Of a stretch of DNA of 47,403 nucleotides, positions 1-47,403 are shown in pieces. The notes beneath the pieces were generated by a model, which had not been told where the DNA came from, searched no databases, and was given only the letters and a program-made list of their open reading frames with translations. Positions within the stretch are counted from its first letter, which is position 1; each line of letters starts with the position of its first letter. The position numbers and the translations under genes were made by a program. The DNA is from Parcubacteria group bacterium (GTDB lineage Bacteria > Patescibacteriota > Minisyncoccia > Phycocordibacterales > Phycocordibacteraceae). The stretch lies in contig JAQBRG010000008.1 of NCBI GenBank assembly GCA_028286615.1, positions 1 to 47,403 on the forward strand, in the 5' to 3' direction.

Positions 1-200
1 CAATTTTCATTGCCTGACTCAGTTTGTGGTCTGGACTATGCCTTCACCCTAAGGGTGTCTACCGTCTAGTCTCTACACCTTCCTATCCGAAGACAGGCTT
101 GGCTCGGCATTGCCTTTCGTCCTTTCGTACGTGAGGGTTTCACCGAATTTGGCAGATAATCTTACACATTAGTGCTCTTGTGCACGCACGAATTGTTCAA
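1..200 (-). ncRNA. Group I intron catalytic core (IC3-like, bacterial tRNA-intron type); 3' boundary not resolvable and may run off the window
   Basis: The reverse complement of ~35-170 reads CCAAAUUCGGUGAAACC ... GGCAAUGCCGAGCCAAGC ... GAAGGUGUAGAGACUAGACGGUAG. This matches, block for block, what I recall of the Azoarcus tRNA-Ile intron core (CAAAUUCGGCGAAACC / GGCAACGCCGAGCCAAGC / GAAGGUGUAGAGACUAGACGGCAC). Small hairpins GUGC-ACAAGA-GCAC (P2-like), CCUGUC-UUCG-GAUAGG (P8-like) and CACCC-UUA-GGGUG (P9-like) occur in the expected order. Confidence 0.7.
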
Positions 201-237
201 GCCTCGCGAGGTACCTCTCCTCTACGCAGCTGCTTAA

Positions 238-265
238 AATATACTTTAAAACTCTATTGACGCAA
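238..265 (-). promoter_or_regulatory. Candidate sigma70-type promoter reading leftwards into the intron-containing gene
   Basis: On the minus strand: -35 TTGCGT (265-260), a 16-nt spacer, then -10 TATATT (243-238). The predicted start at ~231-233 coincides with the 5' end of a tRNA-like fold. Confidence 0.3.
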
Positions 266-324
266 TATATATTTTGGAACCTATATTCATATAAATATTA
301 TGTCAATCGTTTATACTATTCTAT

Positions 325-993
325 ATGAAGAAAGGTCATGAACTTAAAGCAGTTGGTCTTCGTAAAAAAGGATTCAGCATAAAGAGCATTGCAACTGAGC
401 TAGCCGTAAGCGCGAGTACAGTTAGCCGCTGGTGTAAAGATATTGTACTTACTGAGTCCCAGAGACAGACCTTAACTAAGCAACAACGTAAAGCAAGTCT
501 AGCTGCATTAACACCATGGATTGAGCGTAATAAATTACTTAAGCAAGAAGATCTTAAGAACCAAGCATCATTGGGTAAAGCAGACTTGGGAAATATTTCT
601 AAACGAGACCTGTATGTATTAGGTCTGGGCCTGTATTGGGGAGAGGGTTACAAGCGTGGGAGTCAGGAGTGTGGTTTTACTAATTCTGATCCAGCAATTA
701 TTAGAACTATTTTGAAATGGTTTGAGGAATGTTTTAACGTATCGATAGAGCGAATATCTGCGCAAGTAAGTATTAACATTCTTTATGAAAAGGAGTCTGA
801 CCGAATTCTCAACTACTGGTCTGCAGAAACAGGAATCCCGTTGGAACAATTTGGCAGATCTACCTTTATATCTGGTTACGGCAAACCAGCACGTGATTCT
901 TCAACCTATACCGGCACGCTAAGAATAAAAGTAAGAAATGGGACTTCTCTAAGAAGACGTATTCTTGCTGGTATTGCCGCAGTTGATACTTAG
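325..993 (+). CDS. HTH domain protein with a LAGLIDADG-like motif (putative free-standing homing endonuclease)
   Basis: Clean 222-aa ORF. The N-terminus has a resolvase-type HTH (GFSIKSIATELAVSASTVSRWCK). The central LYVLGLGLYWGEGYK followed by CGFTNSDPAIIRTILKWFEE resembles a single LAGLIDADG motif and its following helix. A possible TTGACG (257-262) / TATATT (282-287) promoter lies upstream. Confidence 0.55.
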   Translation: MKKGHELKAVGLRKKGFSIKSIATELAVSASTVSRWCKDIVLTESQRQTLTKQQRKASLAALTPWIERNKLLKQEDLKNQASLGKADLGNISKRDLYVLGLGLYWGEGYKRGSQECGFTNSDPAIIRTILKWFEECFNVSIERISAQVSINILYEKESDRILNYWSAETGIPLEQFGRSTFISGYGKPARDSSTYTGTLRIKVRNGTSLRRRILAGIAAVDT

Positions 994-1150
994 ATTGGAA
1001 ACTCTAATCTACTTCCCTTTCTTTAAATAGGCCCTGGCATCTTTTGCATTAGTAAAAGACGAAGACAGTCCTTTGCTAGACTTAATGTCGTTCAGCGCAA
1101 GATCAATCTCTTTACGAGTCTTTAAATTAAACTCTTCGGGTTTGTCCAAG

Positions 1151-1753
1151 TTATTGAATTTCTCCATGTTCTCTCATTATATTCTCGTAATGCTTGATAG
1201 TACGGTATGCCATTTGATCAGTAAGCGGATATGAGGACCCCTGGTGCGCAATCTCGTTACGCACTTTATGTGCCTCCCACGCCTCCTGCAGAGTTGCAAA
1301 ACGCGCTGGATCAACTGCACGCAACTTCTCTCCAACTGAAGCGCCTGGGTAGCCAAGTTGTGAAAGAAGATCGTCGAGCATGATGTCTGCTTCGATAATG
1401 GCTTGGCGCCAATCGTTCTCGCTCGGACTCTCTATGAGGTTCATTACATGGTTCCAACGAGAGTGGTCACGCTCCTCTTCAGCATGGTGTGCGTCGTGAA
1501 TGGTTGTGTACTTAGGAGCATCCTCAGCTTTTATCTGAAACATGCGAGTAGTAGCTTGCATGAGCACAAAGAGCGCAGCAGCACATACTGCAAAAGCGAT
1601 AATACAGGCAATAATCCAGATGGTTGTAGCAATACCAATTAAGTTAAGGTTCGAGGTTCCCCCGGAGATATGAAAAGTCGTAAGCGCCTCATAGATGAGA
1701 CGGAAGAAGTACTCAATATTGAGGAAGTGAACGTCGGGACCCGTGCTCTGCAT
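1151..1753 (-). CDS. Membrane-anchored hypothetical protein with a C-terminal RNxxAH (HEPN/DUF4145-like) motif
   Basis: 200-aa ORF tightly packed 8 nt downstream of gatA. It has one long hydrophobic helix (IGIATTIWIIACIIAFAVCAAALFVL) and a soluble C-terminal domain containing VRNEIAHQG. Confidence 0.7.
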   Translation of the reverse strand: MQSTGPDVHFLNIEYFFRLIYEALTTFHISGGTSNLNLIGIATTIWIIACIIAFAVCAAALFVLMQATTRMFQIKAEDAPKYTTIHDAHHAEEERDHSRWNHVMNLIESPSENDWRQAIIEADIMLDDLLSQLGYPGASVGEKLRAVDPARFATLQEAWEAHKVRNEIAHQGSSYPLTDQMAYRTIKHYENIMREHGEIQ

Positions 1754-1761
1754 TCCCGTAA

Positions 1762-3195
1762 TTATAACTCCTCGCCAGTAACTAAAGCGCCCGCTTTAAA
1801 CAGAAGGTTCTCTGCACCTTTGGGTGCTGTAAAGTGAATACCGATAGGAAGGCTCTTTCCTTCTCTCTCAACCGTGCCCATGGGTACTGAAATAGCTGGC
1901 ATGCCCGTTAGGTTCGCTGTAACGGTAAAGATATCTTCAAGGTACATCGCAACAGGATCGCTCTTCTCGCCAATCTTAAACGAATGAGAGGGTGTCGTTG
2001 GAAACGCTATAACATCAACCTCTTTAAACGCTTCGTCGTACTCCGCAGTAAGTACAGCACGTGCCGCATCTGCCTTGCGGTAGTACGCATCGATGTAGCC
2101 TGAAGAGAGTACGAAAGTACCAAGGAGAATACGGCGCTGCACCTCTTCCCCGAATCCTTCGCTGCGGCTCTCTACATAATCGTCGAGCAGTGTCTTGCCT
2201 CGCGCAGCATGTCCGTAACGTATACCGTCAAAGCGAGCGAGGTTGGTAGACGCTTCAGCGGGCATAATCACGTAGTACACAGGAAGTGCGTATGAGCTTG
2301 TGGGGAGCGAGACCGGAACAATGGTGTGGCCTGCCTCTTTAAGAGATTTAAGAGTCGCATCAAATTGCTCTCGGACTTCAGCATCAACGCCCTTCTCAAG
2401 AAGTTCGTATGGAACACCGATACGGAGTGTATGCACATCCTCTCTCTTTTCATATAGGTTCTCCGGGATGCTTGTTGAGTCAAAGTTGTCCTGTCCGCGC
2501 ATAACCTCGTATAAAGCTTTTGCATCAGCAACGGTCTTAGTGAGTGGACCTGCTTGGTCGAGTGAAGACCCCAAAGCAACTAATCCGTGTCGTGAGTTAC
2601 GTCCGTATGTAGGCTTGAGTCCAACAAGACCACAATAGGCAGCTGGCTGGCGAATAGAGCCTCCGGTGTCAGTGCCAAGTGCTGCTATTGCAGCGTGTGC
2701 AGCAACTGCTGAAGCCGAGCCTCCTGAAGACCCGCCTGGCACACGCGATACGTCATGCGGATTCTTAACAGGACCGAAAGCTGAATGTTCAGAAGATCCT
2801 CCCATGGCGAACTCATCCATGTTGGTGCGTCCGAGAAAGAGTGCGCCTGCTTCTTTGAGCTTTGTTATAACAGTAGCATCATAGGTGGCGGTGTGATTCT
2901 CAAGCATCTTAGATGCTGCGCTCGCAATATGTCCCTCTATAAGAATGTTGTCTTTAATGGCTAGAGGAATACCGCAGAGCACGGGTGCTGCAGAACCTTC
3001 TATGTGAATACGATTCTGTGCTGCTTCAATAGCCTCTTCGTCTGCATCAAATAATTCAAGGTATGCGTTCAGCTCCCCGTTCTTTTCTTTTGCAGCAATC
3101 GTACACGCGTCCCAAAGTTCGCGCACAGTGCAGGTGCCAGCACGCAGCGCTGCTGCTGCTTCAGTTATGGAAAGTTCGTTTAGAGGCTTAGTCAT
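1762..3195 (-). CDS. gatA: Asp-tRNA(Asn)/Glu-tRNA(Gln) amidotransferase subunit A
   Basis: Amidase signature GGSSGGSA, plus IKDNI and GTDTGGSIRQPA. I moved the start to the ATG at 3195 (MTKPLNELS), 4 nt after the gatC stop; the longer ORF-track start overlaps gatC. Confidence 0.95.
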   Translation of the reverse strand: MTKPLNELSITEAAAALRAGTCTVRELWDACTIAAKEKNGELNAYLELFDADEEAIEAAQNRIHIEGSAAPVLCGIPLAIKDNILIEGHIASAASKMLENHTATYDATVITKLKEAGALFLGRTNMDEFAMGGSSEHSAFGPVKNPHDVSRVPGGSSGGSASAVAAHAAIAALGTDTGGSIRQPAAYCGLVGLKPTYGRNSRHGLVALGSSLDQAGPLTKTVADAKALYEVMRGQDNFDSTSIPENLYEKREDVHTLRIGVPYELLEKGVDAEVREQFDATLKSLKEAGHTIVPVSLPTSSYALPVYYVIMPAEASTNLARFDGIRYGHAARGKTLLDDYVESRSEGFGEEVQRRILLGTFVLSSGYIDAYYRKADAARAVLTAEYDEAFKEVDVIAFPTTPSHSFKIGEKSDPVAMYLEDIFTVTANLTGMPAISVPMGTVEREGKSLPIGIHFTAPKGAENLLFKAGALVTGEEL

Positions 3196-3481
3196 GGGAA
3201 ATAATCTGCTTAACCGAAAGATGGTTGCCCTTCTTCTCTGGAAATTGCTCAACTATCTTCTCGGTATACATGCCCGTTGTGTGGGGTTCGCCGTCTTTTC
3301 GGAAAACATTTCGGAGTGCCGGAAGTACCTGGTCTTTTCCTATAGGAAGCGTTAGTTCCTCAAGCTTTCCAACATACGCAAGAATGCCATCGAACTCAGC
3401 GACTAGTTTAGGGAGTTCCTCATCAGTTACGGAGATGCGCGCAAGCGAGGCTAGTTTACGTACTTCGTCGGGAGTTGCCAT
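3188..3481 (-). CDS. gatC: Asp/Glu-tRNA amidotransferase subunit C
   Basis: 97 aa. Its sequence (VRKLASLARISVTDEELPKLVAEFDGILAYVGKLEEL) is typical of GatC, and it lies immediately upstream of gatA. Confidence 0.9.
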   Translation of the reverse strand: MATPDEVRKLASLARISVTDEELPKLVAEFDGILAYVGKLEELTLPIGKDQVLPALRNVFRKDGEPHTTGMYTEKIVEQFPEKKGNHLSVKQIISHD

Positions 3482-3493
3482 GGGGCCACTGTA

Positions 3494-6029
<2,536 letters not shown>

Positions 6030-6033
<4 letters not shown>

Positions 6034-6590
6034 AGCCAATTTGTGATATTTTCGGTCACCGTTACCGTGTGCGGAATACGTGCAGTGATCCAACTTACGG
6101 TTACCGTGAGCTTAACTTCGTTTGGACTTCCCGCAATGCGGGTTAACTGCAAGCTACGTGTGAAGCGGCTCACGGTATTTGTCTGGGATGTAGCCCTGTG
6201 GTTGTACGCATACTTGTTGTTGAGATTTGCGTTGCCCTCAATATTGAGTGGCAGGCATCCGCTTGAAGGACAGATTGTTATCTGGCTTGCGAGTGCGGCA
6301 TTCGGATCAACCATGCAGGTGGCGTTCGCAAAGCAAGAACTGATGCGGCTAACCCATCCATCGGCACCAAATGTTGATTGCCCGTTTAAATAGTTCACGT
6401 CACGAACGTTACGCGCAAACTCAAGTCCTTCTTGAGCGAGCGAGGTTGCAATAAGTTCGTCACGAGCCACATACGCCGCGTTCACAGAACTCTGCACAAC
6501 GGTAAATGGTCCCGCAATAGCGAGCATCACGATAGTGATGGCAACCATCGTCTCAACCAGAGTAAATCCTTGAGGTTTCTGGTGCGTCAT
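6030..6590 (-). CDS. Type IV pilin-like protein (pseudopilin)
   Basis: N-terminal cleavage/methylation motif QGFTLVETMVAITIVMLAI. Confidence 0.8.
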
Positions 6591-7147
6591 AGGTCAAGAG
6601 TGCGTTGGCTAACGCCTGTCTGTATGGCAAAGCTAATTGAACGTGTTGGGCTTGCAACCATGGTGCCACGAAGCGCTATCGTTACGTACGGCTGGTCTTG
6701 GTCTGCGGTACTGCCAGCGCCATGAACGGCAAAACGAAGACCGCTCGTGGCATCAAACTTGATGCGAGGATCGGTAAGTGAAATCGCTGTGTTGTCGTTA
6801 CAGGCTCCTGAACCAACGCAGCGTGCTACGGTACCGTCCGTAGTCTTGAGGAAGTACACAACAGCTTGTCCTTGGTTATCGGTAAACGAAAAACGTGAAC
6901 AAGTTGAGCCGTCTCCCCCGCTTAGGCATAGATAGTTAGTTCCTGTGCGAATGGCTCTCGACATGCTTTCCATAGCGAAAGAAAGGTTCGTTGAGAGGTC
7001 GTTGGTTGCGCGTGTCTCGCGATCAAGCGCAATGAGCGTGAGATATGCCGAGGTAACCGCAAGCATCACCATACTAAAGATAGCTACCGATACGATAAGC
7101 TCGAGAAGACTGAAGCCGCGACGAGAAGTGGAGTACATCATGGGCAA
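6587..7147 (-). CDS. Type IV pilin-like protein (pseudopilin)
   Basis: N-terminal motif RRGFSLLELIVSVAIFSMV. There are 4-nt overlaps with both neighbouring genes. Confidence 0.8.
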   Translation of the reverse strand: MPMMYSTSRRGFSLLELIVSVAIFSMVMLAVTSAYLTLIALDRETRATNDLSTNLSFAMESMSRAIRTGTNYLCLSGGDGSTCSRFSFTDNQGQAVVYFLKTTDGTVARCVGSGACNDNTAISLTDPRIKFDATSGLRFAVHGAGSTADQDQPYVTIALRGTMVASPTRSISFAIQTGVSQRTLDL

Positions 7148-7842
7148 GTGGCGATGACTGCTATCTGGCCCACCTTACTTATACTGATACATCTTGTGCT
7201 CTTACCGTCTGGAGACTTCACCGTTATGCCGGCACTCGTGTACGCACGCGAAGTACCGTTCTTCGTGCCTATAATGTTGCTGTCCGTTGAGGGGCGCTGG
7301 AAGACAACATCAAGGGTGTCGAGATTGCTACCGCTTGCACAATCTTTTCCGCTGCTCCCTGTCGCACAGATATCGCTGATGGTGTAATTGCGATTGAATA
7401 CAAAGGATCGAACAATCGCATCGCTTCCAACAGTGTAGATACAATCTCCCGGGCGCGCTTCAGGGGTTCCAGGCGGCGCGCTTGATGGACATAAGCCATT
7501 CGTGCCTCCAGAGGTTGGCTGTGAAGGACTAACGTCTGCGAATAAGTCGTATGTTGCAGGTTTGGTACGGTCAAAGTGCACGCCGTATCCTGAGTTTAGG
7601 ATATTGGTTCCGCTATTAGAGAAAACTCGGCTTGAAAGACCTCGAGACTGCGCTTCGCGGAAGGTGAACGCAATTGTGTAAGCGGTATCAGTTAGAACGA
7701 TGGAGTGGTTGAAATCATTCTCCCCAAGCAGAAGAATGCCGGTGATTAGACCGATGATGGCCAGCACGATTACCATCTCGAGGAGACTGAAGCCGCGAGG
7801 CCGTGCCTCATGCGTATTCTTTAGAATTGAAAGGGATTCCAT
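7138..7842 (-). CDS. Type IV pilin-like protein (pseudopilin)
   Basis: N-terminal motif PRGFSLLEMVIVLAIIGLI. Confidence 0.8.
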   Translation of the reverse strand: MESLSILKNTHEARPRGFSLLEMVIVLAIIGLITGILLLGENDFNHSIVLTDTAYTIAFTFREAQSRGLSSRVFSNSGTNILNSGYGVHFDRTKPATYDLFADVSPSQPTSGGTNGLCPSSAPPGTPEARPGDCIYTVGSDAIVRSFVFNRNYTISDICATGSSGKDCASGSNLDTLDVVFQRPSTDSNIIGTKNGTSRAYTSAGITVKSPDGKSTRCISISKVGQIAVIATCP

Positions 7843-8570
7843 TGTGTAAAAAAGGCAAGTAGATAGCCGGCTGCCAGAAACGGCACGAACGGCACCTCAA
7901 TACCCATTCTATGCCCTCGAGGGTGTCGCACCAATATCACTATCCCAACAAGTGCCCCTATCCAGAACGAAAACAGAAGGCCTGAGATTGCAGCTGAGCT
8001 AACTAGGAGCGAAAGAGCGAGCGCAACTGGCGCATCTCCCAATCCCATGGCCCTTCCCTTTGAGAATACGTAGAGCGCAAGGAAGAACAGACCTATAACA
8101 CCAGCAACAAGACCCGAGATGCCGAGAGAGATAAGGCTTGGTGCAGTTAGATATGCAAAACCTATAGAAAAGATAAGAAGAAGATTCGAAGCTCCTTGCG
8201 GAACAACCGTGTGGCGAAGATCGTAGAGGACAATGAAAAGAAGTACGGATAGGGCTAGAAGGAATAAGACTAGGGCGTAGGAAAGACCTAGCTGGTGGTA
8301 ACTAAGAGCAAATAACCCGGCAAGTACAAGCTCCGTTAGTGCGTACTGAAACGGTATGCGGGAGTGACAGGAGAAACAACGTCCTTTTGATGCTAGCCAA
8401 GAAAATACCGGGATAAGATCCCGCATACCTAGCTCCCGCGCGCATGAGTTGCACCGAGACCTATCGTTAATCCAGGCTTCCCCGGTGTAGAGCCGTTCAG
8501 AGAGTACTCCAATAAAACTTGCGAGTACTGCACCCAGAAGCGCAAAGAACACCGTGATGATAATTTCCAT
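7821..8570 (-). CDS. pilD: Prepilin peptidase (A24 family)
   Basis: Polytopic membrane protein with Cys pairs (CNSCARELGMRDLIPVFSWLASKGRCFSCHS) and a GLGD motif. I prefer the ATG at 8570 (MEIIITVFF). The GTG at 8633 would put the start inside the pilin terminator hairpin. Confidence 0.88.
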   Translation of the reverse strand: MEIIITVFFALLGAVLASFIGVLSERLYTGEAWINDRSRCNSCARELGMRDLIPVFSWLASKGRCFSCHSRIPFQYALTELVLAGLFALSYHQLGLSYALVLFLLALSVLLFIVLYDLRHTVVPQGASNLLLIFSIGFAYLTAPSLISLGISGLVAGVIGLFFLALYVFSKGRAMGLGDAPVALALSLLVSSAAISGLLFSFWIGALVGIVILVRHPRGHRMGIEVPFVPFLAAGYLLAFFTQWNPFQF

Positions 8571-8590
8571 TAGGTACCAGTATACCGCGT

Positions 8591-8621
8591 ACAAAGAAAA
8601 CACCCTGGTGTATCCAGGGTG
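8591..8621 (-). terminator. Intrinsic terminator/attenuator downstream of the major pilin gene
   Basis: On the minus strand, the CACCCTGG-ATACA-CCAGGGTG hairpin (8601-8621) is followed by TTTTCTTTGT (8600-8591). Confidence 0.65.
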
Positions 8622-8648
8622 TTTTCCGCTCACACTAAATCCCGTGTC

Positions 8649-9113
8649 TTATGGACAAGAGTAGTCAGAAGCAGCTGGAGTACCAGTTACTTTGTTTGCG
8701 TATCCTGTTGAGTCAACACAGTAGTAGTCTGCTGTGCTTGTCTTAAGAACTGCAGTCATAGCCCATGCAGTTGCACTTGCGTAGCAAGCAACTGCACTAC
8801 TTCCGGCTGTTGTAGCTCCGGCTCCGTTGTCGCCGATTACGTTAGTACCAGAAGCGGCACACACTCCAGCAGCGAGACCTGCTGTTCCTGTGTTGTAGCT
8901 GTTGCTGTTTGAGTCGTAGAAGATCTCAGCTTCTGCACGTGCGTTTGCAAGGTTTGCCTTGATAGCCGCATCAGCACCCTTGTTACGTGCGGTATTAAGA
9001 GATGCGAGCACAACGGACGAGAGAATGCCGATGATCGCGATCACGACGAGGAGTTCGATGAGGGTGAAACCCTTGAGAACATGGCCGCGTCGGAGAGAAG
9101 ATGCAAGAGTCAT
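8649..9113 (-). CDS. pilA: Major type IV pilin
   Basis: KGFTLIELLVVIAIIGILSSVVLASLNTARNKG is a canonical class III signal and methylation site. There is a C-terminal Cys pair. The gene has its own terminator, which suggests high expression. Confidence 0.85.
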   Translation of the reverse strand: MTLASSLRRGHVLKGFTLIELLVVIAIIGILSSVVLASLNTARNKGADAAIKANLANARAEAEIFYDSNSNSYNTGTAGLAAGVCAASGTNVIGDNGAGATTAGSSAVACYASATAWAMTAVLKTSTADYYCVDSTGYANKVTGTPAASDYSCP

Positions 9114-9237
9114 GATGATGAGAAAAGATTATTAATTTGCCGCGGCTTAGTAGATAAATATCCGCTCCCCTTATTCTAACGACAATCCGCCATAAATGTG
9201 GCGGATTGTGTGGATAACATGGACGGTGAGTATTTCC

Positions 9238-10443
9238 TTAAATCGAACCTGCGAGGTTGTAGATAGGGATGAGCACCGATGCGAGGAGTGTTCCGACGCC
9301 AAGACCGAGCAACACAATCATGATCGGTTCGATAAGATCGACAAGAGTATCAACAGCTGTGTTCACTTCGCGCTGATAGAACTTTGCAAGCGTAGTGAGA
9401 ATATTGCCGAGCTCTCCTGTTTCTTCACCCACGCGCACCATGGCACTCATGATGCCTGGAATCTCTGCGTGCTTTGAGAGTGCATCAGAAATACTAGAGC
9501 CTCCACGCACATCCTCCCCCACTGTCTTGAGTACGCCCGCATACGTGGCGCTTCCCACAACCGTGGCAGTAACTTCAACGGCTTCAACAACCGGCACGCC
9601 AGACACGAGCATAGTAGCGAAGTTGTCAGCAATACGAGAAAGGTAGAGCTTCTGGAAGAGATCTCCAATATACGGGAACTCGAGCTTCAACTTATCGAAG
9701 AAAAGACTTCCCGCAGGAGTCTTGGTCGCTCTGTAGGCAAAGATTGCTCCAACACCCATCGCGATAAGGAAGAGAAAGCCGTAATGCACAAGGAAGTCGG
9801 AAAGCGCGATAACAATACGAGTATAGATAGGTATCTGCTGTCCTGAGTCCTTGAGAATGCCGCTAATGCGCGGAATAACCATGGTAAGCATCAGACCCAT
9901 CACGATAAAGAAGACACCGATAACGAATGCAGGATAGATAAGTGCATTCTGTGCTTTTGTAACAACCGCGTACGTACGGTCGAGGTAGTCAGCAAGATAA
10001 CCGAAGGTCTCAGAAAGCTTTCCGGACTCCTCTCCTGAACGAACCATGTTCACGTAAAAGCTACTAAATATCTTAGGATGTCGTGCCATGGCCTTAGAGA
10101 TAGGACTTCCCCCCTGCAAGTCGTCTGCAACTTGGGTCAAAACCTCTGAAAGATATTTGTTATCAACCTCAGCGGCAAGAAGACGGAAGACACGGAGCGC
10201 AGACACCTGGGCTTCGAACAACGTAGCAATCTGACGCGAAAGAATAACCACCTCCTTGTTTGAGACGTGCTTGAAGAGACCGAGTTCAATTGAAAGCTTG
10301 GACTTCTGAATCGCTGGATCTATGGAAGAAACAATGAGATTGCGACGTTGCAGTGTTGAGACCGCCACGTCCATAGAAAGAGCCTCGATAGTTCCCTGTC
10401 GCTCGTGTCCGTCTTTATCAAGTGCGTGGTAACTAAATAGCAT
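9238..10443 (-). CDS. pilC: Type IV pilus platform protein (GspF/PilC family)
   Basis: 401 aa with two GspF-type repeats and three TM segments. It lies directly downstream of pilT. Confidence 0.9.
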   Translation of the reverse strand: MLFSYHALDKDGHERQGTIEALSMDVAVSTLQRRNLIVSSIDPAIQKSKLSIELGLFKHVSNKEVVILSRQIATLFEAQVSALRVFRLLAAEVDNKYLSEVLTQVADDLQGGSPISKAMARHPKIFSSFYVNMVRSGEESGKLSETFGYLADYLDRTYAVVTKAQNALIYPAFVIGVFFIVMGLMLTMVIPRISGILKDSGQQIPIYTRIVIALSDFLVHYGFLFLIAMGVGAIFAYRATKTPAGSLFFDKLKLEFPYIGDLFQKLYLSRIADNFATMLVSGVPVVEAVEVTATVVGSATYAGVLKTVGEDVRGGSSISDALSKHAEIPGIMSAMVRVGEETGELGNILTTLAKFYQREVNTAVDTLVDLIEPIMIVLLGLGVGTLLASVLIPIYNLAGSI

Positions 10444-10446
10444 AGA

Positions 10447-11505
10447 TTATAGATAGCGCTCGAAGGTCTTTGGGTCTGTTGCGCGCTCGTATGCGTGTTC
10501 GATAGTAACCTCGCCACGACGCACGAGTTCTGCGAGTGAGCGATCCATATCAATCATGCCGTCTTGAGAGCTGGTCTGAATAACGGTTGAGATCTCATGA
10601 GTGCGTCCTTCGCGAATAAGGTTCGCGATAGCGTTGTTGTTGATGAGAAGCTCGTAGGCTGGGATCTGCCCTCCCTGAATGCGAGGGACGAGGCGCTGCG
10701 AGAAGATACCAGCAAGCGATCCGGCAAGCTGCACGCGAACCTGTCCCTGCTGGTTAGGTGGGAACATGTCGATGATACGGTCGATAGTTTGAGCTGCGTT
10801 ATTGGTGTGGAGTGTTGAAAGAACCAGGTGTCCTGTTTCAGCCGCGGTAACCGCTGAAGAAATAGTTTCCTGGCTGCGCATCTCTCCAACCATGATCACG
10901 TTCACGTCCTCACGGAATGCTGAGTGAAGCGCTGCATGGAAGCTTGGCGTATCGATATGCACTTCGCGCTGGTGAATGAGGGACTTCTTCTGTTCAAAGA
11001 TGTACTCAATTGGGTCTTCGATAGTAACGATGTGTTCAGCGCGAGTTTCGTTGATGCGGTCGAGGATAGTCGCAAGCGTTGTCGACTTTCCCTGTCCAAC
11101 CGGACCCACAACCAAGAAGAATCCTTGGGTACGTTGCGTGAACACTTCGAGAATAGGAGGAAGGTTGAGGCTTTGGAACGTCTGGATCTCACGAGGAATA
11201 AGACGCATCGCGATAGTAGCAGCGCCTTGCACTATGTATCCGTTTACACGGAAGCGTGCGCCTCCTACGTGTGCATACGAGAAGTCTACGGTCTGGTCTC
11301 TATAAAAACCGTCCCAAAGATTCTTTGGTACGATGCTCTTCAAAAGCGTTTCGGTATCTTCAGGAGTTAGTACGGGGTGCTGTAAAAGCGGCACCATAGA
11401 ACCCGACACGCGGATAATTGGATGGGATCCAGCTGAAATATGGAGATCTGATCCTCCTTCAGCTATAACGGTATCGAGAAGTGGTTCTATGCGTACTGAG
11501 CTCAT
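10447..11505 (-). CDS. pilT: Type IV pilus retraction ATPase
   Basis: 352 aa. It has Walker A GPVGQGKST, an Asp box, Walker B (VIMVGEMR) and a His box (GHLVLSTLHT). Confidence 0.9.
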   Translation of the reverse strand: MSSVRIEPLLDTVIAEGGSDLHISAGSHPIIRVSGSMVPLLQHPVLTPEDTETLLKSIVPKNLWDGFYRDQTVDFSYAHVGGARFRVNGYIVQGAATIAMRLIPREIQTFQSLNLPPILEVFTQRTQGFFLVVGPVGQGKSTTLATILDRINETRAEHIVTIEDPIEYIFEQKKSLIHQREVHIDTPSFHAALHSAFREDVNVIMVGEMRSQETISSAVTAAETGHLVLSTLHTNNAAQTIDRIIDMFPPNQQGQVRVQLAGSLAGIFSQRLVPRIQGGQIPAYELLINNNAIANLIREGRTHEISTVIQTSSQDGMIDMDRSLAELVRRGEVTIEHAYERATDPKTFERYL

Positions 11506-11882
11506 GCTGGTTTTGTTTCAATAATGCGAATAGTTTCTGTGTACACCTCAGATGGGATGGCGGAGGCCTTGATGATGTAGCCTGCTGCTCCCAATTCTTT
11601 AGCTTTATCAATGTCTGAGTCCTGTCCCTGGTTTGAAAGCACAATAATCTTCGTAGTTGCAGCAAGTTTCTCCTTGCGGATAGCTTCCATAACTTCAAAA
11701 CCGTCCATAGCTGGCATAACAATGTCGACAAGGAGCGCATCTGGTGCTGGCTTTTCTCGAAGCGCTTTCAAAAGTTCGTCTCCCGTTGAGAAAGCAGTTA
11801 CCTCGTGGCCTGCGGCCCTGAACTTAACGGCGTACATGTCGAGCAAGAAACGGTCGTCATCTAGGAGATACAAGCGATACAT
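11502..11882 (-). CDS. Stand-alone CheY-like response regulator receiver
   Basis: 126 aa with an acidic pocket (LLDDD), phospho-acceptor context LLVDIVMPAMDG, and the conserved S (VLSN) and K (YIIKA). There is no output domain. Confidence 0.85.
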   Translation of the reverse strand: MYRLYLLDDDRFLLDMYAVKFRAAGHEVTAFSTGDELLKALREKPAPDALLVDIVMPAMDGFEVMEAIRKEKLAATTKIIVLSNQGQDSDIDKAKELGAAGYIIKASAIPSEVYTETIRIIETKPA

Positions 11883-11899
11883 AGTAGGTATAGATAAAC

Positions 11900-13669
11900 T
11901 TAGGATGGTTCTTTTTCCTCTTTCTCTGGTTCATCCTCGTCAGAGAAGAGCGTGCCGCCAAGGGTATTCACCTCTTCAAAGGGAATCTTCCCCGCAAGCG
12001 CCTTAATAATAGCATCCTCACGCACCGTAAACATACCTTTCGAGCGTGCGAGAGCGTAGACCTCCTCTTCAACAGGATGCGTAAGGACTATGTGCTCGAG
12101 TTCCTTATCCATCTTGAGTATTTCAAACACTGCCATACGTCCTCGCGTACCGCTTGGGCAGTCTGCAGTTGGCTTTGCGCGGTACAGATTCTTGAATTCA
12201 GGGATAGCACCCTTGGAATCTTCCGGTAGGTCGGAAAACTCCTTCTCCAAAAGGCCACGAATACTCTCTGAAATAGGCACCGCTTCCGCTGCCCCGTCAC
12301 ACATCTTACGAACAAGTCTTTGGCCGATAGCAGCAATAAGGGTTGGTGCAATCAAGAACGGGTCCACACCCATGTCTACAAGGCGCGGAATAACACCTGC
12401 AGCCGTATTAGTGTGGATTGTTGAGAATACGAGGTGTCCCGTAAGAGCAGCTTGCACGGCAAGCTGTGCGGTTTCTTTGTCGCGAATCTCTCCAACCATG
12501 ATGATGTCCGGGTCCTGGCGGAGAATAGAACGAAGACCGGCAGCGAATGTATATCCGATTTCAGCTTTAACCTGGGACTGTGCAACTCCAGGAATTTCAT
12601 ACTCAACCGGGTCTTCCACAGACACCACGTTCTGTGTCTCGCGGTTAAGTGCTGAAAGCATGGCAAACAATGTTGTTGATTTACCAGACCCTGTAGGGCC
12701 CGCAACAAGAATGATGCCGTATGGCCTGTCGAGCATTTCTTTAACATCAGCCAAGTCTTTCTCACGGAATCCAAGCTGTTCAAGTGTTGCAATAGACTTC
12801 GCGCGATCCAAGATACGCATAACTACCTTCTCCCCTTCTTGGGTTGGGAATGTAGAGACACGGAAGTCGATACGTCGGCCTTCAACGGTTGCTGAGAAGC
12901 GTCCGTCCTGCGGCTTTCGTTTCTCGTCGAGGCGAATCTGCGAAAGAATCTTGATACGTGCAACAACTGCCTGATGCACCTTCGAAGGAAGTTCGAGCGA
13001 TGTGTGCAAGTCGCCGTCCATACGGAAACGTACGCGCGTCTTCTCAGGCGTTGGTTCAATGTGAATGTCGGATGCGCCTCCTTCAACTGCATAGCGAAGT
13101 ATGGTCGCTACGATCTTGGTAACCGGTGCATCGGCTTTAATAACCTGCTCTTCAACAGATTGTGCAGGCGTACCTTTATTAGCCGCAGTTGCTTCAGCGG
13201 TAGCAACTCCTTCAAACTCAGAGAGCGCCTCACCCACTTCGTTTGAGAGGTCTTCGTACTCCTTAACGACATGATCAAAAGAGGTGCGGCTTATTATGAA
13301 AAGCTTGTACGGCATTCCCGCGCGTGAAGAGATGAACTGGAGCGCATCAAGCGCCTCAATATTATCTGGGTCGAGAATACCAACCTCAAGCGCTCCGTCC
13401 GTTACGGCAAGCGGCACAAACCCGTAGTGGCGGGCTGATTCTTCTGGAATATACTCAAGCGCCTTATGGTCTACCCCGTCCACAGCAACTACGCGAGAGG
13501 GTATGGAATAGGTATCACTTGCAGCAGCGAGTATCTTCTCTTCAGAAAGACCACGTTTCCCGAGTACGCCTTCAAGCGTTGCTCCGCTCACGCGAGCCTC
13601 TTCCTCAATAATAGGAATCTCTTCTGCTGTTATGAGCGAGCGTTCTTTAAGTAACGAGAGTATATTCAT
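11900..13669 (-). CDS. pilB: Type IV pilus assembly ATPase (GspE/PilB family)
   Basis: 589 aa. It has an N-terminal GSPII domain, Walker A GPTGSGKST, IMVGEIRD, GHLVFSTIHTN and a tetracysteine-like region. Confidence 0.9.
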   Translation of the reverse strand: MNILSLLKERSLITAEEIPIIEEEARVSGATLEGVLGKRGLSEEKILAAASDTYSIPSRVVAVDGVDHKALEYIPEESARHYGFVPLAVTDGALEVGILDPDNIEALDALQFISSRAGMPYKLFIISRTSFDHVVKEYEDLSNEVGEALSEFEGVATAEATAANKGTPAQSVEEQVIKADAPVTKIVATILRYAVEGGASDIHIEPTPEKTRVRFRMDGDLHTSLELPSKVHQAVVARIKILSQIRLDEKRKPQDGRFSATVEGRRIDFRVSTFPTQEGEKVVMRILDRAKSIATLEQLGFREKDLADVKEMLDRPYGIILVAGPTGSGKSTTLFAMLSALNRETQNVVSVEDPVEYEIPGVAQSQVKAEIGYTFAAGLRSILRQDPDIIMVGEIRDKETAQLAVQAALTGHLVFSTIHTNTAAGVIPRLVDMGVDPFLIAPTLIAAIGQRLVRKMCDGAAEAVPISESIRGLLEKEFSDLPEDSKGAIPEFKNLYRAKPTADCPSGTRGRMAVFEILKMDKELEHIVLTHPVEEEVYALARSKGMFTVREDAIIKALAGKIPFEEVNTLGGTLFSDEDEPEKEEKEPS

Positions 13670-13672
13670 GCG

Positions 13673-13981
13673 CTAGCGCGCCGAGGATGCCATTCCCGGG
13701 ATCGGCGCAAAGGGATCCCGGCGTCCAGATGCTTCAGGAATAATATTGGTGTGTATGTCTACAAGTGCTGCAAAGCGTGGGTCTGAGAATACGCTGGTAT
13801 CAAAAGCAACAGGATCAAGCTGGCTTGAAAGCGTGATGAACAGAGCTTCAGTACCGTTTGATGATCCTCCTATTTCAGATACTACTGGTTCTTCAGCGGG
13901 ACGCATCAAGAAAAAGGCAATGCCACCGCCAACAACGATGATTCCTGCAATGATACCGAGAGTTTTCTTGGAGATAGGCAT
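13673..13981 (-). CDS. Small single-pass membrane protein of the pilus operon (PilP-position)
   Basis: 102 aa with an N-terminal TM helix. It is separated from pilB by only 3 nt. Function is inferred from position only. Confidence 0.55.
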   Translation of the reverse strand: MPISKKTLGIIAGIIVVGGGIAFFLMRPAEEPVVSEIGGSSNGTEALFITLSSQLDPVAFDTSVFSDPRFAALVDIHTNIIPEASGRRDPFAPIPGMASSAR

Positions 13982-13987
13982 ATAAAT

Positions 13988-14596
13988 TTAGCGAAGCCAG
14001 TAGAGGCGGAAAGTTACGGTATAGGTATAGACTCCAGTTCCCTCTCCCTTAGCAACATCAATCGCAGCCACATCAAGAAGACGGAGGCTTCGTTCGACGG
14101 AATCAAGGAAGGTTCGGAAGGCGCTATAAGTACCGGTTGCCTTAACCGAGAGCTCAAGTGCTTCGGTAGGTCCTGATACCTGTACTGCAGAAGTTGCACC
14201 AACCGCGGTTGTCGCAGCAATCGGCGTAGCCGGAATTGAGGTAGGTGTCGCCGTTACAGTTGGTGCTGTTGGCTCATTCTTAATATCGAAATTTGAGAGC
14301 TGAAGACCTGAACGTGCAGCCAGACCCTGGAGATCAAGGATGAGCTGCACGTTATCCACGCCATCAGGAAGCATGGCTTGAAGACGAGTAAGCTTTTGAG
14401 GATCAAGCTTTGCTTTGTCTGCAGCAAGCTTAGCTTCTTTTTGTTTGAACTCGTCCGCTGCAGCTAGCGCACGCTTGTATCCAACGATTTCAGTCTTTAA
14501 GCCATCAATAGTAGTGGTGTACACAGGGTGTACGTACATGACGAGAATACCGATTGCCATGAGAATGAGTACGACTGGGAAAAGGCGGGAAATCAT
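13988..14596 (-). CDS. pilO: PilO-like pilus assembly protein
   Basis: 202 aa with an N-terminal TM helix, a coiled-coil segment (KRALAAADEFKQKEAKLAADKAKL) and a C-terminal ferredoxin-like part. It lies between the PilN-like and PilP-position genes. Confidence 0.65.
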   Translation of the reverse strand: MISRLFPVVLILMAIGILVMYVHPVYTTTIDGLKTEIVGYKRALAAADEFKQKEAKLAADKAKLDPQKLTRLQAMLPDGVDNVQLILDLQGLAARSGLQLSNFDIKNEPTAPTVTATPTSIPATPIAATTAVGATSAVQVSGPTEALELSVKATGTYSAFRTFLDSVERSLRLLDVAAIDVAKGEGTGVYTYTVTFRLYWLR

Positions 14597-14599
14597 AGG

Positions 14600-15322
14600 C
14601 TAGGGTGTTGAAGTTGCGGTTGGCATGGCATTTACTGGTGTCGTTGGGTTTGCCACCGGTGTTGTTGCAGTTGTCTTGGCTGCAGGCGTGGTGCTGGTAG
14701 GTGGTGGTGTTACAACGTTTGAAGTAGTAATTGGCGGAGTTACAAAGGAAGAAAGTATGACGAACTCAGGTGAAAGATCTGCCGTAAGAGAGAACGAGAC
14801 GCCTCCTCCCTTCTCAGTGCCTATATCTGAGAAGATGGCACGCTTTATACGCTTGTCCCCTGCAAAAGACGTGGACTGTGCAGCAAGAGCGTTAAACGTA
14901 GCAGCATGCCCTTCCATTCCAAGCGATGCTGAGTGGTCAGGATTAACTTCAAGCTTCAATGTTTCAAATCGTACGTTTTGAAGAGTGATACTTTCAAGTA
15001 CATTAAAGAATTGCGAAAGTCCTACGTGATTATCAAGCAACGTCTGTCCTGCGATAAATCTATTTCGAAGACGAATGAAATCTTCTACACTGCTACGATC
15101 GATATTCCTCTGAAGCGAATCAAGCTGTGCAACTTCTCCGTCACGCACATTCTCAAGATACTTCTGATACGCGAATGCTGCTGCAGCTGCCGCAAGGCTT
15201 ATGCCAAAAAGAACGACACCAATCAAGAGAAACACGTTGGTGCCTGAAGAAATACGCCGAGTCTGCGAGCTTACCGGCTGCTTAGGAACGAACGAGGTTG
15301 GAATAGTAGGAGGGAGAGCCAC
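14600..15322 (-). CDS. pilN: PilN-like pilus assembly protein with a Thr/Pro-rich tail
   Basis: 240 aa with a single TM helix after a short cytoplasmic N-terminus. It lies immediately downstream of pilM and has a T/P-rich C-terminus. Confidence 0.6.
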   Translation of the reverse strand: MALPPTIPTSFVPKQPVSSQTRRISSGTNVFLLIGVVLFGISLAAAAAAFAYQKYLENVRDGEVAQLDSLQRNIDRSSVEDFIRLRNRFIAGQTLLDNHVGLSQFFNVLESITLQNVRFETLKLEVNPDHSASLGMEGHAATFNALAAQSTSFAGDKRIKRAIFSDIGTEKGGGVSFSLTADLSPEFVILSSFVTPPITTSNVVTPPPTSTTPAAKTTATTPVANPTTPVNAMPTATSTP

Positions 15323-15374
15323 AATCGTAGTATACCGGTCAAAATGTTAGTTGCGAATGTTTATACACACTTCA

Positions 15375-16463
15375 CTAGTCTCCTTCTTCAAGTTTTCGAA
15401 GCGCGAGCCCAACCGCAACAGCAAACTCAGGGCCGATTTCCTGAAGAACAGGTCGCATGAAGGAAGGTGCTTCAACTTTTGCGAACGGGTCCGCAACTTG
15501 CACATCAATAGAGAAGAACGAGCGGGCGTATTCTCTTAATTGTTTTGTAACGCCTCCTCCGCCCGTAAGAATAAGTGCGGACACGGTCTTCTTATGCGCC
15601 ATTTCGTACTGAGAGATAGCGCGCTTCGTTTCTTCGAAGATGCGTGAGAAAACGAGTTCGATAGTTTGGCGCTCGTAACTATTGTCTGTGGCCGAACCGA
15701 AACCGAATGTTTTCTTTGAGACTTCTGCTTGAGAGAACGTATGGCCATGCGCGCTAGCAATAGAGCGCGTTACGTCCTGTCCTCCCTGAGGAATGTTGTG
15801 CGAGAGAGCAACTACGCCGTGCTCAACCACGTATACCTTTGATACTGAGGCACCGATATCAAGAACGACTACAGGCTTAACGGGTTCATTCACCACAGAA
15901 CGAATGGTGCTGAATATCTCAATCTCATAGAAGCTCGCCTCAAGCTGGCTTCCTGTTACAACGCTCTGAAGAAGAGTGAGCTCGTCATTCTGCACAGCAA
16001 CAAGGAGTACTTGGATCTTTTGTGGAGGCTCTGCTCCTTCTGGAAGCGGTTCAGGGATAATGAACCAGTCGAGCTGAATCTCTGACACCGGCACAGGGAT
16101 GTATTTGCGTGCCTCAAGTTCAATAATAGTCTTTTGCTGCGCAGGATCATCGCGACGTGGAAGCTCAACGAGTGTAAGAAGTGATCGTGAGAACGGAATG
16201 GAGATACCGCTTTCTTTGGTAGTTATATTTGCTTCATGAAGAAGGTCACGCAATGTCTCAGCAATTTTATCTGCTGGTAGGTTTGTTGCCTGTCCTACTT
16301 CCCCTCCGGTGTAAGGAGCAAGAGCAAGTTCGCCGTACGTCTCAAGCACTGCACCACCACCCTGGCGGCGTAGCTGTACAACTTTAAGAGACGAGGAGCC
16401 TATGTCCACGCCCACAACACTCGCTGATTTTTTCTTCGTAAACAGCGAATCAAGGAAACTCAT
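15375..16463 (-). CDS. pilM: PilM, actin-like ATPase of the type IV pilus alignment complex
   Basis: 362 aa with VGVDIGSSSLKVVQL and VLDIGASVSKV phosphate motifs of the actin/HSP70 fold. It is the first gene of the operon. Confidence 0.85.
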   Translation of the reverse strand: MSFLDSLFTKKKSASVVGVDIGSSSLKVVQLRRQGGGAVLETYGELALAPYTGGEVGQATNLPADKIAETLRDLLHEANITTKESGISIPFSRSLLTLVELPRRDDPAQQKTIIELEARKYIPVPVSEIQLDWFIIPEPLPEGAEPPQKIQVLLVAVQNDELTLLQSVVTGSQLEASFYEIEIFSTIRSVVNEPVKPVVVLDIGASVSKVYVVEHGVVALSHNIPQGGQDVTRSIASAHGHTFSQAEVSKKTFGFGSATDNSYERQTIELVFSRIFEETKRAISQYEMAHKKTVSALILTGGGGVTKQLREYARSFFSIDVQVADPFAKVEAPSFMRPVLQEIGPEFAVAVGLALRKLEEGD

Positions 16464-16504
16464 ATCAGAATTGTAGCATTTCGTTAGCAGGACGCCCGCA
16501 TGCT

Positions 16505-17110
16505 ATGCGTATGAAATTAATTTCGTACGTACTTGATCTGCTGTTTCCACCACGCCCTACACAAAAGATTGTGAGTGGGCTCACACTCGAAGATATTTCA
16601 GCTCTTGTTCGCCAGCGTCGTATTAAATTAGACGGAATTGGCGTTACCGTACTTCTTCCTTATAAAGACCCTCGCGTTCGCGCACTTATTCTTGAAGCAA
16701 GGGTCAATAACAATCGAAAGGCTCAAAAAATCCTTGGGCAGGTGGTCGCTGCACATCTCCACAAACTTCATCCGCTACCAATAGTCCTTATTCCAATTCC
16801 TCTATCGGCTGCGCGAAAAAGACTCAAGGGTTACAGCTCGGTTGAAAGAATAGCTGAAGAAGCCCTGAAGGTGGAGAGGTGTGGTGGCCATACCTATGAA
16901 GCCGGGTTGCTTGTCTGCACCTGTGATATTCCTTCTCAAAACGGTTTTGCTGGCATAAATACCTTTAAAAACCACGATCTTCCTCACCCAACATACCTAT
17001 ATATGGTATTGGACGATGTAGCAGCAGCCGGATCCAGCTTTTGTGCTGCAAAAGCGGCACTTGAGATGGCAGGCGCAATTCATGTCTCACTTCTATCTCT
17101 AGCCAGATAG
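16505..17110 (+). CDS. comF: ComF-family phosphoribosyltransferase-like protein
   Basis: 201 aa with a PRT-type motif (YMVLDDVAAAGSS). It is divergent from the pilus operon. It is a degenerate version, lacking the N-terminal Zn-finger cysteines. Confidence 0.6.
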   Translation: MRMKLISYVLDLLFPPRPTQKIVSGLTLEDISALVRQRRIKLDGIGVTVLLPYKDPRVRALILEARVNNNRKAQKILGQVVAAHLHKLHPLPIVLIPIPLSAARKRLKGYSSVERIAEEALKVERCGGHTYEAGLLVCTCDIPSQNGFAGINTFKNHDLPHPTYLYMVLDDVAAAGSSFCAAKAALEMAGAIHVSLLSLAR

Positions 17111-17257
17111 CTCACATAATACCTTTAAGTCATTGACTTTTCTTGAAAATGAATTAGGGTATTAACAACTTCGTTTGCTTATCTACTAGATAACAGAGCC
17201 CATGTGGGCCCTGGAGTAGCGAAGTATTGGTCTTTCACAGAAGAATAGGAACAGTTC

Positions 17258-17701
17258 ATGAGAAAGCTATTGTCTCTGGTGCTCGCTTTTGCGTGCATCG
17301 CAGAATCAAGCTACGCGGAGCCGCAGAGCCCTTCGGCAACCTGGGGGTCTTCCCCTACGTTTCGGGACGCAAACGATCGCGCCGTTGACCGGGCCACTGC
17401 CGAGGCCATTCAACGTTCAAGGAACGGTGGCTACGGTCCGGCTCAATCAGTCGTAAACGGTGACATTATCACCAACAACAACTGCGAAGGCGATTGCACG
17501 AGCAATAGCTCGTCGACCACCAACGCGGTGAACTACACGAGCAATAGCTCGTCGACCAGTCTCACCGATTCGCCCAACGCGAACGTGGGGATCAACTACC
17601 GAACGGGGGCCAGTAGCAATGGCGTCAACCAATCGGCAACCAGCCAAGTCAACACAGCAAACGGTTCGCTCACGGCGACCGGCGCTGCAGCGACGCACTG
17701 A
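17258..17701 (+). CDS. Secreted Asn/Ser/Thr-rich protein (island gene 1)
   Basis: Signal peptide MRKLLSLVLAFACIAESSYA. The C-terminal half is low-complexity N/S/T-rich and contains a perfect 23-nt tandem duplication. High GC. Confidence 0.65.
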   Translation: MRKLLSLVLAFACIAESSYAEPQSPSATWGSSPTFRDANDRAVDRATAEAIQRSRNGGYGPAQSVVNGDIITNNNCEGDCTSNSSSTTNAVNYTSNSSSTSLTDSPNANVGINYRTGASSNGVNQSATSQVNTANGSLTATGAAATH

Positions 17702-17718
17702 AACCAAGGGGAAACACA

Positions 17719-18638
17719 TGAATAAGAACATCATGAGCATCGTCGCCATATTGGCGGGGATGACGCTTAGCGCATGCCAATCTGCTCAAGGGGGCACATT
17801 CACGGGGGGTCTTTCGACCCTTCACGAGCCTGCTCCCGTCCGATATGTGAGTCCATACGCTGATGCGCTCAAGTGCCTGAAAAGCCAGCTCTCGCCTCAG
17901 CAAAGCGAAACGGCGGTGGGTATCTTGTACTTCACTCAACGCACTGGGAAGGAAGTCTACGCAGCTGATAGCGCGTCGGGCAAATACCTTTCCGATGGCG
18001 GCGAGGATATGCTAATGAACAGCCTGCTCGAAACCGGCATAAAAGTCGTTGAGCTCGGCATCGCCGCACGAAACCTGAGCGACTACATGGCCGCTCGAAT
18101 TCCTAGAATCGATGAGAAGGGCCAGCCGCTATACAATCCGGCTGCCCTCCCAGACCTTCAAATCAGCGGGTCTTTTTCTGCTCTGGACTTCGGTTCAGGG
18201 GATGTCAAAGAGCTGCGGGTAAAGGGTATCGGTGGTGGGAAGCGCGTTTTCGGCGCCCGCTACCTCGTGACGGCACGGATGTCCAACGTCGTTGGAGGTC
18301 ACGGCCTCAGAGGCGACATGCTTGAGGGGGCTGTAACCGTCGCGAAATCCTCCTTCAAGAAGGATGTGATGGGACAGGAAATCAAGGCTGGTGTGGCGTC
18401 GTTCTTCGGCGGCCCCAGCTCTGACACCTACATCGAACTAAACCTTGATCATGAAGACCGTCAGTTGATGCAGCTCTCGCAGCAGTACTCAGCCGATTAT
18501 CTGGCCTACGACCTGGTCTCCCAATGGGCCCACATCACTGTTTGTGAGCCGCATCGGGAATACGGCGACTATTTACTTTCTGGCAATTACGTCGGCAAAA
18601 GGCCGGTTCCGGTCTCTACCCTTGCGCAGAAGAAATAG
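17719..18638 (+). CDS. CsgG/HfaB-like lipoprotein (putative secretion channel)
   Basis: The start is moved to ATG 17719 with the SD-like AAGGGGA upstream. There is a lipobox (GMTLSAC). By-eye similarity to E. coli CsgG segments: AVGILYFTQRTGKE, GGEDMLMNSLLETG, ISGSFSALDFG, GARYLVTARMSNVVGG. Confidence 0.5.
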
Positions 18639-18840
18639 CTGTGTTAGGGTTCTGAAGTTCGCAGCCAGTCCCAACAGCCCATCCTGAAAAGGATAGACTC
18701 CTAGGACCGGTAACGAATGTTCTCGTTTTCGCACGCGAGGACAATTTCTTTTTGTCGTTCGCGACATTAGGGAATGAATCGTGCGTATTCAAGGGGGCCC
18801 TGCAAGGGGATGCTCCATTCACTATGGGAAAATACCTGAA

Positions 18841-19263
18841 ATGAAAAAGATCCTTCTCGCCGGCGTCGCCGCGTTCGCTCTGTCCTTCGCCATGGGCGCG
18901 CAAGCGGCCACCGTCAACGTCACCGCCGCCGCCAACATGGGCGTCGTCAACAAGGTCGGCGGCACCACGCAGGCTGCGACGAACATCGACATCAACGTCG
19001 GCAACATCACCAGCTCGACTCTCGACCAGTCCGCGACCAACCTCGACGGCGCTGTGATCAACAAGCTGGACATCGATCAGACGGCGTCCTTCGGCAACCT
19101 GGCCCTCGGCCTCAATGCCGCGGCCGTCGCCGTCAACGAATCCGTGCACCAGGTGGCCGTGAACGTCACCGGGTCCGGCGCCGTCAGCGGCAGCAACCTC
19201 ACGGGCGCTGCGACCAACGTGACCGGCCTGGTCTCGAACGCCGCGACGATCAACGTCCGCTAA
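18841..19263 (+). CDS. Secreted repeat protein, curlin/beta-solenoid-like (island gene 3)
   Basis: Signal peptide MKKILLAGVAAFALSFAMGAQA. This is followed by imperfect repeats rich in N/A/T/V/G (QAATNIDINVGNI, QSATNLDGAVINKL, QTASFGNLALGLN, HQVAVNVTGSG, GAATNVTGLVSN). About 65% GC. Confidence 0.6.
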   Translation: MKKILLAGVAAFALSFAMGAQAATVNVTAAANMGVVNKVGGTTQAATNIDINVGNITSSTLDQSATNLDGAVINKLDIDQTASFGNLALGLNAAAVAVNESVHQVAVNVTGSGAVSGSNLTGAATNVTGLVSNAATINVR

Positions 19264-19311
19264 GCTTCGGTCTTCGGACCAAGCAACCATCGTTCCTTAA
19301 CTGGAACATCA

Positions 19312-19345
19312 GCCCTTCGCCGTAAAACGCGAAGGGCTTTTTCTT
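19312..19345 (+). terminator. Intrinsic terminator closing the high-GC block
   Basis: GCCCTTCGC (19312-19320) pairs with GCGAAGGGC (19329-19337) and is followed by TTTTTCTTT. Confidence 0.75.
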
Positions 19346-19381
19346 TGCTCCAGGCGATTGAAGTGATAAGTTAGGAGAATT

Positions 19382-19468
19382 GGAGACGTGGCTGAGTGGT
19401 CGAAAGTACCTCACTGCTAACGAGGCAGGGATTAACGTCCCTCGAGGGTTCGAATCCCTCCGTCTCCG
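19382..19468 (+). tRNA. tRNA-Ser (anticodon GCU)
   Basis: The acceptor stem GGAGACG/CGTCTCC pairs. The anticodon loop is CTGCTAA. There is a long variable arm (AGGGA-TTAACG-TCCCT) and a T arm GAGGG-TTCGAAT-CCCTC. No CCA is encoded. Confidence 0.9.
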
Positions 19469-19473
19469 CACCT

Positions 19474-20334
19474 ATGAATAAATGGCTTAAGATTGCTCTC
19501 TATACCCTTCTAGGACTTTTTGCCTTGGTTGGTTTACTTTTCACCGCAGTATTCGTTGCGATGCGTTTTGATCTCTTGAACGTGCAGGGTTCTAATGCCT
19601 TGCGTAACGAATTCTTCCTTGGGACTTCAACACCTGACAAGCAACAGGCCGTTAAGAGCCAGCCTTGCAACGACAAGAGCAAGACGGTCTGTGACTGGAC
19701 CGAAACACCTGAATGGAATGTGGTTGAAGGAGGTCTTACCAAAGACGCAGCCGTAATCGCACGCGTTTCAAAAGAGACGGGGATTGATGGACGCATCATG
19801 GCTTCAGTGGTTATTCCTGAGCAGATTCGGTTCTTTACCTCAGAGCGTGAAGTGTTCAAGCGATACTTCGAGCCACTTAAGATACTTGGTTCCCTTTCGC
19901 AATTCTCTCTAGGCGTATCAGGTATCAAACAAGAAACGGCTGCTCAGGCAGAAGTCTATGCAAACGATTCCACCTCTCCTTTTTACCCAGGTGCAAAGTT
20001 TGCGGACCTCCTCGCCTACCCTGCAGGCACAGAGCATGACGCAGAACTCTACCGTCGTCTCACGGACGACAAGGATCACTACTATTCCTATCTATATACA
20101 GCGTTATATATAAAAGAGATTGAGACGCAATGGAAAACTGCAGGATTTGATATTCGTAACAATCCCGAAGCACTGGTTACACTTTTCAATATTGGTTTCG
20201 CTAACTCACATCCAAACGCAAACCCTCAGCCAGGAGGAGCACCTATAACCGTTGGAGGAAAGACCTACGCTTTTGGCGAGCTTGGCGCTAACTTCTATCA
20301 TTCAGACAAACTTCTTACTGCATTTCCTCGGTAA
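19474..20334 (+). CDS. Membrane-anchored hypothetical protein
   Basis: I chose the ATG at 19474 (MNKWLKIALYTLLGLFALVGLLF); the ORF-track start at 19396 lies inside the tRNA-Ser. It has one N-terminal TM helix and an extracytoplasmic domain. Confidence 0.7.
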   Translation: MNKWLKIALYTLLGLFALVGLLFTAVFVAMRFDLLNVQGSNALRNEFFLGTSTPDKQQAVKSQPCNDKSKTVCDWTETPEWNVVEGGLTKDAAVIARVSKETGIDGRIMASVVIPEQIRFFTSEREVFKRYFEPLKILGSLSQFSLGVSGIKQETAAQAEVYANDSTSPFYPGAKFADLLAYPAGTEHDAELYRRLTDDKDHYYSYLYTALYIKEIETQWKTAGFDIRNNPEALVTLFNIGFANSHPNANPQPGGAPITVGGKTYAFGELGANFYHSDKLLTAFPR

Positions 20335-20542
20335 CACGCTTCATGAGGCACTCACATAAGGGGTGTATCATGCATTGGTGGTACGGGCTTAGAACATAAG
20401 AATTTCATAGAAAAAGCTCCATATTCGCATAAGAACATTCTTAGGAATATAGGTATCAAGCACTGGTTAGACGCTGGAAGAACCTAGGGCTAGCGAAGGC
20501 ACAGGCGTACAATATTAAAATACTCACGATAATTTCTTTCTT

Positions 20543-21058
20543 ATGAATAGAAACGGATGGATAGTCCTCGTTATTATTGTTCTAGTCGCACTTGGTGGCG
20601 CATATGCATACGCTCAGAAAGCAAAAGCCCCAACCCCTATGGGAGACACGGGTACCTCAGCAGGAGTTGAGACAACCAATCCAGATGCAGCTACGGGCAG
20701 CACGGGCACAGCAGGAGTGGGTGTATCTGCTGGCGTATCAGCAAGCGCCAAGACAGTTACTGTCGCGTACACAGATCAGGGATTCAGTCCCAAGAATGTC
20801 AGCGTTAGCGTAGGAGACACCGTACATTTCGTAAACCAATCCGCAAGTAAGATGTGGGTGGCTTCAAACGAGCATCCTACACACACCGAGTATGACGGCA
20901 CGAACCTTCAGCAGCACTGTGCAACTGGCGGATCCTTTGACGAATGTAAGGCGGTTGCAACAGGCGGTACTTATGACTTCACCCTCACAAAGGCAGGTAC
21001 CTTTGATTTTCACAACCACGTACGCGCGTCAGACACCGGTACCATCGTAGTTAAGTAA
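20543..21058 (+). CDS. Membrane-anchored cupredoxin-like domain protein
   Basis: N-terminal TM helix, a G/T/A-rich linker and a C-terminal beta-sandwich-like segment (VSVSVGDTVHFVNQS ... FDFHNHVRASDTGTIVV). No canonical Cys copper ligand is seen. Confidence 0.55.
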   Translation: MNRNGWIVLVIIVLVALGGAYAYAQKAKAPTPMGDTGTSAGVETTNPDAATGSTGTAGVGVSAGVSASAKTVTVAYTDQGFSPKNVSVSVGDTVHFVNQSASKMWVASNEHPTHTEYDGTNLQQHCATGGSFDECKAVATGGTYDFTLTKAGTFDFHNHVRASDTGTIVVK

Positions 21059-21060
21059 CC

Positions 21061-21432
21061 ATGCAATCGTTCTCTTCCTTAACACCAAGCGAGACGCTGC
21101 TACGCCTAGGTTTGGCGCTCTCGTTTATCTATCCACCGATATCGGCAATCTTTGATCCCTATTCGTGGATTGGATATTTCCCAGCGTTTCTCTCAAATGC
21201 GTTCAGTGCACATCCCGAGATTCTTCTGCATTCGTTTGGAGTTGTAGAGGTTGTGCTCGCTCTCTGGATGTTGTTTGGAAAGAAAGTACGTATCCCAAGT
21301 TTGATAGCAGCACTCATGCTTATAGCAATTGTGTTCTTCAACTTGGGTCAATTCCCTATCCTCTTCCGAGATGTAGCGCTCGCATTCGCAGCACTCGCTC
21401 TCGCTTTCTGGCCTCAACGTTCGCGCTCATAG
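21061..21432 (+). CDS. Small polytopic membrane protein (DoxX-like)
   Basis: 123 aa with four hydrophobic segments. It lies 2 nt after the previous stop. Confidence 0.55.
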   Translation: MQSFSSLTPSETLLRLGLALSFIYPPISAIFDPYSWIGYFPAFLSNAFSAHPEILLHSFGVVEVVLALWMLFGKKVRIPSLIAALMLIAIVFFNLGQFPILFRDVALAFAALALAFWPQRSRS

Positions 21433-21435
21433 GAT

Positions 21436-21876
21436 ATGGAAGTTACTCACACTCGTTCAGCAGGCGGTGTTGTTATTGGCGATCACGGCACCGTAGCGAT
21501 GGTATTGAGTAACAACAGTAATTCCTGGCTGCTTCCCAAAGGGCATGTAGAAGAAGGCGAGACTGACGAAGAAGCAGCTCGCCGAGAAATTGCGGAAGAG
21601 ACTGGTCTTACAGACTTAGAACTTCTCGACGATCTTGGAGAATTTACTCGTCTCCCTTCAGACACTTTCGAAGAAAAGACCGTTAAGATGTTTCTCTTTG
21701 CCGCTCCTCCCCACGCTCTGCTTGCACCGACGCTTGAGATTAAAGAAGCACGATGGGTTCCGTACCGAGAGCTTCCTGAAACACTGGGAAGTCCACACAT
21801 AGAATGGTTCCAGAAGGATCGTGCATGGTTCTCAACGGTATTTGAGCGAGTGCGCCAAGCTATCCAACGAGATTAA
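21436..21876 (+). CDS. NUDIX hydrolase
   Basis: NUDIX box: GHVEEGETDEEAARREIAEETGL. Confidence 0.9.
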   Translation: MEVTHTRSAGGVVIGDHGTVAMVLSNNSNSWLLPKGHVEEGETDEEAARREIAEETGLTDLELLDDLGEFTRLPSDTFEEKTVKMFLFAAPPHALLAPTLEIKEARWVPYRELPETLGSPHIEWFQKDRAWFSTVFERVRQAIQRD

Positions 21877-21905
21877 CAAAAGAGCCGCATTGCGGCTCTT
21901 TTGTT
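21876..21905. terminator. Bidirectional terminator hairpin between convergent genes
   Basis: AACAAAAGAGCCGC-ATT-GCGGCTCTTTTGTT, with A/T runs on both sides. Confidence 0.7.
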
Positions 21906-22365
21906 AATGAAGATGTGTGAATAGATAGATGCCAATGGGTATGGTCCACACGAGCCAGTCTGCAACGCTTTTTCTCCATAGCTGGCCATAGTAGCGGGGA
22001 TGAAGATAGAACTCCTGGTACGAAACTGCGACAATCGCAAGGACTAGCAGGACGTAAATTGCCACATCGCTTCCGAAGAGTTCTTTGGAAATAAAGGTTG
22101 AGACAACAATAACTCCGAGAGCGCCGATGAAGTGACAGGCCTGTCTGTATGCGAGTACTCGGTATCCGTAATGCCCGGGCCCAAGTCTTTTCCGTGCGAG
22201 TGCGAGTGCGTGGTTGTATGACGCTTGCCAACGCACACGTTTCCCTTCAACGATGGTCGAGAAAGGATATAGGCGATCTGGAATTGAGACCAGGAAAGGA
22301 TATATACCCGTACGCTTAGCAGTACGGACAGATTTCTTGGCAGGAGTGCGAGTACGCTTCTTCAT
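21904..22365 (-). CDS. Hypothetical membrane protein with a basic N-terminus
   Basis: 153 aa with a K/R-rich N-terminus and three hydrophobic helices. It lies downstream of the malic enzyme gene on the same strand. Confidence 0.55.
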   Translation of the reverse strand: MKKRTRTPAKKSVRTAKRTGIYPFLVSIPDRLYPFSTIVEGKRVRWQASYNHALALARKRLGPGHYGYRVLAYRQACHFIGALGVIVVSTFISKELFGSDVAIYVLLVLAIVAVSYQEFYLHPRYYGQLWRKSVADWLVWTIPIGIYLFTHLH

Positions 22366-22383
22366 GCCCTCCAGTATACCGCT

Positions 22384-23520
22384 CTACCTAATAGCTTTGG
22401 CAACAGCTGGCACTACCCGCTTATCCATCACGTCTGGAATGATCTTGGTAGCTGTTGGTCTCTCAACAAGCGCGGCGAGCGCCTTTGCGGCTCTGAGTTT
22501 GCTTTCCATCGTTATCATACGCACTCCCTTATCAAGCGCGCCACGGAATACTCCAGGGAATACGAGGGCATTGTTAATCTGGTTCGGGAAATCAGAGCGT
22601 CCTGTGCCAATAACCATAGCGCCTCCTTTCTTGGCTTCTTCAGGAAGAATCTCAGGTACTGGATTTGAGAGCGCAAAGACAATAGCAGAAGGCGCCATGC
22701 GCTGTATATCAGCGGCCCTAAGAAGATTGGGACCAGATACACCTATAAACACGTCTGCTCCTGTAAGCGCCTCCGCAATACCGCCTTCAATACCACGAGG
22801 ATTCGTAAATGAGGCAAGTTCTTTCTTAGATGCGTTTAGGTCTGATCGCTTTGCATGCACAATGCCCGCGCGGTCTAGCATCACAATGTCTGAGACACCC
22901 GCAGCCTTTAGAAGTTTCGCCGTTGCAACTCCAGCTGCTCCCGCCCCCGCAATACAAACCTTCAGGTTCTTAAGTACTTTCTTCGTAACCTTCGCTGCGT
23001 TTATAAGGCCCGCAAGCACCACGATAGCGGTGCCGTGCTGGTCGTCATGCATAACAGGAATATCCAGTGCCTCTACAAGTCTTCGTTCTATTTCAAAACA
23101 TTCAGGTGCCTTAATGTCCTCAAGGTTAATTCCTCCCCACGCAGGAGCAATGGCCAAGATGGTGCGGACAATCTCATCCGGATCCTGCGTACTGAGTACG
23201 ATTGGCCACGCGTCGATGTTAGCAAGCTCTTTGAAGATAAGTGCCTTTCCTTCCATAACAGGAAGAGCGCCGTACGGACCAATGTTCCCGAGCCCAAGTA
23301 CAGCAGAGCCGTCAGAGATAACCGCCACCGAGTTCTTCTTAACAGAAAGCTTTCGAGCCTCTTCAGGGTGTTCAGCTAGGTATTTGGAAGCAACACCTAC
23401 ACCTGGGGTGTAGAAGAGAGAAAGGGCTTCCTTGGTCTTAAGCTTTACTCGTCCTTTTGTTTCGATACGCGCACCAACTTTCTTAAATTCTGCGAGAATT
23501 CTTTTATCTTTTGCATCCAT
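22384..23520 (-). CDS. NAD(P)-dependent malic enzyme (short form)
   Basis: 378 aa with LSLFYTPGV, VISDGSAVLGLGNIGP, FEIERRL...PVMHDDQHGTA and a GAGAAG dinucleotide fold. Confidence 0.9.
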   Translation of the reverse strand: MDAKDKRILAEFKKVGARIETKGRVKLKTKEALSLFYTPGVGVASKYLAEHPEEARKLSVKKNSVAVISDGSAVLGLGNIGPYGALPVMEGKALIFKELANIDAWPIVLSTQDPDEIVRTILAIAPAWGGINLEDIKAPECFEIERRLVEALDIPVMHDDQHGTAIVVLAGLINAAKVTKKVLKNLKVCIAGAGAAGVATAKLLKAAGVSDIVMLDRAGIVHAKRSDLNASKKELASFTNPRGIEGGIAEALTGADVFIGVSGPNLLRAADIQRMAPSAIVFALSNPVPEILPEEAKKGGAMVIGTGRSDFPNQINNALVFPGVFRGALDKGVRMITMESKLRAAKALAALVERPTATKIIPDVMDKRVVPAVAKAIR

Positions 23521-23540
23521 ATAGAGCCAGGATGCGCTTT

Positions 23541-25049
23541 TTATTTGCAGGTGGCAAGGAGCGCTGCTCGAGTCATGGGGCCCACGAGTCCGTACCCTGC
23601 ACCTCCCGCTTTAGCGATGCCATTCTTAACCTGGAACAGCTTAAGTGCGCGGTCTGTAGCAGGACCGAAGTTGCCAGTTACCTTTCCCTCTGGATAGATA
23701 GAGGAATCTTTGGCGAGCAGTGTTTGCAGTTTTGACACCTCTCCTCCTGTCTTGGCATCGGTGCTATCAAGCTTGAGCGAGTACGTGAATGGAGCACACA
23801 TTCCTACAGTGCCTGACGTTGCAGCAGGAACAGGTTCTACGCTTGGCGTAGCGCTAAACAACATATTGAGCGCATTGCGTGTTGCGGGACCAAGAGCACC
23901 TGTCTGGTCTATACCCTTACTCATCTGGAACGCCCTTACGCCATCCGTTGTACACGTGTTTATGAATCCTGATATTGGACACTCGGTTAGGTTCTTTCCT
24001 TGTTCAGGATAAAAGTTGAGGCTGTGGAGAGAGGCCTGTAGGGCGTATACACCGGTACTTGCTGTGGTAGTAGATGTTGTTGAAGCAAGGATATCGGTGC
24101 TGAAGGTATACGGAAGCGCACGGGTATCGTACCGGGTCTTGGTTTCTGCGCCGAGGAAATCTCGAATACCAAGCGTGGTCTGGTACGCGAAGTCTGAGAA
24201 TACATTGGAGCGAGAAGTATCATCTAAGAAGCGTGGCTCGTATATGTAGCCGTACTCGATAAGCATGCTCGGCACTTCAGATGTGTTGAATGCACCGAGT
24301 GCTATGAGTTCCTGGTCTTCGACTACTCCTGCATTCTCAAGTGGAAGCGTGCTCACTCCTTGAGAATTGTGCAGTCTGTTAAATACCGAGTCGGCAACTG
24401 CCTTTGAAGCTTCAGCGTTTCCGTACTGCTCGTCTGGAACATAAATTGCGAAGCCTGACTGCGTACCGGCAACATCAGGTGCGTGATTCGTCTCATCGTT
24501 AAGGTGAACATGGATCATAAGATCGATGTCGTTATCGTTTGCCCATTTAGAAACACCGTAAAGACGAAGTGCTACATCCGTTGGTGCCGCAGCGTGCTGA
24601 ACCTCGTCGGTCTTTTCCTCAACCTTTCCCTTCTTAACAAGCTTCGCCATTGCTTTCTTATGCGTATCTACAAACTTCTTTATAGTCTTCATGCTTCGGT
24701 CAAAGAGATTGCTGAGAGCATCGCTCCAGCTGTTGGTATCGCGAGCAAGGATAACCTCAAAGCGCGGGTCTGTCTCAAGTTCCTTTGCGAGTTTCTTTGA
24801 GAGATCAACCACAAGTTCTCTCTCGTAGAATCCACCAAATTGGGCTCCGCCAAAGTCTGGCTCGTGCCCAGGAACAATAAGTATGCGGAACTTGTCACTG
24901 CCACTCATGCCAGCATCCTGATATGCCTTAACGAGGTCGTCTGCGGTAACGGTGGTTGGAAAAGCGTCTTTGGCGGTTACCGCGTTTGCGTGGCTAAAAG
25001 GAAAGGTTATAGAAACAATGAGGAGGAGCGTAAGGAAAAGTCGTGGCAT
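23541..25049 (-). CDS. N-acetylmuramoyl-L-alanine amidase-like cell-wall hydrolase with two peptidoglycan-binding domains
   Basis: Signal peptide, amidase_3-like core (LIVPGHEPDFGGA, MIHVHLND, MLIEYGYI) and two PG_binding_1-like repeats (GALGPATRNAL, NFGPATDRALKLFQ). Confidence 0.7.
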   Translation of the reverse strand: MPRLFLTLLLIVSITFPFSHANAVTAKDAFPTTVTADDLVKAYQDAGMSGSDKFRILIVPGHEPDFGGAQFGGFYERELVVDLSKKLAKELETDPRFEVILARDTNSWSDALSNLFDRSMKTIKKFVDTHKKAMAKLVKKGKVEEKTDEVQHAAAPTDVALRLYGVSKWANDNDIDLMIHVHLNDETNHAPDVAGTQSGFAIYVPDEQYGNAEASKAVADSVFNRLHNSQGVSTLPLENAGVVEDQELIALGAFNTSEVPSMLIEYGYIYEPRFLDDTSRSNVFSDFAYQTTLGIRDFLGAETKTRYDTRALPYTFSTDILASTTSTTTASTGVYALQASLHSLNFYPEQGKNLTECPISGFINTCTTDGVRAFQMSKGIDQTGALGPATRNALNMLFSATPSVEPVPAATSGTVGMCAPFTYSLKLDSTDAKTGGEVSKLQTLLAKDSSIYPEGKVTGNFGPATDRALKLFQVKNGIAKAGGAGYGLVGPMTRAALLATCK

Positions 25050-25134
25050 AGGTATATATATCTTTATGACGGTTTATAAACATCATCCTTTCTTTCTAGT
25101 GAAGAAACGAAGAAGGCTCGCCCCAAGCAAGCCT

Positions 25135-25494
25135 TTATTTCTTAAGTGTCTTCGCTTTAACGTGCACAACTGCCGTGCAAGTTGCCTCTCCGCCAGGACC
25201 CTTAAATACGAGAGGGATCTCAAAGTTTCCAGGAACAGCAAAACCGATCTTCGTCTTTCCTGAATTAGGAGACAGATCTTTCTTCGAGACAGCAGTCATG
25301 GAGGTGGCATTCTTGCTAGTCCATTTAATGGTTGTGGTACCTCCTGAGTGAATCCGAGAGTTGGTTACCTTTACCTTGCACTCTGGAGCACTGAACTTAA
25401 GCGTAACTGCGGCTGATGCAGACACGGGGAGCGCAACGAAGGCACCAAACACGAAAACGAGTACGAAAAACGCAATAGATGATCGATAAGTCAT
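25135..25494 (-). CDS. Small secreted Ig-like module protein
   Basis: I prefer the ATG at 25494, which has GGAGGT 1 nt upstream. There is a signal peptide. The module TTTIKWTSKNATS...GGEATCTAVVHV resembles the repeats of the 42364-45135 protein. Confidence 0.65.
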   Translation of the reverse strand: MTYRSSIAFFVLVFVFGAFVALPVSASAAVTLKFSAPECKVKVTNSRIHSGGTTTIKWTSKNATSMTAVSKKDLSPNSGKTKIGFAVPGNFEIPLVFKGPGGEATCTAVVHVKAKTLKK

Positions 25495-25540
25495 ACCTCC
25501 ATGAGAGCATGGAAACGCGAGAAAAGCTATACTTGAAGCC

Positions 25541-27706
25541 ATGCATCCGGAGACACCAGTAACCACCATATTCACCCGCCTCAAGCCGGACCAGAAGCGC
25601 GCACTTACCAAGCTCGGTATCACAACTGCTCGCGACCTTCTGTACCATTTCCCGGCCAGATACGAAGCCGCAGGCCCTACGGGTACCGTTGCGGGCATAA
25701 CCCCGGGCGCTGATGTAACTCTCTACGGCACGATTAGAAAGCCTGAAGTGCGCAAGGCGTGGAAGAGCCGTCGTCCTATTGCTGAAGCATATCTAGAGGA
25801 TGCTTCAGGAAAGATAAAGCTGATGTGGTTCTCTCAGCCATACATCGCCAAGTCTCTTCATGACGGCATGGTTGTGAAGATAACCGGTAAGGTTGCTGGG
25901 ACTGCAGGAAAGATCTATGTAGCGAACCCCGACATAGACCGCTCCCCTATTCCTCCTGAGGAAGTGCACGAGACACTCTTTGCTGAGAGCCAGCTCGAAG
26001 GCACGGACCAACTCTTTGCCATATACCCTGAAAGCAAAGGCGTGTCTTCTCTCTGGCTCTTGCACGCTGCTCGCAGACTCTTTGAGCTTCATTTGCATGA
26101 ACAGGTTGAAGACCCGATTCCAGCCGAAATACTTGAGCGGTACAACCTCCCTTCGCTGGCAACAGCACTCGTTTGGATACATGCGCCTCGCAAACTTCCA
26201 GATGCTCAAGCTGCAAGAAAACGTTTTGCATTTGAGGAGGTGTTCGCACTTCAGCTTGGCGTACAGATGCGAAAGCTGGCAGCAGTTGCTGAGAAGTCTC
26301 TTCCTATAGAAACAGACCGTACAACTCTTAACGCTTTCATAAAGTCCTTCCCGTTCCCTCCAACCAATGCGCAGCAAAGAACAATTGAACAAGTTGCACT
26401 AGATTTTGAAGCAGCTCACCCCATGCGTCGTTTGCTTGAGGGAGATGTGGGTAGCGGAAAGACTGCTGTTGCCGCTGCAACCGCGTACATGGTTGCAACT
26501 TCAACTCCGCCAGGGCGAAGAAACGGGACGCTGCAAGTTGCATACATGTGCCCTACAGAAATTCTTGCTAAGCAGCACTTCTCAACCTTCGTCTCATATT
26601 TCAAAGACCACCCTATTCCTATTGGTCTTATAACCGGCAACGAGTGTAGGAAGTTCCCCTCAAAGATTCGAGGGCAAGAGTCTGCAAAGATATCGAGGGC
26701 TCAGTTTGCTAAGTGGGTAGCGAACGGCGAGATACCTATTGTTATAGGTACGCACGCACTCGTATATAAATCTCTTGAATTCCAGAACCTCGCGTACGCC
26801 ATTATCGACGAGCAGCATCGCTTTGGAAAAGTACAGCGACAGAAGCTGGTACGTAAAGACACAGTGTCTCCACACCTTCTTTCCATGACCGCCACTCCTA
26901 TCCCGCGAACGCTTGCTCTTACTATCTACGGAGATCTCGACATATCGCTTCTGGACGAAATGCCTGTTGGCCGCAAACCAGTTATTACGGAAATACTTGG
27001 ACCCGAGAAACGCGAAGAAGCGTACAAGCGAGTTCGAGAGGAAATGGCGAAGGGACGCCAGGTATATGTTATATGTCCGCGTATTAACGAGCCTGATCCC
27101 ACAAAAGAAATGGCAGTTATGGCCAAGTCTGTGAAAGCAGAGGCGGAGCGTCTTGGAACAGAAGTATTCCCTGAAGCAACGATAGATATTCTGCACAGCA
27201 AGATGACGCCCGCAGAAAAAGAAGCGTCTATGAGCGCGTTTGAGAAAGGTGTAACGGATATTCTTGTCGCGACATCCGTGGTTGAGGTTGGTGTGAACGT
27301 ACCTAACGCAACTGTAATCTTAATTGAAGGAGCAGAGCGCTTTGGTCTAGCTCAACTGCACCAGCTTCGTGGACGTGTTATCCGTTCTTCAAACCAAGCG
27401 TATTGTTTCGTTCTTCCTGAGAGTTATGGCGAAGCAACCAAGCAGCGTCTAACTGCACTCAAAGAAGCAAAGAACGGTTTTGAACTAGCTGAATACGATC
27501 TCTCTCAACGAGGTGCCGGTGAACTTATGGGCGGCAGGCAATGGGGCGTCTCTGATATTGCCATGGAGGCTCTTAAGAATTTAAAGCTTGTTGAGGCTGC
27601 GCGTATTGAGGCGTCTCGTATTGTTGGCGAAGATCCAAAACTCTCTAAGAGCCCCCTTCTCAAAGCTCTTGCAGACCGAGCTGAGGAAAGCGTGCATCCG
27701 GAATAG
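25541..27706 (+). CDS. recG: ATP-dependent DNA helicase RecG
   Basis: 721 aa with a wedge/OB N-terminus, helicase motifs GDVGSGKT, DEQHRFG and SMTATPIPRTL, and QLHQLRGRV. Confidence 0.93.
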   Translation: MHPETPVTTIFTRLKPDQKRALTKLGITTARDLLYHFPARYEAAGPTGTVAGITPGADVTLYGTIRKPEVRKAWKSRRPIAEAYLEDASGKIKLMWFSQPYIAKSLHDGMVVKITGKVAGTAGKIYVANPDIDRSPIPPEEVHETLFAESQLEGTDQLFAIYPESKGVSSLWLLHAARRLFELHLHEQVEDPIPAEILERYNLPSLATALVWIHAPRKLPDAQAARKRFAFEEVFALQLGVQMRKLAAVAEKSLPIETDRTTLNAFIKSFPFPPTNAQQRTIEQVALDFEAAHPMRRLLEGDVGSGKTAVAAATAYMVATSTPPGRRNGTLQVAYMCPTEILAKQHFSTFVSYFKDHPIPIGLITGNECRKFPSKIRGQESAKISRAQFAKWVANGEIPIVIGTHALVYKSLEFQNLAYAIIDEQHRFGKVQRQKLVRKDTVSPHLLSMTATPIPRTLALTIYGDLDISLLDEMPVGRKPVITEILGPEKREEAYKRVREEMAKGRQVYVICPRINEPDPTKEMAVMAKSVKAEAERLGTEVFPEATIDILHSKMTPAEKEASMSAFEKGVTDILVATSVVEVGVNVPNATVILIEGAERFGLAQLHQLRGRVIRSSNQAYCFVLPESYGEATKQRLTALKEAKNGFELAEYDLSQRGAGELMGGRQWGVSDIAMEALKNLKLVEAARIEASRIVGEDPKLSKSPLLKALADRAEESVHPE

Positions 27707-27756
27707 AACGCTGGTAGAGTGCGGCCAGATGAATTAATTGGCCTTAGGAGGGTCAG

Positions 27757-28695
27757 ATGAACCTTACAAAGAAGTTTGGCCCTGTTTGGGTTGGTAGCGG
27801 CACACGTGGTTTCTTCGGAGAGGGGTATTGGTTCCATTTTCTGATTCCCTCTCTCCACAAGACAACGCTGGTCGCCAAGACCACAACGGCTTTCAAGAAC
27901 GCCGGCAACATGGAACTCACAGCTAATTACACGCCCAAGCGTCTGTTCCCAGACTGTATCCGTGTGGACTTTCTCAATGGGCGCATGGTGAATTCAGTGA
28001 GTCTCTCAGGTCCTGGCATCGATGCCCTTCTCGCTATGGAACGCTGGCAAGATCTTAGAAAGCCGTTCATGATCTCAGTCATGCCAGTGGCTAAGACGGA
28101 AGAAGATCAGAAGAAAGAAGTGCGCCATTTTGTTGAAAGCCTCAAGGTAGCACTCCCGCATTTCCGGGGTCGTTTCAGACTTGCGATACAAGCGAATGTC
28201 ACCTGCCCTAACGTGGGTGCTGATATGAGCAAGATTGAAGAAAAAGCGAAATGGATTCTCGACATGCTCGGGGAGTTGGGGCTGCCTGTATTCATCAAGC
28301 TTAATCTGCTTACTGAGCCCGAGGCTGCTGCACGTATTACAAAACACCAGCACTGCTCAGGTATTTGCATCTCTAACGCGATACCTTTCGATGAACTCTT
28401 TCACTCGGAGTTCTGGAAGCGGGCGTACCCTCACGGCTCTCCCATGCCCCTGCGTTACGGGAAGGGCGGGTTGTCCGGAAAAGATTTGTTCAGTGCATTA
28501 CTCGAATGGCTGAATATGTTTCGTAAGATCGATAAGGAGACCTACGTCAACGCTGGCGGCGGCATTATGCGCGCTCGCGACGTGGACTTGGTTTACAATG
28601 CTGGAGCCAATTCGATCTCTATTACTTCAGTTGTGGTGCTTCGGCCTTGGCGTATTCCAAGCATCATTAAGCGTGCATATTCTTTGTTCTTATAA
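27757..28695 (+). CDS. Dihydroorotate dehydrogenase-family (class 1-like) TIM-barrel flavoenzyme
   Basis: Motifs align by eye with L. lactis DHODH-A: NSVSLSGPGID, NVTCPNVG (catalytic Cys position), GKGGLSG and NAGGGI. Substrate is not assignable (PyrD versus PreA-like). Confidence 0.65.
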   Translation: MNLTKKFGPVWVGSGTRGFFGEGYWFHFLIPSLHKTTLVAKTTTAFKNAGNMELTANYTPKRLFPDCIRVDFLNGRMVNSVSLSGPGIDALLAMERWQDLRKPFMISVMPVAKTEEDQKKEVRHFVESLKVALPHFRGRFRLAIQANVTCPNVGADMSKIEEKAKWILDMLGELGLPVFIKLNLLTEPEAAARITKHQHCSGICISNAIPFDELFHSEFWKRAYPHGSPMPLRYGKGGLSGKDLFSALLEWLNMFRKIDKETYVNAGGGIMRARDVDLVYNAGANSISITSVVVLRPWRIPSIIKRAYSLFL

Positions 28696-28705
28696 CGGAA
28701 GATAG

Positions 28706-28740
28706 CGCGGATGGTCCCAGACCCTCCGCGTTTTCCTTTT
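28706..28740 (+). terminator. Probable intrinsic terminator between the pyrD-like and pyrC genes
   Basis: CGCGGA..GG / CC..TCCGCG hairpin followed by TTTTCCTTTT. Confidence 0.45.
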
Positions 28741-28803
28741 GCCTTTTGCGTGGTACATTCCGCCCAGGTCACGTCGATCTTTAAAGCTCAGGAGGGCTGA
28801 AGT

Positions 28804-29916
28804 ATGCAGGTTATCATTGGAAAAGATGGCTGGATGGAGTCCGTTACGTTTCTTCGCCCATCGAACTTCCATGCGCATCTGCGCCGCGCGCAGCTAATGC
28901 AGGCGATGGCGAAGATCATCATGCAGTACGTGTTGTATCTGCTGGTGATGCCGAACACCGGACCCATACGCACCATGGAAGAAGCTCTCAAGTATTACGA
29001 CGAGCTCATGGAAATTGCTGAACGGGAGGGACTGAAGAAGCTTCGGTTGATTATGACGTTGTATCACACCAAGGACATTACAATCTCTGTTATCGAGGAG
29101 ATCGCAAATTCCACAATCGTCCGCGCGATCAAGCACTATCCTCCGCATCCCGGTGCAACAACCGGAAGCGGTTTCGGTATGGCACTTGAAGATAGTGATT
29201 ATCAATTTGAGGCCATGGCTGCGAACGGAGTTCCCCTTTTGGGTCACTTTGAAGCCGTGGTCGACAAATATAATCGTCCGCTGGATCCTAAGCACGGCGA
29301 AGCCCACATGGTGCGTGAGCATTTGTGGCGGCTGCGAGACAAGCACCCCAACCTTCGCATCTGCTTTGAGCACGTAAGCACGAAGGAGGGGGTCGACTGG
29401 GTAAAGGCTGATACATCGGGCAATACCGTCGCCACCATTACCCCTCACCACCCCTTCTTCAATGAAGGAGACCTCGAGCGTGAGGGACCGGATCTCAAGT
29501 GCAAGCCTACCGTCCAAACTCCAGAAAACCAGGAGGCTGTAACCGATTTTATGGTCTCGGGAGATCCTCGAGCAATTTCAGGTGACGATGACGCGCCACA
29601 TCCCAGCAAGACCAAGCACGTTTCCTTCGAGGATGCAGCAAACGGTTGCGCACTTCCGCATGCCATTCCGATGTACGCGAACAAATTCATCGAGAGAAAG
29701 GCGATGGATCAGAGGTTCGAAAACTTCATGTCCCTTAACGGCCCGCGTTGGTGGGGGCTTGAACCTCCAGCCAATGACGACACCATTACGATCGTGCGCA
29801 GCGACGACGACATGCCCGAACCTATTCCAATTCCGGGAACTGATGACGTTGTCGTGCCTCTAGGATGGCGGGCTGGTGCTGACAGACTCCGTCTTGGTTT
29901 GGCTGTAAAAGGCTAG
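28804..29916 (+). CDS. pyrC: Class II dihydroorotase
   Basis: All metal and carboxy-lysine positions of E. coli PyrC can be matched by eye: FHAHLR (HxH), AIKHYP (Lys), LLGHFE (His), FEHVST (His), ATITPHH and GDDDAPH (Asp). Confidence 0.75.
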   Translation: MQVIIGKDGWMESVTFLRPSNFHAHLRRAQLMQAMAKIIMQYVLYLLVMPNTGPIRTMEEALKYYDELMEIAEREGLKKLRLIMTLYHTKDITISVIEEIANSTIVRAIKHYPPHPGATTGSGFGMALEDSDYQFEAMAANGVPLLGHFEAVVDKYNRPLDPKHGEAHMVREHLWRLRDKHPNLRICFEHVSTKEGVDWVKADTSGNTVATITPHHPFFNEGDLEREGPDLKCKPTVQTPENQEAVTDFMVSGDPRAISGDDDAPHPSKTKHVSFEDAANGCALPHAIPMYANKFIERKAMDQRFENFMSLNGPRWWGLEPPANDDTITIVRSDDDMPEPIPIPGTDDVVVPLGWRAGADRLRLGLAVKG

Positions 29917-29928
29917 CCGAACAAGACT

Positions 29929-29960
29929 GCCCCGGCGCCAAGCGTCGGGGCTTTTGTTTT
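29929..29960 (+). terminator. Intrinsic terminator after pyrC
   Basis: GCCCCG-GCGCCAAGCGT-CGGGGC hairpin followed by TTTTGTTTT. Confidence 0.75.
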
Positions 29961-29961
29961 G

Positions 29962-30035
29962 TGCGCCCATCAGGACTCGAACCTGAAACCGCTTAGGTAT
30001 AAGCTAAGTGCTCTAACCAATTGAGCTATAGGCGC
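29962..30035 (-). tRNA. tRNA-Ile (anticodon UAU)
   Basis: The reverse complement folds as GCGCCTA-TA-GCTC-AATTGGTTA-GAGC-A-CTTAG-CTTATAC-CTAAG-CGGTT-TCAGG-TTCGAGT-CCTGA-TGGGCGC-A. The anticodon loop C-T-TAT-A-C gives UAU. Confidence 0.85.
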
Positions 30036-30113
30036 CCAATCAATCTACCAGAGTCTGCTATTCTTTTACAGGAACCCTTTCTTTGGAGCATACCAATGCG
30101 CATCTTCCGACCT

Positions 30114-30356
30114 CTAAGGCGAGCCGGGCATTGGCTTCTGGTCATGCTGTGGAGACTCGTACTCAAACCATCGCTGACTCTCGGCCTTATTGGACTCATG
30201 TCCTCTATCCATCTGTCGATACGTATTGCGTTCGTTGTTAGATTCCCGCAGTACGTGATTATTCTCACGCGCCGGCAATTCAATATCAACGAACGTAGGC
30301 GCTGTTCGTTCCTCTTGTATAGAGCTCGCCGCCATAAGGACTTGTCGCCTGAGCAA
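30114..30356 (-). CDS. Possible small acidic/polar protein (weak call)
   Basis: It is one of three mutually overlapping ORFs between tRNA-Ile and the ftsH terminator. This frame has the least Leu/Arg/Ser-biased composition, but I see no recognisable motif and no clear SD. Confidence 0.25.
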   Translation of the reverse strand: MLRRQVLMAASSIQEERTAPTFVDIELPARENNHVLRESNNERNTYRQMDRGHESNKAESQRWFEYESPQHDQKPMPGSP

Positions 30357-30469
30357 TGGGAGGAGCTGCTTTCGTTCGTTGAGCTAGGTCTCATTCGCAC
30401 TAGCGACGAACGACACTGGTACCGAGTCAACGGATTCGCTACCTGGCACGAGAAGATTGTTGTTATATA

Positions 30470-30512
30470 AAAAGAACCGCCCCGAAGCTTATAGCTTAGG
30501 GGCGGAACTTCT
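30470..30512. terminator. Strong bidirectional terminator downstream of ftsH
   Basis: CCGCCCC-GAAGCTTATAGCTTA-GGGGCGG, with a T-run on the minus strand (TTCTTTTT) and a T-rich tail on the plus strand. Confidence 0.75.
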
Positions 30513-30522
30513 TTACTAGTTT

Positions 30523-32469
30523 TTAGATTGCTACTTCCTCCTCTTCTTCCTTAGACTTCGGTGTTATGCCGTTAGCGATAAGAATCTTTTCAAACTCTTC
30601 GCGCTCAAGCGTCTCAACCTCAACCAATCTCTTGGTTATAGCGTTAAGTGCTCCACGATGCGTACTGAGTACTTCTCGTGCCTTAACCTTTCCTTCCTCG
30701 ATGATACGCGTAACTTCGGCATCTATCTTTGCTGCAATTTCCTGAGAGTAGGTTTCGTTGCGGTAGCTATGATCGGTAGCAAAAGCTACTGGACCAACCA
30801 CGTCGCTCATACCGTAACGAGAGACCATGTCGCGTGCGAGTGCTGTTATAACCGCAAGATCGTTAGAAGGACCGGTGGTGATGTCGCCATATACCATCTC
30901 TTCTGCAACGAATCCCCCGAGCGTTGCTGCGATGTCATCAAGGAAGCTCTTTCTTGATTGCATCTTCTTGTCGTCAAACGGAAGTTTGAGCGTGTATCCA
31001 GCTGCACGTCCTCGGCTAATGATAGAGATCTTGTGAACTGGGTCTGCGTGCTCAAGGACTGAAGACACAAGTGCGTGTCCTGCTTCGTGGTACGCAGTAA
31101 GTTCCTTCTCTCTCTTGCCGAGCAAGTGACTCTTGCGTTCCGGACCGAGCATAACCTTTTCAATAGAACGGATGAGATCGTACTGGGTAATCTCTTTGCG
31201 TTCTTCGCGAGCAGCAAGAATAGCTGCTTCGTTCATAAGCGAGTAGAGTTCGGCACCTGAGAATCCAGGAGTACGCTCTGCAATAACATCAAAGTTAATA
31301 TCGGGACCAAATGGCTTCTTACGCGCATGCACAGAAAGAATCTCGAGACGGTCTTTGCGATCTGGGAGATCAATCGTTACGCGGCGGTCAAAGCGTCCTG
31401 GGCGAAGAAGCGCCGGATCAAGAACATCAGGACGGTTTGTAGCGGCCATAACAATAACCTTCTCTGTTGGATCGAATCCGTCCATCTCAACAAGAATCTG
31501 GTTAAGGGTCTGTTCACGTTCGTCATTCCCTCCTCCGATACCCGTACCGCGTACGCGTCCAACCGCATCAATTTCGTCCACGAAGATAATAGAAGGTGCT
31601 GTGCGCTTAGCCATATTAAAGAGGTCTCGTACGCGTGAAGCTCCCACACCCACGAACATCTCAACGAATTCAGAACCTGAGATGGAGAAGAACGGTACGC
31701 CAGCCTCTCCCGCAACGGCACGAGCGAGCAACGTCTTTCCTGTACCTGGTGCACCCATAAGAAGAATGCCTTTAGGGATACGCGCTCCTATATCAAGGAA
31801 CTTCTTCGGGTTCTTGAGGAAGTCCACAATCTCGAGGAGTTCTTCTTTTGCCTCCTTGGCACCAGCGACGTCAGCAAATGTAACGCGCTGCGCAGTGTCT
31901 GATGGATCAATCATGCGTGCCTTGCTCTGTCCGAATGAAAGCGCCTGCATGCCTGCCCCCTTAACCTGACGCGTGAGGAACCAGAACAATCCTGCGAGCA
32001 AGATAATAGGAAGAATGATTGGAGCAAGACTAAGGAACCAGAATTTAAATCCTGATTCGTTTGCAATGGTGGTTGAGACAACAGAAAGCTGTTCAGGAGT
32101 AACGCCATACGCCGCGAGAGTCTCTGGAAGTCCTGCATCAGGATCTTTCATGGCGGTCTTCTCAATGCCGTCGTTGTACTTAAGCTCAAGCTGGTTGCCT
32201 GAGATCTTTATTGAATTCACGAGCCCTGCCTTAACATCTCCTGCAACCTGAGAGAGGGCTATCTCATCCCTCTTAGTTCCGGGTCCAACGAATGTGCTGT
32301 AGAGAGAAACTATAAGAAGGAGCACCAAAATGGTTGAAAGAATGTTTCCAGCGAATCCTGGAGTACCCGGTGTGAGGAAACGGCCCGGACCATTTTTCTT
32401 TCCCTTTCCTTTCTGAGGCGGGGTTGGCTTCTTGGGAGGCTTTATAGCAGGTTTTTTAGTAGGTGACAT
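30523..32469 (-). CDS. ftsH: ATP-dependent zinc metalloprotease FtsH
   Basis: AAA+ Walker A GAPGTGKT, Walker B IIFVDEID, the second region of homology, and zinc motif HEAGHA. I prefer the ATG at 32469 (MSPTKKP). Confidence 0.95.
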
Positions 32470-32549
32470 ATGTATAAGAACTATACAATAGAGCGTGAAG
32501 GAAGGCGAAAGAAGAAGCATTTCTAGACCAAACCTGCTACCCTCATACC

Positions 32550-32990
32550 ATGAGTCTTATAGAGAACAAGAAGGCGCATCTGCGCTTTGAGGTGCTCGAA
32601 ACCTATCAAGCAGGTCTCGAACTTTCAGGCGCAGAAGCAAAAGCAATCCGTCAGAAGCACGGGAAGCTTGATGGTGCCCGCGTGTTGGTACGCGGCGGAG
32701 AGGCATACATTATAGGTATGTCTGTTCCTCCCTATCAGGTTGCGAATACTCCTGCAGGATATGAGCCTGCTCGTCCTCGCAAACTTCTTCTTAAGAAGAA
32801 AGAAATAGCTGAATTGCTTGAGGCTGAGGCGAAGAAAGGGTTGACAGTTGTGCCTTTAGAGGTATATAGTAGTGGGAGATACCTCAAGATTCGCGTTGCG
32901 ATTGTTCGTGGAAAGAACAAAGAAGACAAACGCGAAGACATGAAAAAGAAAGACGCGCAGCGTGAAGCATCGCGTCTTTTGAAACGCTAG
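32550..32990 (+). CDS. smpB: SsrA-binding protein
   Basis: 146 aa with IENKKAHLRFEVLETYQAGLELSGAEAKAIR and a basic C-terminal tail. It lies directly upstream of the tmRNA. Confidence 0.93.
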   Translation: MSLIENKKAHLRFEVLETYQAGLELSGAEAKAIRQKHGKLDGARVLVRGGEAYIIGMSVPPYQVANTPAGYEPARPRKLLLKKKEIAELLEAEAKKGLTVVPLEVYSSGRYLKIRVAIVRGKNKEDKREDMKKKDAQREASRLLKR

Positions 32991-33038
32991 TGGGCCGCTC
33001 GCGATCCACGAACCACTCTCCTGATTGGTTCGTGGATC

Positions 33039-33447
33039 GGGGGTGACCGGCTTTGACGGTCTGTACTTTGAGAGACGTGCGACGCAGTGGAAGGTTGTTG
33101 ACCACTTAAATCTCGCAACCACAAATACTTGCAAACAAAACTGCAAGCGTGTCTCCTTACTTTACTGCTAAGGATTTCACGTTCGCTTACGCGTAAGGGT
33201 TGAGCCTCGGCTCCTCTTCGCCTAAGCGACGTCTCTTTTTCTAGGTTCTCGTAGCTAGGAACTGAGGCGGAATTCTCTACGAGATCGGTATCGAGGGTTT
33301 CCCAGCTCTCGGCTTAAAAGATGGGATTAGGCAGGAACGTTTTCGCTCGAGTTCCTATGTTTCTGCTGAACCTACAACACGAGCTATGCGTCGTAGATTC
33401 GCTCTTAAAGCCAGATTCGGACCGGAGTTCAACTCTCCGCACCTCCA
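33039..33447 (+). ncRNA. ssrA: tmRNA (ssrA)
   Basis: The 5' GGGGGTGACCGGCTTTGACGG pairs with the 3' CACCTCC, including a G3-U wobble. The T arm is CGGAG-TTCAACT-CTCCG. The candidate tag ORF at 33131-33196 is GCA AAC AAA ... GCG TAA, giving ANKTASVSPYFTAKDFTFAYA. CCA is not encoded. Confidence 0.85.
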
Positions 33448-33458
33448 CATGGTTTCAT

Positions 33459-33484
33459 TAAAAGGCCCTAACGGGCCTTTTAAT
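33459..33484 (+). terminator. Intrinsic terminator after ssrA
   Basis: AAAGGCCC-TAAC-GGGCCTTT hairpin followed by a T-rich tail. Confidence 0.7.
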
Positions 33485-33567
33485 ATATACACGTCTTTAT
33501 CGTTGGGAGGTTCTACTATTCTGCAGCCATCTATCATAGAGCCCTTATTTCCCACCACCTCTCCTGC

Positions 33568-34893
33568 TCACATTGAAGGCTTGCTTTGATTTAACTTTGC
33601 AACCAAAAGCGTCAGTACGTTGTGAACAGAAGTTGATGTCATGCTTCTTGTAGTCTCGGTCCGCTGTACATACCCCCTATGGGCGTAATTGTTTCTGAGT
33701 TTGTACAAATCATCAAACCAAGGCTTTAACTCAGGCTTCAGTACATTGATAGCTCCAATAATGTATTTGGTCATGTCTTTGGTAATCCCTTTCGGAACAA
33801 ATAGATGTTCTAGACAACAATAAATTTGAAGGATTTTTGCACCTAAGTCTGGAATCTGTGTAGCGGAACTTAATATATCCAAAGTTGGAGCAATATCGCT
33901 AATACATGGACTAGTCCATGGATTTTTCAGATGCTCAAAAATCACTTTCGATTCGTTAAAAACCTTTTCAACCCCGCCTAAGTTTCTTCCATCTAAAAAC
34001 ATTGGGACAATACCTCGATACCCAAAGGACAGAAACAAGACGCCATCAGGAATCTTTTCCCAGGGTTTCTTTTCGTCCTCCTCCCAACTGTAGCCACCTC
34101 CCATAGCCTCAGGTCTCAGCATATACGGTGAGGAAGGTGCCATGATTTGAACTTTACCGGTTCCAAAATCTACTTGAGCTGGATACAAAAAAGCTGCAAC
34201 TCTTAAGACATTCAGGAAGGCGCGTAGTCGAGCTGTCCCGACAAAATACACGTACGTCCAACTTCCTTCGGTTTCGTAGCTAAAAGCTAAAGGACAATGT
34301 CGAATCGAGTCTGCTCCGGCTCCTGGATATAAATCTGTAAAAGTTTTATTGAACTTCGCATGACGTTTTTCTTGATCAAAATCCACGTATGCTCTGTAGG
34401 ACGGATCAAATTTTCCAAAGAACCCATCGAAAAACTCAGACCGAGTCTTTTCTGTTTCAAAATCTCTCAAGTCACTAATCTCCACGACTAGTGCACGCTT
34501 TATTATTGATCCCTCAAGGGCCAGTAAGTGTTTTTCAATTATGTCTTCGATCTTTTCACTCTTTTCACTCCAACTGAAAACAAAAGCACGTTCTGCAAAT
34601 AGGTCTGATCCACCAGCTCTCTGCGCAAATTCATGATCTGTCTGACAAGCCTTTAAAAGCTTCGCCTTAAAACAAATAGTGACGATATCTAGCGGTGCTA
34701 TCTTAAGATCTTTTTCTTCGAATTCCTGAAATAAACTTAGGAGCTCAGTCAGCAAGGCCCTTCTTTGGTAATACTTTTCTTTCCCCCACTTATCAAGTAA
34801 TGGCATTTGCATCGCAAGTGCTACTTCCGTCTCGGCAACGGCTTCAAGTCTTATAAAGGTTTCCTCACCAACTGAATTTCTAATCGCTGACAT
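33568..34893 (-). CDS. Large hypothetical protein with a C-terminal HEPN-type RNxxAH motif (candidate RNase/abortive-infection effector)
   Basis: 441 aa. The C-terminal helical region is CCLEHLF...WFDDLYKLRNNYAHRGY, with the Rx4H at 33679-33696. I recognise no motif in the N-terminal ~330 aa. Confidence 0.7.
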   Translation of the reverse strand: MSAIRNSVGEETFIRLEAVAETEVALAMQMPLLDKWGKEKYYQRRALLTELLSLFQEFEEKDLKIAPLDIVTICFKAKLLKACQTDHEFAQRAGGSDLFAERAFVFSWSEKSEKIEDIIEKHLLALEGSIIKRALVVEISDLRDFETEKTRSEFFDGFFGKFDPSYRAYVDFDQEKRHAKFNKTFTDLYPGAGADSIRHCPLAFSYETEGSWTYVYFVGTARLRAFLNVLRVAAFLYPAQVDFGTGKVQIMAPSSPYMLRPEAMGGGYSWEEDEKKPWEKIPDGVLFLSFGYRGIVPMFLDGRNLGGVEKVFNESKVIFEHLKNPWTSPCISDIAPTLDILSSATQIPDLGAKILQIYCCLEHLFVPKGITKDMTKYIIGAINVLKPELKPWFDDLYKLRNNYAHRGYVQRTETTRSMTSTSVHNVLTLLVAKLNQSKPSM

Positions 34894-34894
34894 T

Positions 34895-35431
34895 TTATTC
34901 GAAATTCGTTTTCACTCTTACTTTCTCTGTCATTTCGTTAACGCTGATATACCCAAGCGCATCCACATCAGGGTTATAGAGCTCAATCATATCGAGATCG
35001 TCACGCGGGAAAATTCGTGCGCCAGGAATGGCTTCTCCCTGCTGGAGTGATTCTTTCGTCTTCTTATAGCGCTCCGGCTCCATAACGAAATCTATATCAC
35101 CTGCCTGCGCGCGATAGATGTCTGGCTGACGAATGTAGAGATGGGTGTAGGTGGCTTCCGGTATATCCCCTTCTGCTGGAATGACGATAGGTTCGTGAAG
35201 ACGGAAATACTTCTGATTTTCGTTATCGGACTCTTCCGTGAGTTGCTTGCGCAGTTCAGTCAGGAATTTGTATTCCTCATCGTAGTGACAGAAAAAGCCG
35301 ACATTCCCTGCTATAGGTAGGTATTCATCAAGAGAGGCGTTGCAGAGCTTGAAGCACTCGATATGGATATGTCGAATGGCTTCGAGTAGGTCTGCATGGG
35401 TCGTGACAGGACTGAAACGGTATAGCTTCAT
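34895..35431 (-). CDS. Hypothetical protein, translationally coupled partner of the HEPN-motif gene
   Basis: Its stop TAA is 1 nt before the ATG of the downstream gene. I prefer the ATG at 35431 (MKLYRFSPV). No recognisable domain. Confidence 0.6.
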   Translation of the reverse strand: MKLYRFSPVTTHADLLEAIRHIHIECFKLCNASLDEYLPIAGNVGFFCHYDEEYKFLTELRKQLTEESDNENQKYFRLHEPIVIPAEGDIPEATYTHLYIRQPDIYRAQAGDIDFVMEPERYKKTKESLQQGEAIPGARIFPRDDLDMIELYNPDVDALGYISVNEMTEKVRVKTNFE

Positions 35432-35498
35432 GGCCCTAAGTATATGCCTATTTTCTATATGCTCTAGGCCCGCAACGTAGGTGCTACCATGTGAGGAA

Positions 35499-36092
35499 AT
35501 GAAAGAAGCAATAGGAGTCATCGGGGTGATTCTCACGTTCGTCGCCTACATTCCCTATTACCGAGACATCATCTCTGGTAAGACTCGACCTCATGTATAC
35601 AGCTGGTCGTTGTGGAGTTTGCTTACGATTCTGATTGTTGCTCTACAGATACAGGGAGGTGCTGGTCCGGCTACGTGGGTAACAGCGGCAGCAGGACTTT
35701 TGTGCGTAGGTGTAGTCTTTCTAAGCTTAAGGAATGGCAAGAAGGACATAACGAAGTCCGACACAGCTGTCGCTATTCTTTCCTTACTTGCGATTGTTTT
35801 CTGGCTTTTCATTCATCAACCAGAAATCTCGCTTACACTAGTGATAGTTGCTGACTTGCTCGCCTTCATACCAACTGTGCGTAAATCGTATATTGATCCT
35901 TACTCCGAGACCTTATCGCTTTACATAACTAATGCGCTTCGTTTTGGGCTGACCTTGCTCGCAGTTGAGCACTATACGTACCTCTCATCTGCATGGGTTA
36001 TTGCTTGGGCGGTAGGTAATGCATTGCTCTCTCTGCTCCTTATCGCACGCAGAATGAAGCTTCGAAAAGGAGGTTCTAATCTAGCGTCCTAG
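35499..36092 (+). CDS. Polytopic membrane protein (about 6 TM)
   Basis: Hydrophobic throughout. ATG 35499 is preceded by GAGGA. It is divergent from the two-gene module. Its last codons contain a GGTTCTAATCTAG motif copy. Confidence 0.6.
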   Translation: MKEAIGVIGVILTFVAYIPYYRDIISGKTRPHVYSWSLWSLLTILIVALQIQGGAGPATWVTAAAGLLCVGVVFLSLRNGKKDITKSDTAVAILSLLAIVFWLFIHQPEISLTLVIVADLLAFIPTVRKSYIDPYSETLSLYITNALRFGLTLLAVEHYTYLSSAWVIAWAVGNALLSLLLIARRMKLRKGGSNLAS

Positions 36093-36149
36093 TTCTGAGT
36101 ACCCCGTAGGTACGTATTGGCTTTCGTGTACTCATGGTGATACCCAGTC

Positions 36150-36295
36150 ATCAACCACTCGTAGGAAATATGAGGAGCCGTTTAGCATCAGCGAAGTTCT
36201 AACCTGGAATAACCAATTCCACAACTATACTCATTTTGAGTACACTCACTATGCTTAGAAAGCCGCCCATGAGGCGGCTTTCAATGTTAGAATCT
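36150..36295 (+). repeat. Cassette-boundary repeat, copy C (37-nt conserved module plus GC hairpin)
   Basis: The module at 36187-36223 is ATCAGCGAAGTTCTAACCTGGAATAACCAATTCCACA. The hairpin is GAAAGCCGCC-CATGA-GGCGGCTTTC (36258-36282), and GTTAGAATCTCTACAT follows at the end. Confidence 0.7.
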
Positions 36296-36299
36296 CTAC

Positions 36300-36602
36300 A
36301 TGTTTGAAGTTGCTGCAATACTACTGATCCCAACAGTTATTCTCTCGTTCATTATTCTGGGATTATTCCGTTTACTTACAAAGGTAATCCGTATTAATCG
36401 CTTTGGGACATCCATCTTTGGAGCGATAGTATTTCGTCTCTGTGAATTGGCCATTTATATAGGCGGAATGACATATATAACAAACATCTACGCCTACGGC
36501 GGAAAAATGACCTTTTCGGCGATACTTGCAATAGTATTTGCTGTTTATTATGCGATTTATTTAGGCATTGACCTATTGATCCATAGAAAGAGACTGTCCT
36601 AG
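36300..36602 (+). CDS. Small membrane protein (3 TM)
   Basis: 100-aa hydrophobic ORF bounded by repeat copies C and D. Confidence 0.5.
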   Translation: MFEVAAILLIPTVILSFIILGLFRLLTKVIRINRFGTSIFGAIVFRLCELAIYIGGMTYITNIYAYGGKMTFSAILAIVFAVYYAIYLGIDLLIHRKRLS

Positions 36603-36619
36603 GCTTTCCAAGAATCAAT

Positions 36620-36735
36620 AATTCGTGGGAAGTGTGTGGAACTGCTTTGTATCAGCGAGGTTCTTATATCGGATAACAACCTCCACGCATAAGGAAAATG
36701 AGAGAACCTCCCAAGGGGCGGCTCTCTCATTTCTT
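36620..36735 (+). repeat. Cassette-boundary repeat, copy D
   Basis: The module at 36651-36687 is ATCAGCGAGGTTCTTATATCGGATAACAACCTCCACG. It is followed by the hairpin AAATGAGAGA...TCTCTCATTT (about 36696-36732) and a T-rich tail. Confidence 0.7.
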
Positions 36736-36809
36736 AAAATTACTCTACGCCGGCTGCCAAAGCTCAATAGGATTTCCTTCTGGCTGGATTGAGTAGCCCG
36801 AGTTAGATA

Positions 36810-37175
36810 TTATTTAAAATATGCTCCTGTAAGAATTACAGGCAATATAAATACTATGACAGAAAGGAAGTATGGCCCAAAGAGCAGAGCTCCTGTCACC
36901 ATCGCTATGATTCCCAGGGCTCTTGCGAGTTGATAGCCGAGAGACCCCTTTGTACCTTTTACATGAGACTTGGATAACCTTCTATAGAAATAAATAGTAA
37001 CCAGAAATGCGAATACCATTCCTCCCAATACAAATCCGTTTGGGTCGTAATTACCCATACTTTTAACAGCTGGGTAAAAAAGAGAGATGGTTATTATTGC
37101 TGCTACTGAAGTAATTATCTGGTCTTTATGACTAGGAACTTTTGTTGAGAGCGGTGACGTATTTTGAGTTTCCAT
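36810..37175 (-). CDS. Small membrane protein (about 3 TM)
   Basis: 121-aa hydrophobic ORF bounded by repeat copies D and E. Confidence 0.5.
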   Translation of the reverse strand: METQNTSPLSTKVPSHKDQIITSVAAIITISLFYPAVKSMGNYDPNGFVLGGMVFAFLVTIYFYRRLSKSHVKGTKGSLGYQLARALGIIAMVTGALLFGPYFLSVIVFILPVILTGAYFK

Positions 37176-37254
37176 GTCCCAAGCATAACAATGTAGACAC
37201 GGAAGTAAATCACTTGTCCGCTGACACCAAAAGAAGCCAGCTTAGACTTTCCAC

Positions 37255-37400
37255 GAGTCCACGACCCATAAGAACTGTGAGAAACTTTTCAGAATTAGTG
37301 AGGTTCTAACGTCAGATAACCACCTCCACCGATATAGAACCACACGGAAACACGTGGGACATTAGAAAACCGCCTCTACGGGCGGTTTTCTAATCTACAT
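37255..37400 (+). repeat. Cassette-boundary repeat, copy E
   Basis: The module at 37294-37330 is ATTAGTGAGGTTCTAACGTCAGATAACCACCTCCACC. A perfect 13-bp hairpin TTAGAAAACCGCC-TCTACG-GGCGGTTTTCTAA (37362-37393) follows, and the element ends in TTTCTAATCTACAT. Confidence 0.7.
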
Positions 37401-37931
37401 CTGGTCTGGTTCCCTTTCTTTTGAATAGTCAGCCAGATAGTCAGGGTGCCCCCGTTCTTCCAATCCTTTTACGAAGTTCTGCACCAAGGATTTATTTAAA
37501 TGTATCTTCTCCGAAAGTCCTCTTAAGGAATCGAGGTCGCCATCAAGATACGCAATAGTTGCCCGGATATAGTTTGCCCAGTCTTCGTTTTGAGGCCCAA
37601 CTTCTAGAGAGTCGTGGAGGGCTCTTTCAAAATCATCTTTTACGTCTGCTTCACCTTTCGAGAGTCTTATTTGGGCCTTATGGAAGAAAGTTAGTGATCG
37701 AATACTATAAAACTTCGTGCGATCTTGTGTCTCCTGAAACGCTTCAACGATTTCAGGCTGAGAGAGAATCTCAGCCGCCAGCAAAGAACTTTTACGTTCA
37801 CGGTCTGCCTGATCGAGTTCAAGTACCTTATCGAGAAAATTATCTGGGCTGATTCCTCCCGCAGCAAAAGTCTTGCTCAGGTTCTCAAGTGAATTCTCAG
37901 CTCCATTCGGCTGTACTGTCGGCCTTTCCAT
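37395..37931 (-). CDS. Helical hypothetical protein
   Basis: 178-aa soluble, helix-rich ORF with no recognised motif. It is bounded by repeat E and motif copy F. Confidence 0.55.
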   Translation of the reverse strand: MERPTVQPNGAENSLENLSKTFAAGGISPDNFLDKVLELDQADRERKSSLLAAEILSQPEIVEAFQETQDRTKFYSIRSLTFFHKAQIRLSKGEADVKDDFERALHDSLEVGPQNEDWANYIRATIAYLDGDLDSLRGLSEKIHLNKSLVQNFVKGLEERGHPDYLADYSKEREPDQM

Positions 37932-38054
37932 GTAGACAAACTATATCAAGGTTCTAATCGCATGCACCCCCCTCTATAGAAATATATAGAGCAATGGGTC
38001 GCCCTAATCAGGCGACCCATTGTCAGCAAAACTCGGCAGAGATTCTTACAAGAA

Positions 38055-38492
38055 TTACTTTTCTGCCAATTCTTTAATCTTTTCAAGAGCTTTGGGCCAG
38101 GCTTCATTAAACATACCAGCATACTCATCAGGAAGGTGGAGCAAGTCTATGGATACCTCAGTGCCTCCATCCTTGTCTTGCAGGGTGTAGTTCTCAAAAC
38201 CACTGCTCTCCATAGGCACCTCGATTCCATTCCGCATTTCAGCGTGATGCTCCAAGGAAATGAATTCTTGCGAGCGATTCTCTTTAACGAGGGCCACCAT
38301 ACCGCCCTCCTTCTCGCCTTCCGCGGCTGGACCGAGGAAAAGCATCTTCGAGCCTTCGCTCCAATCACCCTGATAGTAGGACCCTGGCATGAATACCGAG
38401 GTCCATTCACGATACGTCGCATCATCAAGCAGCACATCCCATACTTTCTCGCGAGGAGCATTAATTTGTTTTGAGTAATGAAGATCTGTCAT
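38055..38492 (-). CDS. SRPBCC/Aha1-like (START-fold) domain protein
   Basis: 145 aa. INAPREKVWDVLLDDATYREWTSVF and the C-terminal WPKALEKIKELAE are typical of the AHSA1/SRPBCC family. Confidence 0.7.
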   Translation of the reverse strand: MTDLHYSKQINAPREKVWDVLLDDATYREWTSVFMPGSYYQGDWSEGSKMLFLGPAAEGEKEGGMVALVKENRSQEFISLEHHAEMRNGIEVPMESSGFENYTLQDKDGGTEVSIDLLHLPDEYAGMFNEAWPKALEKIKELAEK

Positions 38493-38590
38493 AAGTAGTG
38501 CGACTAATATCTAATAGACACTAATTTACCACGCAACCTTGAGAAGTCATGGACTAAGTTATCTCGCAGTTCGTAAAATGACCCGAACGC

Positions 38591-38944
38591 TCACTTTACC
38601 GCCTGAAGAATCAGGTCCGTAAATACAGGCACATCAATGTCTTTGAGGGTACGGACTTTGACGTGGCGAACATACTTGCCTTTCCCTATCAACAACTCGT
38701 TCCATTTTTTGAATGATGAGCCGTTATAGAAACCGAACTGTACATGGTCAGGCTCGGTATGGATAAATAATTTTGGTACCGTACCTTTCACCCAACAGCC
38801 CTGTCCCCATTTGACGGTGGTCATGAGCTGAGGAGCCGTACCCTTTACCAATCGCTCTAGCGCGCCGATAAGCTTTTGATTCTTAGGCGATTTGTCCTTC
38901 TTCCATTCAGAGAACGAACCGTACGCTTTCATTTTTTGTGGCAT
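38591..38944 (-). CDS. DUF1801/YdhG-like small protein
   Basis: 117 aa. The pattern EWKKDKSPKNQKLIGALERLV...VKWGQGCW...FGFYNG...YVRHVKV matches my recollection of the DUF1801 family. Confidence 0.55.
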   Translation of the reverse strand: MPQKMKAYGSFSEWKKDKSPKNQKLIGALERLVKGTAPQLMTTVKWGQGCWVKGTVPKLFIHTEPDHVQFGFYNGSSFKKWNELLIGKGKYVRHVKVRTLKDIDVPVFTDLILQAVK

Positions 38945-39048
38945 TGATTTAGTGGCGTTTATTGTGAGTTAATTTTAACTCACAGAAGGCAACAAAAGGT
39001 TCTAATCTACTTTCTCAAAATCCCGCGGGGTCTTTGGGCTCACCCGAA

Positions 39049-39948
39049 ATGCTGGCTGCTATACTTCCACTCATGGAATTATGGTTCTTGCTTGCAATCG
39101 GATCGGCGCTCGCCGGTGGAATTGGTTCTTTCACTCACAAGGTTGCCGCTGTGAAGAACTACGACATTGCCGTACTGAGCGTGTACGCATCGATGATCTC
39201 CGCATTCATGCTTTTGTGTTGCACTCTTTACTTCGCCGGGATGGAACACTTCTGGGAATTCTCCACAGTCATCGCACTCGCAGCAGCTGTTACTACCTTC
39301 CTGACATTAGTTCTTAAAATAAAGTCTCTCCGTCTCATTGATGCGACACTATTCTTCCCGCTGTATAAAGTGTCCGGACCGTTTCTCACTATTCTTCTTG
39401 GAGTCTTAGTATTCCGAGAGTCATTCACTCCCATTGAATGGGTTGGTTTGGTTACAACGTTATGTGTCCCGCTACTTCTGATTACTAGGTCAGAGAATTT
39501 ACGCCAGAAGAATCTTGTCTTGGGTCTCCAGATATTACTTATCGCTTCAATAACAGCGGCTGTATCCATTGGCCTATCCAAGTATGGAACTAACATTGCG
39601 AACAACCTGTGGCTCTTCCTTCTGGTGAGCGAAATATTTACTGTCGCGAGTGCTTTCTTGTTGCTTATACAGAAACACAGAACGGCAACCTTTACATTCT
39701 TCAAGACGGAAAGTTCTCCGGCAGCGCTGTGGCTTGTTCTCATCATGGGTATTACCCAGTCCCTTAGCTTTATGACAATAATGTTCGCGTTTGCTACAGG
39801 CGGTACGTTGGCAATTGTCTATACGATCAGTTCGCTCTACATACTCATTCCCATCATCCTTTCGATTGTTATCTACAAGGAACATTGGAATGCTCGCAAG
39901 GCTATAGCGATTGTGCTCTCGATTGCAGCGCTGGCATTACTTAAATAA
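39049..39948 (+). CDS. EamA/DMT-family transporter
   Basis: About 10 TM segments in two halves. I prefer ATG 39049 over the TTG at 39034. Confidence 0.7.
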   Translation: MLAAILPLMELWFLLAIGSALAGGIGSFTHKVAAVKNYDIAVLSVYASMISAFMLLCCTLYFAGMEHFWEFSTVIALAAAVTTFLTLVLKIKSLRLIDATLFFPLYKVSGPFLTILLGVLVFRESFTPIEWVGLVTTLCVPLLLITRSENLRQKNLVLGLQILLIASITAAVSIGLSKYGTNIANNLWLFLLVSEIFTVASAFLLLIQKHRTATFTFFKTESSPAALWLVLIMGITQSLSFMTIMFAFATGGTLAIVYTISSLYILIPIILSIVIYKEHWNARKAIAIVLSIAALALLK

Positions 39949-40091
39949 TAGAGAGTTCTGCATCCCAGTAGCGAAGTCCTGGCCGAAAGGATTCGCTCCC
40001 GCTGTATCTAGCAAGATGGCCAATAGGTTACTAGTGTGCCTTGCATTCCAGGCAAGCCCCTTGTGCGTTACCATAACCAACAACAACTGTT

Positions 40092-41879
40092 ATGAAATTC
40101 GGTAAGGCGCTGACTCAAGAATCAACTATCTTTCTCATTCGGAAACTGTGGCAATTTTCTAAAGGAAGACATTGGCAGATTGTCCTATATACGGGCATGT
40201 TCGTAGTAGCCAATCTGATCACACTCCTTCCTCCCTTAATTTTCGGAGCATTCATTCGCGAGGTGCAGCAGCAAGGAATAGCAACGGAGAATTACGGTTA
40301 TCTTTTCCTATTACTTTTCTTTCTATTCTTTATAGAGATAGTCTTCTGGGCATTTCACGGACCCGCTCGTATCATCGAGCGTTCGGTAGCATTCTGGGCA
40401 GAACTTAACTATCGACGATACCTACTTAAGGGTGTGCTCGACTTAGGACTAACCTGGCATGGTGAGCACGACTCGGGAGATACGATCGATAAGGTTAATA
40501 AGGCTGGCGATGGTCTGGGCAGCTTTGGTAAGAATGTGTTTCAAATCTTACAGATAGTTATTAAGTTGCTGGGTACCTCCATTGTTTTGTTCTACTTCTC
40601 TCCGGCGATAGGTATATTCGTCTTCGTGCTAGTTGTTGTTTCTTTTATTGTTATCTTCCAATTTGATAGATATCTCATACCGCAGTATCGACGTCTTAAT
40701 GAATTCAGTAACAAGGCGATGGCAAGCATATTCGATGCGCTCTCTAACATCACCAGCGTAAAAATACTTCATATCGAGATGCCTGTCTTAAAAGGTATTG
40801 TCTCTCGCTTAGAAGCGCCTTATACCAAGTACCAAGCGAATTCGAAATTAAATGAAGCAAAGTGGTTTACAGGAGGAATTCTTTTCCAGGCAATCGCTGT
40901 TCTCCCCATCGTCTTCTACATCTATCACGCCTCTTCAAGTAACCAGCCTATTGATGCCGGAACAATTTCAACCCTGTTCCTGTACCTAACCAATCTGACA
41001 TTCGTTTATTTTGGCTTTACTGACTTCTATCAAGACCTAGCTATCTACAAAAACCAAGTACTAAACGTGGAGTCTGTGGAAGATGCATTTGCTGCGAAAA
41101 ACATACTCAAGCGAAAGAGCACGAGCGCGTGGGGAACGCTTACTATTAGTGACCTTACGTTTACCTATGATGAAGGCGGAGAAGTACCACACCTATATAA
41201 GGTAGGTCTCCAAATTCAACGTGGAGAACGAATCGCTGTTATAGGAGAGTCAGGATCAGGAAAGACAACTTTTCTTAAGGTGCTCCATGGACTTTACCCT
41301 TCCGCTCAGGGAACACTGACCTTGGATAGATCAGAGAGTATACCAACCTCCTTCGCAGACTTGGATCTTAAGACCATGCTCGTTCCACAAGAACCGGAAA
41401 TATTCTCTTCAACCATTCGCGAGAACATAACGCTGGGCATTGCCTATCCAGAGGAGGACATCGTGCACGCGATGCGTGTCGCAAACTTTGAGAAGGTAGT
41501 GCAGGAACTGCCGAGCGGTCTTGATTCTGTAATAAACGAAAAAGGAGTGAGTCTTTCTGGTGGCCAGAAGCAGCGTCTAGCACTTTCACGCGCACTTCTT
41601 TTTGCTAGAGATAAAGAAATGATTCTTTTGGATGAATCAACCAGTTCTGTTGATTCAGAAAATGAGACCGAGATCTATACAAACATTTGGCAAGACTTTG
41701 TAGGCAAGACCGTCATAGCTTCTATCCATAAGATGAATTTGCTCAAACTCTTCGATCGCATTTATATCTTTGAAAAGGGGCAGATAGTTGACGCTGGATC
41801 TTTTGACGATCTTCTAAACAGGAGCGCTTCTTTCAAAGATGCGTGGGATCAGTTTGTCGCAATGCGACGAGAAAAATAA
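40092..41879 (+). CDS. ABC exporter, fused permease/ATPase
   Basis: 595 aa with a 6-TM N-terminal domain, Walker A GESGSGKTT, the signature LSGGQKQR and Walker B ILLDEST. Confidence 0.9.
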   Translation: MKFGKALTQESTIFLIRKLWQFSKGRHWQIVLYTGMFVVANLITLLPPLIFGAFIREVQQQGIATENYGYLFLLLFFLFFIEIVFWAFHGPARIIERSVAFWAELNYRRYLLKGVLDLGLTWHGEHDSGDTIDKVNKAGDGLGSFGKNVFQILQIVIKLLGTSIVLFYFSPAIGIFVFVLVVVSFIVIFQFDRYLIPQYRRLNEFSNKAMASIFDALSNITSVKILHIEMPVLKGIVSRLEAPYTKYQANSKLNEAKWFTGGILFQAIAVLPIVFYIYHASSSNQPIDAGTISTLFLYLTNLTFVYFGFTDFYQDLAIYKNQVLNVESVEDAFAAKNILKRKSTSAWGTLTISDLTFTYDEGGEVPHLYKVGLQIQRGERIAVIGESGSGKTTFLKVLHGLYPSAQGTLTLDRSESIPTSFADLDLKTMLVPQEPEIFSSTIRENITLGIAYPEEDIVHAMRVANFEKVVQELPSGLDSVINEKGVSLSGGQKQRLALSRALLFARDKEMILLDESTSSVDSENETEIYTNIWQDFVGKTVIASIHKMNLLKLFDRIYIFEKGQIVDAGSFDDLLNRSASFKDAWDQFVAMRREK

Positions 41880-42363
41880 GTCGGTTACCGCTATCACTGA
41901 AAATACTTCTTATGGCCTTCTGCATAAGGCCAGCTCCTCTGACAACTTATCGGACTTTATCAACAGTTACTCTCTCAAACAATCCTAGACGTTGTACGGA
42001 AATTTAAACCTCGCAGCCTCCACTGAGATTACAAGCAGATTCAAAACATGAAGAGTACATCTTTTAAGTTGATGGTGCCTAAATATCGAAGGTACCTAAC
42101 TCGTAGTTATCCATGTGGCTTACTTATTAGCGAAGTCGGATAGATTTTATACCTATAAAGAGCTTTATCCAGACCAATGTATGCAGAGATACAGATATGG
42201 TTCGTTACCAGGGCTCGTGCGTACAAAACAACCAATGTAACTCTCCAAAACAATCTTGCATTATTCTTTTCTTAAAAAGAAAAAGCCTGCTAAATGGCCG
42301 TATCTTGCGTGATAGCATACGGGAGTGTTGCAGAAAACACTTTACTCATCCCCTATCGCCATT

Positions 42364-45135
42364 ATGAATCTTCGGAAGCTTCCCCTGCTAGTGGGCATTC
42401 TCTTGTTCACTCTCGCACCGTTCACCACACATGCAGCATTACTCGTTTCAGATCTTGCGCCCGGCATACAAAACGCCGAAGTGTCTGACTTGCAAAACGC
42501 ACTTGCAAAGATGGGGTACTTCAACGCACTTGAGCGTGGGTACTTCGGTTCACAAACGCAAACCGCGCTTCGCTCATTCCAGACTACAGCCGGACTTCCT
42601 GTCACAGGACTTCCTGATGCGTTGACGCGTAATGCAATTAATTCTTTTAGCCAGTTCAATTCCGCTTCTCCCACAGCTTCAGGAATTCACGCTGGAGCCA
42701 CGTCCTCAACAGGAGACGTGCTCGGTGCAAGCACAGAGCGCGTTAACGCAAATCTTTCGATTGGCACTTCTGGAGACCAGGTACGTATTCTTCAAGAATG
42801 GTTGAAGCGTCTCGGATATTTTCAGGAAACAGCAACCGGCTATTACGGAACACTTACGAGTGCAGCTGTTAGCAGATTCCAACAAGCATATGGAATTCCA
42901 GTTGTAGGTACTGTTGGTCCTATTACGCGCGAAAGACTTAACGCGTTAGTTTCAACTGGAACTACAGTAGTTAGTACTCCTACTCTTACTCTCACAGCAA
43001 GCAAAACTCCTGTTCAGTCAAAGGACTCTGTAGAAATTTCTTGGACTGCGACGAACGCAAGTTCTTGTCGCGCTTCAGGTGCATGGTCTGGGTCAAAAAG
43101 AGTTTCTGGTTCTGATACACAAAAGAACCTAACCTCGGGCAAGACCTACAAACTTACCTGCTCAGGTACTTCAGGCTCTGTAGAGAAATCTGTAACGGTA
43201 GATGTAGCTAGAGTGTCTTCTGCAAATGCTCCATCCGTTTCTTTCTCTGTCTCCCCTTCTGAGGTTTCCCAAGGAGGAACCACGACCATTACTTGGTCTT
43301 CGAAAGATGCCACCAGCTGTACAGCTACTGACACTTCGCTATGGAATGCCGGCAACCTCACTGCTGGAAAGGTAACGGTATCTAACCTGCAAACTTCCCG
43401 AAGCTTCGGGGTTACTTGTTCAGGAGCCGGAGGTTCTGTAACAAAGTCAGATTCAGTCACCGTACGAAGCGTTTCTACCAGTAGCACAGGCGACACGGGA
43501 ACCGTTGTTACTTCAACACCGGCACCGGCTCACACCACCCCTACGACGTCTGATCCTGTGCCTACGCACACAACCACAACTATTCCCACGCCAACGACGC
43601 CAACACACGGCACAACTGCCCCTGATCCAACGGTTTCCTTCTCGGCAAACCGCACAAGCGTCTCTTATAACGATAGCGTTACCCTCACCTGGTCTTCGAC
43701 TAACGCTACGAGCTGCACCGCAAGTGGTGCAGGTTGGTCTACTTCCCAGCCAACGGCAGGGACCGTTACCGTGCCGCGCATGACAGCAAGTCAGACATAC
43801 ACTCTTACTTGCAGCGGTGCAGGCGGAAACTCATCGAAATCAATTGCTATCACGGTTGGTGCTGCGCCCGTAACAACGACTCCTTCTACTCCTACGACTC
43901 CTCCTCCTTCTACCACTCCCCCACCAACACCTACTCCAAGCACCACAGGGCTTCCTGTGCTCCTTAAGGCTTCAGGTGGGCTCACTGGTCCGCAGAATGG
44001 TGTCGCTTCAATCACCTACAACTGGACTGGAGTTCCGATGGCAGCTGACTACTACATGTTCGTGCATGTCCTTGATGCAAACGGTGGGATTCTCTTCCAG
44101 AACGACTCGCCAATACCGTCACGTACCTGGTCCGGTCCCTACTCAATGACTAATTCGGTTAAAGTTCCCGCAGGTATCCCGGTTGGAAAATACAGCCTAC
44201 GTGCAGGAATCTTCTCGCTCGCGAGCGGATATCCAAAAATGCCTGTTACTCCTGGTCCTGGCGTAACCAAGACCGGCGGTGAAGAGGCGTACATTATCGG
44301 CACCCTCACAGTCACGGCGGGTACAAATCTTCCGTACAGTCCTCCGAATGATCCATCTGCGTATCCTGGAATGCCAGTTCAGACTTCGATTCCGAACGCC
44401 GGCGACCCGATAACCGGAAACTTCAATGACGACTTCCACCCCGCAGGTATGAATCTCAAATTCCATGATGAGTTCAACGGGACGAAACTTAACACCAACA
44501 CTTGGAACGAGATGTATCTCTGGGGCGACCGATTCCTCTCAGGTAACAGCGAGAAAGAGTGTTACCTCGAAGAGAACGTGCGTGTCGCTGGCGGCAACTT
44601 GATCTTCGACGCGAAGAAACAAGATGTTATCTGTCCTAAGTACAACATCGTGCAGCCTTACACCTCAGGCATGGTCACGACCTCGAAATCCTTCGTGCAG
44701 TCGTACGGCTACTGGGCTATAAGAACGAAGCTTCCTCGCGGTCAAGGATTCTGGCCAGCCTTCTGGCTCCTCCCTAACAACGCTGGATGGCCACCTGAGC
44801 TCGACATCTTCGAAGTGCTCGATCAGGACCCGACGACGCTCTACAACTCGATTCACACCTCGTCTCCGACAAATCCTAATATTGGATTGACGCTTACGGC
44901 GAAGGTCGCCGACCTCAGTACTTCGTATCACGTGATAGCGGCTGACTGGGAACCAACCTACATAATCTTCTATCTCGATGGTGTAGAGGTGAATCGCATC
45001 AACCAGGTGTTCAACAGCATCCCGATGTATCTCGTTGCCAATCTTGGCGTCGGTGGCTCATGGGGAGGAAACCCTGATTCCACGACCCCATTCCCTTCTA
45101 CGATGGATACGGATTGGATACGTGTCTACAAGTAA
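42364..45135 (+). CDS. Large secreted multidomain protein: two PG-binding domains, three Ig-like repeats, Thr/Pro linkers and a C-terminal GH16 glycoside hydrolase
   Basis: The start is at ATG 42364 (MNLRKLPLLVGILLFTLAPFTTHA, a signal peptide). There are two PG_binding_1-like repeats and three repeats of the type (I/L)(S/T)W(S/T)(A/S)(T/K)(N/D)A(S/T)SC...TCSG. The GH16 catalytic motif WPPELDIFE lies at 44797-44814. Confidence 0.85.
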   Translation: MNLRKLPLLVGILLFTLAPFTTHAALLVSDLAPGIQNAEVSDLQNALAKMGYFNALERGYFGSQTQTALRSFQTTAGLPVTGLPDALTRNAINSFSQFNSASPTASGIHAGATSSTGDVLGASTERVNANLSIGTSGDQVRILQEWLKRLGYFQETATGYYGTLTSAAVSRFQQAYGIPVVGTVGPITRERLNALVSTGTTVVSTPTLTLTASKTPVQSKDSVEISWTATNASSCRASGAWSGSKRVSGSDTQKNLTSGKTYKLTCSGTSGSVEKSVTVDVARVSSANAPSVSFSVSPSEVSQGGTTTITWSSKDATSCTATDTSLWNAGNLTAGKVTVSNLQTSRSFGVTCSGAGGSVTKSDSVTVRSVSTSSTGDTGTVVTSTPAPAHTTPTTSDPVPTHTTTTIPTPTTPTHGTTAPDPTVSFSANRTSVSYNDSVTLTWSSTNATSCTASGAGWSTSQPTAGTVTVPRMTASQTYTLTCSGAGGNSSKSIAITVGAAPVTTTPSTPTTPPPSTTPPPTPTPSTTGLPVLLKASGGLTGPQNGVASITYNWTGVPMAADYYMFVHVLDANGGILFQNDSPIPSRTWSGPYSMTNSVKVPAGIPVGKYSLRAGIFSLASGYPKMPVTPGPGVTKTGGEEAYIIGTLTVTAGTNLPYSPPNDPSAYPGMPVQTSIPNAGDPITGNFNDDFHPAGMNLKFHDEFNGTKLNTNTWNEMYLWGDRFLSGNSEKECYLEENVRVAGGNLIFDAKKQDVICPKYNIVQPYTSGMVTTSKSFVQSYGYWAIRTKLPRGQGFWPAFWLLPNNAGWPPELDIFEVLDQDPTTLYNSIHTSSPTNPNIGLTLTAKVADLSTSYHVIAADWEPTYIIFYLDGVEVNRINQVFNSIPMYLVANLGVGGSWGGNPDSTTPFPSTMDTDWIRVYK

Positions 45136-45147
45136 GAGGTTAGTACA

Positions 45148-45187
45148 CACAAACACAAAAGCCCCTCACGGGGCTTTTGTGTTTGTG
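45148..45187 (+). terminator. Long-stem intrinsic terminator
   Basis: CACAAACACAAAAGCCCC-TCAC-GGGGCTTTTGTGTTTGTG forms an 18-bp stem. Confidence 0.75.
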
Positions 45188-45202
45188 GAGTATTCTTACT
45201 AA

Positions 45203-45865
45203 ATGCATCTATCTAGAATTAGGAACATTGCTCCTTGGATACTTGGGCTTGGCAGCCTGTTTGTGGTATTTCTTTTTATCTTTATAAATATTGTTGAAGA
45301 CGTCGTGACTTCAGACCGTATTGTTGGTATTGATGTATCAATTGCAAAGGCAATCGCTTCAATGCGTACACCCGCTCTAACTAAATTCTTTTTGTTCGTA
45401 ACCGAACTGGGCAGTACAACGAGCATGCTACTCATTATTGCGGTTATTACTATCTCTTATGTATTCTTCGCAAAGAAACGTTACGTGCTTCCCTTTCTTG
45501 TTACCGCTCTCGGCTCTACGGCAAGCGTAAACATCATAAAGCAGCTTATAGCTCGAGACCGTCCTGATATATCTATCGCGTTCTACGCAGAAAAACTATT
45601 CTCCTTTCCAAGCGGGCACAGCGCCTCATCACTAGCTATCTTTGGATTTGTTGCGTACGTGTGGGTTAAGAGAACGCATTCAACTGCTGTTCGCATACTT
45701 ATTGTTTGCCTCTCTGTGCTTCTCATTCTTGCTATTGGTCTGAGTCGGCTGTACTTAGGTGTGCATTATCTAAGCGACGTGCTTGGAGGATATGTACTTG
45801 GTATCCTCTGGCTCATAATCGGTATAAGTCTCGTTGAGCTTCGTACTAAAACAAAAGTATCTTAA
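45203..45865 (+). CDS. PAP2-family phosphatase (undecaprenyl-diphosphatase-like)
   Basis: Contains the KxxxxxxRP (KQLIARDRP), PSGH (SFPSGHS) and SRxxxxxHxxxD (SRLYLGVHYLSD) motifs. Confidence 0.85.
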   Translation: MHLSRIRNIAPWILGLGSLFVVFLFIFINIVEDVVTSDRIVGIDVSIAKAIASMRTPALTKFFLFVTELGSTTSMLLIIAVITISYVFFAKKRYVLPFLVTALGSTASVNIIKQLIARDRPDISIAFYAEKLFSFPSGHSASSLAIFGFVAYVWVKRTHSTAVRILIVCLSVLLILAIGLSRLYLGVHYLSDVLGGYVLGILWLIIGISLVELRTKTKVS

Positions 45866-46388
45866 ACGCGAGGAGCACAAGAATAACAGCACCGACAATC
45901 TCAATCTTTGAGCCAAGGATGTCTTTGCTCTTTGCTCCTAAATAAAAGCCGATAAGGGACATCGCGAAGGTAACAACGCCAATCAGTATGGTTGCTACAG
46001 GGATACTAACCGGAACGAAGTTAAAGGTTATGCCTACAACTAATGCATCAATGCTCGTGGCAATAGCGAGTATCGTGAGAGTTCCTGTGCTAACAATATC
46101 TTTGTTCTCGCTATCATCTTCTTTCTTGAGAGCTTCAAACAACATCTTCACACCAACACCGAGCAAGAGCACAAACCCGATTATGTGCCCGTACTCAGAT
46201 ACGTAATCTTTAAAGGCTAGTCCAGCTGCCCAACCCAAGAGAGGCATAACGCCCTGGAAGATACCGAAGAACAAAGCAACCTTTAGGGCTCTTTTGAAGG
46301 ATGCCTGGAAGGCACCCGCGGAGATCGCAACCGCGGCTGCATCGAGCGAAAGGCTGAGAGCTATGAGAAATAGTTCGATGAGGGACAT
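45846..46388 (-). CDS. mntP: Manganese efflux pump MntP-like
   Basis: I prefer the ATG at 46388 (MSLIELFLIALSLSLDAAAV). It has a duplicated DUF204-type SxD(A/S) motif (SLDAAAV / SIDALVV) and 6 TM segments. Confidence 0.75.
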   Translation of the reverse strand: MSLIELFLIALSLSLDAAAVAISAGAFQASFKRALKVALFFGIFQGVMPLLGWAAGLAFKDYVSEYGHIIGFVLLLGVGVKMLFEALKKEDDSENKDIVSTGTLTILAIATSIDALVVGITFNFVPVSIPVATILIGVVTFAMSLIGFYLGAKSKDILGSKIEIVGAVILVLLAFKILLF

Positions 46389-46496
46389 GTAGGATTGCAG
46401 TGTACCAGAAATAGGCACTTTTCTTATGCACATTTGCCTGCCAAGAGGCTTCTGGGATATTGTATTAGTCGACTGTTCAAAGAAAGGTGCGAAATA

Positions 46497-46703
46497 ATGA
46501 ACCGGCCACAAACTCGGGAATGGGGCGCTCAAGTATTGAAAGATGCTCAGGTTCTTGAGACCGACAATCCGTCTTGGGGTGACATCAGGAGAGGTCTGGA
46601 TACGCTTCGGGCAAAAGGACCTGATGCCGCGGCTCATGCTGAGGATATTGAGCAGATCATGTATGACAAGATGGACACCTGCTCACTCCCTTTCCATGAT
46701 TAG
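46497..46703 (+). CDS. Small hypothetical protein
   Basis: 68-aa soluble ORF from the ATG at 46497, followed by a terminator. No motif recognised. Confidence 0.4.
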   Translation: MNRPQTREWGAQVLKDAQVLETDNPSWGDIRRGLDTLRAKGPDAAAHAEDIEQIMYDKMDTCSLPFHD

Positions 46704-46711
46704 GCCATAGT

Positions 46712-46755
46712 GCCCCACGAGGAAACCCCACAAGGTCTCTCGTGGGGTTTTCTTC
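46712..46755. terminator. Terminator hairpin between convergent genes
   Basis: CCCCACGAG...CTCGTGGGG (46712-46746) followed by TTTTCTTCTTT. Confidence 0.7.
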
Positions 46756-46774
46756 TTTACTACCTTCTTAGGCA

Positions 46775-46996
46775 CTATTGAGCAGCACCGCCTCCAGAAG
46801 AGCCTTCTCCTCCCGCAGGAAGCGTTACGTTAACCGAGCCGCCAGTAGCTGCTGGTGTTGCGCCATTACGGCTGTATCCGGGCCATACAAATAGAGCTAT
46901 AAGGACAAGTGCCGCAATAACAACACCTGCTATAACCCAGCCCGCTGCCCCATTACCGCTGTCACTGCCTGGAGTATTGTTAACAATCGTAGCCAT
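46775..46996 (-). CDS. Small single-pass membrane protein with Gly-rich tails
   Basis: 73 aa with a central TM helix (WVIAGVVIAALVLIALFVW) and G/S/A-rich ends. Confidence 0.5.
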   Translation of the reverse strand: MATIVNNTPGSDSGNGAAGWVIAGVVIAALVLIALFVWPGYSRNGATPAATGGSVNVTLPAGGEGSSGGGAAQ

Positions 46997-47127
46997 AGAA
47001 ATGTAAGGATTTAGATAATACCCCTACAGTAAGCACTATCGGCCATGAGGAAAGGATTAAGGCTTCATTATCGAATGTACGGCTTGTTTACTTGCTATCT
47101 TCGTGGTATGCTTCTGTAAACACCACT

Positions 47128-47403
47128 TTGAGCACTCAATCGGAACGTATACGCATAAATCGAGAAATTCGCGCACCTAAATTGCGTGTTATTGGTGCAA
47201 ACGGCGAAAACGTTGGGGTTATAACAGTCGAGGAAGCCCTCAAGCTTGCCCAGGAAGCAGGGCTCGATCTCATTGAAATATCGCCAAATGCCGTGCCGCC
47301 CGTTGCTAAAGTCATGGATTATGGTAAATTTCAGTACGAGCTGAAGAAGAGAGAAAGTGCCGCCCGCTCCAAAGCCAAGGTCTCTGAGACCAAGGAAGTA
47401 CAG
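47128..47403 (+). CDS. infC: Translation initiation factor IF-3 (5' part; runs off the window; start codon uncertain)
   Basis: In-frame translation gives ...[63 protein letters not shown]. There is no in-frame ATG upstream; the candidates are TTG 47128 and ATT 47056. Confidence 0.85.

What the first reader, a model, noticed from the sequence alone, without database searches (positions are those of the whole stretch)
17111..19345. Compositionally foreign high-GC block encoding a CsgG/HfaB-like lipoprotein flanked by amyloid-like secreted repeat proteins
- **Composition.** Three co-oriented genes lie in a block unlike its surroundings. My hand counts on 60-nt samples give 63% and 68% G+C at 18841-18960 and 65% at 18241-18300. 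The flanks give 43% at 16501-16560 and 43% at 19501-19560. Third codon positions are almost all G/C. The block also produces a 224-aa antisense ORF (18616-19290), a typical high-GC artefact.
- **Middle gene.** It is a lipobox lipoprotein that I can align by eye to several E. coli CsgG segments.
- **Flanking genes.** Both carry signal peptides followed by N/S/T/G/A-rich repeats reminiscent of curlin or Caulobacter HfaA-type subunits.
- **Why it is odd.** CsgG/HfaB are outer-membrane secretion channels of diderm bacteria. Every other gene in the window looks like a small-genome, CPR-like organism, and such organisms are generally reported to lack an outer membrane.
- **Possible explanations.** Recent horizontal acquisition, re-use of a curli/holdfast-type adhesion fibre system in an episymbiont, or a chimeric assembly.
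- **Boundaries.** The block ends at a strong terminator and tRNA-Ser(GCU). No integrase is present.
Basis: partly seen in the sequence, partly recalled or inferred. Interest (0 to 1): 0.8.

Follow-up and report, generated by a model that had tools for sequence, protein, structure and literature searches.

The report
CsgG/HfaB-type fibre-secretion cassette in Paceibacterota
A GC-rich three-gene block in a genome from the Candidate Phyla Radiation (CPR, ultrasmall bacteria thought to lack an outer membrane) encodes a curli/holdfast-type channel protein and two small secreted proteins. It is a real, recurring module of this lineage, although its known relatives all work in an outer membrane.

Summary
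**Observation.** Confirmed. The block 17258-19263 is the most deviant 2-kb stretch of the contig: 57.7% vs 48.2% GC, tetranucleotide z=4.7, and GC3 z=+3.6, +3.0 and +7.4 for its three genes.

**The three genes.**
- **Gene B** belongs to the CsgG/HfaB superfamily. Its family profile matches E. coli CsgG at E=5e-17. Its AlphaFold model (pLDDT 87) matches membrane-form CsgG at E=5e-13.
- **Gene A** shares an N-terminal motif with the small genes found upstream of proteobacterial CsgG/HfaB genes.
- **Gene C** is a partner seen only in this lineage.

**Not a chimera, and not a one-off import from a diderm.** The A-B-C cassette recurs in at least 10 Patescibacteria (mostly Paceibacterota) contexts. 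Two of them sit at the same comF/tRNA-Ser site, and they come from independent assemblies. Most relatives have that site empty.

**Most likely function.** A Sec-dependent fibre or adhesin secretion-assembly system of the holdfast-anchor/curli kind. C is separately and strongly expressed from a conserved promoter and a structured leader.

**Unresolved.** It is unknown which membrane a CsgG-type barrel uses in a lineage held to be monoderm. In the window's own clade 14 of 18 homologues have lost the lipid anchor.

**Verdict.** A new variant of a known kind. I found no paper describing it.

The parts
16505..17110 (+). comF-like gene; left flank of the insertion site
   Evidence: It is conserved next to pilM in 24 relatives by tblastn. 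It has no Pfam hit itself. In most relatives tRNA-Ser(GCU) follows it directly.
17133..17160 (+). Putative sigma-70-type promoter of the A-B operon (TTGACT, 16-nt spacer, TAGGGT)
   Evidence: Each of 10 cassettes has one TTGAC[AT]-N16/17-TAnnnT match 97-147 nt upstream of gene A. This is inferred, not mapped. The generic promoter scan did not list it.
17258..17701 (+). Gene A: 147-aa secreted protein. It has a signal peptide, then a conserved N-terminal motif (W..S..F....R..D...AE.....GGYG), then an N/S/T-rich tail. It occupies the 'HfaA position'.
   Evidence: Homologues lie directly upstream of B in 8 CPR cassettes used for the alignment and comparisons. The profile-profile match to proteobacterial upstream genes has 95% probability, E=3.4e-8. 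The A profile finds an ORF directly upstream of B in 16 of 79 proteobacterial loci. The mature protein is 64% N+S+T+G+A.
17718..18638 (+). Gene B: 306-aa CsgG/HfaB-superfamily lipoprotein (lipobox LSAC, Cys20); predicted channel subunit
   Evidence: - Pfam CsgG: 16 bits (cut-off 20.8). NCBIfam HfaB: 31.5 bits (cut-off 300).
- The 40-member family profile hits E. coli CsgG structures at E=5e-17 over 248 positions.
- AlphaFold model: pLDDT 87, pTM 0.80.
- The top 25 Foldseek hits are all CsgG, with the membrane-bound form best at E=5.4e-13.
- The hydropathy pattern of the barrel hairpins is the same as in proteobacterial homologues.
- An AAGGGGA ribosome-binding site lies 5 nt before the ATG at 17718.
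18622..18650 (+). Conserved promoter of gene C, overlapping the end of B. It reads TTGCGC, a 17-nt spacer containing an extended-10 TG, then TAGGGT.
   Evidence: The same cTTGCg-N17-TGnTAnnnT arrangement sits at or just after the B stop codon in all 10 cassettes examined.
18658..18753 (+). Structured 5' leader of gene C. A rod-like stem-loop (18658-18717) is followed by a terminator-like hairpin (18718-18743) and a U-run.
   Evidence: - The terminator-like site is listed.
- RNAalifold on 5 leaders gives 26 pairs, 10 with compensatory changes.
- 86% of cells are paired against 78% in shuffles (0/500). The covariation score is 0.40 against 0.25 (0/500).
- No Rfam family matches.
- Only 5 sequences were used, so this is suggestive.
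18841..19263 (+). Gene C: 140-aa secreted A/V/N/T/G-rich protein, the lineage-specific third component and probably the abundant subunit
   Evidence: - Homologues of 141-159 aa follow B in all CPR cassettes.
- No proteobacterial counterpart was found.
- GC3 is 0.92, and C is the most GC3-rich cassette gene in eight of nine cassettes measured.
- It has its own conserved promoter.
- It is missing from the public protein collection.
18616..19290 (-). 224-aa antisense ORF: a shadow of GC-rich gene C, not a gene
   Evidence: It is listed. Its exact sequence is in the public collection (NCBI nr), whereas gene C is not. Conservation, a signal peptide and GC3 all support the + strand frame.
19311..19348 (+). 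Intrinsic terminator ending the cassette
   Evidence: A stem of 10 pairs (7 G-C) followed by TTTTTCTTTG.
19382..19469 (+). tRNA-Ser(GCU); right flank of the insertion site
   Evidence: ARAGORN and Rfam tRNA at 55.8 bits. It abuts comF in most relatives.

Best explanation
**What it is.** The block is a genuine, self-contained three-gene secretion-assembly cassette that is typical of Paceibacterota (Patescibacteria/CPR). It sits here in a variable slot between comF and tRNA-Ser(GCU).

**Anatomy.**
- A promoter drives A and then B. A is a small Sec-exported protein with a conserved N-terminal docking-type motif and an N/S/T-rich tail. B is a CsgG/HfaB-superfamily lipoprotein.
- A second, strongly conserved promoter at the B stop codon drives C, a small Sec-exported A/V/N/T/G-rich protein. 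A structured leader carrying a terminator-like hairpin lies between that promoter and C.
- A strong terminator ends the unit.

**Proposed mechanism.** This is inferred by analogy with Caulobacter HfaA/HfaB/HfaD and with curli CsgA/CsgG.
1. All three proteins cross the cytoplasmic membrane through Sec.
2. B oligomerises into a CsgG-like ring whose paired beta-hairpins form a barrel.
3. A and C are passed through B, or nucleated on it, as unfolded chains.
4. They assemble into a surface fibre or adhesive anchor, with C as the bulk subunit and A as the minor or anchoring subunit.

**What is shown and what is inferred.** The family, fold, conservation, synteny and promoters are shown. The oligomer, the substrates and the fibre are inferred.

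**Composition.** The foreign composition has two causes. In this genome (and in L029) the whole cassette looks laterally replaced or acquired from a GC-richer relative. Related Paceibacterota range from 43 to 64% GC. In addition, gene C is markedly GC3-rich in most hosts for an unknown reason.

**Open point.** Which membrane B's barrel sits in, given that the lineage is held to lack an outer membrane, is not resolved.
For: **Real, and not chimeric.**
- The same comF-A-B-C-tRNA-Ser arrangement is present in L003. Its genome is 64% GC and its PilM is 77% identical.
- L029-L032 carry the same arrangement with full flanking synteny: PilB..PilM, ComF, cupredoxin, DoxX, NUDIX, malic enzyme. It was read on 13 contigs from several samples.

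**Lineage-wide.**
- Further A-B-C cassettes lie in other housekeeping contexts:
  - next to MsrB;
  - next to MscS;
  - after KhpA and TrmD;
  - between the S41 peptidase and ribosomal protein L9;
  - between GroEL/M48 and MscL;
  - between DnaK and DnaJ;
  - between S7/CofD and EF-G.
- Source names or neighbour proteins place several of them in Patescibacteria/Paceibacterota.
- In most relatives tRNA-Ser directly follows comF and there is no cassette.

**B is CsgG-like.**. The amphipathic barrel hairpins are retained.

**A and C.**
- The A-B pairing is conserved from Proteobacteria to CPR.
- C is found only in the CPR cassettes.

**Regulation.** Promoters are conserved in 10 of 10 cassettes, and the C leader shows covariation.

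**Composition.**
-.
- Gene C has GC3 well above its host in seven of nine cassettes. One example is L041, where A and B are host-like: 0.91 for C against 0.66 for the host. In the two GC-richest hosts, L003 and L044, it is host-like.
- The host's own major pilin uses A/T at four-fold sites, unlike gene C.

**Roles of Hfa proteins and CsgG.** PMC6707917 and bioRxiv 10.1101/2022.07.20.500906.
Against: - No experiment or structure shows that A or C are substrates, or that they form fibres.
- The single-sequence model of C failed, with pLDDT 42.
- Neither A nor C matches Curlin_rpt.
- C shows no similarity to the proteobacterial downstream (HfaD-position) protein.
- A CsgG-type barrel is known only in outer membranes. 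Patescibacteria are proposed to lack one (PMC12102498), and the type IV pilus operon in this window has no secretin. The cellular site of B is therefore unexplained.
- No close donor of the cassette has been sampled. The best identity for B is 43%. Lateral acquisition rests on composition and on presence/absence alone.
- If the cassette is ancient at this locus, the high GC3 of A and B needs another cause, for example biased gene conversion.
Confidence: 0.6

Rival explanations
1. B is not a channel in the bacterium's own envelope. It is released or surface-exposed and inserts, like a beta-pore-forming toxin, into the outer membrane of a host (basibiont) cell. A and C then form the tether or conduit between epibiont and host.
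For: - In the NJ clade that contains the window, 14 of 18 full-length homologues have a plain signal peptide and no lipobox cysteine. All 29 full-length proteobacterial homologues keep the cysteine.
- The amphipathic hairpins are nevertheless retained.
- The lineage is proposed to lack an outer membrane (PMC12102498).
- All cultivated Patescibacteria are episymbionts (PMC12206443, abstract).
- Three cassettes sit beside the type IV pilus operon.
Against: - This is purely inferential.
- The window's own B keeps a canonical lipobox (LSAC).
- Hosts of Paceibacterota are unknown.
- No CsgG-family protein is known to insert into a foreign membrane.
- Other CPR clades of the family are mostly lipoproteins: 13 of 14 and 9 of 12.
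Confidence: 0.15
2. The Paceibacterota that carry the cassette have an outer membrane or an equivalent outer lipid layer. B works there exactly as CsgG/HfaB do in diderms.
For: B keeps every sequence feature of an outer-membrane CsgG-type barrel, plus a lipobox. The cassette is entrenched in the lineage in many genomic contexts, which argues that it functions.
Against: - There is no secretin in the type IV pilus operon. No outer-membrane biogenesis or porin family appears among about 40 ORFs of the window.
- The literature proposes that Patescibacteria have no outer membrane (PMC12102498).
- Frequent loss of the lipobox in the closest clade is unexpected if Lol-type sorting to an outer membrane were required.
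Confidence: 0.1
3. The block is a recent direct transfer from a GC-rich diderm (for example an alphaproteobacterium) and is a passenger with no adapted function.
For: The block has high GC and GC3 relative to its host. The family is abundant in Alpha-, Beta- and Gammaproteobacteria.
Against: - The nearest homologues that could be placed taxonomically are Patescibacteria cassettes. Named Proteobacteria form a separate clade.
- Gene C and the C promoter and leader are found only in the CPR cassettes and are conserved there.
- The ORFs are intact and have conserved promoters.
Confidence: 0.05
4. The block is an assembly chimera or a binning contaminant.
For: There is a sharp compositional contrast. 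In one related MAG the cassette lies on a separate 2.6-kb contig.
Against: The same junctions occur in L003 and L029-L032, which come from independent assemblies and samples. The 2.6-kb contig has the same 63-64% GC as its MAG's pilM contig. The non-coding parts of the insert are not GC-rich.
Confidence: 0.02

Closest known systems
Caulobacter holdfast anchor system HfaA-HfaB-HfaD
   Same: - The gene order matches: small secreted protein, then a CsgG-like lipoprotein, then a second secreted protein.
- B matches the NCBIfam HfaB model better than any other family, at E=9.5e-8. So do 39 of 40 family members, with a best E of 2.4e-26.
- A shares an N-terminal motif with the small genes upstream of proteobacterial CsgG/HfaB-family genes.
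- In Caulobacter, HfaB is required to export HfaA and HfaD, which form SDS-resistant multimers (PMC6707917; 10.1101/2022.07.20.500906).
   Different: - B scores 31.5 bits against the 300-bit equivalog cut-off.
- The third gene, C (140 aa), shows no similarity to the larger repeat protein in the HfaD position of Ochrobactrum or to any proteobacterial locus examined.
- No holdfast polysaccharide genes are nearby.
- The host is a CPR bacterium proposed to lack the outer membrane in which HfaB sits.
- C has its own promoter and leader.
- The Caulobacter HfaA and HfaD sequences themselves could not be fetched for comparison.
Curli secretion channel CsgG (E. coli; PDB 4UV3, 6L7A, 3X2R)
   Same: - The predicted fold is the same, including the two extended beta-hairpins of the membrane-bound form. 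Foldseek gives E=5e-13 and a TM-score of 0.52-0.65.
- The profile-to-sequence match is E=5e-17.
- There is an N-terminal lipobox.
- There is a loop of similar length, carrying aromatic residues, at the position of the constriction loop.
   Different: - Sequence identity is about 15%.
- The protein alone is below the Pfam threshold.
- There are no CsgE, CsgF or CsgB/CsgA (Curlin_rpt) partners.
- The close relatives frequently lack the lipid anchor.
Proteobacterial 'CsgG/HfaB family protein' loci (Brucella/Ochrobactrum, Aureimonas, Rhodobacteraceae, Polynucleobacter, Thauera, Acinetobacter)
   Same: B is homologous over its full length, at 26-29% identity to the window (up to 40% for other CPR cassettes). 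An A-like gene lies directly upstream in at least 16 of 79 loci.
   Different: - These proteins form a separate clade in the NJ tree.
- They are always lipoproteins.
- Many are longer, at 340-600 aa.
- The downstream partner is a larger repeat protein of 283-517 aa that is unrelated to C.

Membership tests
CsgG/HfaB superfamily (Pfam PF03783) | Significant match of the protein itself to the family model | tested here: not met
   16.0 bits, E=0.0079, against a gathering cut-off of 20.8. Only residues 60-108 are matched.
CsgG/HfaB superfamily (Pfam PF03783) | Homology shown through intermediate sequences or a family profile | tested here: met
   - 91 homologues by exhaustive HMMER search.
- 22 of 40 pass E<=0.01 to PF03783, with a best E of 3e-12.
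- The profile of 40 hits E. coli CsgG chains at E=5.3e-17 over profile positions 8-255.
- The window's protein scores 272 bits against the 64-member profile, alongside PF03783-annotated proteins.
CsgG/HfaB superfamily (Pfam PF03783) | CsgG fold: an alpha/beta core plus two long beta-hairpins that form the barrel | tested here: met
   The AlphaFold model has pLDDT 87.1 and pTM 0.80, with strands of 20-24 residues. The top 25 Foldseek PDB hits are all CsgG, and the membrane-bound form scores better than the pre-pore form. This is a prediction, not an experiment.
CsgG/HfaB superfamily (Pfam PF03783) | N-terminal lipoprotein signal (lipobox cysteine) | tested here: met
   The sequence reads MNKNIMSIVAILAGMTLSAC-QS. 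The feature is absent from 14 of 18 homologues in the window's own clade.
CsgG/HfaB superfamily (Pfam PF03783) | Oligomeric (nonameric) channel in an outer membrane | not testable with these tools
The hairpin hydropathy pattern equals that of diderm homologues.
HfaB (NCBIfam NF037935, equivalog) | Score at or above the equivalog cut-off | tested here: not met
   31.5 bits against a 300-bit cut-off, with two matched stretches, the best at residues 15-112. Among 40 family members the best E-value against the HfaB model was only 2.4e-26.
Holdfast anchor operon hfaA-hfaB-hfaD | Gene order: small secreted protein, then channel lipoprotein, then second secreted protein | tested here: met
   A is at 17258-17701, B at 17718-18638 and C at 18841-19263. 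The proteobacterial family loci have the same layout.
Holdfast anchor operon hfaA-hfaB-hfaD | Upstream protein homologous to HfaA | tested here: inconclusive
   A is homologous to the upstream small proteins of proteobacterial CsgG/HfaB-family loci: hhalign 95% probability, E=3.4e-8, and 16 of 79 loci by HMM. Caulobacter HfaA itself was not available, and no library model matched.
Holdfast anchor operon hfaA-hfaB-hfaD | Downstream protein homologous to HfaD | tested here: not met
   The C profile against the Ochrobactrum downstream protein gives 2.7% probability. The C profile finds nothing in 79 proteobacterial loci.
Curli system (csgBAC/csgDEFG) | Subunits with Curlin repeats (PF07012) | tested here: not met
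   A and C have no Pfam family at E<=1.
Curli system (csgBAC/csgDEFG) | Accessory factors CsgE and CsgF encoded alongside | tested here: not met
   There are no such families among about 40 ORFs of the window. The cassette holds three genes only.
tRNA-associated integrative genomic island | Integrase plus flanking direct repeats (att) derived from the tRNA | tested here: not met
   No integrase family is present in the window. No flanking direct repeat longer than chance was found. Only the adjacency to tRNA-Ser(GCU) and the empty sites in relatives fit this family.

The most novel reading that the evidence does not exclude
A CsgG-type beta-barrel former has been adopted by outer-membrane-less CPR bacteria. 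It would act as an exported pore or anchor that inserts into the outer membrane of the host cell the epibiont sits on. A and C would form the connecting fibre. That would make it a host-attachment or host-access device built from a curli/holdfast secretion channel. The frequent loss of the lipid anchor in the window's clade, together with retention of the amphipathic hairpins, fits this reading.
Probability: 0.15. Interest if true: 0.9.

Novelty: new variant of a known kind. Interest (0 to 1): 0.7.

Why it matters
**The paradox.** CsgG and HfaB are textbook outer-membrane channels. Here a whole clade of them, with conserved partners, promoters and many genomic positions, sits in Paceibacterota, a lineage generally held to have no outer membrane.

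**What follows.** One of three things must be true:
- these cells have an unrecognised outer layer;
- the barrel works in some other setting, such as the cell wall or S-layer, or a host membrane;
- the fold has a non-channel role.

Each outcome bears directly on two open questions: what the CPR cell envelope looks like, and how ultrasmall episymbionts attach to partners.

**It is testable.**
- B can be expressed and tested for pore formation, with and without the lipid anchor.
- A and C can be tested for B-dependent export and fibre formation.
- Metatranscriptomes can be examined for the predicted C transcript.

**Annotation.** Gene C is missing from the public protein collection because its antisense shadow ORF was called instead. 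The closest homologues of B that carry a source name are annotated only as hypothetical proteins, and several carry no recorded Pfam hit.

Tried and rejected
- **Word-indexed protein search.** With B it found only the window's own protein. With C it found nothing. The exhaustive HMMER search was needed.
- **PDB sequence search.** B alone gave only chance hits.
- **NCBIfam and Pfam on A, C and their homologues.** Nothing meaningful came back.
- **Structure prediction of C.**
  - The single-sequence model was useless, with pLDDT 42, and was not fold-searched.
- **Similarity of C to the HfaD-position protein of Ochrobactrum.** None was found.
- **Attempts to reach Caulobacter hfa loci.** A scan of genome contigs with a proteobacterial B alignment returned Brucella, Aureimonas, Acinetobacter and others, but no Caulobacter.
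- **Further scans.**
  - Scans with broad alignments failed for lack of conserved stretches.
  - Scans with A3 and A13 found only L001.
  - The viral-contig scan found nothing.
  - The metagenome scan found one 1.5-kb contig.
- **Classical genomic island.** Rejected: there is no integrase and there are no att-like repeats.
- **Expression-driven codon bias as the sole cause of high GC3.** Rejected:
  - The host's major pilin prefers A/T at four-fold sites.
  - Ribosomal protein genes next to other cassettes are not GC3-enriched.
- **Tandem or internal repeats in A and C.** TRF found none. The internal alignment score is not above shuffles for A and is marginal for C.
- **Consensus structure for the A leader.** RNAalifold found none.
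- **Rfam.** No known RNA family lies in the block apart from the tRNA.


Full report
**1.

Composition:
The flank samples are local lows, since the contig is 48.6% GC overall.
- The coding block 17258-19263 is 57.7% GC against 48.2% elsewhere. It is the highest of all 2-kb windows; the next highest is 52.6%.
- It is the most deviant window in tetranucleotide usage, z=4.7.
- Against 39 other genes of the window (GC3 0.46 +/- 0.06), gene A has GC3 0.68 (z=+3.6), gene B 0.65 (+3.0) and gene C 0.92 (+7.4).
- Only the coding parts are GC-rich. The 147 nt before A are 38% GC and the B-C spacer is 49.5%.

Features:
- The 224-aa antisense ORF is present.
- The terminator is at 19311-19338.
- tRNA-Ser(GCU) is at 19382-19469.
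- No integrase and no att-like repeats were found.

**2. The host.**

Gene content of the window:
- It carries GatA and LigA.
- It carries a type IV pilus operon: minor pilins, PilD, a major pilin, PilC, PilT, PilB and PilO/N/M. There is no secretin.
- It also carries ComF, cupredoxin, NUDIX, malic enzyme, RecG, FtsH, SmpB and tmRNA.

Relatives:
- All 27 genome-collection relatives of its PilM (64-77% identity) are Patescibacteria MAGs. They are labelled Paceibacterota, Parcubacteria, Kaiserbacteria or 'Saccharibacteria'.
- Their GC content ranges from 43 to 64%.

**3. Gene B is a CsgG/HfaB-superfamily protein.**
- On its own, B is below the thresholds: Pfam CsgG 16 bits against 20.8, and NCBIfam HfaB 31.5 bits against 300. 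It has no relatives that share short words with it.
- An exhaustive HMMER search found 91 homologous cluster representatives, the best at 38-43% identity.
- Of 40 aligned members, 39 hit the HfaB model and 22 hit Pfam CsgG.
- Their profile matches E. coli CsgG structures at E=5e-17 over almost the whole length.
- An AlphaFold model built from that alignment has pLDDT 87 and pTM 0.80, with 20-24-residue strands. Its 25 best PDB matches are all CsgG. The membrane-bound form (6L7A, 4UV3; E about 1e-12) fits better than the pre-pore form.
- Along the two barrel hairpins, the hydrophobic/polar alternation is the same in the CPR and proteobacterial clades.
- B has a canonical lipobox (LSAC) and a good ribosome-binding site at the 17718 start.

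**4. The cassette is a unit, and it belongs to this lineage.**

At the same locus:
- L003 (PilM 77% identical, genome 64% GC) carries ComF, then A, B and C, then tRNA-Ser.
- L029-L032 (13 contigs, several samples) carry PilB..PilM, ComF, tRNA-Ser, A-B-C, cupredoxin, DoxX, NUDIX and malic enzyme.
- This excludes a chimera.

In other places:
- L001 is a 2.6-kb contig of a 63% GC MAG whose pilM contig has the same GC.
- L033 lies beside MsrB.
- L038 lies beside MscS.
- L040 lies after KhpA and TrmD.
- L041/L042 lie between the S41 peptidase and ribosomal protein L9. Its B is MDR3546910.1, from 'Candidatus Paceibacterota'.
- L043 lies between GroEL/M48 and MscL.
- A JGI contig carries the cassette between DnaK and DnaJ.
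- L044 lies between S7/CofD and EF-G.
- Neighbour proteins cluster at 90% identity with Patescibacteria/Paceibacterota proteins.

Empty sites and tree:
- In most PilM relatives, tRNA-Ser follows comF within about 10-150 nt and no cassette protein is detectable. The site is therefore polymorphic.
- In an NJ tree, the named Proteobacteria form their own clade and all verified CPR cassettes fall in the other half.

**5. Genes A and C.**

Both proteins:
- Both have typical signal peptides.
- Both are N/S/T/G/A-rich, at 64% and 60%.
- Neither matches Curlin_rpt or any other family.

Gene A:
- The A family has a conserved N-terminal motif, W..S..F....R..D...AE.....GGYG.
- The motif recurs in the small genes directly upstream of proteobacterial CsgG/HfaB-family genes.
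  - hhalign gives 95% probability, E=3.4e-8.
  - The A profile finds such an ORF, always immediately upstream of B, in 16 of 79 proteobacterial loci.
- This is the hfaA position. In Caulobacter, HfaB is needed to export HfaA and HfaD, which form SDS-resistant multimers (PMC6707917; 10.1101/2022.07.20.500906).

Gene C:
- C is conserved in the CPR cassettes.
- It shows no similarity to the proteobacterial downstream proteins.

Repeats and structure:
- True repeats are not supported.
- The single-sequence structure model of C failed.

**6. Regulation (found in passing).**
- All 10 cassettes carry a near-consensus promoter at the B stop codon. In the window it is TTGCGC at 18622-18627, a 17-nt spacer with TG, and TAGGGT at 18645-18650.
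- A roughly 100-nt leader follows. It has a rod-like stem-loop and a terminator-like hairpin with a U-run.
- On five leaders, 10 of 26 pairs show compensatory change and all covariation measures exceed the shuffles. No Rfam family matches.
- A second promoter, TTGAC[AT]-N16/17-TAnnnT, lies 97-147 nt before A in all 10 cassettes.
- C is therefore transcribed separately. It is probably the abundant component and is possibly controlled by attenuation.

**7. Composition explained in part.**
- Gene C has GC3 well above its host genes in seven of the nine cassettes measured. Cassette against host:
  - window: 0.92 against 0.46;
  - L029: 0.90 against 0.62;
  - L041: 0.91 against 0.66;
  - L040: 0.83 against 0.65;
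  - L043: 0.84 against 0.64;
  - L033: 0.72 against 0.47;
  - L038: 0.60 against 0.44.
- In the two GC-richest hosts it is host-like: 0.87 against about 0.83 in L003, and 0.88 against 0.86 in L044.
- A and B are clearly elevated (z of 3 or more) only in the window and in L029. They are host-like in L038, L040, L041 and L044.
- Codon selection linked to expression does not explain this:
  - The host pilin prefers A/T at four-fold sites.
  - Ribosomal genes adjacent to other cassettes are not enriched.
- I conclude that the window's cassette was laterally acquired or replaced from a GC-richer relative. The extra GC3 of C is an unexplained property of that gene.
- Cassette proteins are only 30-50% identical between genomes whose PilM is 76-83% identical. 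They therefore evolve fast or are exchanged, and no close donor has been sampled.

**8. The paradox.**
- Patescibacteria are proposed to lack an outer membrane (PMC12102498), and this pilus operon has no secretin. Yet B keeps everything a CsgG-type barrel needs.
- In the NJ clade that holds the window, 14 of 18 full-length homologues have replaced the lipobox with a plain signal peptide. All 29 full-length proteobacterial homologues keep the cysteine. Two other CPR clades are mostly lipoproteins.
- This is consistent with a setting where lipoprotein sorting to an outer membrane is irrelevant.
- It leaves open three possibilities: a wall- or S-layer-embedded ring, an unrecognised outer layer, or insertion into a host membrane.

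**9. Novelty.**
- Full-text searches for CsgG or curli together with Patescibacteria or the Candidate Phyla Radiation found nothing relevant.
- Earlier surveys noted only that CsgG belongs to a larger family with many paralogues (PMC3521004).
- The closest homologues of B that carry a source name are annotated only as hypothetical proteins.
- Gene C is absent from the public protein collection because the antisense ORF was called instead.

**10. Verdict.**
- The cassette is a real new variant of the CsgG/HfaB secretion-assembly theme, specific to this lineage.
- It has a new third component, its own regulatory architecture and an unresolved cellular location.

Noticed in passing
window 18616-19290 (- strand) versus 18841-19263 (+ strand): The public protein collection (NCBI nr) holds the 224-aa antisense shadow ORF. 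It does not hold gene C or the 147-aa form of gene A. B is recorded with a start 14 codons too late, which removes most of its signal peptide (292 aa against 306 aa).
   Followed up: yes
window 18622-18753; same position in L001, L003, L029, L033, L038, L040, L041, L043, L044: A near-consensus extended-10 promoter lies at the B stop codon in all 10 cassettes. A roughly 100-nt structured leader follows, made of a rod-like stem-loop and a terminator-like hairpin, ahead of gene C. Covariation on 5 sequences is above all shuffles, and there is no Rfam match. It could be an attenuator, an unknown riboswitch-like element or a small RNA.
   Followed up: partly
window 17133-17257; upstream of gene A in 10 cassettes: One TTGAC[AT]-N16/17-TAnnnT promoter lies about 100-150 nt before A in every cassette. 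Each 5' UTR can close a long-range stem (in the window, ACTTCG pairs with CGAAGT). RNAalifold found no consensus structure on six sequences.
   Followed up: partly
gene C in window, L029, L033, L038, L040, L041, L043: Gene C has GC3 well above its host genes in seven of nine cassettes, by +0.16 to +0.46. This holds even where A and B are host-like, and nearby ribosomal genes are not enriched. In the GC-richest hosts, L003 and L044, it is host-like. The cause is unknown; candidates are recombination or biased gene conversion, or selection on the mRNA.
   Followed up: partly
N-termini of B homologues (P0004, P0009, P0010, P0012-P0016, P0019, L003 and others): In the window's own clade 14 of 18 full-length homologues have lost the lipobox cysteine and carry a plain signal peptide. 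All 29 full-length proteobacterial homologues keep it.
   Followed up: yes
comF-tRNA-Ser junction in L004, L017, L024, L027, L028; tRNA-to-next-gene region in L010, L020; L029 5140-5227: The junction is a variable spot. Some relatives have 0.6-1 kb of other sequence between comF and tRNA-Ser, or 3-4.6 kb after the tRNA. In L029, L018 and L022 the tRNA-Ser is inverted relative to comF, and in L029 it lies between comF and the cassette.
   Followed up: no
L044 4628-6484; JGI 3300056388 contig (no DNA held): In other Patescibacteria-like contigs the cassette lies inside core housekeeping clusters. One sits between rpsG/CofD and fusA, and one sits between dnaK and dnaJ.
   Followed up: no
window 17497-17519 and 17536-17558: An exact 23-nt direct repeat lies inside gene A. 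It encodes TSNSSST twice, 13 codons apart, and is the only clear repeat in the block.
   Followed up: no
window 28804-29916, next to tRNA-Ile(UAU) at 29961-30035: A 370-aa ORF with no Pfam match has the second-highest GC3 in the window (0.60). It lies in the second-highest GC region, beside another tRNA gene.
   Followed up: no
L002-L028 against the window: Genomes whose PilM is 64-78% identical span 43-64% GC. Base composition therefore shifts quickly within this Paceibacterota group, which makes within-lineage transfers look 'foreign'.
   Followed up: partly

Follow-up and report, generated by a model that had tools for sequence, protein, structure and literature searches.

The ssrA islands of Dehalococcoides and cis-mobilizable elements (CIMEs) are the closest precedents for the locus analyzed here. 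In Dehalococcoides, several islands follow one another in tandem immediately behind the single-copy tmRNA gene; they contain strain-specific accessory cargo and carry a 20-bp repeat, and a subset without integration module was proposed to be cis-mobilizable (PMC3146451). CIMEs, as the concept is used in the same study, are att-flanked and devoid of integrase and transfer genes, with the recombinase supplied in trans (PMC3146451). We analyzed a 47,403-nt stretch of Parcubacteria DNA (the window), in which the region from the tmRNA gene (ssrA) to about 38 kb shares tandem stacking at ssrA, accessory cargo and members without integration module with the Dehalococcoides islands, and the accumulation of tandem elements at one integration site with streptococcal ICE/IME CIMEs and tRNA-type-site accretion. 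Unlike the islands with their 20-bp repeat, the units measure 0.46–2.8 kb, have a shared core of only 5–9 nt and are each marked by a conserved non-coding arm of 160 nt, and none of about 40 units carries a recombinase among the ORFs scanned. CIMEs, in turn, are defined against known autonomous ICEs or IMEs with the same att sites, whereas no autonomous partner is known for this array, whose units are cassette-sized and seem to undergo a second tier of recombination at internal boxes. The array looks like a cassette-capture hotspot beside the tmRNA gene of a tiny Parcubacteria (CPR) genome, and we consider it probable that site-specific integrative modules without an integrase of their own are arrayed here in tandem and are moved in trans by a recombinase.

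The initial annotation had drawn attention to seven copies of a short motif between ssrA and a DMT transporter gene, all of which we recovered, with the last one starting at 38998 instead of 38997. The exact 8-mer GGTTCTAA occurs five times in the window, always on the plus strand, against a shuffle expectation of 1.15 (0/100 shuffles of the window reach five). Four of these five copies fall within 36072–39005, and a Poisson estimate at the shuffled rate gives about 1e-6 for at least four same-strand copies in 5.5 kb. With one mismatch allowed, no enrichment was found across the whole window (18 vs 17.4 expected), so the signal consists of local clustering and strand bias and not of overall abundance. 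Among 24 loci from relatives (175.7 kb; MAGs or metagenome contigs throughout), the tmRNA strand carries 48 copies of the 8-mer and the opposite strand two, with about 2.7 expected per strand; 37/48 lie within copies of a longer element and 10 of the 11 others within arrays. Outside the array the motif is rare, and relatives show no synteny in the ssrA-to-DMT interval, both in line with the array proposed initially.

The motif GGTTCTAA(C/T) is just the conspicuous section of a longer repeat. This element is a non-coding, sequence-conserved stretch of about 160 nt, which starts with GGTTCTAAT, ends with GARGTTCTAAC-N15-YTCCAC and contains two GGTTCTAAY boxes; the final YTCCAC is shared with the end of the tmRNA. 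It was found in 25 loci of Patescibacteria genomes or metagenomes (the window and 24 others); 14 of these also show a tmRNA gene, and in each of them the element lies downstream of that gene and in the same orientation. Conservation is higher for the element than for the tmRNA gene itself, with elements 81–88% identical across genomes where tmRNA genes are 60–76% identical. No RNA fold, ORF or promoter was detectable in it, its alignment revealed neither a consensus hairpin nor covariation, and it is absent from IMG/VR, INPHARED and PLSDB.

In the window, the element is present as one full copy and two 3' halves, besides two vestiges with weak support, all on the plus strand. Copy 1 (36066–36222, about 157 nt; nhmmer E=2.7e-52) has its 5' box GGTTCTAAT at 36072 and its 3' box AGTTCTAAC at 36195, ends with ...AATTCCAC at 36222 and is 81–88% identical to element copies of other genomes. 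Copy 2 (36605–36686; E=1.4e-17, model positions 80–164), with box GGTTCTTAT at 36659 and the end ...ACCTCCAC at 36686, and copy 3 (37250–37329; E=5.4e-16), with box GGTTCTAAC at 37302 and the end ...CACCTCCAC at 37329, are 3' halves and belong to the repeat family D1. The motif near-copies at 36195, 36659 and 37302 thus occupy homologous positions in three copies of the longer repeat. A stretch at 37948–37968 with box GGTTCTAAT at 37950, a shortened spacer and a weak nhmmer match (model positions 133–158, E=0.07) directly precedes an N1-like two-hairpin flank, which suggests that the 3' end of a fourth element persists here as a vestige. Finally, a solo box GGTTCTAATCTAC including the exact 8-mer (38992–39016; weak match to model positions 5–29, E=0.04) lies upstream of the EamA transporter gene and is possibly a vestigial 5' start.

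As a next level, the junctions between units can be assigned to the base. The tmRNA gene (33039–33448, plus strand; ARAGORN; Rfam RF00023, 107 bits, full length) terminates with ...CACCTCCAC (33440–33448), the proposed attB core. The tmRNA ends with ...TCCAC, and it is exactly behind this sequence that the units join. The left-end families N1, N2, N3 and M have their first base directly after ...TCCAC, behind a tmRNA gene or an element alike, and these two left partners have only 5–9 nt in common. The 8-mer, initially taken as the unit boundary, does not hold this role for the primary boundaries, which follow 20 nt behind the 3' box; second-tier rearrangements do map to the GGTTCTAAY boxes themselves, so reading the boxes as punctuation is correct in part.

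Behind each junction of the window there are strong hairpins on the plus strand (z-scores −4.3 to −8.0), which fits a scenario in which a module landing on the tmRNA gene must bring a terminator. The M-type left end of unit 1 (33449–33567) comprises a terminator hairpin (33460–33481; z-score −5.0), the box GGTTCTAC (33509–33516) at a fixed +61 position and a conserved tail of about 50 nt, and has homologues after tmRNA genes or elements in at least 13 loci. TCCAC precedes every complete M-type left end found (window, L087, L240, L236, L244, L137, L227, L215, L251, L248, L219). Unit 2 begins with an N2-type left end (36223–36295) consisting of a small hairpin and a terminator (36257–36282; z-score −4.3), and this family occurs behind the tmRNA gene (L137, L249) as well as behind an element (L247, L251). 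In unit 3, the left end (36687–36745) bears a terminator-like hairpin (36696–36732; inverted repeat I18; z-score −4.5). The N1-type left end of unit 4 (37330–37394; z-score −8.0) again combines a small hairpin with a terminator, whose 3' strand is GGTTTTCTAAT (37384–37394); its homologues lie directly behind the tmRNA gene (L003, L080, L215) and behind elements (L215, L242, L243, L245, L250). The two-hairpin flank behind the putative fourth element (37969–38040; z-score −6.4) leads into an SRPBCC gene and shares 71% identity over 500 nt with the post-element flank of L248.

Comparison between loci revealed empty and occupied sites. In L001, tmRNA-CCAC is directly followed by TAAATAGAAAAC and an SRPBCC gene, without an element, while L236 harbors at the same point a precise insert of 2,092 nt composed of a left end, one gene of 483 aa and an element. 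Starting with its very first base, the sequence behind this element matches the L001 flank at 76% identity, against 37% for the sequence behind the tmRNA gene of L236. Module pieces also look recently exchanged: the membrane protein gene mem203 and the adjoining element are 81% identical at the nucleotide level between the window and L087 (89% for the protein), two loci with 63% identical SmpB and 60% identical tmRNA, and the M-type left end of unit 1 is 94% identical over 70 nt to that of L137, where it lies behind an element, against 76% for the tmRNA genes. Judging from these identities, modules may have spread laterally. With precise TCCAC junctions, flank families shared by tmRNA genes and elements, empty and occupied sites, cargo varying from genome to genome and no recombinase found in the window or the scanned loci, the initial proposal of a tandem-integration array without integrase is supported.

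The cargo of the window units consists of small genes in both orientations. Unit 1 encodes a 441-aa protein (33568–34893, minus strand) without a family in Pfam, PADLOC or NCBIfam, libraries that also give no backing to the 'HEPN' label assigned here initially, and p178 (34895–35431, minus strand), a protein of 178 aa (213 aa in the ORF tool). The latter belongs to a widespread Patescibacteria family with 1074 homologues, of which the best 120 listed are 63–91% identical; its structure model (pLDDT 92) gave weak VOC matches only, which hints at a VOC/glyoxalase-like fold. The third gene of unit 1, mem203 (35481–36092, plus strand), encodes a 203-aa membrane protein whose last codons run into the 5' box, and is preceded by a decayed GGTTCTAAY box with an element-like start (35440–35480, plus strand). 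The p178 gene adjoins the element in L240, L244, L216 and L251; in L240 and L244, it is directly followed by box and element, and L087 shows the order box, mem203, box, element. We therefore read 35440–35480 as the probable left scar of a box-level insertion. Duplicated boxes with 15–28 nt of element start likewise flank mem203 in L087 and TauE in L216 and L251. Units 2–4 carry a 100-aa membrane protein (36300–36602, plus strand), a 121-aa membrane protein with only a sub-threshold MurJ match (36810–37175, minus strand) and a 178-aa helical protein (37395–37931, minus strand), respectively; the first and last of these have no family in Pfam, PADLOC or NCBIfam.

We propose that at least four small non-autonomous modules of 0.46–2.8 kb, with one to three genes each, inserted at the tmRNA 3' terminus and may still be mobile today. 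Each module would consist of a left end with its terminator hairpin at the junction, the cargo and the element as a right end of about 160 nt. The tmRNA 3' end would serve as attB, and attP would be formed by the element (P arm with two boxes), the TCCAC core and the left end (P' arm, with a third box at +61 in the M type). Integration would yield tmRNA-TCCAC joined to the left end and, after the cargo, element-TCCAC joined to the old flank; repeated integration would stack the modules, and an excised module would carry, for example, the copy 1 end ...AACCAATTCCAC joined to ATGGTTTCATTAAAAGG at its circular junction. Single genes may additionally be inserted or deleted at GGTTCTAAY boxes as a second tier. 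Since the recombinase gene is not found in the modules or nearby, the enzyme must act in trans. The 230-nt attP-like layout with repeated boxes would resemble a site for a lambda-type tyrosine integrase with arm sites, and the very short shared core (5–9 nt) would suit a serine recombinase too. By analogy with lambda-type attP sites, the proposed site would have a short core with about 160 nt on one side and 60–120 nt on the other, and a short motif directly repeated on both arms, facing a small attB. Here, in contrast, no integrase is known and the boxes are putative protein-binding sites; a box is also missing from many left ends (about half of them), so arm sites would not be a general feature.

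Neither the window (Pfam; remaining ORFs by reading) nor, by a non-exhaustive scan, the cargo and flank parts of the other loci yielded a recombinase, and the ORFs scanned in about 40 modules contain neither an integrase nor a remnant of one. Neither an excised circle, strain-level presence/absence nor an autonomous relative was found, and exact-protein look-ups returned short contigs from the same sample only. The missing recombinase would also agree with a homologous-recombination hotspot, in which the element is a conserved chromosomal landmark downstream of ssrA, cargo is swapped by natural transformation and copies arise by duplication, without a site-specific recombinase. The conserved homologous stretches that frame the cargo (about 400 nt of tmRNA gene and 160 nt of element), a competence-like gene cluster in the window and the conservation of the element beyond that of the tmRNA gene point in the same direction. 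However, this explanation, which we regard as unlikely, does not account for four unrelated flank families starting at the identical base after TCCAC behind left partners that share just 5–9 nt, for the element-free empty site of L001 versus the precise insert of L236, for head-to-tail stacked modules with different left ends, or for the gene-like conservation of an element without detectable fold, ORF or promoter.

Alternatively, the elements could be fossil scars of decayed integrase-carrying islands or prophages at ssrA, i.e. displaced tmRNA 3' fragments with island DNA that are now immobile. GARGTTCTAAC...YTCCAC at the end of the element bears a loose resemblance to a T-arm with the acceptor 3' strand behind it, GGTTCTAAT is one mismatch away from the tRNA T-loop GGTTCGAAT, and tandem displaced fragments at ssrA are classical (PMC3146451; PMC4383910). 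Copies 2 and 3 are truncated to half elements and only a vestige of the fourth is left, so some stretches of the array could indeed be fossil. As an account of the whole, we judge this improbable: a tmRNA profile does not pick up the elements (best E=0.66), independent decay would not leave 160 nt at 81–88% identity where tmRNA genes reach 60–76%, the ORFs scanned in the modules include neither an integrase nor a remnant, and module pieces appear recently exchanged. Single-strand transposition by an HUH enzyme (IS200/IS605-PATE-like) would explain a strictly uniform unit orientation, insertion exactly 3' of the short specific sequence TCCAC, the absence of inverted terminal repeats and subterminal hairpins close to the left ends. 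It is nevertheless very improbable, as these hairpins belong to several unrelated families and resemble ordinary terminators, the right end has no supported conserved hairpin, no Y1 or Y2 transposase was found, and the HxH-containing p178 models as a weak VOC-like and not an HUH fold. Least credible is an integron, to which the initial annotation had likened the array, with attC-bounded promoterless cassettes handled by IntI, or a CALIN (a cluster of attC sites lacking an integrase): small, mostly single-gene accessory units added serially at a fixed site, a repeated tag between them and no adjacent integrase are shared features, but IntI was not found, the repeat is conserved in primary sequence rather than fold and is thus not attC-like, gene orientation is mixed, and the anchor is the tmRNA 3' end instead of an attI site.

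Independent of how the modules moved, their cargo is of accessory type and different in each genome. Families encoded in relatives include cytochrome d1, pirin, LUD, NUDIX, PRTase, DUF3800, SocA/Panacea, a TIR-like domain, cyclase and HAD, and APH and TauE were recognized by reading the sequences (TauE is also annotated in L251). Distal to the array, the SRPBCC/AHSA1 gene (38055–38492, minus strand; Pfam) is conserved in several relatives, at the same position in L236, L248 and L249; it shares 50% amino acid identity with its homologue in L001, where it directly follows the empty tmRNA site. Pfam likewise supported the initial SRPBCC, DUF1801 and EamA/DMT labels. The window also encodes, by reading, a type IV pilus/competence-like cluster. 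At the tmRNA gene, the GC content falls from about 0.50 to 0.42–0.46.

The tmRNA gene ssrA occupies 33039-33448 on the plus strand (ARAGORN; Rfam, 107 bits, full-length) and ends in ...CACCTCCAC. The neighbouring SmpB (32550-32990) reaches no more than 75% identity with any species representative, and its top matches are all Parcubacteria or Paceibacterota MAGs. At the tmRNA gene, GC content drops from about 0.50 to 0.42-0.46, and the genes from here to the EamA gene are small, with a family assignment for SRPBCC and DUF1801 only. We divided the interval into modules U1 to U4, each with a conserved non-coding element as its proposed right end. U1 (33449-36222) opens with ATGGTTTCATTAAAAGG at 33449, a left end of the type termed M here, and contains two minus-strand genes for a 441-aa protein and the 178-aa protein p178 (34895-35431), a decayed GGTTCTAAY box, the plus-strand gene for the 203-aa membrane protein mem203 (35481-36092) and a full element. 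U2 (36223-36686) consists of an N2-type left end, a gene for a 100-aa membrane protein and a half element; U3 (36687-37329) of a hairpin, a minus-strand gene for a 121-aa membrane protein and a half element; U4 (37330 to about 37968) of an N1-type left end, a minus-strand gene for a 178-aa protein and a vestigial element end. Distal to U4 follow a conserved flank (from 37969), the SRPBCC and DUF1801 genes, a solo box at 38998 and the EamA gene. The low GC content (0.42-0.46 at 33500-42500, against about 0.50 upstream) extends beyond the recognizable array, through the EamA and ABC transporter genes to about 42.5 kb, and the acquired or variable region may be larger than its element-marked part. 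Between the stop codon of smpB and ssrA (32993-33048) is an inverted repeat of 26 nt whose right arm overlaps the first tmRNA bases; the related locus L003 has an equivalent hairpin of different sequence at about 6621-6665. This repeat may be the smpB terminator or a 5'-processing stem of the tmRNA.

The element emerged from three window copies of a long repeat with about 70% mutual identity (repeat finder family D1; alignment). A profile built from them matched L003, where reading revealed an element of about 160 nt, homologous to window 36066-36222 and about 82% identical to it (our own count over the element in the alignment). Because the element starts with GGTTCTAAT and ends with AGCGARGTTCTAAC-N15-YTCCAC, the box motif is present in it twice. 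The window holds one full element at 36066-36222, ending in ...AACCAATTCCAC at 36222, and two 3' half elements at 36605-36686 and 37250-37329, all on the plus strand, as well as weak vestiges at 37949-37974 (E=0.07) and 38992-39016 (E=0.04). In total, we found the element at 25 loci with 1-3 copies each. Genome contigs were pattern-scanned twice and metagenome contigs once, protein-context look-ups came later, and nhmmer filtered each set; the first collection pattern, AGYGARGTTCT-N15-MYTCCAC, was too degenerate and returned mostly chance matches. Wherever a locus also holds a tmRNA gene, the element lies downstream of it on the same strand (14/14). It is absent from the phage and plasmid collections IMG/VR, INPHARED and PLSDB.

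For a survey of the junctions, we listed the sequence after every ...CCAC at the ends of tmRNA genes and of elements. These sequences fall into few families, each of which occurs behind both. N1 (CGATATAGAAC..., with hairpin and terminator) follows the tmRNA gene in L003, L080 and L215 and an element in the window (37330), L215, L242, L243, L245 and L250. N2 is seen behind the tmRNA gene in L137 and L249 and behind an element in the window (36223), L247 and L251. M is found after the tmRNA gene in the window (33449), L087, L240, L236, L244 and L251 and after an element in L137, L227 and L215; L245 and L123 have truncated copies of it. M is laid out as a terminator, then ...ACGGATTGNA, then GGTTCTAAY exactly at +61 and a 50-nt tail, and TCCAC precedes every complete copy found by profile. 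TCCAC junctions flank every unit on both sides. Left of the junction, the sequence common to tmRNA genes and elements is limited to TCCAC, extending at most to CACCTCCAC; with just 5-9 nt in common, the breakpoints are thus confined to a few bases. Such breakpoints are, as far as sequence comparison can tell, the signature of site-specific recombination and not of homology-driven exchange. They conflict with a homologous-recombination hotspot in which the element serves as anchor, an explanation that we consider unlikely. All five post-junction segments of the window fold into strong hairpins (z-scores -4.3 to -8.0); a simple terminator scan had missed them owing to its T-tail rule, and folding revealed them. 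A module landing on a tmRNA end would need its own terminator, and a hairpin after each junction fits this expectation. On the reverse strand of L219 (about 1530-1600), an M-type left end stands after ...GGCCGGTTCAAACTTCGGGACATCGGCTCCAC, a T-arm/acceptor-like end not recognized by the tmRNA profile, which may represent a divergent tmRNA or a tRNA-like target.

Two relatives present the same site empty and occupied. In L001, TAAATAGAAAACAGCCCGC... and an SRPBCC gene come directly after the tmRNA gene. In L236, a flank of the L001 type with the SRPBCC gene stands after an element, and a 2,092-nt segment, made up of an M left end, one 483-aa gene (sub-threshold TIR-like match) and the element, separates it from the tmRNA gene. 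From the first base after CCAC, the post-element flank of L236 is 76% identical to the L001 flank, compared with 37% for the sequence after the L236 tmRNA gene. Similarly, the window flank from 37969 is 71% identical over 500 nt to the flank behind the L248 element and runs into the same SRPBCC gene. The best-supported model, which we regard as fairly probable, sees the locus as integrative modules without an integrase of their own, stacked in tandem at the 3' end of the tmRNA gene. Here, the tmRNA terminus would act as attB, the element together with the TCCAC core and the left end would form attP, and the recombinase would be supplied in trans.

Between genomes whose tmRNA genes are 60-76% identical, the element is 81-88% identical. 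A structured RNA was rejected as an explanation: above threshold, the Rfam search of the window returned the tmRNA only, with sub-threshold chance matches in the element, RNAalifold (-2.5 to -6.4 kcal/mol over about 165 columns) gave a consensus fold on neither strand, and two candidate hairpins at the element 3' end had no convincing covariation. Likewise rejected were a small ORF, short frames on both strands being broken or non-synonymously variable among the copies (alignment by reading), and a recognizable tmRNA 3' fragment (best E=0.66 with the tmRNA profile). More conserved than the tmRNA gene, and with neither an RNA fold nor an ORF nor a tmRNA match, the element seemingly behaves as a conserved double-stranded DNA sequence, like the arms of a recombination site. 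Fossil scars of ordinary islands are an improbable explanation of the array, as scars conflict with a cross-genome conservation above that of the tmRNA gene.

The initial annotation had described seven same-strand copies of a GGTTCTAAY-type motif as the punctuation of a cassette-like array. All seven are present at the listed sites, except that the last begins at 38998 and not at 38997. The exact 8-mer GGTTCTAA occurs five times in the window, always on the plus strand, against 1.15 expected (0/100 shuffles reach five), and four of the five copies lie within 36072-39005. With one mismatch allowed, the window-wide motif count is ordinary; the signal is one of clustering and strand bias. Across the first 24 loci, we counted 48 exact copies on the tmRNA strand and two on the opposite strand (about 2.7 expected per strand), 37 of the 48 inside elements and 10 of the 11 others inside arrays. 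A general promoter motif was rejected, since the other 42 kb hold just one exact copy, within an ORF, and a sigma-70 scan found nothing in the elements.

Gene content also differs at the boxes. In L240 and L244, the 5' box and the element come straight after the p178 gene; in the window, mem203 lies between the p178 gene and the 5' box of the element, the box to its left being decayed, and in L087 it lies between two copies of GGTTCTAATCTNNCGTCCTAGTTTT. L216 and L251 have a TauE gene in the mem203 position, again between two boxes, and in L080 an element body is joined, at the box, to the left flank typical of an M box. The boxes thus appear to be recombination points for single genes. This comes close to the punctuation proposed initially, with the amendment that TCCAC is the primary junction. 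Box-like strands occur in terminators as well: GGTT(T)(T)CTAAT, a box with one or two extra T, forms the 3' strand of the terminator stem in N-type left ends (window 37384-37394; L003 7128-7137; L103 about 598-608). Box and terminator tail may have an evolutionary connection, or the terminator might at the same time serve as a site.

The cargo is different in every locus and is encoded on both strands. Pfam assigned a cytochrome d1 protein, pirin, LUD, cytidylyltransferase, NUDIX, PRTase, methyltransferase, DUF3800 (three times), SocA/Panacea, cyclase and HAD hydrolase; reading of the sequences added an HxlR-like regulator, APH, a kinase, TauE and an OLD-like protein. For mem203, window and L087 are 89% identical in protein and 81% in DNA, compared with 63% for SmpB and 60% for the tmRNA gene. 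In their first 70 nt, the M left ends of the window (behind the tmRNA gene) and of L137 (behind an element) are 94% identical, compared with 76% for the tmRNA genes of these two genomes. Strain-level comparison by exact-protein look-ups returned short contigs from the same sample only. Very widespread and unusually well conserved in Patescibacteria, the protein p178 has 1074 homologues, of which the best 120 are 63-91% identical, and is usually paired in the arrays with variable larger proteins upstream. With its HIH motif, its position next to the element and its more than 1,000 homologues, it was a candidate for a hidden recombinase of the HUH or another type. It has no Pfam domain and no sequence match in the PDB, and because its confident model (pLDDT 92) has weak VOC/glyoxalase-like matches only, we treat p178 as cargo. 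HUH transposition of the IS200/IS605 (PATE) type is very improbable given this predicted fold, the absence of a Y1_Tnp match, left-end hairpins from unrelated families and unsupported right-end hairpins. An integron or CALIN array can practically be dismissed: attC sites are imperfect palindromes conserved in structure, whereas the element has no attC-like fold and is conserved in sequence (81-88%); the array genes and ten uncertain window ORFs contained no recombinase domain and so no IntI-type tyrosine integrase, which in integrons stands next to attI and in CALINs is absent; and integron cassettes are co-oriented and mostly promoterless, in contrast to cargo genes on both strands here.

Among known systems, a tDNA island of the Islander type likewise inserts in the 3' part of its target and leaves the gene intact, as with the full-length tmRNA gene here, where the insert starts at the first base after ...CCAC. 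Such an island also has a displaced 3' tDNA fragment as a direct repeat at its far end; the present modules have 5-9 nt in common with the target (TCCAC to CACCTCCAC), and the element gives no match to the tmRNA profile. The integrase of such an island, in contrast, was not found in the scanned cargo and flank ORFs of the window and related loci. The nearest concept is that of CIMEs in accretion arrays, which also have att-type repeats on both sides; the scanned cargo similarly holds no recombinase. The nearest described system is that of the ssrA genomic islands of Dehalococcoides, which are arranged in tandem, bounded by an ssrA repeat of 20 bp, and depend on the serine recombinase DsiB, 15 islands being without an integration module (PMC3146451). 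In contrast to this DsiB/DsiA module and 20-bp repeat, the repeat here measures 5-9 nt, and no Resolvase-family protein was found in or beside the arrays among the scanned array, cargo and flank ORFs. What distinguishes the modules is their cassette size, a core of very few bases, a long tag that is conserved in sequence and carries repeated boxes, second-tier events at the boxes and a recombinase missing from every unit examined. Full-text literature searches returned no description of such arrays in Parcubacteria or Patescibacteria.

A recombinase domain was found neither in the window array genes and the ten uncertain ORFs elsewhere in the window nor in the scanned cargo and flanking ORFs of related loci, and IMG/VR, INPHARED and PLSDB contained no cognate autonomous element or integrase with the same att sites. 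One lead comes from L253. Here, a gene for a 512-aa Resolvase-family (large serine) recombinase (2148-3697) lies on the strand opposite to a tRNA-Ala gene, whose 3' part it overlaps. The tRNA-Ala gene ends in ...GGTCCACC; about 5 kb downstream (7200-12000), a matching ...AAGGTCCAC precedes an M-type left end (E=0.004) that has its box at +61. Next come cargo genes, p178 among them, and an element-like end that has diverged, GAAGTTCTAAT-N15-ACACCAC, with a terminator. The layout is that of a serine recombinase island at tRNA-Ala and, in tandem, an M-type unit after GGTCCAC. tRNA-Ala and tmRNA have the terminus TCC-A-C in common, which the alanine identity elements of tmRNA, G3:U70 and A73, would explain. 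A search for relatives of the L253 recombinase next to tmRNA genes returned the query itself and two distant matches only. The arrangement suggests that the module family also docks at tRNA-Ala, with a TCCAC-type terminus as target and a serine recombinase as one candidate enzyme, L253 being only a lead.

More tentatively, Paceibacteria and related Patescibacteria might possess an independently evolved, integron-analogous platform for gene capture. Its docking site would be the alanine-type terminus TCCAC (of tmRNA and, in one locus, tRNA-Ala), each cassette would carry the 160-nt tag, the boxes would allow second-tier insertion and deletion of single genes, and an unlinked host or helper recombinase would act on them, providing reduced genomes with swappable defence and accessory genes. 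In the CPR/Patescibacteria, with their very small genomes, the acquisition of accessory genes is little known, and loci of this type would offer such genes a defined and recurrent point of entry. Islander and other island finders that depend on an integrase would probably miss such arrays, and the 160-nt element offers an easy handle for screening. The question posed is which enzyme recognizes the tmRNA terminus together with the element tag; if it is found, the small attB and compact tagged cassettes could have practical use as a site-specific integration system.

Apart from the array genes and the ten uncertain ORFs, the window ORFs, judged by reading only, look like housekeeping genes (Gat, LigA, a type IV pilus cluster, RecG, FtsH and others). 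The 222-aa product of an ORF at 325-993 (+) matches several Pfam HTH families at its N-terminus and, by eye, contains a LAGLIDADG-like segment, LGLGLYWGEGYK; this ORF may represent a free-standing gene of the homing-endonuclease type. The long type IV pilus/type II secretion-like cluster at 5500-16500 (-), identified from translations, comprises pseudopilins, prepilin peptidase, PilC, PilT, PilB and a PilM-like protein and could be relevant to DNA uptake as a route of cassette exchange.

Follow-up and report, generated by a model that had tools for sequence, protein, structure and literature searches.

Beside the tmRNA gene ssrA of a Parcubacteria group bacterium lie two closely spaced minus-strand genes (contig JAQBRG010000008.1; the 47,403 nucleotides analysed are referred to here as the window). 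The question they raise is whether they make up a translationally coupled defence module with a HEPN-type effector, as a preliminary description of the locus proposed, or whether one of them is better understood by itself. The gene structure given in that description is correct: according to the open reading frame listing, the two genes encode proteins of 178 aa (gene 1) and 441 aa (gene 2), and a single nucleotide separates the stop codon of the former from the ATG of the latter (Table 1). The start codon of gene 1 is backed by 40 aligned homologs. Comparison with the nearest homologs yields pN/pS values of 0.139/0.768 for gene 2 and 0.06-0.08/0.53-0.65 for gene 1; this purifying selection indicates that both are real genes. 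Also as described, gene 2 is the first gene past ssrA (located with ARAGORN), and small mixed genes follow in the window; ssrA and gene 2 are convergent and 119 nt apart, and the GC-rich hairpin AAAAGGCCCTAACGGGCCTTTT that lies between them was not flagged by a simple terminator scan.

Table 1. Positions in the window of ssrA, the two genes and the elements of gene 2 discussed in the text
Feature	Position	Strand	Source or remark
Gene 2 (441 aa)	33568-34893	minus	ORF listing
Gene 1 (178 aa, begins MKLYRFSP)	34895-35431	minus	ORF listing
Junction TAA-A-ATG, gene 1 / gene 2	34891..34897	minus	1-nt spacer, sequence read
Predicted HEPN-like C-terminal domain of gene 2, residues 328-437	33583..33912	minus	DSSP on model
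Rx4H codons R400-N-N-Y-A-H405, gene 2	33679..33696	minus	family alignment
ssrA (tmRNA gene)	33039-33448	plus	ARAGORN; conserved flank of variable slot
ssrA-gene 2 spacer	33449..33567	.	between converging 3' ends; holds GC-rich hairpin AAAAGGCCCTAACGGGCCTTTT

The proposal that gene 1 (as antitoxin, sensor or modifier) and gene 2 (as effector) form a translationally coupled TA/defence module draws on their common strand and 1-nt spacer, and on three other loci in which gene 1 is closely followed by an OLD/GajA-like ATPase (L009), a P-loop protein with a weak TmtA match (L011) or an Rx5H protein (L051). A survey of synteny and co-occurrence, which the preliminary description had itself suggested, speaks against it. 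We fetched 43 other gene 2 loci, about 37 of them independent, with 10 kb around each: tblastn detected no gene 1 within that distance in any of the 43, gene 2 was likewise absent from all 86 other gene 1 loci, and the pair was therefore seen in the window alone. The adjacency is not conserved. In the locus of the homolog nearest to gene 2 (77% identity), Ldh_2 takes the upstream place of gene 1. Gene 1, for its part, has 58 different downstream neighbours across 87 loci, mostly small enzymes (NUDIX, deaminase, GDSL lipase, APH), and the gaps to most of them run from -8 to +30 nt; spacing as tight as 1 nt is thus common with unrelated neighbours, and in compact CPR genomes it is no evidence of a functional module. 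The two genes also differ in composition (GC3 of 0.51 in gene 1 versus 0.37 in gene 2). Furthermore, gene 1 is highly conserved, with 60-91% identity to more than 1000 proteins of the CPR (Candidate Phyla Radiation, Patescibacteria), unlike immunity partners, which are typically fast-evolving. The two-gene module is largely refuted by these data, and we consider it very improbable: gene 1 is merely adjacent to gene 2, not its functional partner, and the two are probably co-transcribed. A 179-aa gene that lies upstream of gene 2 in another locus (L049) was considered as a gene 1 homolog and rejected, there being no similarity.

Judging from its model (pLDDT 92.2), gene 1 is a YecM-like protein of the vicinal oxygen chelate (VOC) fold, a paired beta-alpha-beta-beta-beta arrangement. 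Its top Foldseek match is 1k4n (E. coli EC4020/YecM; E 2.8e-4, probability 1.0, TM 0.55), followed by methylmalonyl-CoA epimerases, glyoxalases and extradiol dioxygenases. YecM has 183 aa to the 178 of gene 1, and the two appear to have this VOC-type fold in common; gene 1 nonetheless matched nothing in Pfam or NCBIfam, among whose models the YecM family is presumably represented. We know of no established biochemical function for YecM. Gene 1 has more than 1074 homologs; its predicted VOC/YecM-like fold and the miscellaneous small enzymes around it elsewhere do not suggest an antitoxin or a sensor. A role for gene 1 as a conserved anchor beside which defence effectors vary was considered and dropped, its neighbours being mostly ordinary small enzymes. 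Nor did Pfam or NCBIfam give a nucleotidyltransferase family match for gene 1. All that the window pair shares with the HEPN-MNT system (HepT-MntA) is that two genes lie close together and the downstream one has an Rx4H-type motif: in HEPN-MNT the upstream gene encodes a nucleotidyltransferase, whereas in the window it encodes a protein of predicted VOC fold, and the window pair is not conserved. HepT, moreover, is about one third the length of gene 2.

Gene 2 is the more instructive of the two. Its C-terminal region contains LYKLRNNYAHRGY (residues 396-408), in which the preliminary description recognised an Rx4H motif of the RNxxAH form. The motif is indeed there and is conserved: among 45 aligned members of the family R400 is invariant and H405 is present in at least 90%, and of 134 full-length members 117 satisfy a strict motif pattern, 116 of these with H at the 405 position (most of the other 17 differ only at the residue that precedes R). 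The RNxxAH form, on the other hand, is a minority variant. The residue after R is C in 104 of the 117 pattern-matching members and N in 11; the window copy has N, and the motif of the family is RCxYAH, not RNxxAH. Helix 350-365 of the model described below has invariant E362 and H363 side by side towards its end; E362 stands within LEHLFVPK, a sequence that does not fit Ex3[KR]. Conservation is highest from W278 to G294, a stretch that the model places in a low-confidence loop apart from the helical domain.

In the AlphaFold2 model of gene 2 (pLDDT 85.9, pTM 0.86), some 320 N-terminal residues form an alpha/beta region without an assignable fold; the remainder is predicted to be an all-alpha domain of about 110 residues, in which DSSP delimits helix-1 (328-344), helix-2 (350-365), an insert (374-385), helix-3 (387-406) and helix-4 (413-437). 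As Anantharaman et al. (2013, PMC3710099) describe the HEPN superfamily, helix-3 ends in an Rx4-6H motif, helix-2 contains an acidic residue, and an insert separates these two helices. In the model, gene 2 has candidate counterparts of all three: R400 to H405 are placed at the end of helix-3, the penultimate helix, ahead of the loop to the last one, E362 is at the end of helix-2, and the insert falls between helices 2 and 3, although this agreement with the HEPN helix order is one of secondary-structure order only. There are differences as well: HEPN proteins usually have N, D or H after R and an acidic residue in the form Ex3[KR], whereas the gene 2 family mostly has Cys and lacks that form, and there is no profile-level link between gene 2 and any described HEPN family. 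The C-terminal tail of gene 2 is probably a HEPN RNase-type domain, with R400 and H405, and E362 and H363 nearby, as candidate catalytic residues. HEPN nucleases have composite active sites that are put together at the interface of a dimer.

None of the database searches (Pfam, Foldseek against PDB, PDB sequence profiles) linked gene 2 significantly to a recognised HEPN family, by profile or by structure. The best Foldseek match in PDB is 4nqf, a 'HEPN domain protein' (E 0.98, probability 0.35), and 2q00 and 2hsb are also within the top 30; at E about 1 and TM 0.33-0.45 on target, these HEPN matches are below significance. When all 45 family members were compared with Pfam only noise was obtained: HEPN_Swt1 in a single member (E 0.064), and DUF5331 at E 0.04 or worse. 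Searches of PDB sequences with profiles of full-length gene 2, of its C-terminal part only and of gene 1 returned nothing relevant; Foldseek of the full gene 2 model against BFVD returned nothing significant; and an exhaustive HMM search revealed no distant relatives of gene 2 with other architectures that bridge to a named HEPN family. Scans of both window proteins against Pfam, NCBIfam, PADLOC and PHROG gave no meaningful match. PADLOC had been put forward as a check on the defence proposal; it gave no meaningful match for either protein, and for gene 2 no family at E up to 1. The earlier HEPN assignment is supported in part, by the placement of Rx4H where HEPN domains have it, but not by Pfam, where no HEPN model matched, nor by Foldseek, where the matches are sub-threshold.

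The gene 2 family is small and isolated, comprising 85 clusters in 1.84 billion representatives, and it is present in 31 of 185,579 species representatives, from Patescibacteria, Acidobacteriota and Bacteroidota (35-53% identity). Its sole recurrent neighbour is a large serine recombinase: related genes of this type occur within 10 kb of gene 2 in at least eight loci (L001, L005, L013, L021, L028, L033, L034 and L043), directly adjoin it in L001, L005 and L021, and are accompanied by a terminase in L001, L005 and L033, in the last of which gene 2 sits between recombinase and terminase. Another locus (L003) holds a capsid gene and a tyrosine integrase. Defence-related and mobile genes near other copies include SduA (Shedu) together with a weak SngA-like match, PADLOC 2.3e-8 (L049), a DEAD-box helicase and a Schlafen/AlbA_2 protein (L035), a transposase and HigB (L036), and, in other loci, Type IIG, II and IV RM genes; a pooled scan of gene 2 neighbours, whose output names no locus, also contained one strong match to the HamB (Hachiman) helicase. 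Many copies stand alone among housekeeping genes. Some are broken: the open reading frames are split or truncated in L017, L037 and L040, and tblastn of gene 2 gives split or partial matches in L037, L038 and L040. No relative of gene 2 was found in IMG/VR, among INPHARED phages or among PLSDB plasmids. Patchiness across three phyla and recurring recombinase or defence-gene neighbours are features of mobile or defence cargo, and they support in part the view of gene 2 as an accessory, horizontally moving gene.

The position that gene 2 fills in the window, with the 3' end of ssrA on one side and resident gene 1 on the other, is a variable slot. The FtsH-SmpB-ssrA block is syntenic in L011 and L047 (from Rfam tmRNA matches), and FtsH is 82-83% identical among the relatives compared. 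The closest of these, L047, has kept gene 2 beside ssrA, with Ldh_2 upstream; three others have kept gene 1, and their slot holds a 407-aa Walker-A (P-loop) protein (L011), an Rx5H-motif protein of 315 aa (L051) or a protein of 234 aa (L050). The 407-aa protein was compared with gene 2 and ruled out as a diverged copy, and the Rx5H family was rejected as a relative of gene 2 (hhalign probability only 2-4%). The preliminary description had appealed to the tmRNA gene as an integration hotspot. We found no integrase or recombinase in 33.4-47.4 kb and no second copy of the ssrA 3' end (att repeat) anywhere in the window, so there is no intact integrated element here: what survives of the argument from location is that the slot differs between close relatives, while the idea of ssrA-targeted integration was not borne out. 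The region had also been called AT-rich. This is true of 33449-42300 as a whole (GC 0.438, versus 0.497 in 1-33000) and above all of gene 2, the composition extreme (GC 0.413, GC3 0.369, against GC3 of 0.44-0.51 in neighbouring genes), but not of gene 1 (GC3 0.514).

We hypothesize that gene 2 acts by itself as an accessory gene and represents an undescribed family, in which a novel N-terminal region is joined to a HEPN-like four-helix domain, and that its product is probably a single-protein RNase of the abortive-infection or toxin type; we put the probability of this reading at about one half. Gene anatomy, motif conservation, the lack of a constant partner, the patchy distribution over phyla, the mobile and defence contexts and the differing slot occupants of close relatives are observations; the HEPN fold, RNase activity, N-terminal autoinhibition and anti-phage role that the reading entails are all inferred. 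The N-terminal region would hold the nuclease off until an infection cue is sensed, as in ApeA and HepS; the gene would move between phyla on temperate elements with a large serine recombinase and in defence islands; and in the lineage of the window it would have settled between the 3' end of ssrA and the resident gene 1. The earlier proposal of a defence or abortive-infection system is thereby narrowed: it may hold for gene 2 alone, whose relatives in other genomes are found at the edges of prophages and within defence islands, and not for the pair.

Two known proteins are useful points of reference. HepS is a single HEPN-domain abortive-infection protein of the Salmonella Gifsy-1 prophage that combines sensor and effector (PMC13043305). 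Like HepS, gene 2 family members can be single, prophage-carried proteins with no dedicated partner gene and with an Rx4H-type helical domain, and the one-protein logic of sensing and effect established for HepS is, for gene 2, proposed only by analogy. The differences are substantial: no similarity could be detected at the sequence level (profile searches of PDB sequences were empty), the N-terminal 320 or so residues of gene 2 are unrelated, and the host lineages differ. HepS is absent among the 50 Foldseek PDB matches listed for gene 2, a library in which the presence of HepS structures is not established. ApeA is a single-protein HEPN defence system, a ligand-activated anticodon nuclease (bioRxiv 10.64898/2026.01.26.701840). 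It resembles gene 2 in having an N-terminal non-catalytic region and a C-terminal HEPN (in gene 2, putatively HEPN-like) domain in one chain, and both are solitary genes in defence contexts; on the other hand, no Pfam Apea or PADLOC model matches gene 2, and the motif of gene 2 is RCxYAH. ApeA models are, we take it, part of the PADLOC and Pfam libraries with which gene 2 was scanned.

The most serious competitor is that the C-terminal helical domain is not HEPN at all, its R..H pair serving some other chemistry or ligand binding that has nothing to do with RNA cleavage or defence. This would explain why no HEPN family is matched significantly by profile or fold, why Cys, unusually, follows R in about 89% of members, and why the best-conserved segment, W278-G294, is located outside the helical domain. 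We nevertheless regard it as rather unlikely: motif position, acidic residue and helix order agree with the published HEPN description (PMC3710099), several HEPN structures head an otherwise noisy Foldseek list, and the genomic contexts fit conflict systems. Less likely again is that gene 2 performs a prophage function (an accessory factor in lysogeny, superinfection exclusion or recombination) with no RNase activity, the ssrA-side copy being the remnant of an element. Its recurrent recombinase neighbour, immediately adjacent in three loci, and its position between recombinase and terminase in L033 are what such a function would predict. Yet there is no recombinase near the Acidobacteriota and Bacteroidota copies, near L044-L046, or near the copies in the window and L047, and the latter two are under purifying selection all the same; PHROGs, IMG/VR and INPHARED are all without a gene 2 match; and the conserved R/H/E set suggests catalysis rather than a purely structural role. 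The least credible suggestion, given its neighbours ssrA and smpB, is that gene 2 is a housekeeping RNA-processing enzyme tied to trans-translation. The window and L047, two related lineages, both have it next to ssrA, but a gene of so few species and clusters worldwide, which unrelated genes replace in the relatives L011, L050 and L051 and which never adjoins ssrA in loci elsewhere, has a distribution that already refutes this proposal.

Returning to gene 2 as a stand-alone effector, a broader claim may be entertained, and only tentatively: that gene 2 is the founding member of a new family of abortive-infection nucleases, single proteins of HEPN type with a previously unseen sensor domain, spread by large-serine-recombinase temperate elements among CPR and into Acidobacteriota and Bacteroidota, and that the interval between ssrA and the VOC gene is a lineage-specific hotspot at which unrelated single-gene immune effectors (the HEPN-like protein, a P-loop NTPase, a second Rx5H protein) are exchanged. 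CPR/Patescibacteria are described as having tiny genomes, few known immune genes and rare CRISPR (PMC6509639). Gene 2 is a reasonable single-gene anti-phage candidate; should it prove to be one, the ApeA/HepS class of HEPN anticodon nucleases would gain a new sensor domain, and a compact single-gene effector would be known from CPR prophages. The family has a homolog in a cultured Bacteroidota species, Draconibacterium sediminis (JN14CK-3), through which that proposal could be tested directly.

The preliminary description had presented gene 1 and gene 2 as a translationally coupled two-gene module, a candidate defence system, beside the tmRNA gene (ssrA). Its anatomy was borne out: there are two minus-strand ORFs with a TAA-A-ATG junction, the motif peptide LYKLRNNYAHRGY occupies residues 396-408 of gene 2, and gene 2 is the first gene beside ssrA, with which it converges across a 119-nt spacer between 3' ends that holds a GC-rich hairpin. 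All 40 gene 1 homologs aligned start with MKLYRFSP, though a longer GTG-initiated ORF is present. Purifying selection acts on both genes, with pN/pS values against nearest homologs of 0.139/0.768 (gene 2) and about 0.06-0.08/0.53-0.65 (gene 1).

Features in the window and at the loci fetched for comparison
Feature	Locus	Coordinates	Strand	Description
tRNA-Ile, anticodon UAU	window	29961-30035	-	
ssrA	window	33039-33448	+	tmRNA gene; smpB and ftsH precede
Gene 2	window	33568-34893	-	ORF, 441 aa
Gene 2 residues 264-289	window	34027-34104	-	pLDDT <50
Gene 1	window	34895-35431	-	ORF, 178 aa
GH16 protein	window	42325-45135	+	936 aa
Protein ending at gene 2 homolog	L005	4355-7999	+	1214 aa
OLD/GajA-like protein	L009	6578-8500	+	ATPase-Toprim
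Slot protein	L011	8540-9763	+	407 aa
tRNA-Ile, anticodon UAU	L011	14410-14484		
Gene 2 homolog	L035	9860-11167	+	35% identical
Gene 2 tblastn match	L039	10001-11224		residues 1-438
tRNA-Ile, anticodon UAU	L047	12685-12759		
Slot protein	L051	2952-3899	+	315 aa

The module itself did not survive comparison from either side. By tblastn, no gene 1 homolog was found within up to 10 kb at any of 43 gene 2 loci (31 GTDB species representatives and 12 from exact protein look-up; ~37 independent), and among 87 gene 1 loci (80 of them from a metagenome scan with 346 confirmed) gene 2 accompanies gene 1 in the window only; we therefore reject a two-gene module. The neighbours of gene 1 at these 87 loci fall into 58 different clusters downstream and 59 upstream, mostly same-strand at gaps of -8 to +30 nt, and are assorted small enzymes: NUDIX, cytidine deaminase, GDSL lipase, RibD_C, APH, aldo-keto reductase, PhzF and queuosine salvage. 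Because gene 1 lies equally close to so many unrelated neighbours, we regard tight spacing as a trait of these compact genomes, not as evidence of functional coupling. At one gene 1 locus of the Candidate Phyla Radiation (L009), the OLD/GajA-like gene (PADLOC Old, 5.5e-28) follows gene 1, Ldh_2 and RibD_C genes precede it, and a serine recombinase is near.

The family of gene 1 is very large and strongly conserved, with >1074 matches; the 120 listed share 63-91% identity, and the matches listed are labelled Patescibacteria, Parcubacteria or Microgenomates. Sequence-family searches (Pfam, NCBIfam, profile against PDB sequences) returned no match. Its AlphaFold2 model (pLDDT 92.2) has as best Foldseek match in the PDB 1k4n, E. 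coli EC4020/YecM (E 2.8e-4, probability 1.0, TM 0.55), followed by methylmalonyl-CoA epimerases, glyoxalase-family proteins and extradiol dioxygenases: the predicted fold is of the vicinal oxygen chelate (VOC) type, unrelated to gene 2, and a nucleotidyltransferase was rejected on that fold. Nothing connects gene 1 with immunity. Across the window, L007-L012 and L050-L129, the family combines extreme sequence conservation with an absence of conserved synteny in the 87 loci.

For gene 2, we consider a HEPN fold of the C-terminus probable (roughly 0.7) rather than demonstrated. In the model (pLDDT 85.9, pTM 0.86), five helices make up residues 328-437 (328-344, 350-365, 374-385, 387-406 and 413-437); R400-H405 sits at the C-terminus of the fourth, directly before the loop to the last, and the invariant E362 and H363 are at the end of the second. 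HEPN domains are described as having an Rx4-6H motif at the end of helix-3, a conserved acidic residue in helix-2, often an insert, possibly helical, between helices 2 and 3, and usually N, D or H after the motif's R (PMC3710099). Gene 2 fits three of these four features, with E362 outside the typical Ex3[KR] context; as to the residue after R, the window copy and 10 others conform, whereas most members have Cys. The effector proposed earlier agrees with the superfamily in motif placement and helix layout, but significant Foldseek or profile support did not emerge: profile searches against PDB sequences were empty, also for the C-terminal domain alone, and only 1 of 45 family members touched a Pfam HEPN model. 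The best Foldseek match in the PDB was 4nqf ("HEPN domain protein"), with 2hsb and 2q00, the latter presumably a HEPN protein, in the top 30 (E about 1-3, probability 0.2-0.35 for all three). 2hsb is a HEPN protein (PDB title; PMC3710099). The most conserved stretch of gene 2 (W278, D283, G284, L286, S289, G291, R293, G294) is outside the C-terminal domain; residues 264-289, the model's only low-confidence segment, contain or abut these residues and may be an interface or ligand loop.

Gene 2 and its relatives (40-77% identity) make up a small family with no match in Pfam, NCBIfam, PADLOC or PHROG. When 1.84 billion representatives were searched exhaustively with its profile, only 85 clusters emerged; their members are either full-length (about 420-445 aa) or fragmentary, and no deviating architecture was among them. 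It occurs in 31 of 185,579 species, patchily across phyla: Patescibacteria (including Saccharibacteria, Peregrinibacteria, Magasanikbacteria, Adlerbacteria, Kaiserbacteria and Absconditabacterales), many Acidobacteriota (Terriglobia) and two Bacteroidota, one of them the cultured Draconibacterium sediminis JN14CK-3 (L035, NZ_JRHC01000003.1), a practical experimental handle. Copies are split or truncated at L017, L037, L038 and L040. At an Absconditabacterales locus (L039) the tblastn match is full-length and no intact ORF was called under genetic code 11; Absconditabacterales use an alternative code in which UGA is read as Gly, which would fit.

The sole recurrent neighbour of gene 2 is a large serine recombinase, closely related copies of which (55-60% identity) lie <=10 kb away at L001, L005, L013, L021, L028, L033, L034 and L043. 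L001, L005 and L033 also have terminase genes, with gene 2 between recombinase and terminase at L033, and the L003 copy of gene 2 belongs to a prophage whose genes include a capsid gene and one for a tyrosine integrase. Elsewhere gene 2 is found in a defence island that encodes SduA/Shedu and gives a weak SngA-like match (L049), shortly downstream of genes for a DEAD-box helicase and for a Schlafen/AlbA_2 protein (L035), or with a DDE transposase, HigB and an M78 peptidase nearby (L036); some copies are solitary among housekeeping genes. When the nearest neighbours at all loci were pooled (136 in total), one HamB (Hachiman) helicase match and Type IIG, II and IV restriction-modification components turned up among them. 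At L005, a prophage-edge locus of the Candidate Phyla Radiation, the ORF of the 1214-aa protein stops 1 nt short of the gene 2 homolog; the protein was encountered only at L005 and on its duplicate, contig L006, and family scans gave no match.

No small conserved partner, upstream or downstream, was found across the gene 2 loci compared, so the protein must act alone. The family falls within a well-known class, the solo HEPN effectors, of which ApeA (bioRxiv 10.64898/2026.01.26.701840) and the prophage-encoded HepS (PMC13043305) are single-protein abortive-infection anticodon nucleases; by analogy, gene 2 is most likely a self-contained sensor-effector. Beyond the anatomy, conservation, distribution and contexts observed, we infer an activity, a trigger and a phenotype: the N-terminal region would keep the C-terminal nuclease off until an infection-derived cue arrives, whereupon R400 and H405, aided by E362 and H363, would cut RNA, possibly tRNA, and stop phage growth. 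Where gene 2 is carried beside the recombinase in temperate elements, its position agrees with the idea of a prophage "moron" shielding the lysogen.

What surrounds ssrA differs among close relatives. FtsH (82-83% identical) and RecG (78-80%) of L047 and L011, compared with the window, and tmRNAs 77-85% identical across L047, L011, L050 and L051 (confirmed by Rfam in L011 and L047) indicate that these are contigs of close relatives. The window reads ftsH - smpB - ssrA - gene 2 - gene 1, and L047 ftsH - smpB - ssrA - gene 2 (77% identity) - Ldh_2; between ssrA and gene 1, L011 has an unrelated 407-aa protein, L051 a 183-aa ORF and a 315-aa protein, and L050 a 264-aa ORF and a 234-aa protein. 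Since the arrangements differ, the two genes assort independently of one another around a slot of changing content. The 407-aa protein carries Walker A GKGKST and a Walker B-like IIVVAEDID, with a weak PADLOC TmtA match (1.4e-4) and none in Pfam. The 315-aa protein, also without a Pfam match, has 40 homologs with an invariant R-N-D-A-x-G-H motif (R105, R108, G113, H114, P115; Rx5H) and is possibly a second HEPN-like effector; hhalign against the gene 2 family gave 2-4% probability only.

Neither a downstream recombinase or integrase nor any repeat of the ssrA 3' end was found in the window: the pattern is that of a hotspot, as proposed, but not of an intact integrated island. Shorn of its module, the defence reading leaves gene 2 as a plausible immunity gene of HEPN type at this hotspot. 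The AT-richness noted earlier holds for 33449-42300 (GC 0.438 vs 0.497 upstream) and for gene 2, the most AT-rich gene (GC 0.413, GC3 0.369), but not for gene 1 (GC3 0.514). The 936-aa protein, in which peptidoglycan-binding repeats accompany a GH16 domain, is encoded at GC 0.513, clearly above these surroundings. A tRNA-Ile with anticodon UAU is kept in the lineage (window, L011, L047); most bacteria read AUA by a lysidine-modified CAU tRNA, which makes this an unusual decoding solution.

Follow-up and report, generated by a model that had tools for sequence, protein, structure and literature searches.

Lambda-type attP sites are those of tyrosine integrases. CPR bacteria, which have tiny genomes, contain few recognised mobile elements. 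Islands that integrate into tRNA and tmRNA genes have been described by the sublocations they use (Williams 2002) and in Islander (PMC4383910). The closest known case to the locus considered here is that of the tandem ssrA islands of Dehalococcoides (McMurdie et al. 2011, PMC3146451), where several islands lie in tandem directly 3' of a single tmRNA gene and carry ssrA-end repeats. The repeat is 20 bp long, the crossover lies in the T-loop, and a conserved 15-bp motif upstream of the repeat cannot be aligned with ssrA; many of these islands have a CcrB-like serine recombinase next to attL, while some lack integration genes and were proposed to be cis-mobilizable by accretion, and their cargo is strain-specific (PMC3146451). 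The tycheposon-built islands of Prochlorococcus form arrays split by ~40-nt partial tRNA copies, and autonomous integrase-bearing members are known (bioRxiv 10.1101/2020.12.28.424599).

The window analysed here, that is the whole stretch of 47,403 nt, comes from an uncultivated member of the Paceibacterota (CPR) and contains three copies of a repeat downstream of its tmRNA gene. These copies are probably the right-end att arms of three integrase-less cassettes stacked at the 3' end of ssrA. The region 33449-37329 appears to consist of three such cassettes, Z, Y and X, of 2.8, 0.46 and 0.64 kb, because the copies end at the tmRNA-terminal ...TCCAC, the native trailer follows copy 3, and P'1, the left end of cassette Z, follows modules elsewhere. 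The features are given below; E values are those of a window-free HMM, made from metagenome copies elsewhere only.

33039-33448, plus strand: intact tmRNA gene ssrA (ARAGORN; Rfam RF00023, 107 bits, full length, positions 1-374/374)
33440-33448, plus strand: shared core, or attL, the last 9 nt of ssrA, CACCTCCAC, read from the sequence
33449-36222: putative cassette Z
33449-33516, plus strand: P'1 arm, left end of cassette Z, with ATGGTTTCATT, the bidirectional terminator AAAAGGCCC-TAAC-GGGCCTTTT (33460-33481) and GGAGGTTCTAC
33509-33516, plus strand: +61 motif within the P'1 arm, its offset conserved
33568-34893, minus strand: cassette Z cargo, 441-aa ORF
34895-35536, minus strand: cassette Z cargo, 213-aa ORF
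35481-36092, plus strand: cassette Z cargo, 203-aa membrane-like ORF
36069-36222, plus strand: copy 1, full-length module, right-end arm of cassette Z (E 3e-49; aligned with 12 metagenome copies); landmarks GGTTCTAA at 36072 (-150), AGTTCTAA at 36195 (-27) and core ...CCAATTCCAC ending at 36222
36223-36686: putative cassette Y
36223-36299, plus strand: left end of cassette Y, a small hairpin, then terminator TTAGAAAGCCGCC-CATGA-GGCGGCTTTC (about 36255-36285; MFE -24.1, z -5.4)
36300-36602, plus strand: cassette Y cargo, 100-aa hydrophobic ORF
36608-36686, plus strand: copy 2, short diverged module, right end of cassette Y (E 3.5e-14, model positions 83-161); landmarks GGTTCTTA at 36659 and core AACCTCCAC ending at 36686
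36687-37329: putative cassette X
36687-36735, plus strand: left end of cassette X, terminator hairpin AAATGAGAGAACCTCCC / GGGCGGCTCTCTCATTT (36696-36732), an inverted repeat 88% complementary
36810-37175, minus strand: cassette X cargo, 121-aa membrane-like ORF
37253-37329, plus strand: copy 3, short diverged module that closes cassette X on the right and, as attR, the entire insertion (E 1e-11); landmarks GGTTCTAA at 37302 and core CACCTCCAC at 37321-37329, which has the same sequence as the end of the tmRNA and forms a direct repeat with 33440-33448
37330-37393, plus strand: displaced native tmRNA trailer, with CGATATAGAACC, a small hairpin (37340-37357) and the native terminator TTAGAAAACCGCC...GGCGGTTTTCTAA (37362-37393)

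The repeats themselves are real. The three copies align without gaps, with 24 of 37 positions invariant and 29 of 37 matching between copies 2 and 3, exactly as counted in the first-pass annotation; among 200,000 random 37-mer pairs drawn from the window, 3 reached at least 24 matches. A repeat search of the window returned them as a 73-nt family with 68-71% identity, and the window-free HMM matched exactly three places in the window, namely copies 1, 2 and 3. Moreover, profile searches located 13 more loci outside the window, spread over several metagenomes and one genome, all belonging to the same lineage. The extent of ~110-145 nt given for the element had to be corrected: copy 1 represents the full length of ~154 nt, and copies 2 and 3 are diverged 3' parts, of ~80 nt, of the copy-1 type. 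Aligned with the metagenome copies, the ~155-nt module has a mean column identity of 78%, and it contains stop codons in all six frames. In every copy the similarity stops exactly at ...TCCAC, and the 3' flanks are mutually unrelated. The window sequence was matched in DNA runs only, from a soil metagenome.

The comparison with relatives located the junctions. ARAGORN detected the tag peptide of the tmRNA, and other contigs from the same soil sample diverge exactly after 33449, where the inserted left end has brought a new tmRNA terminator (33460-33481). The trailer 3' of copy 3 (37330-37393) is colinear with the sequence directly 3' of the tmRNA genes in L004, L079 and L026; a composite empty site scored 157 in the alignment with L004, compared with 94 for the actual junction. 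Empty tmRNA ends, with no insertion, were present in relatives L002, L004 and L079, and the native neighbour of the tmRNA gene in relatives is AHSA1. The sequence 3' of the window tmRNA (ATGGTTTCATTAAAAGGCCC..., P'1) was also found 3' of module cores in L098 (2868), L091 (1499) and L101 (12492, 14803), the flank 3' of the L003 tmRNA resembles the flanks 3' of the L085 and L100 modules, and cassette Y has a left end with homology to what stands 3' of the L095 and L094 modules. L101 contains a second array, in which the tmRNA gene is followed by three module-bounded cassettes. Taken together, these comparisons demonstrate the junction logic: attL, attR and attP-like junctions exist, and relatives have empty sites. 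The folding results given below demonstrate the absence of RNA structure. A joint between 33465 and 37320 in one contig is not interpretable, since one of its sides matches over no more than 21 letters.

Repeats of the 3' end of the target gene mark the distal boundaries: CACCTCCAC at 37321-37329, ACCTCCAC ending at 36686 and TCCAC ending at 36222. The long-module core CCAATTCCAC shares TCCAC alone with the end of this tmRNA, GCACCTCCAC, which is short for an overlap region. The module's 3' part had been equated with the tmRNA acceptor end, and in copy 3, where CCACCTCCAC agrees in 9 of 10 bases, this holds; however, only the last 5-9 nt of the modules are tmRNA-derived. The same limit applies to the suggestion of degenerate att repeats left by serial integrations into ssrA: the comparative junctions support the att repeats and the serial integrations, but the copies are not degenerate copies of ssrA. 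The remaining ~80-150 nt of the module are apparently element-derived arm sequence and not a degenerate tmRNA 3' end.

In the reading that we favour, successive site-specific insertions would have occurred at the very 3' end of ssrA, so that the newest cassette adjoins the gene. Each cassette would comprise a left end, consisting of a replacement tmRNA trailer and an intrinsic terminator, then cargo, and a right end formed by module and core. The native trailer and terminator would have been moved 3.9 kb downstream, to their present position 3' of copy 3, and the integrase-less cassettes may be kept and moved as cis-mobilizable units by accretion. The module (P arm, ~155 bp), the core and P' (at least 45 bp) would together form an attP of lambda-like size. 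Almost every long copy has the motif GGTTCTAA, with one mismatch at most, at both -150 and -27, and four flanks of the P'1 type have it at +60/+61 (that of the window tmRNA, two of the three in L101, and that in L003); these repeats would be putative arm-type protein-binding sites. Of the six close P'1 copies, three (L098, L091 and L101 module 1) lack the +61 motif, so its role in the P' arm is probably weak. Counting against the attP reading, the module is more conserved than a typical P arm needs to be, and the P' flanks are highly diverse, whereas a classical attP has conserved sites on both arms. A small hairpin between GTTCTAAC and the core was considered as a conserved stem and rejected: palindromes are present, but their register differs between copies.

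None of the ORFs in the window contained a Phage_integrase, Resolvase, Recombinase or transposase domain, and no recombinase was found beside any module copy (~17 loci). Therefore, we infer that the enzyme acts in trans and is encoded elsewhere, a heterobivalent tyrosine integrase being the best fit. The 441-aa ORF, which adjoins attL, was examined as a hidden integrase and rejected, as it has no domain match and its family is widespread; in other CPR genomes it forms part of the cargo of tRNA-His or tRNA-Gln islands, which encode a large serine recombinase of their own. Pattern scans of IMG/VR for a phage or plasmid helper, with the 3' part of the module, its centre and P'1, gave chance matches or nothing.

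The locus resembles the Dehalococcoides islands in the tandem arrangement 3' of the tmRNA gene, the extra conserved upstream motif and the members without integration genes. In contrast to them, the core measures 5-9 bp and lies at the extreme 3' end, the arm is 80-155 bp long, the cassettes are as small as 0.46 kb, and a recombinase is missing at all of the loci inspected. With lambda-type islands it shares the restoration of the target gene by the element, the displacement of the native flank to the far end and an attP-like module-core-P' junction of ~200-240 bp; the motif repeated at fixed arm positions may correspond to their arm-type sites. It differs from them in that no integrase or excisionase gene adjoins either junction, the P' arms are heterogeneous and the identity segment is very short. 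Like CIMEs and tycheposon islands, it has integrase-less segments between functional-looking att sites, and new arrivals at a single tRNA or tmRNA gene displace the earlier elements inward, so that a flexible island grows within a genome that is small and streamlined; unlike in both, no autonomous member was found here, and the repeat is mostly non-tmRNA sequence.

A more far-reaching explanation, which we regard as possible but rather unlikely, is that ssrA is the entry site of an integron-like platform and the ~155-bp module its cassette-borne site, with a trans-acting, possibly unusual recombinase shuffling single-gene, terminator-carrying cassettes; the module-opening GGTTCTAA may be a second point of exchange. 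The layout of the locus itself resembles that of integron arrays: entry is at a fixed place, here the 3' end of the tmRNA gene, every small cassette has a single recombination site, and the most recent cassette lies closest to the entry. In contrast to integrons, there is no IntI and no folded attC, it is the sequence of the site and not its structure that is conserved, each cassette has its own terminator, and cargo occurs in both orientations. If the explanation were true, it would mean a dedicated gene-capture system in ultra-small CPR genomes. One Logan contig joins 33515 to 36087, and thus lacks the cargo of cassette Z, on both sides of which stands the 10-bp direct repeat GGAGGTTCTA; repeat and contig bear on the possible second exchange point. 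Neither an excision nor a circular junction was seen in the assembled Logan contigs.

The modules could also be passive or regulatory boundaries (an outward promoter or insulator for mostly minus-strand cargo) and homology anchors, so that RecA-dependent swapping between the tmRNA gene, P'1 flanks and modules after natural transformation would need no dedicated recombinase, and ...TCCAC would be a historical scar; we find this doubtful. It would fit the failure to find a recombinase anywhere searched, the GGAGGTTCTA repeat around the Z cargo with the one contig that lacks it, and the type IV pilus cluster within the window. Modules (~155 nt) and P'1 (45-85 nt) are, moreover, repeated within arrays (L101), which permits homologous exchange, and for 14 of 21 copies the gene immediately 5' of the module is encoded by the minus strand. 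However, this 14:7 orientation bias is not significant, and no sigma-70-like promoter was detected by scanning either strand of the modules. The base-precise junction between tmRNA and flank is reused with many unrelated flanks, for which homologous recombination offers no explanation.

The headline of the first-pass annotation was a structured element with SD/anti-SD-like pairing, and a small-RNA family was among the identities it suggested. As a rival explanation, a small or cis-regulatory RNA formed by module and terminator hairpin, whose transcripts would start near GGTTCTAAT and end at the hairpins, is very improbable. An intrinsic terminator does stand 3' of each copy, and single-sequence folds of module plus hairpin reach z of -3.5 to -4.5, but the signal comes from the terminator. 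The modules themselves are unstructured (z about 0), and their last 70 nt fold like shuffled sequences. No conserved fold was found on either strand over 13-22 copies by RNAalifold, SCI and column shuffles: the SCI was 0.17 for the plus and 0.08 for the minus strand, and the RNAalifold consensus, at -6.5 kcal/mol, had 1 compensatory pair of 15. The proposed helix between GA(G/A)GTT and A(A/C)(C/T)TC, said to contain a compensatory change, did not survive, as across 22 copies none of its pairs changed on both sides, one pair was unpaired in 14 of the 22, and its measures equalled those of shuffles (299/500 and 290/500). Rfam, searched at gathering and E-value thresholds, returned only weak terminator-driven matches (P9, RNAI). 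Copies 2 and 3, additionally, have no downstream plus-strand gene to regulate. The strong hairpins noted 3' of each copy were confirmed, the 70 nt downstream having z of -5.4, -2.4 and -6.4 relative to shuffles, and hairpins (z -2 to -11.5) stand 3' of 19 of the 22 junctions. They are, however, not a variable part of the element, as had been supposed, but intrinsic, mostly bidirectional terminators that belong to the left end of the next cassette or to the native tmRNA trailer and not to the module, and the stretch between module and hairpin is conserved neither in length nor in sequence. On these folding results, the module is not a structured RNA. Because the hairpins are ordinary transcription terminators, the locus probably represents a genomic island of an established type, here in a new lineage, and annotation of the modules as a novel RNA family is not warranted.

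An integron-like attC, likewise suggested at first, or another site folded as a single strand, such as the subterminal hairpins of the IS200/IS605 type, would agree with a cassette array that has one conserved site per cassette, with the position of this site wholly on one side of the crossover, and with cargo made up of small diverse genes. We give it very little credence, since neither strand forms an imperfect palindrome or a conserved fold and Rfam has no match; sequence is conserved and not structure, the reverse of what is seen in attC; the boundary reads ...TCCAC and not GTTRRRY; the ORFs lie in both orientations; and the window has no intI, HUH or TnpA gene.

That the copies are decayed tmRNA 3' fragments, pseudo-ssrA ends displaced by islands with a crossover far inside the gene, is barely credible: the terminal 8-9 nt of copies 2 and 3 equal the tmRNA end and there are loose by-eye similarities (TCGTAG, GAGTTC-AAC), but apart from this terminal core, local Smith-Waterman scores against the final 120 nt of the tmRNA do not exceed those of dinucleotide shuffles (equalled or surpassed by 303, 230 and 111 of 1000), which leaves the T-arm resemblance unconfirmed as well, nhmmer module profiles never match a tmRNA gene, the Rfam tmRNA and tRNA models have no match in the modules, and the modules share derived sequence across genomes, which is not expected from independent decay.

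For the stacked cassettes of the preferred reading, ...TCCAC together with the module provides a precise marker that delimits the flexible island 3' of ssrA in Paceibacterota MAGs. Integrase-less, terminator-equipped mini-cassettes at the tmRNA gene would be one concrete route of accessory-gene gain and loss in CPR, and, if the trans-acting recombinase were found, the enzyme and its ~240-bp site could serve as a site-specific tool in organisms not yet genetically tractable. The cargo ORFs of cassette Z (33568-36092) have no Pfam, NCBIfam or PADLOC match and include no recombinase; the 100-aa ORF of cassette Y is also called as a gene on a Logan contig. The kinds of cargo seen are membrane proteins, a possible defence pair, methyltransferases and sortase/ice-binding genes. 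The sortase/ice-binding cassette of L101 is preceded by a cassette different from that in L091.

The 47-kb window belongs to the genome of a Paceibacterota/Parcubacteria (CPR) bacterium, and the closest relatives of its SmpB are found in Parcubacteria and Paceibacterota MAGs (65–75% identity). The three repeats lie 2.7–3.9 kb 3′ of the tmRNA gene (ssrA), in a region with a G+C content of 0.42–0.47 versus about 0.50, and no family assignment was obtained for the small ORFs of this region. The features are as follows, with E-values from a profile built solely from copies found elsewhere:

30523–32520, minus strand, FtsH
32550–32990, plus strand, SmpB
33039–33448, plus strand, intact tmRNA gene
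33440–33516, putative attL (tmRNA end, core and P′1 flank)
33449–36222, cassette Z, 2.8 kb, three ORFs
36069–36222, copy 1 (E 3e-49), putative internal junction
36223–36686, cassette Y, 464 bp, one 100-aa ORF
36608–36686, copy 2 (E 3.5e-14), putative internal junction
36687–37329, cassette X, 643 bp, one 121-aa ORF
37253–37329, copy 3 (E 1e-11), putative attR with the native trailer that follows
38055–38492, AHSA1-like gene, the usual 3′ neighbour of the tmRNA gene in the relatives compared

A tRNA-Ile gene (anticodon UAU, 29961–30035, minus strand) is conserved in this lineage beside the FtsH–SmpB–tmRNA block, also in the comparison loci L003, L004, L079, L002 and L101.

Aligned without gaps, the three 37-mers are invariant at 24/37 positions, and copies 2 and 3 agree at 29/37, exactly as counted in the first-pass annotation. 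A repeat search of the window extended the family to 73 nt (68–71% identity) and placed the three hairpins in a second repeat family. A degenerate pattern for the 3′ part of the module returned 18 metagenome loci, 13 of them true homologues by profile search, and further copies were found in the genome locus L004 and in L101, a contig of 20 kb from a close relative. The window-free profile matched exactly three places in the 47 kb, and the coordinates of these matches identify copy 1 as the full element of about 154 nt, and copies 2 and 3 as diverged versions of its 3′ part, each about 80 nt long. The mean column identity of the 13 long copies (alignment A3) was 78%. In every copy the similarity is sharply bounded, on the left by (A/G)GGTTCTAATCT and on the right by ...CCAMYTCCAC, while the sequence 3′ of the right edge varies and nearly always opens with a terminator hairpin. 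The module contains stop codons in all frames of both strands, and is thus non-coding. Partial copies exist as well, as a 38-nt piece of the 5′ part (GGTTCTAAT...CCGTAGGCAC.GATTGG) lies at 248–285 of locus L091, and a full module follows 70 nt downstream. Across all loci, 14/21 copies have a minus-strand gene as their direct 5′ neighbour, and the start codon of this neighbour is often no more than 40 nt away from the module; this bias is not significant, and might hint at an outward-facing regulatory role.

Modules and tmRNA genes have flanking sequences in common. Copy 3 is followed by CGATATAGAACC, a small hairpin and TTAGAAAACCGCC...GGCGGTTTTCTAA, and the same sequence stands directly 3′ of the tmRNA genes in L004, L079 and L026, which identifies this flank, from sequence comparison, as the native tmRNA trailer. 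When the window tmRNA end was joined to 37330–37400, it was colinear with the L004 tmRNA and its trailer, with a score of 157 versus 94 for the real junction. Conversely, the P′1 flank that follows the window tmRNA, ATGGTTTCATTAAAAGGCCCTAACGGGCCTTTT, was found behind module cores (the short tmRNA 3′-end sequence closing each module) in L098, L091 and, twice, L101, and the flank after the L003 tmRNA resembles those after the L085 and L100 modules. Such sharing of flanks is the reciprocal pattern that would be expected of site-specific recombination between the tmRNA 3′ end (attB) and module–core–P′ (attP, P′ being the flank after the core); the window would thus hold attL, two internal junctions and attR. 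The insertion (33449–37329) has the direct repeat CACCTCCAC at both bounds, and relatives L002 and L004 have uninterrupted tmRNA-end sites. Together with the reciprocal junctions and the attR trailer, these sites bear out the first of three identities proposed earlier, att repeats from serial integrations into ssrA, but the repeats are integration sites and not degenerate ssrA copies, as only their last few bases come from ssrA. The three-cassette insertion represents tandem integrative cassettes at ssrA, a known kind of arrangement.

Each hairpin consists of an A-tract, a GC stem and a T-tract, and is an intrinsic, mostly bidirectional terminator. The earlier observation that the hairpin after each copy keeps its structure while its sequence differs was correct; however, the hairpin is not a part of the module but lies at the left edge of the following cassette or within the native trailer. 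A cassette landing beside ssrA would have to terminate the tmRNA transcript, which would explain why structure is kept though sequence differs, and the same hairpin could also end a convergent cargo gene. The stem of the native trailer hairpin is CCAC..GTGG in the window (37340–37357) and CTAT..ATAG in L004 (7088–7105), with pairing retained. This hairpin, which has the conserved GATATAGAAC 5′ of it, may act as a signal for processing or for recombinase binding.

Cassette content varies between genomes. L101 carries a second array, in which the tmRNA is followed by three module-bounded cassettes with a 439-aa gene and Ldh_2, a sortase and an ice-binding-like gene, and a methyltransferase. The sortase/ice-binding cassette stands behind a different cassette in L091 than in L101, which indicates cassette-by-cassette shuffling. 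In the soil sample with the window, other contigs diverge exactly after 33449, and one Logan contig joins 33515 to 36087, and therefore is without the cassette Z cargo. This 2.57-kb cargo is bracketed by a 10-bp direct repeat, GGAGGTTCTA (33506–33515 and 36069–36078), and this repeat and the cargo-less contig point to a possible second site of exchange, at the motif with which each module opens.

Module (about 155 bp), core and P′ (45–85 bp) are together comparable in size to a lambda-type attP. With one mismatch allowed, almost every long copy had the octamer GGTTCTAA at two fixed offsets, −150 and −27. The octamer was also found at +60/+61 in four P′1-type flanks (that of the window tmRNA, the diverged one of L003 and 2/3 P′1 flanks in L101), and inverted at +5 in the native trailer; it was missing from the P′1 flanks of L098, L091 and L101 module 1. 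Such a pattern would be expected of arm-type or accessory binding sites. Exact copies in the window all lie within 36–39 kb, save one at 19588, inside an ORF. Solitary GGTTCTAAT motifs occur outside the modules at 37950–37958 and 38998–39006 (plus strand), flanking the AHSA1-like and DUF1801 genes. Each is upstream of a minus-strand start codon, at a distance of 17 nt in one case and about 52 nt in the other.

No recombinase domain was detected in any window ORF or beside modules in about 17 loci; therefore, the cassettes are non-autonomous, and would be mobilized in trans, or through accretion with some unsampled autonomous element. IMG/VR scans revealed no phage carrying the site. The 441-aa gene beside attL was rejected as the recombinase and is cargo; its family is widespread, has no known domains and is found as cargo elsewhere. 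The pair that it forms with a 213-aa gene (33568–35536, minus strand) had no Pfam, NCBIfam or PADLOC match. The 441-aa family (>200 matches, 42–77% identity) extends over Patescibacteria, Verrucomicrobia, Peregrinibacteria and a Pacearchaeota-labelled MAG, and in other CPR genomes its members are cargo within islands at tRNA-His or tRNA-Gln, which encode a large serine recombinase of their own, and stand next to defence-like neighbours, SduA_C (Shedu) or KAP NTPase. The 441-aa gene may be an undescribed defence gene.

In a minority alternative, the modules would now be mainly homology anchors or regulatory boundaries, with exchange by homologous recombination after DNA uptake. In its favour, the window encodes a type IV pilus/type II secretion-like cluster (6030–16463, minus strand; several prepilins with N_methyl motifs, prepilin peptidase A24, T2SSF, two T2SSE ATPases, PilM, PilO and a response regulator), which may have a role in DNA uptake. 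The reciprocal flanks are the pattern expected of site-specific integration, which we prefer.

For tandem integration at ssrA, the closest described system is that of Dehalococcoides, whose tandem ssrA-specific islands have ssrA-end direct repeats and, upstream of the repeat, a further conserved motif with no alignment to ssrA; some of these islands have no integration module and have been proposed to be cis-mobilizable (PMC3146451). In contrast to these, the crossover here is at the extreme 3′ end with only 5–9 shared bases, the arm is much longer (80–155 bp) and sequence-conserved, the cassettes are as small as 0.46 kb, and no autonomous member was found among the loci examined. The same logic applies to the tycheposon-built islands of Prochlorococcus and to tDNA islands generally (Islander). 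The layout is also like that of an integron, but tests for the features that define one, attC and IntI, were negative here. There is a modest chance that the arrays are a dedicated cassette-capture platform in CPR bacteria.

The repeats had been described accurately at first pass, but their interpretation as a structured RNA was wrong. RNAalifold on the 13 long copies gave a consensus of only −6.5 kcal/mol with compensatory pairs at 1/15, and the structure conservation index was 0.17 (plus strand) and 0.08 (minus strand). In the proposed GARGT/AMYTC helix (22 copies), no pair changed on both sides, one pair was unpaired in 14/22 copies, and pairing equalled that of shuffled partners (299/500 and 290/500); the apparent G–C to A–T compensation in copy 1 reflects two sites that vary independently. 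Folding of the final 70 nt of each module was no better than that of shuffles (z −2.3 to +0.9), whereas the 70 nt 3′ of them formed strong hairpins at 19/22 junctions (z −2 to −11.5), and Rfam returned nothing for the modules but weak terminator-driven matches. Taken together, these results argue strongly against a structured RNA.

A degenerate tmRNA end was likewise rejected: 303, 230 and 111 of 1000 dinucleotide shuffles scored at least as high as the respective copies against the last 120 nt of tmRNA, the best alignments of copies 2 and 3 covered just the terminal ACCTCCAC or CACCTCCAC, module profiles matched no tmRNA gene, and the suggested T-arm resemblance is thereby unsupported.

Many Paceibacterota have an inverted tmRNA 3′-end copy (GTGGAG(G/A)TG...) directly after the tmRNA terminator (L022, L027, L028, L029, L034, L040, L092; L101, 9663–9887, reverse strand). 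A GC hairpin interrupts this copy, and a T-loop-like GGGGGAATCGA or GAGTTGAAAGG comes after it. In L101 the copy lies within a 225-nt insert with GCACCTCCAC direct repeats on both sides, for which Rfam gave only a weak match to permuted tmRNA (18.5 bits, E 0.16).
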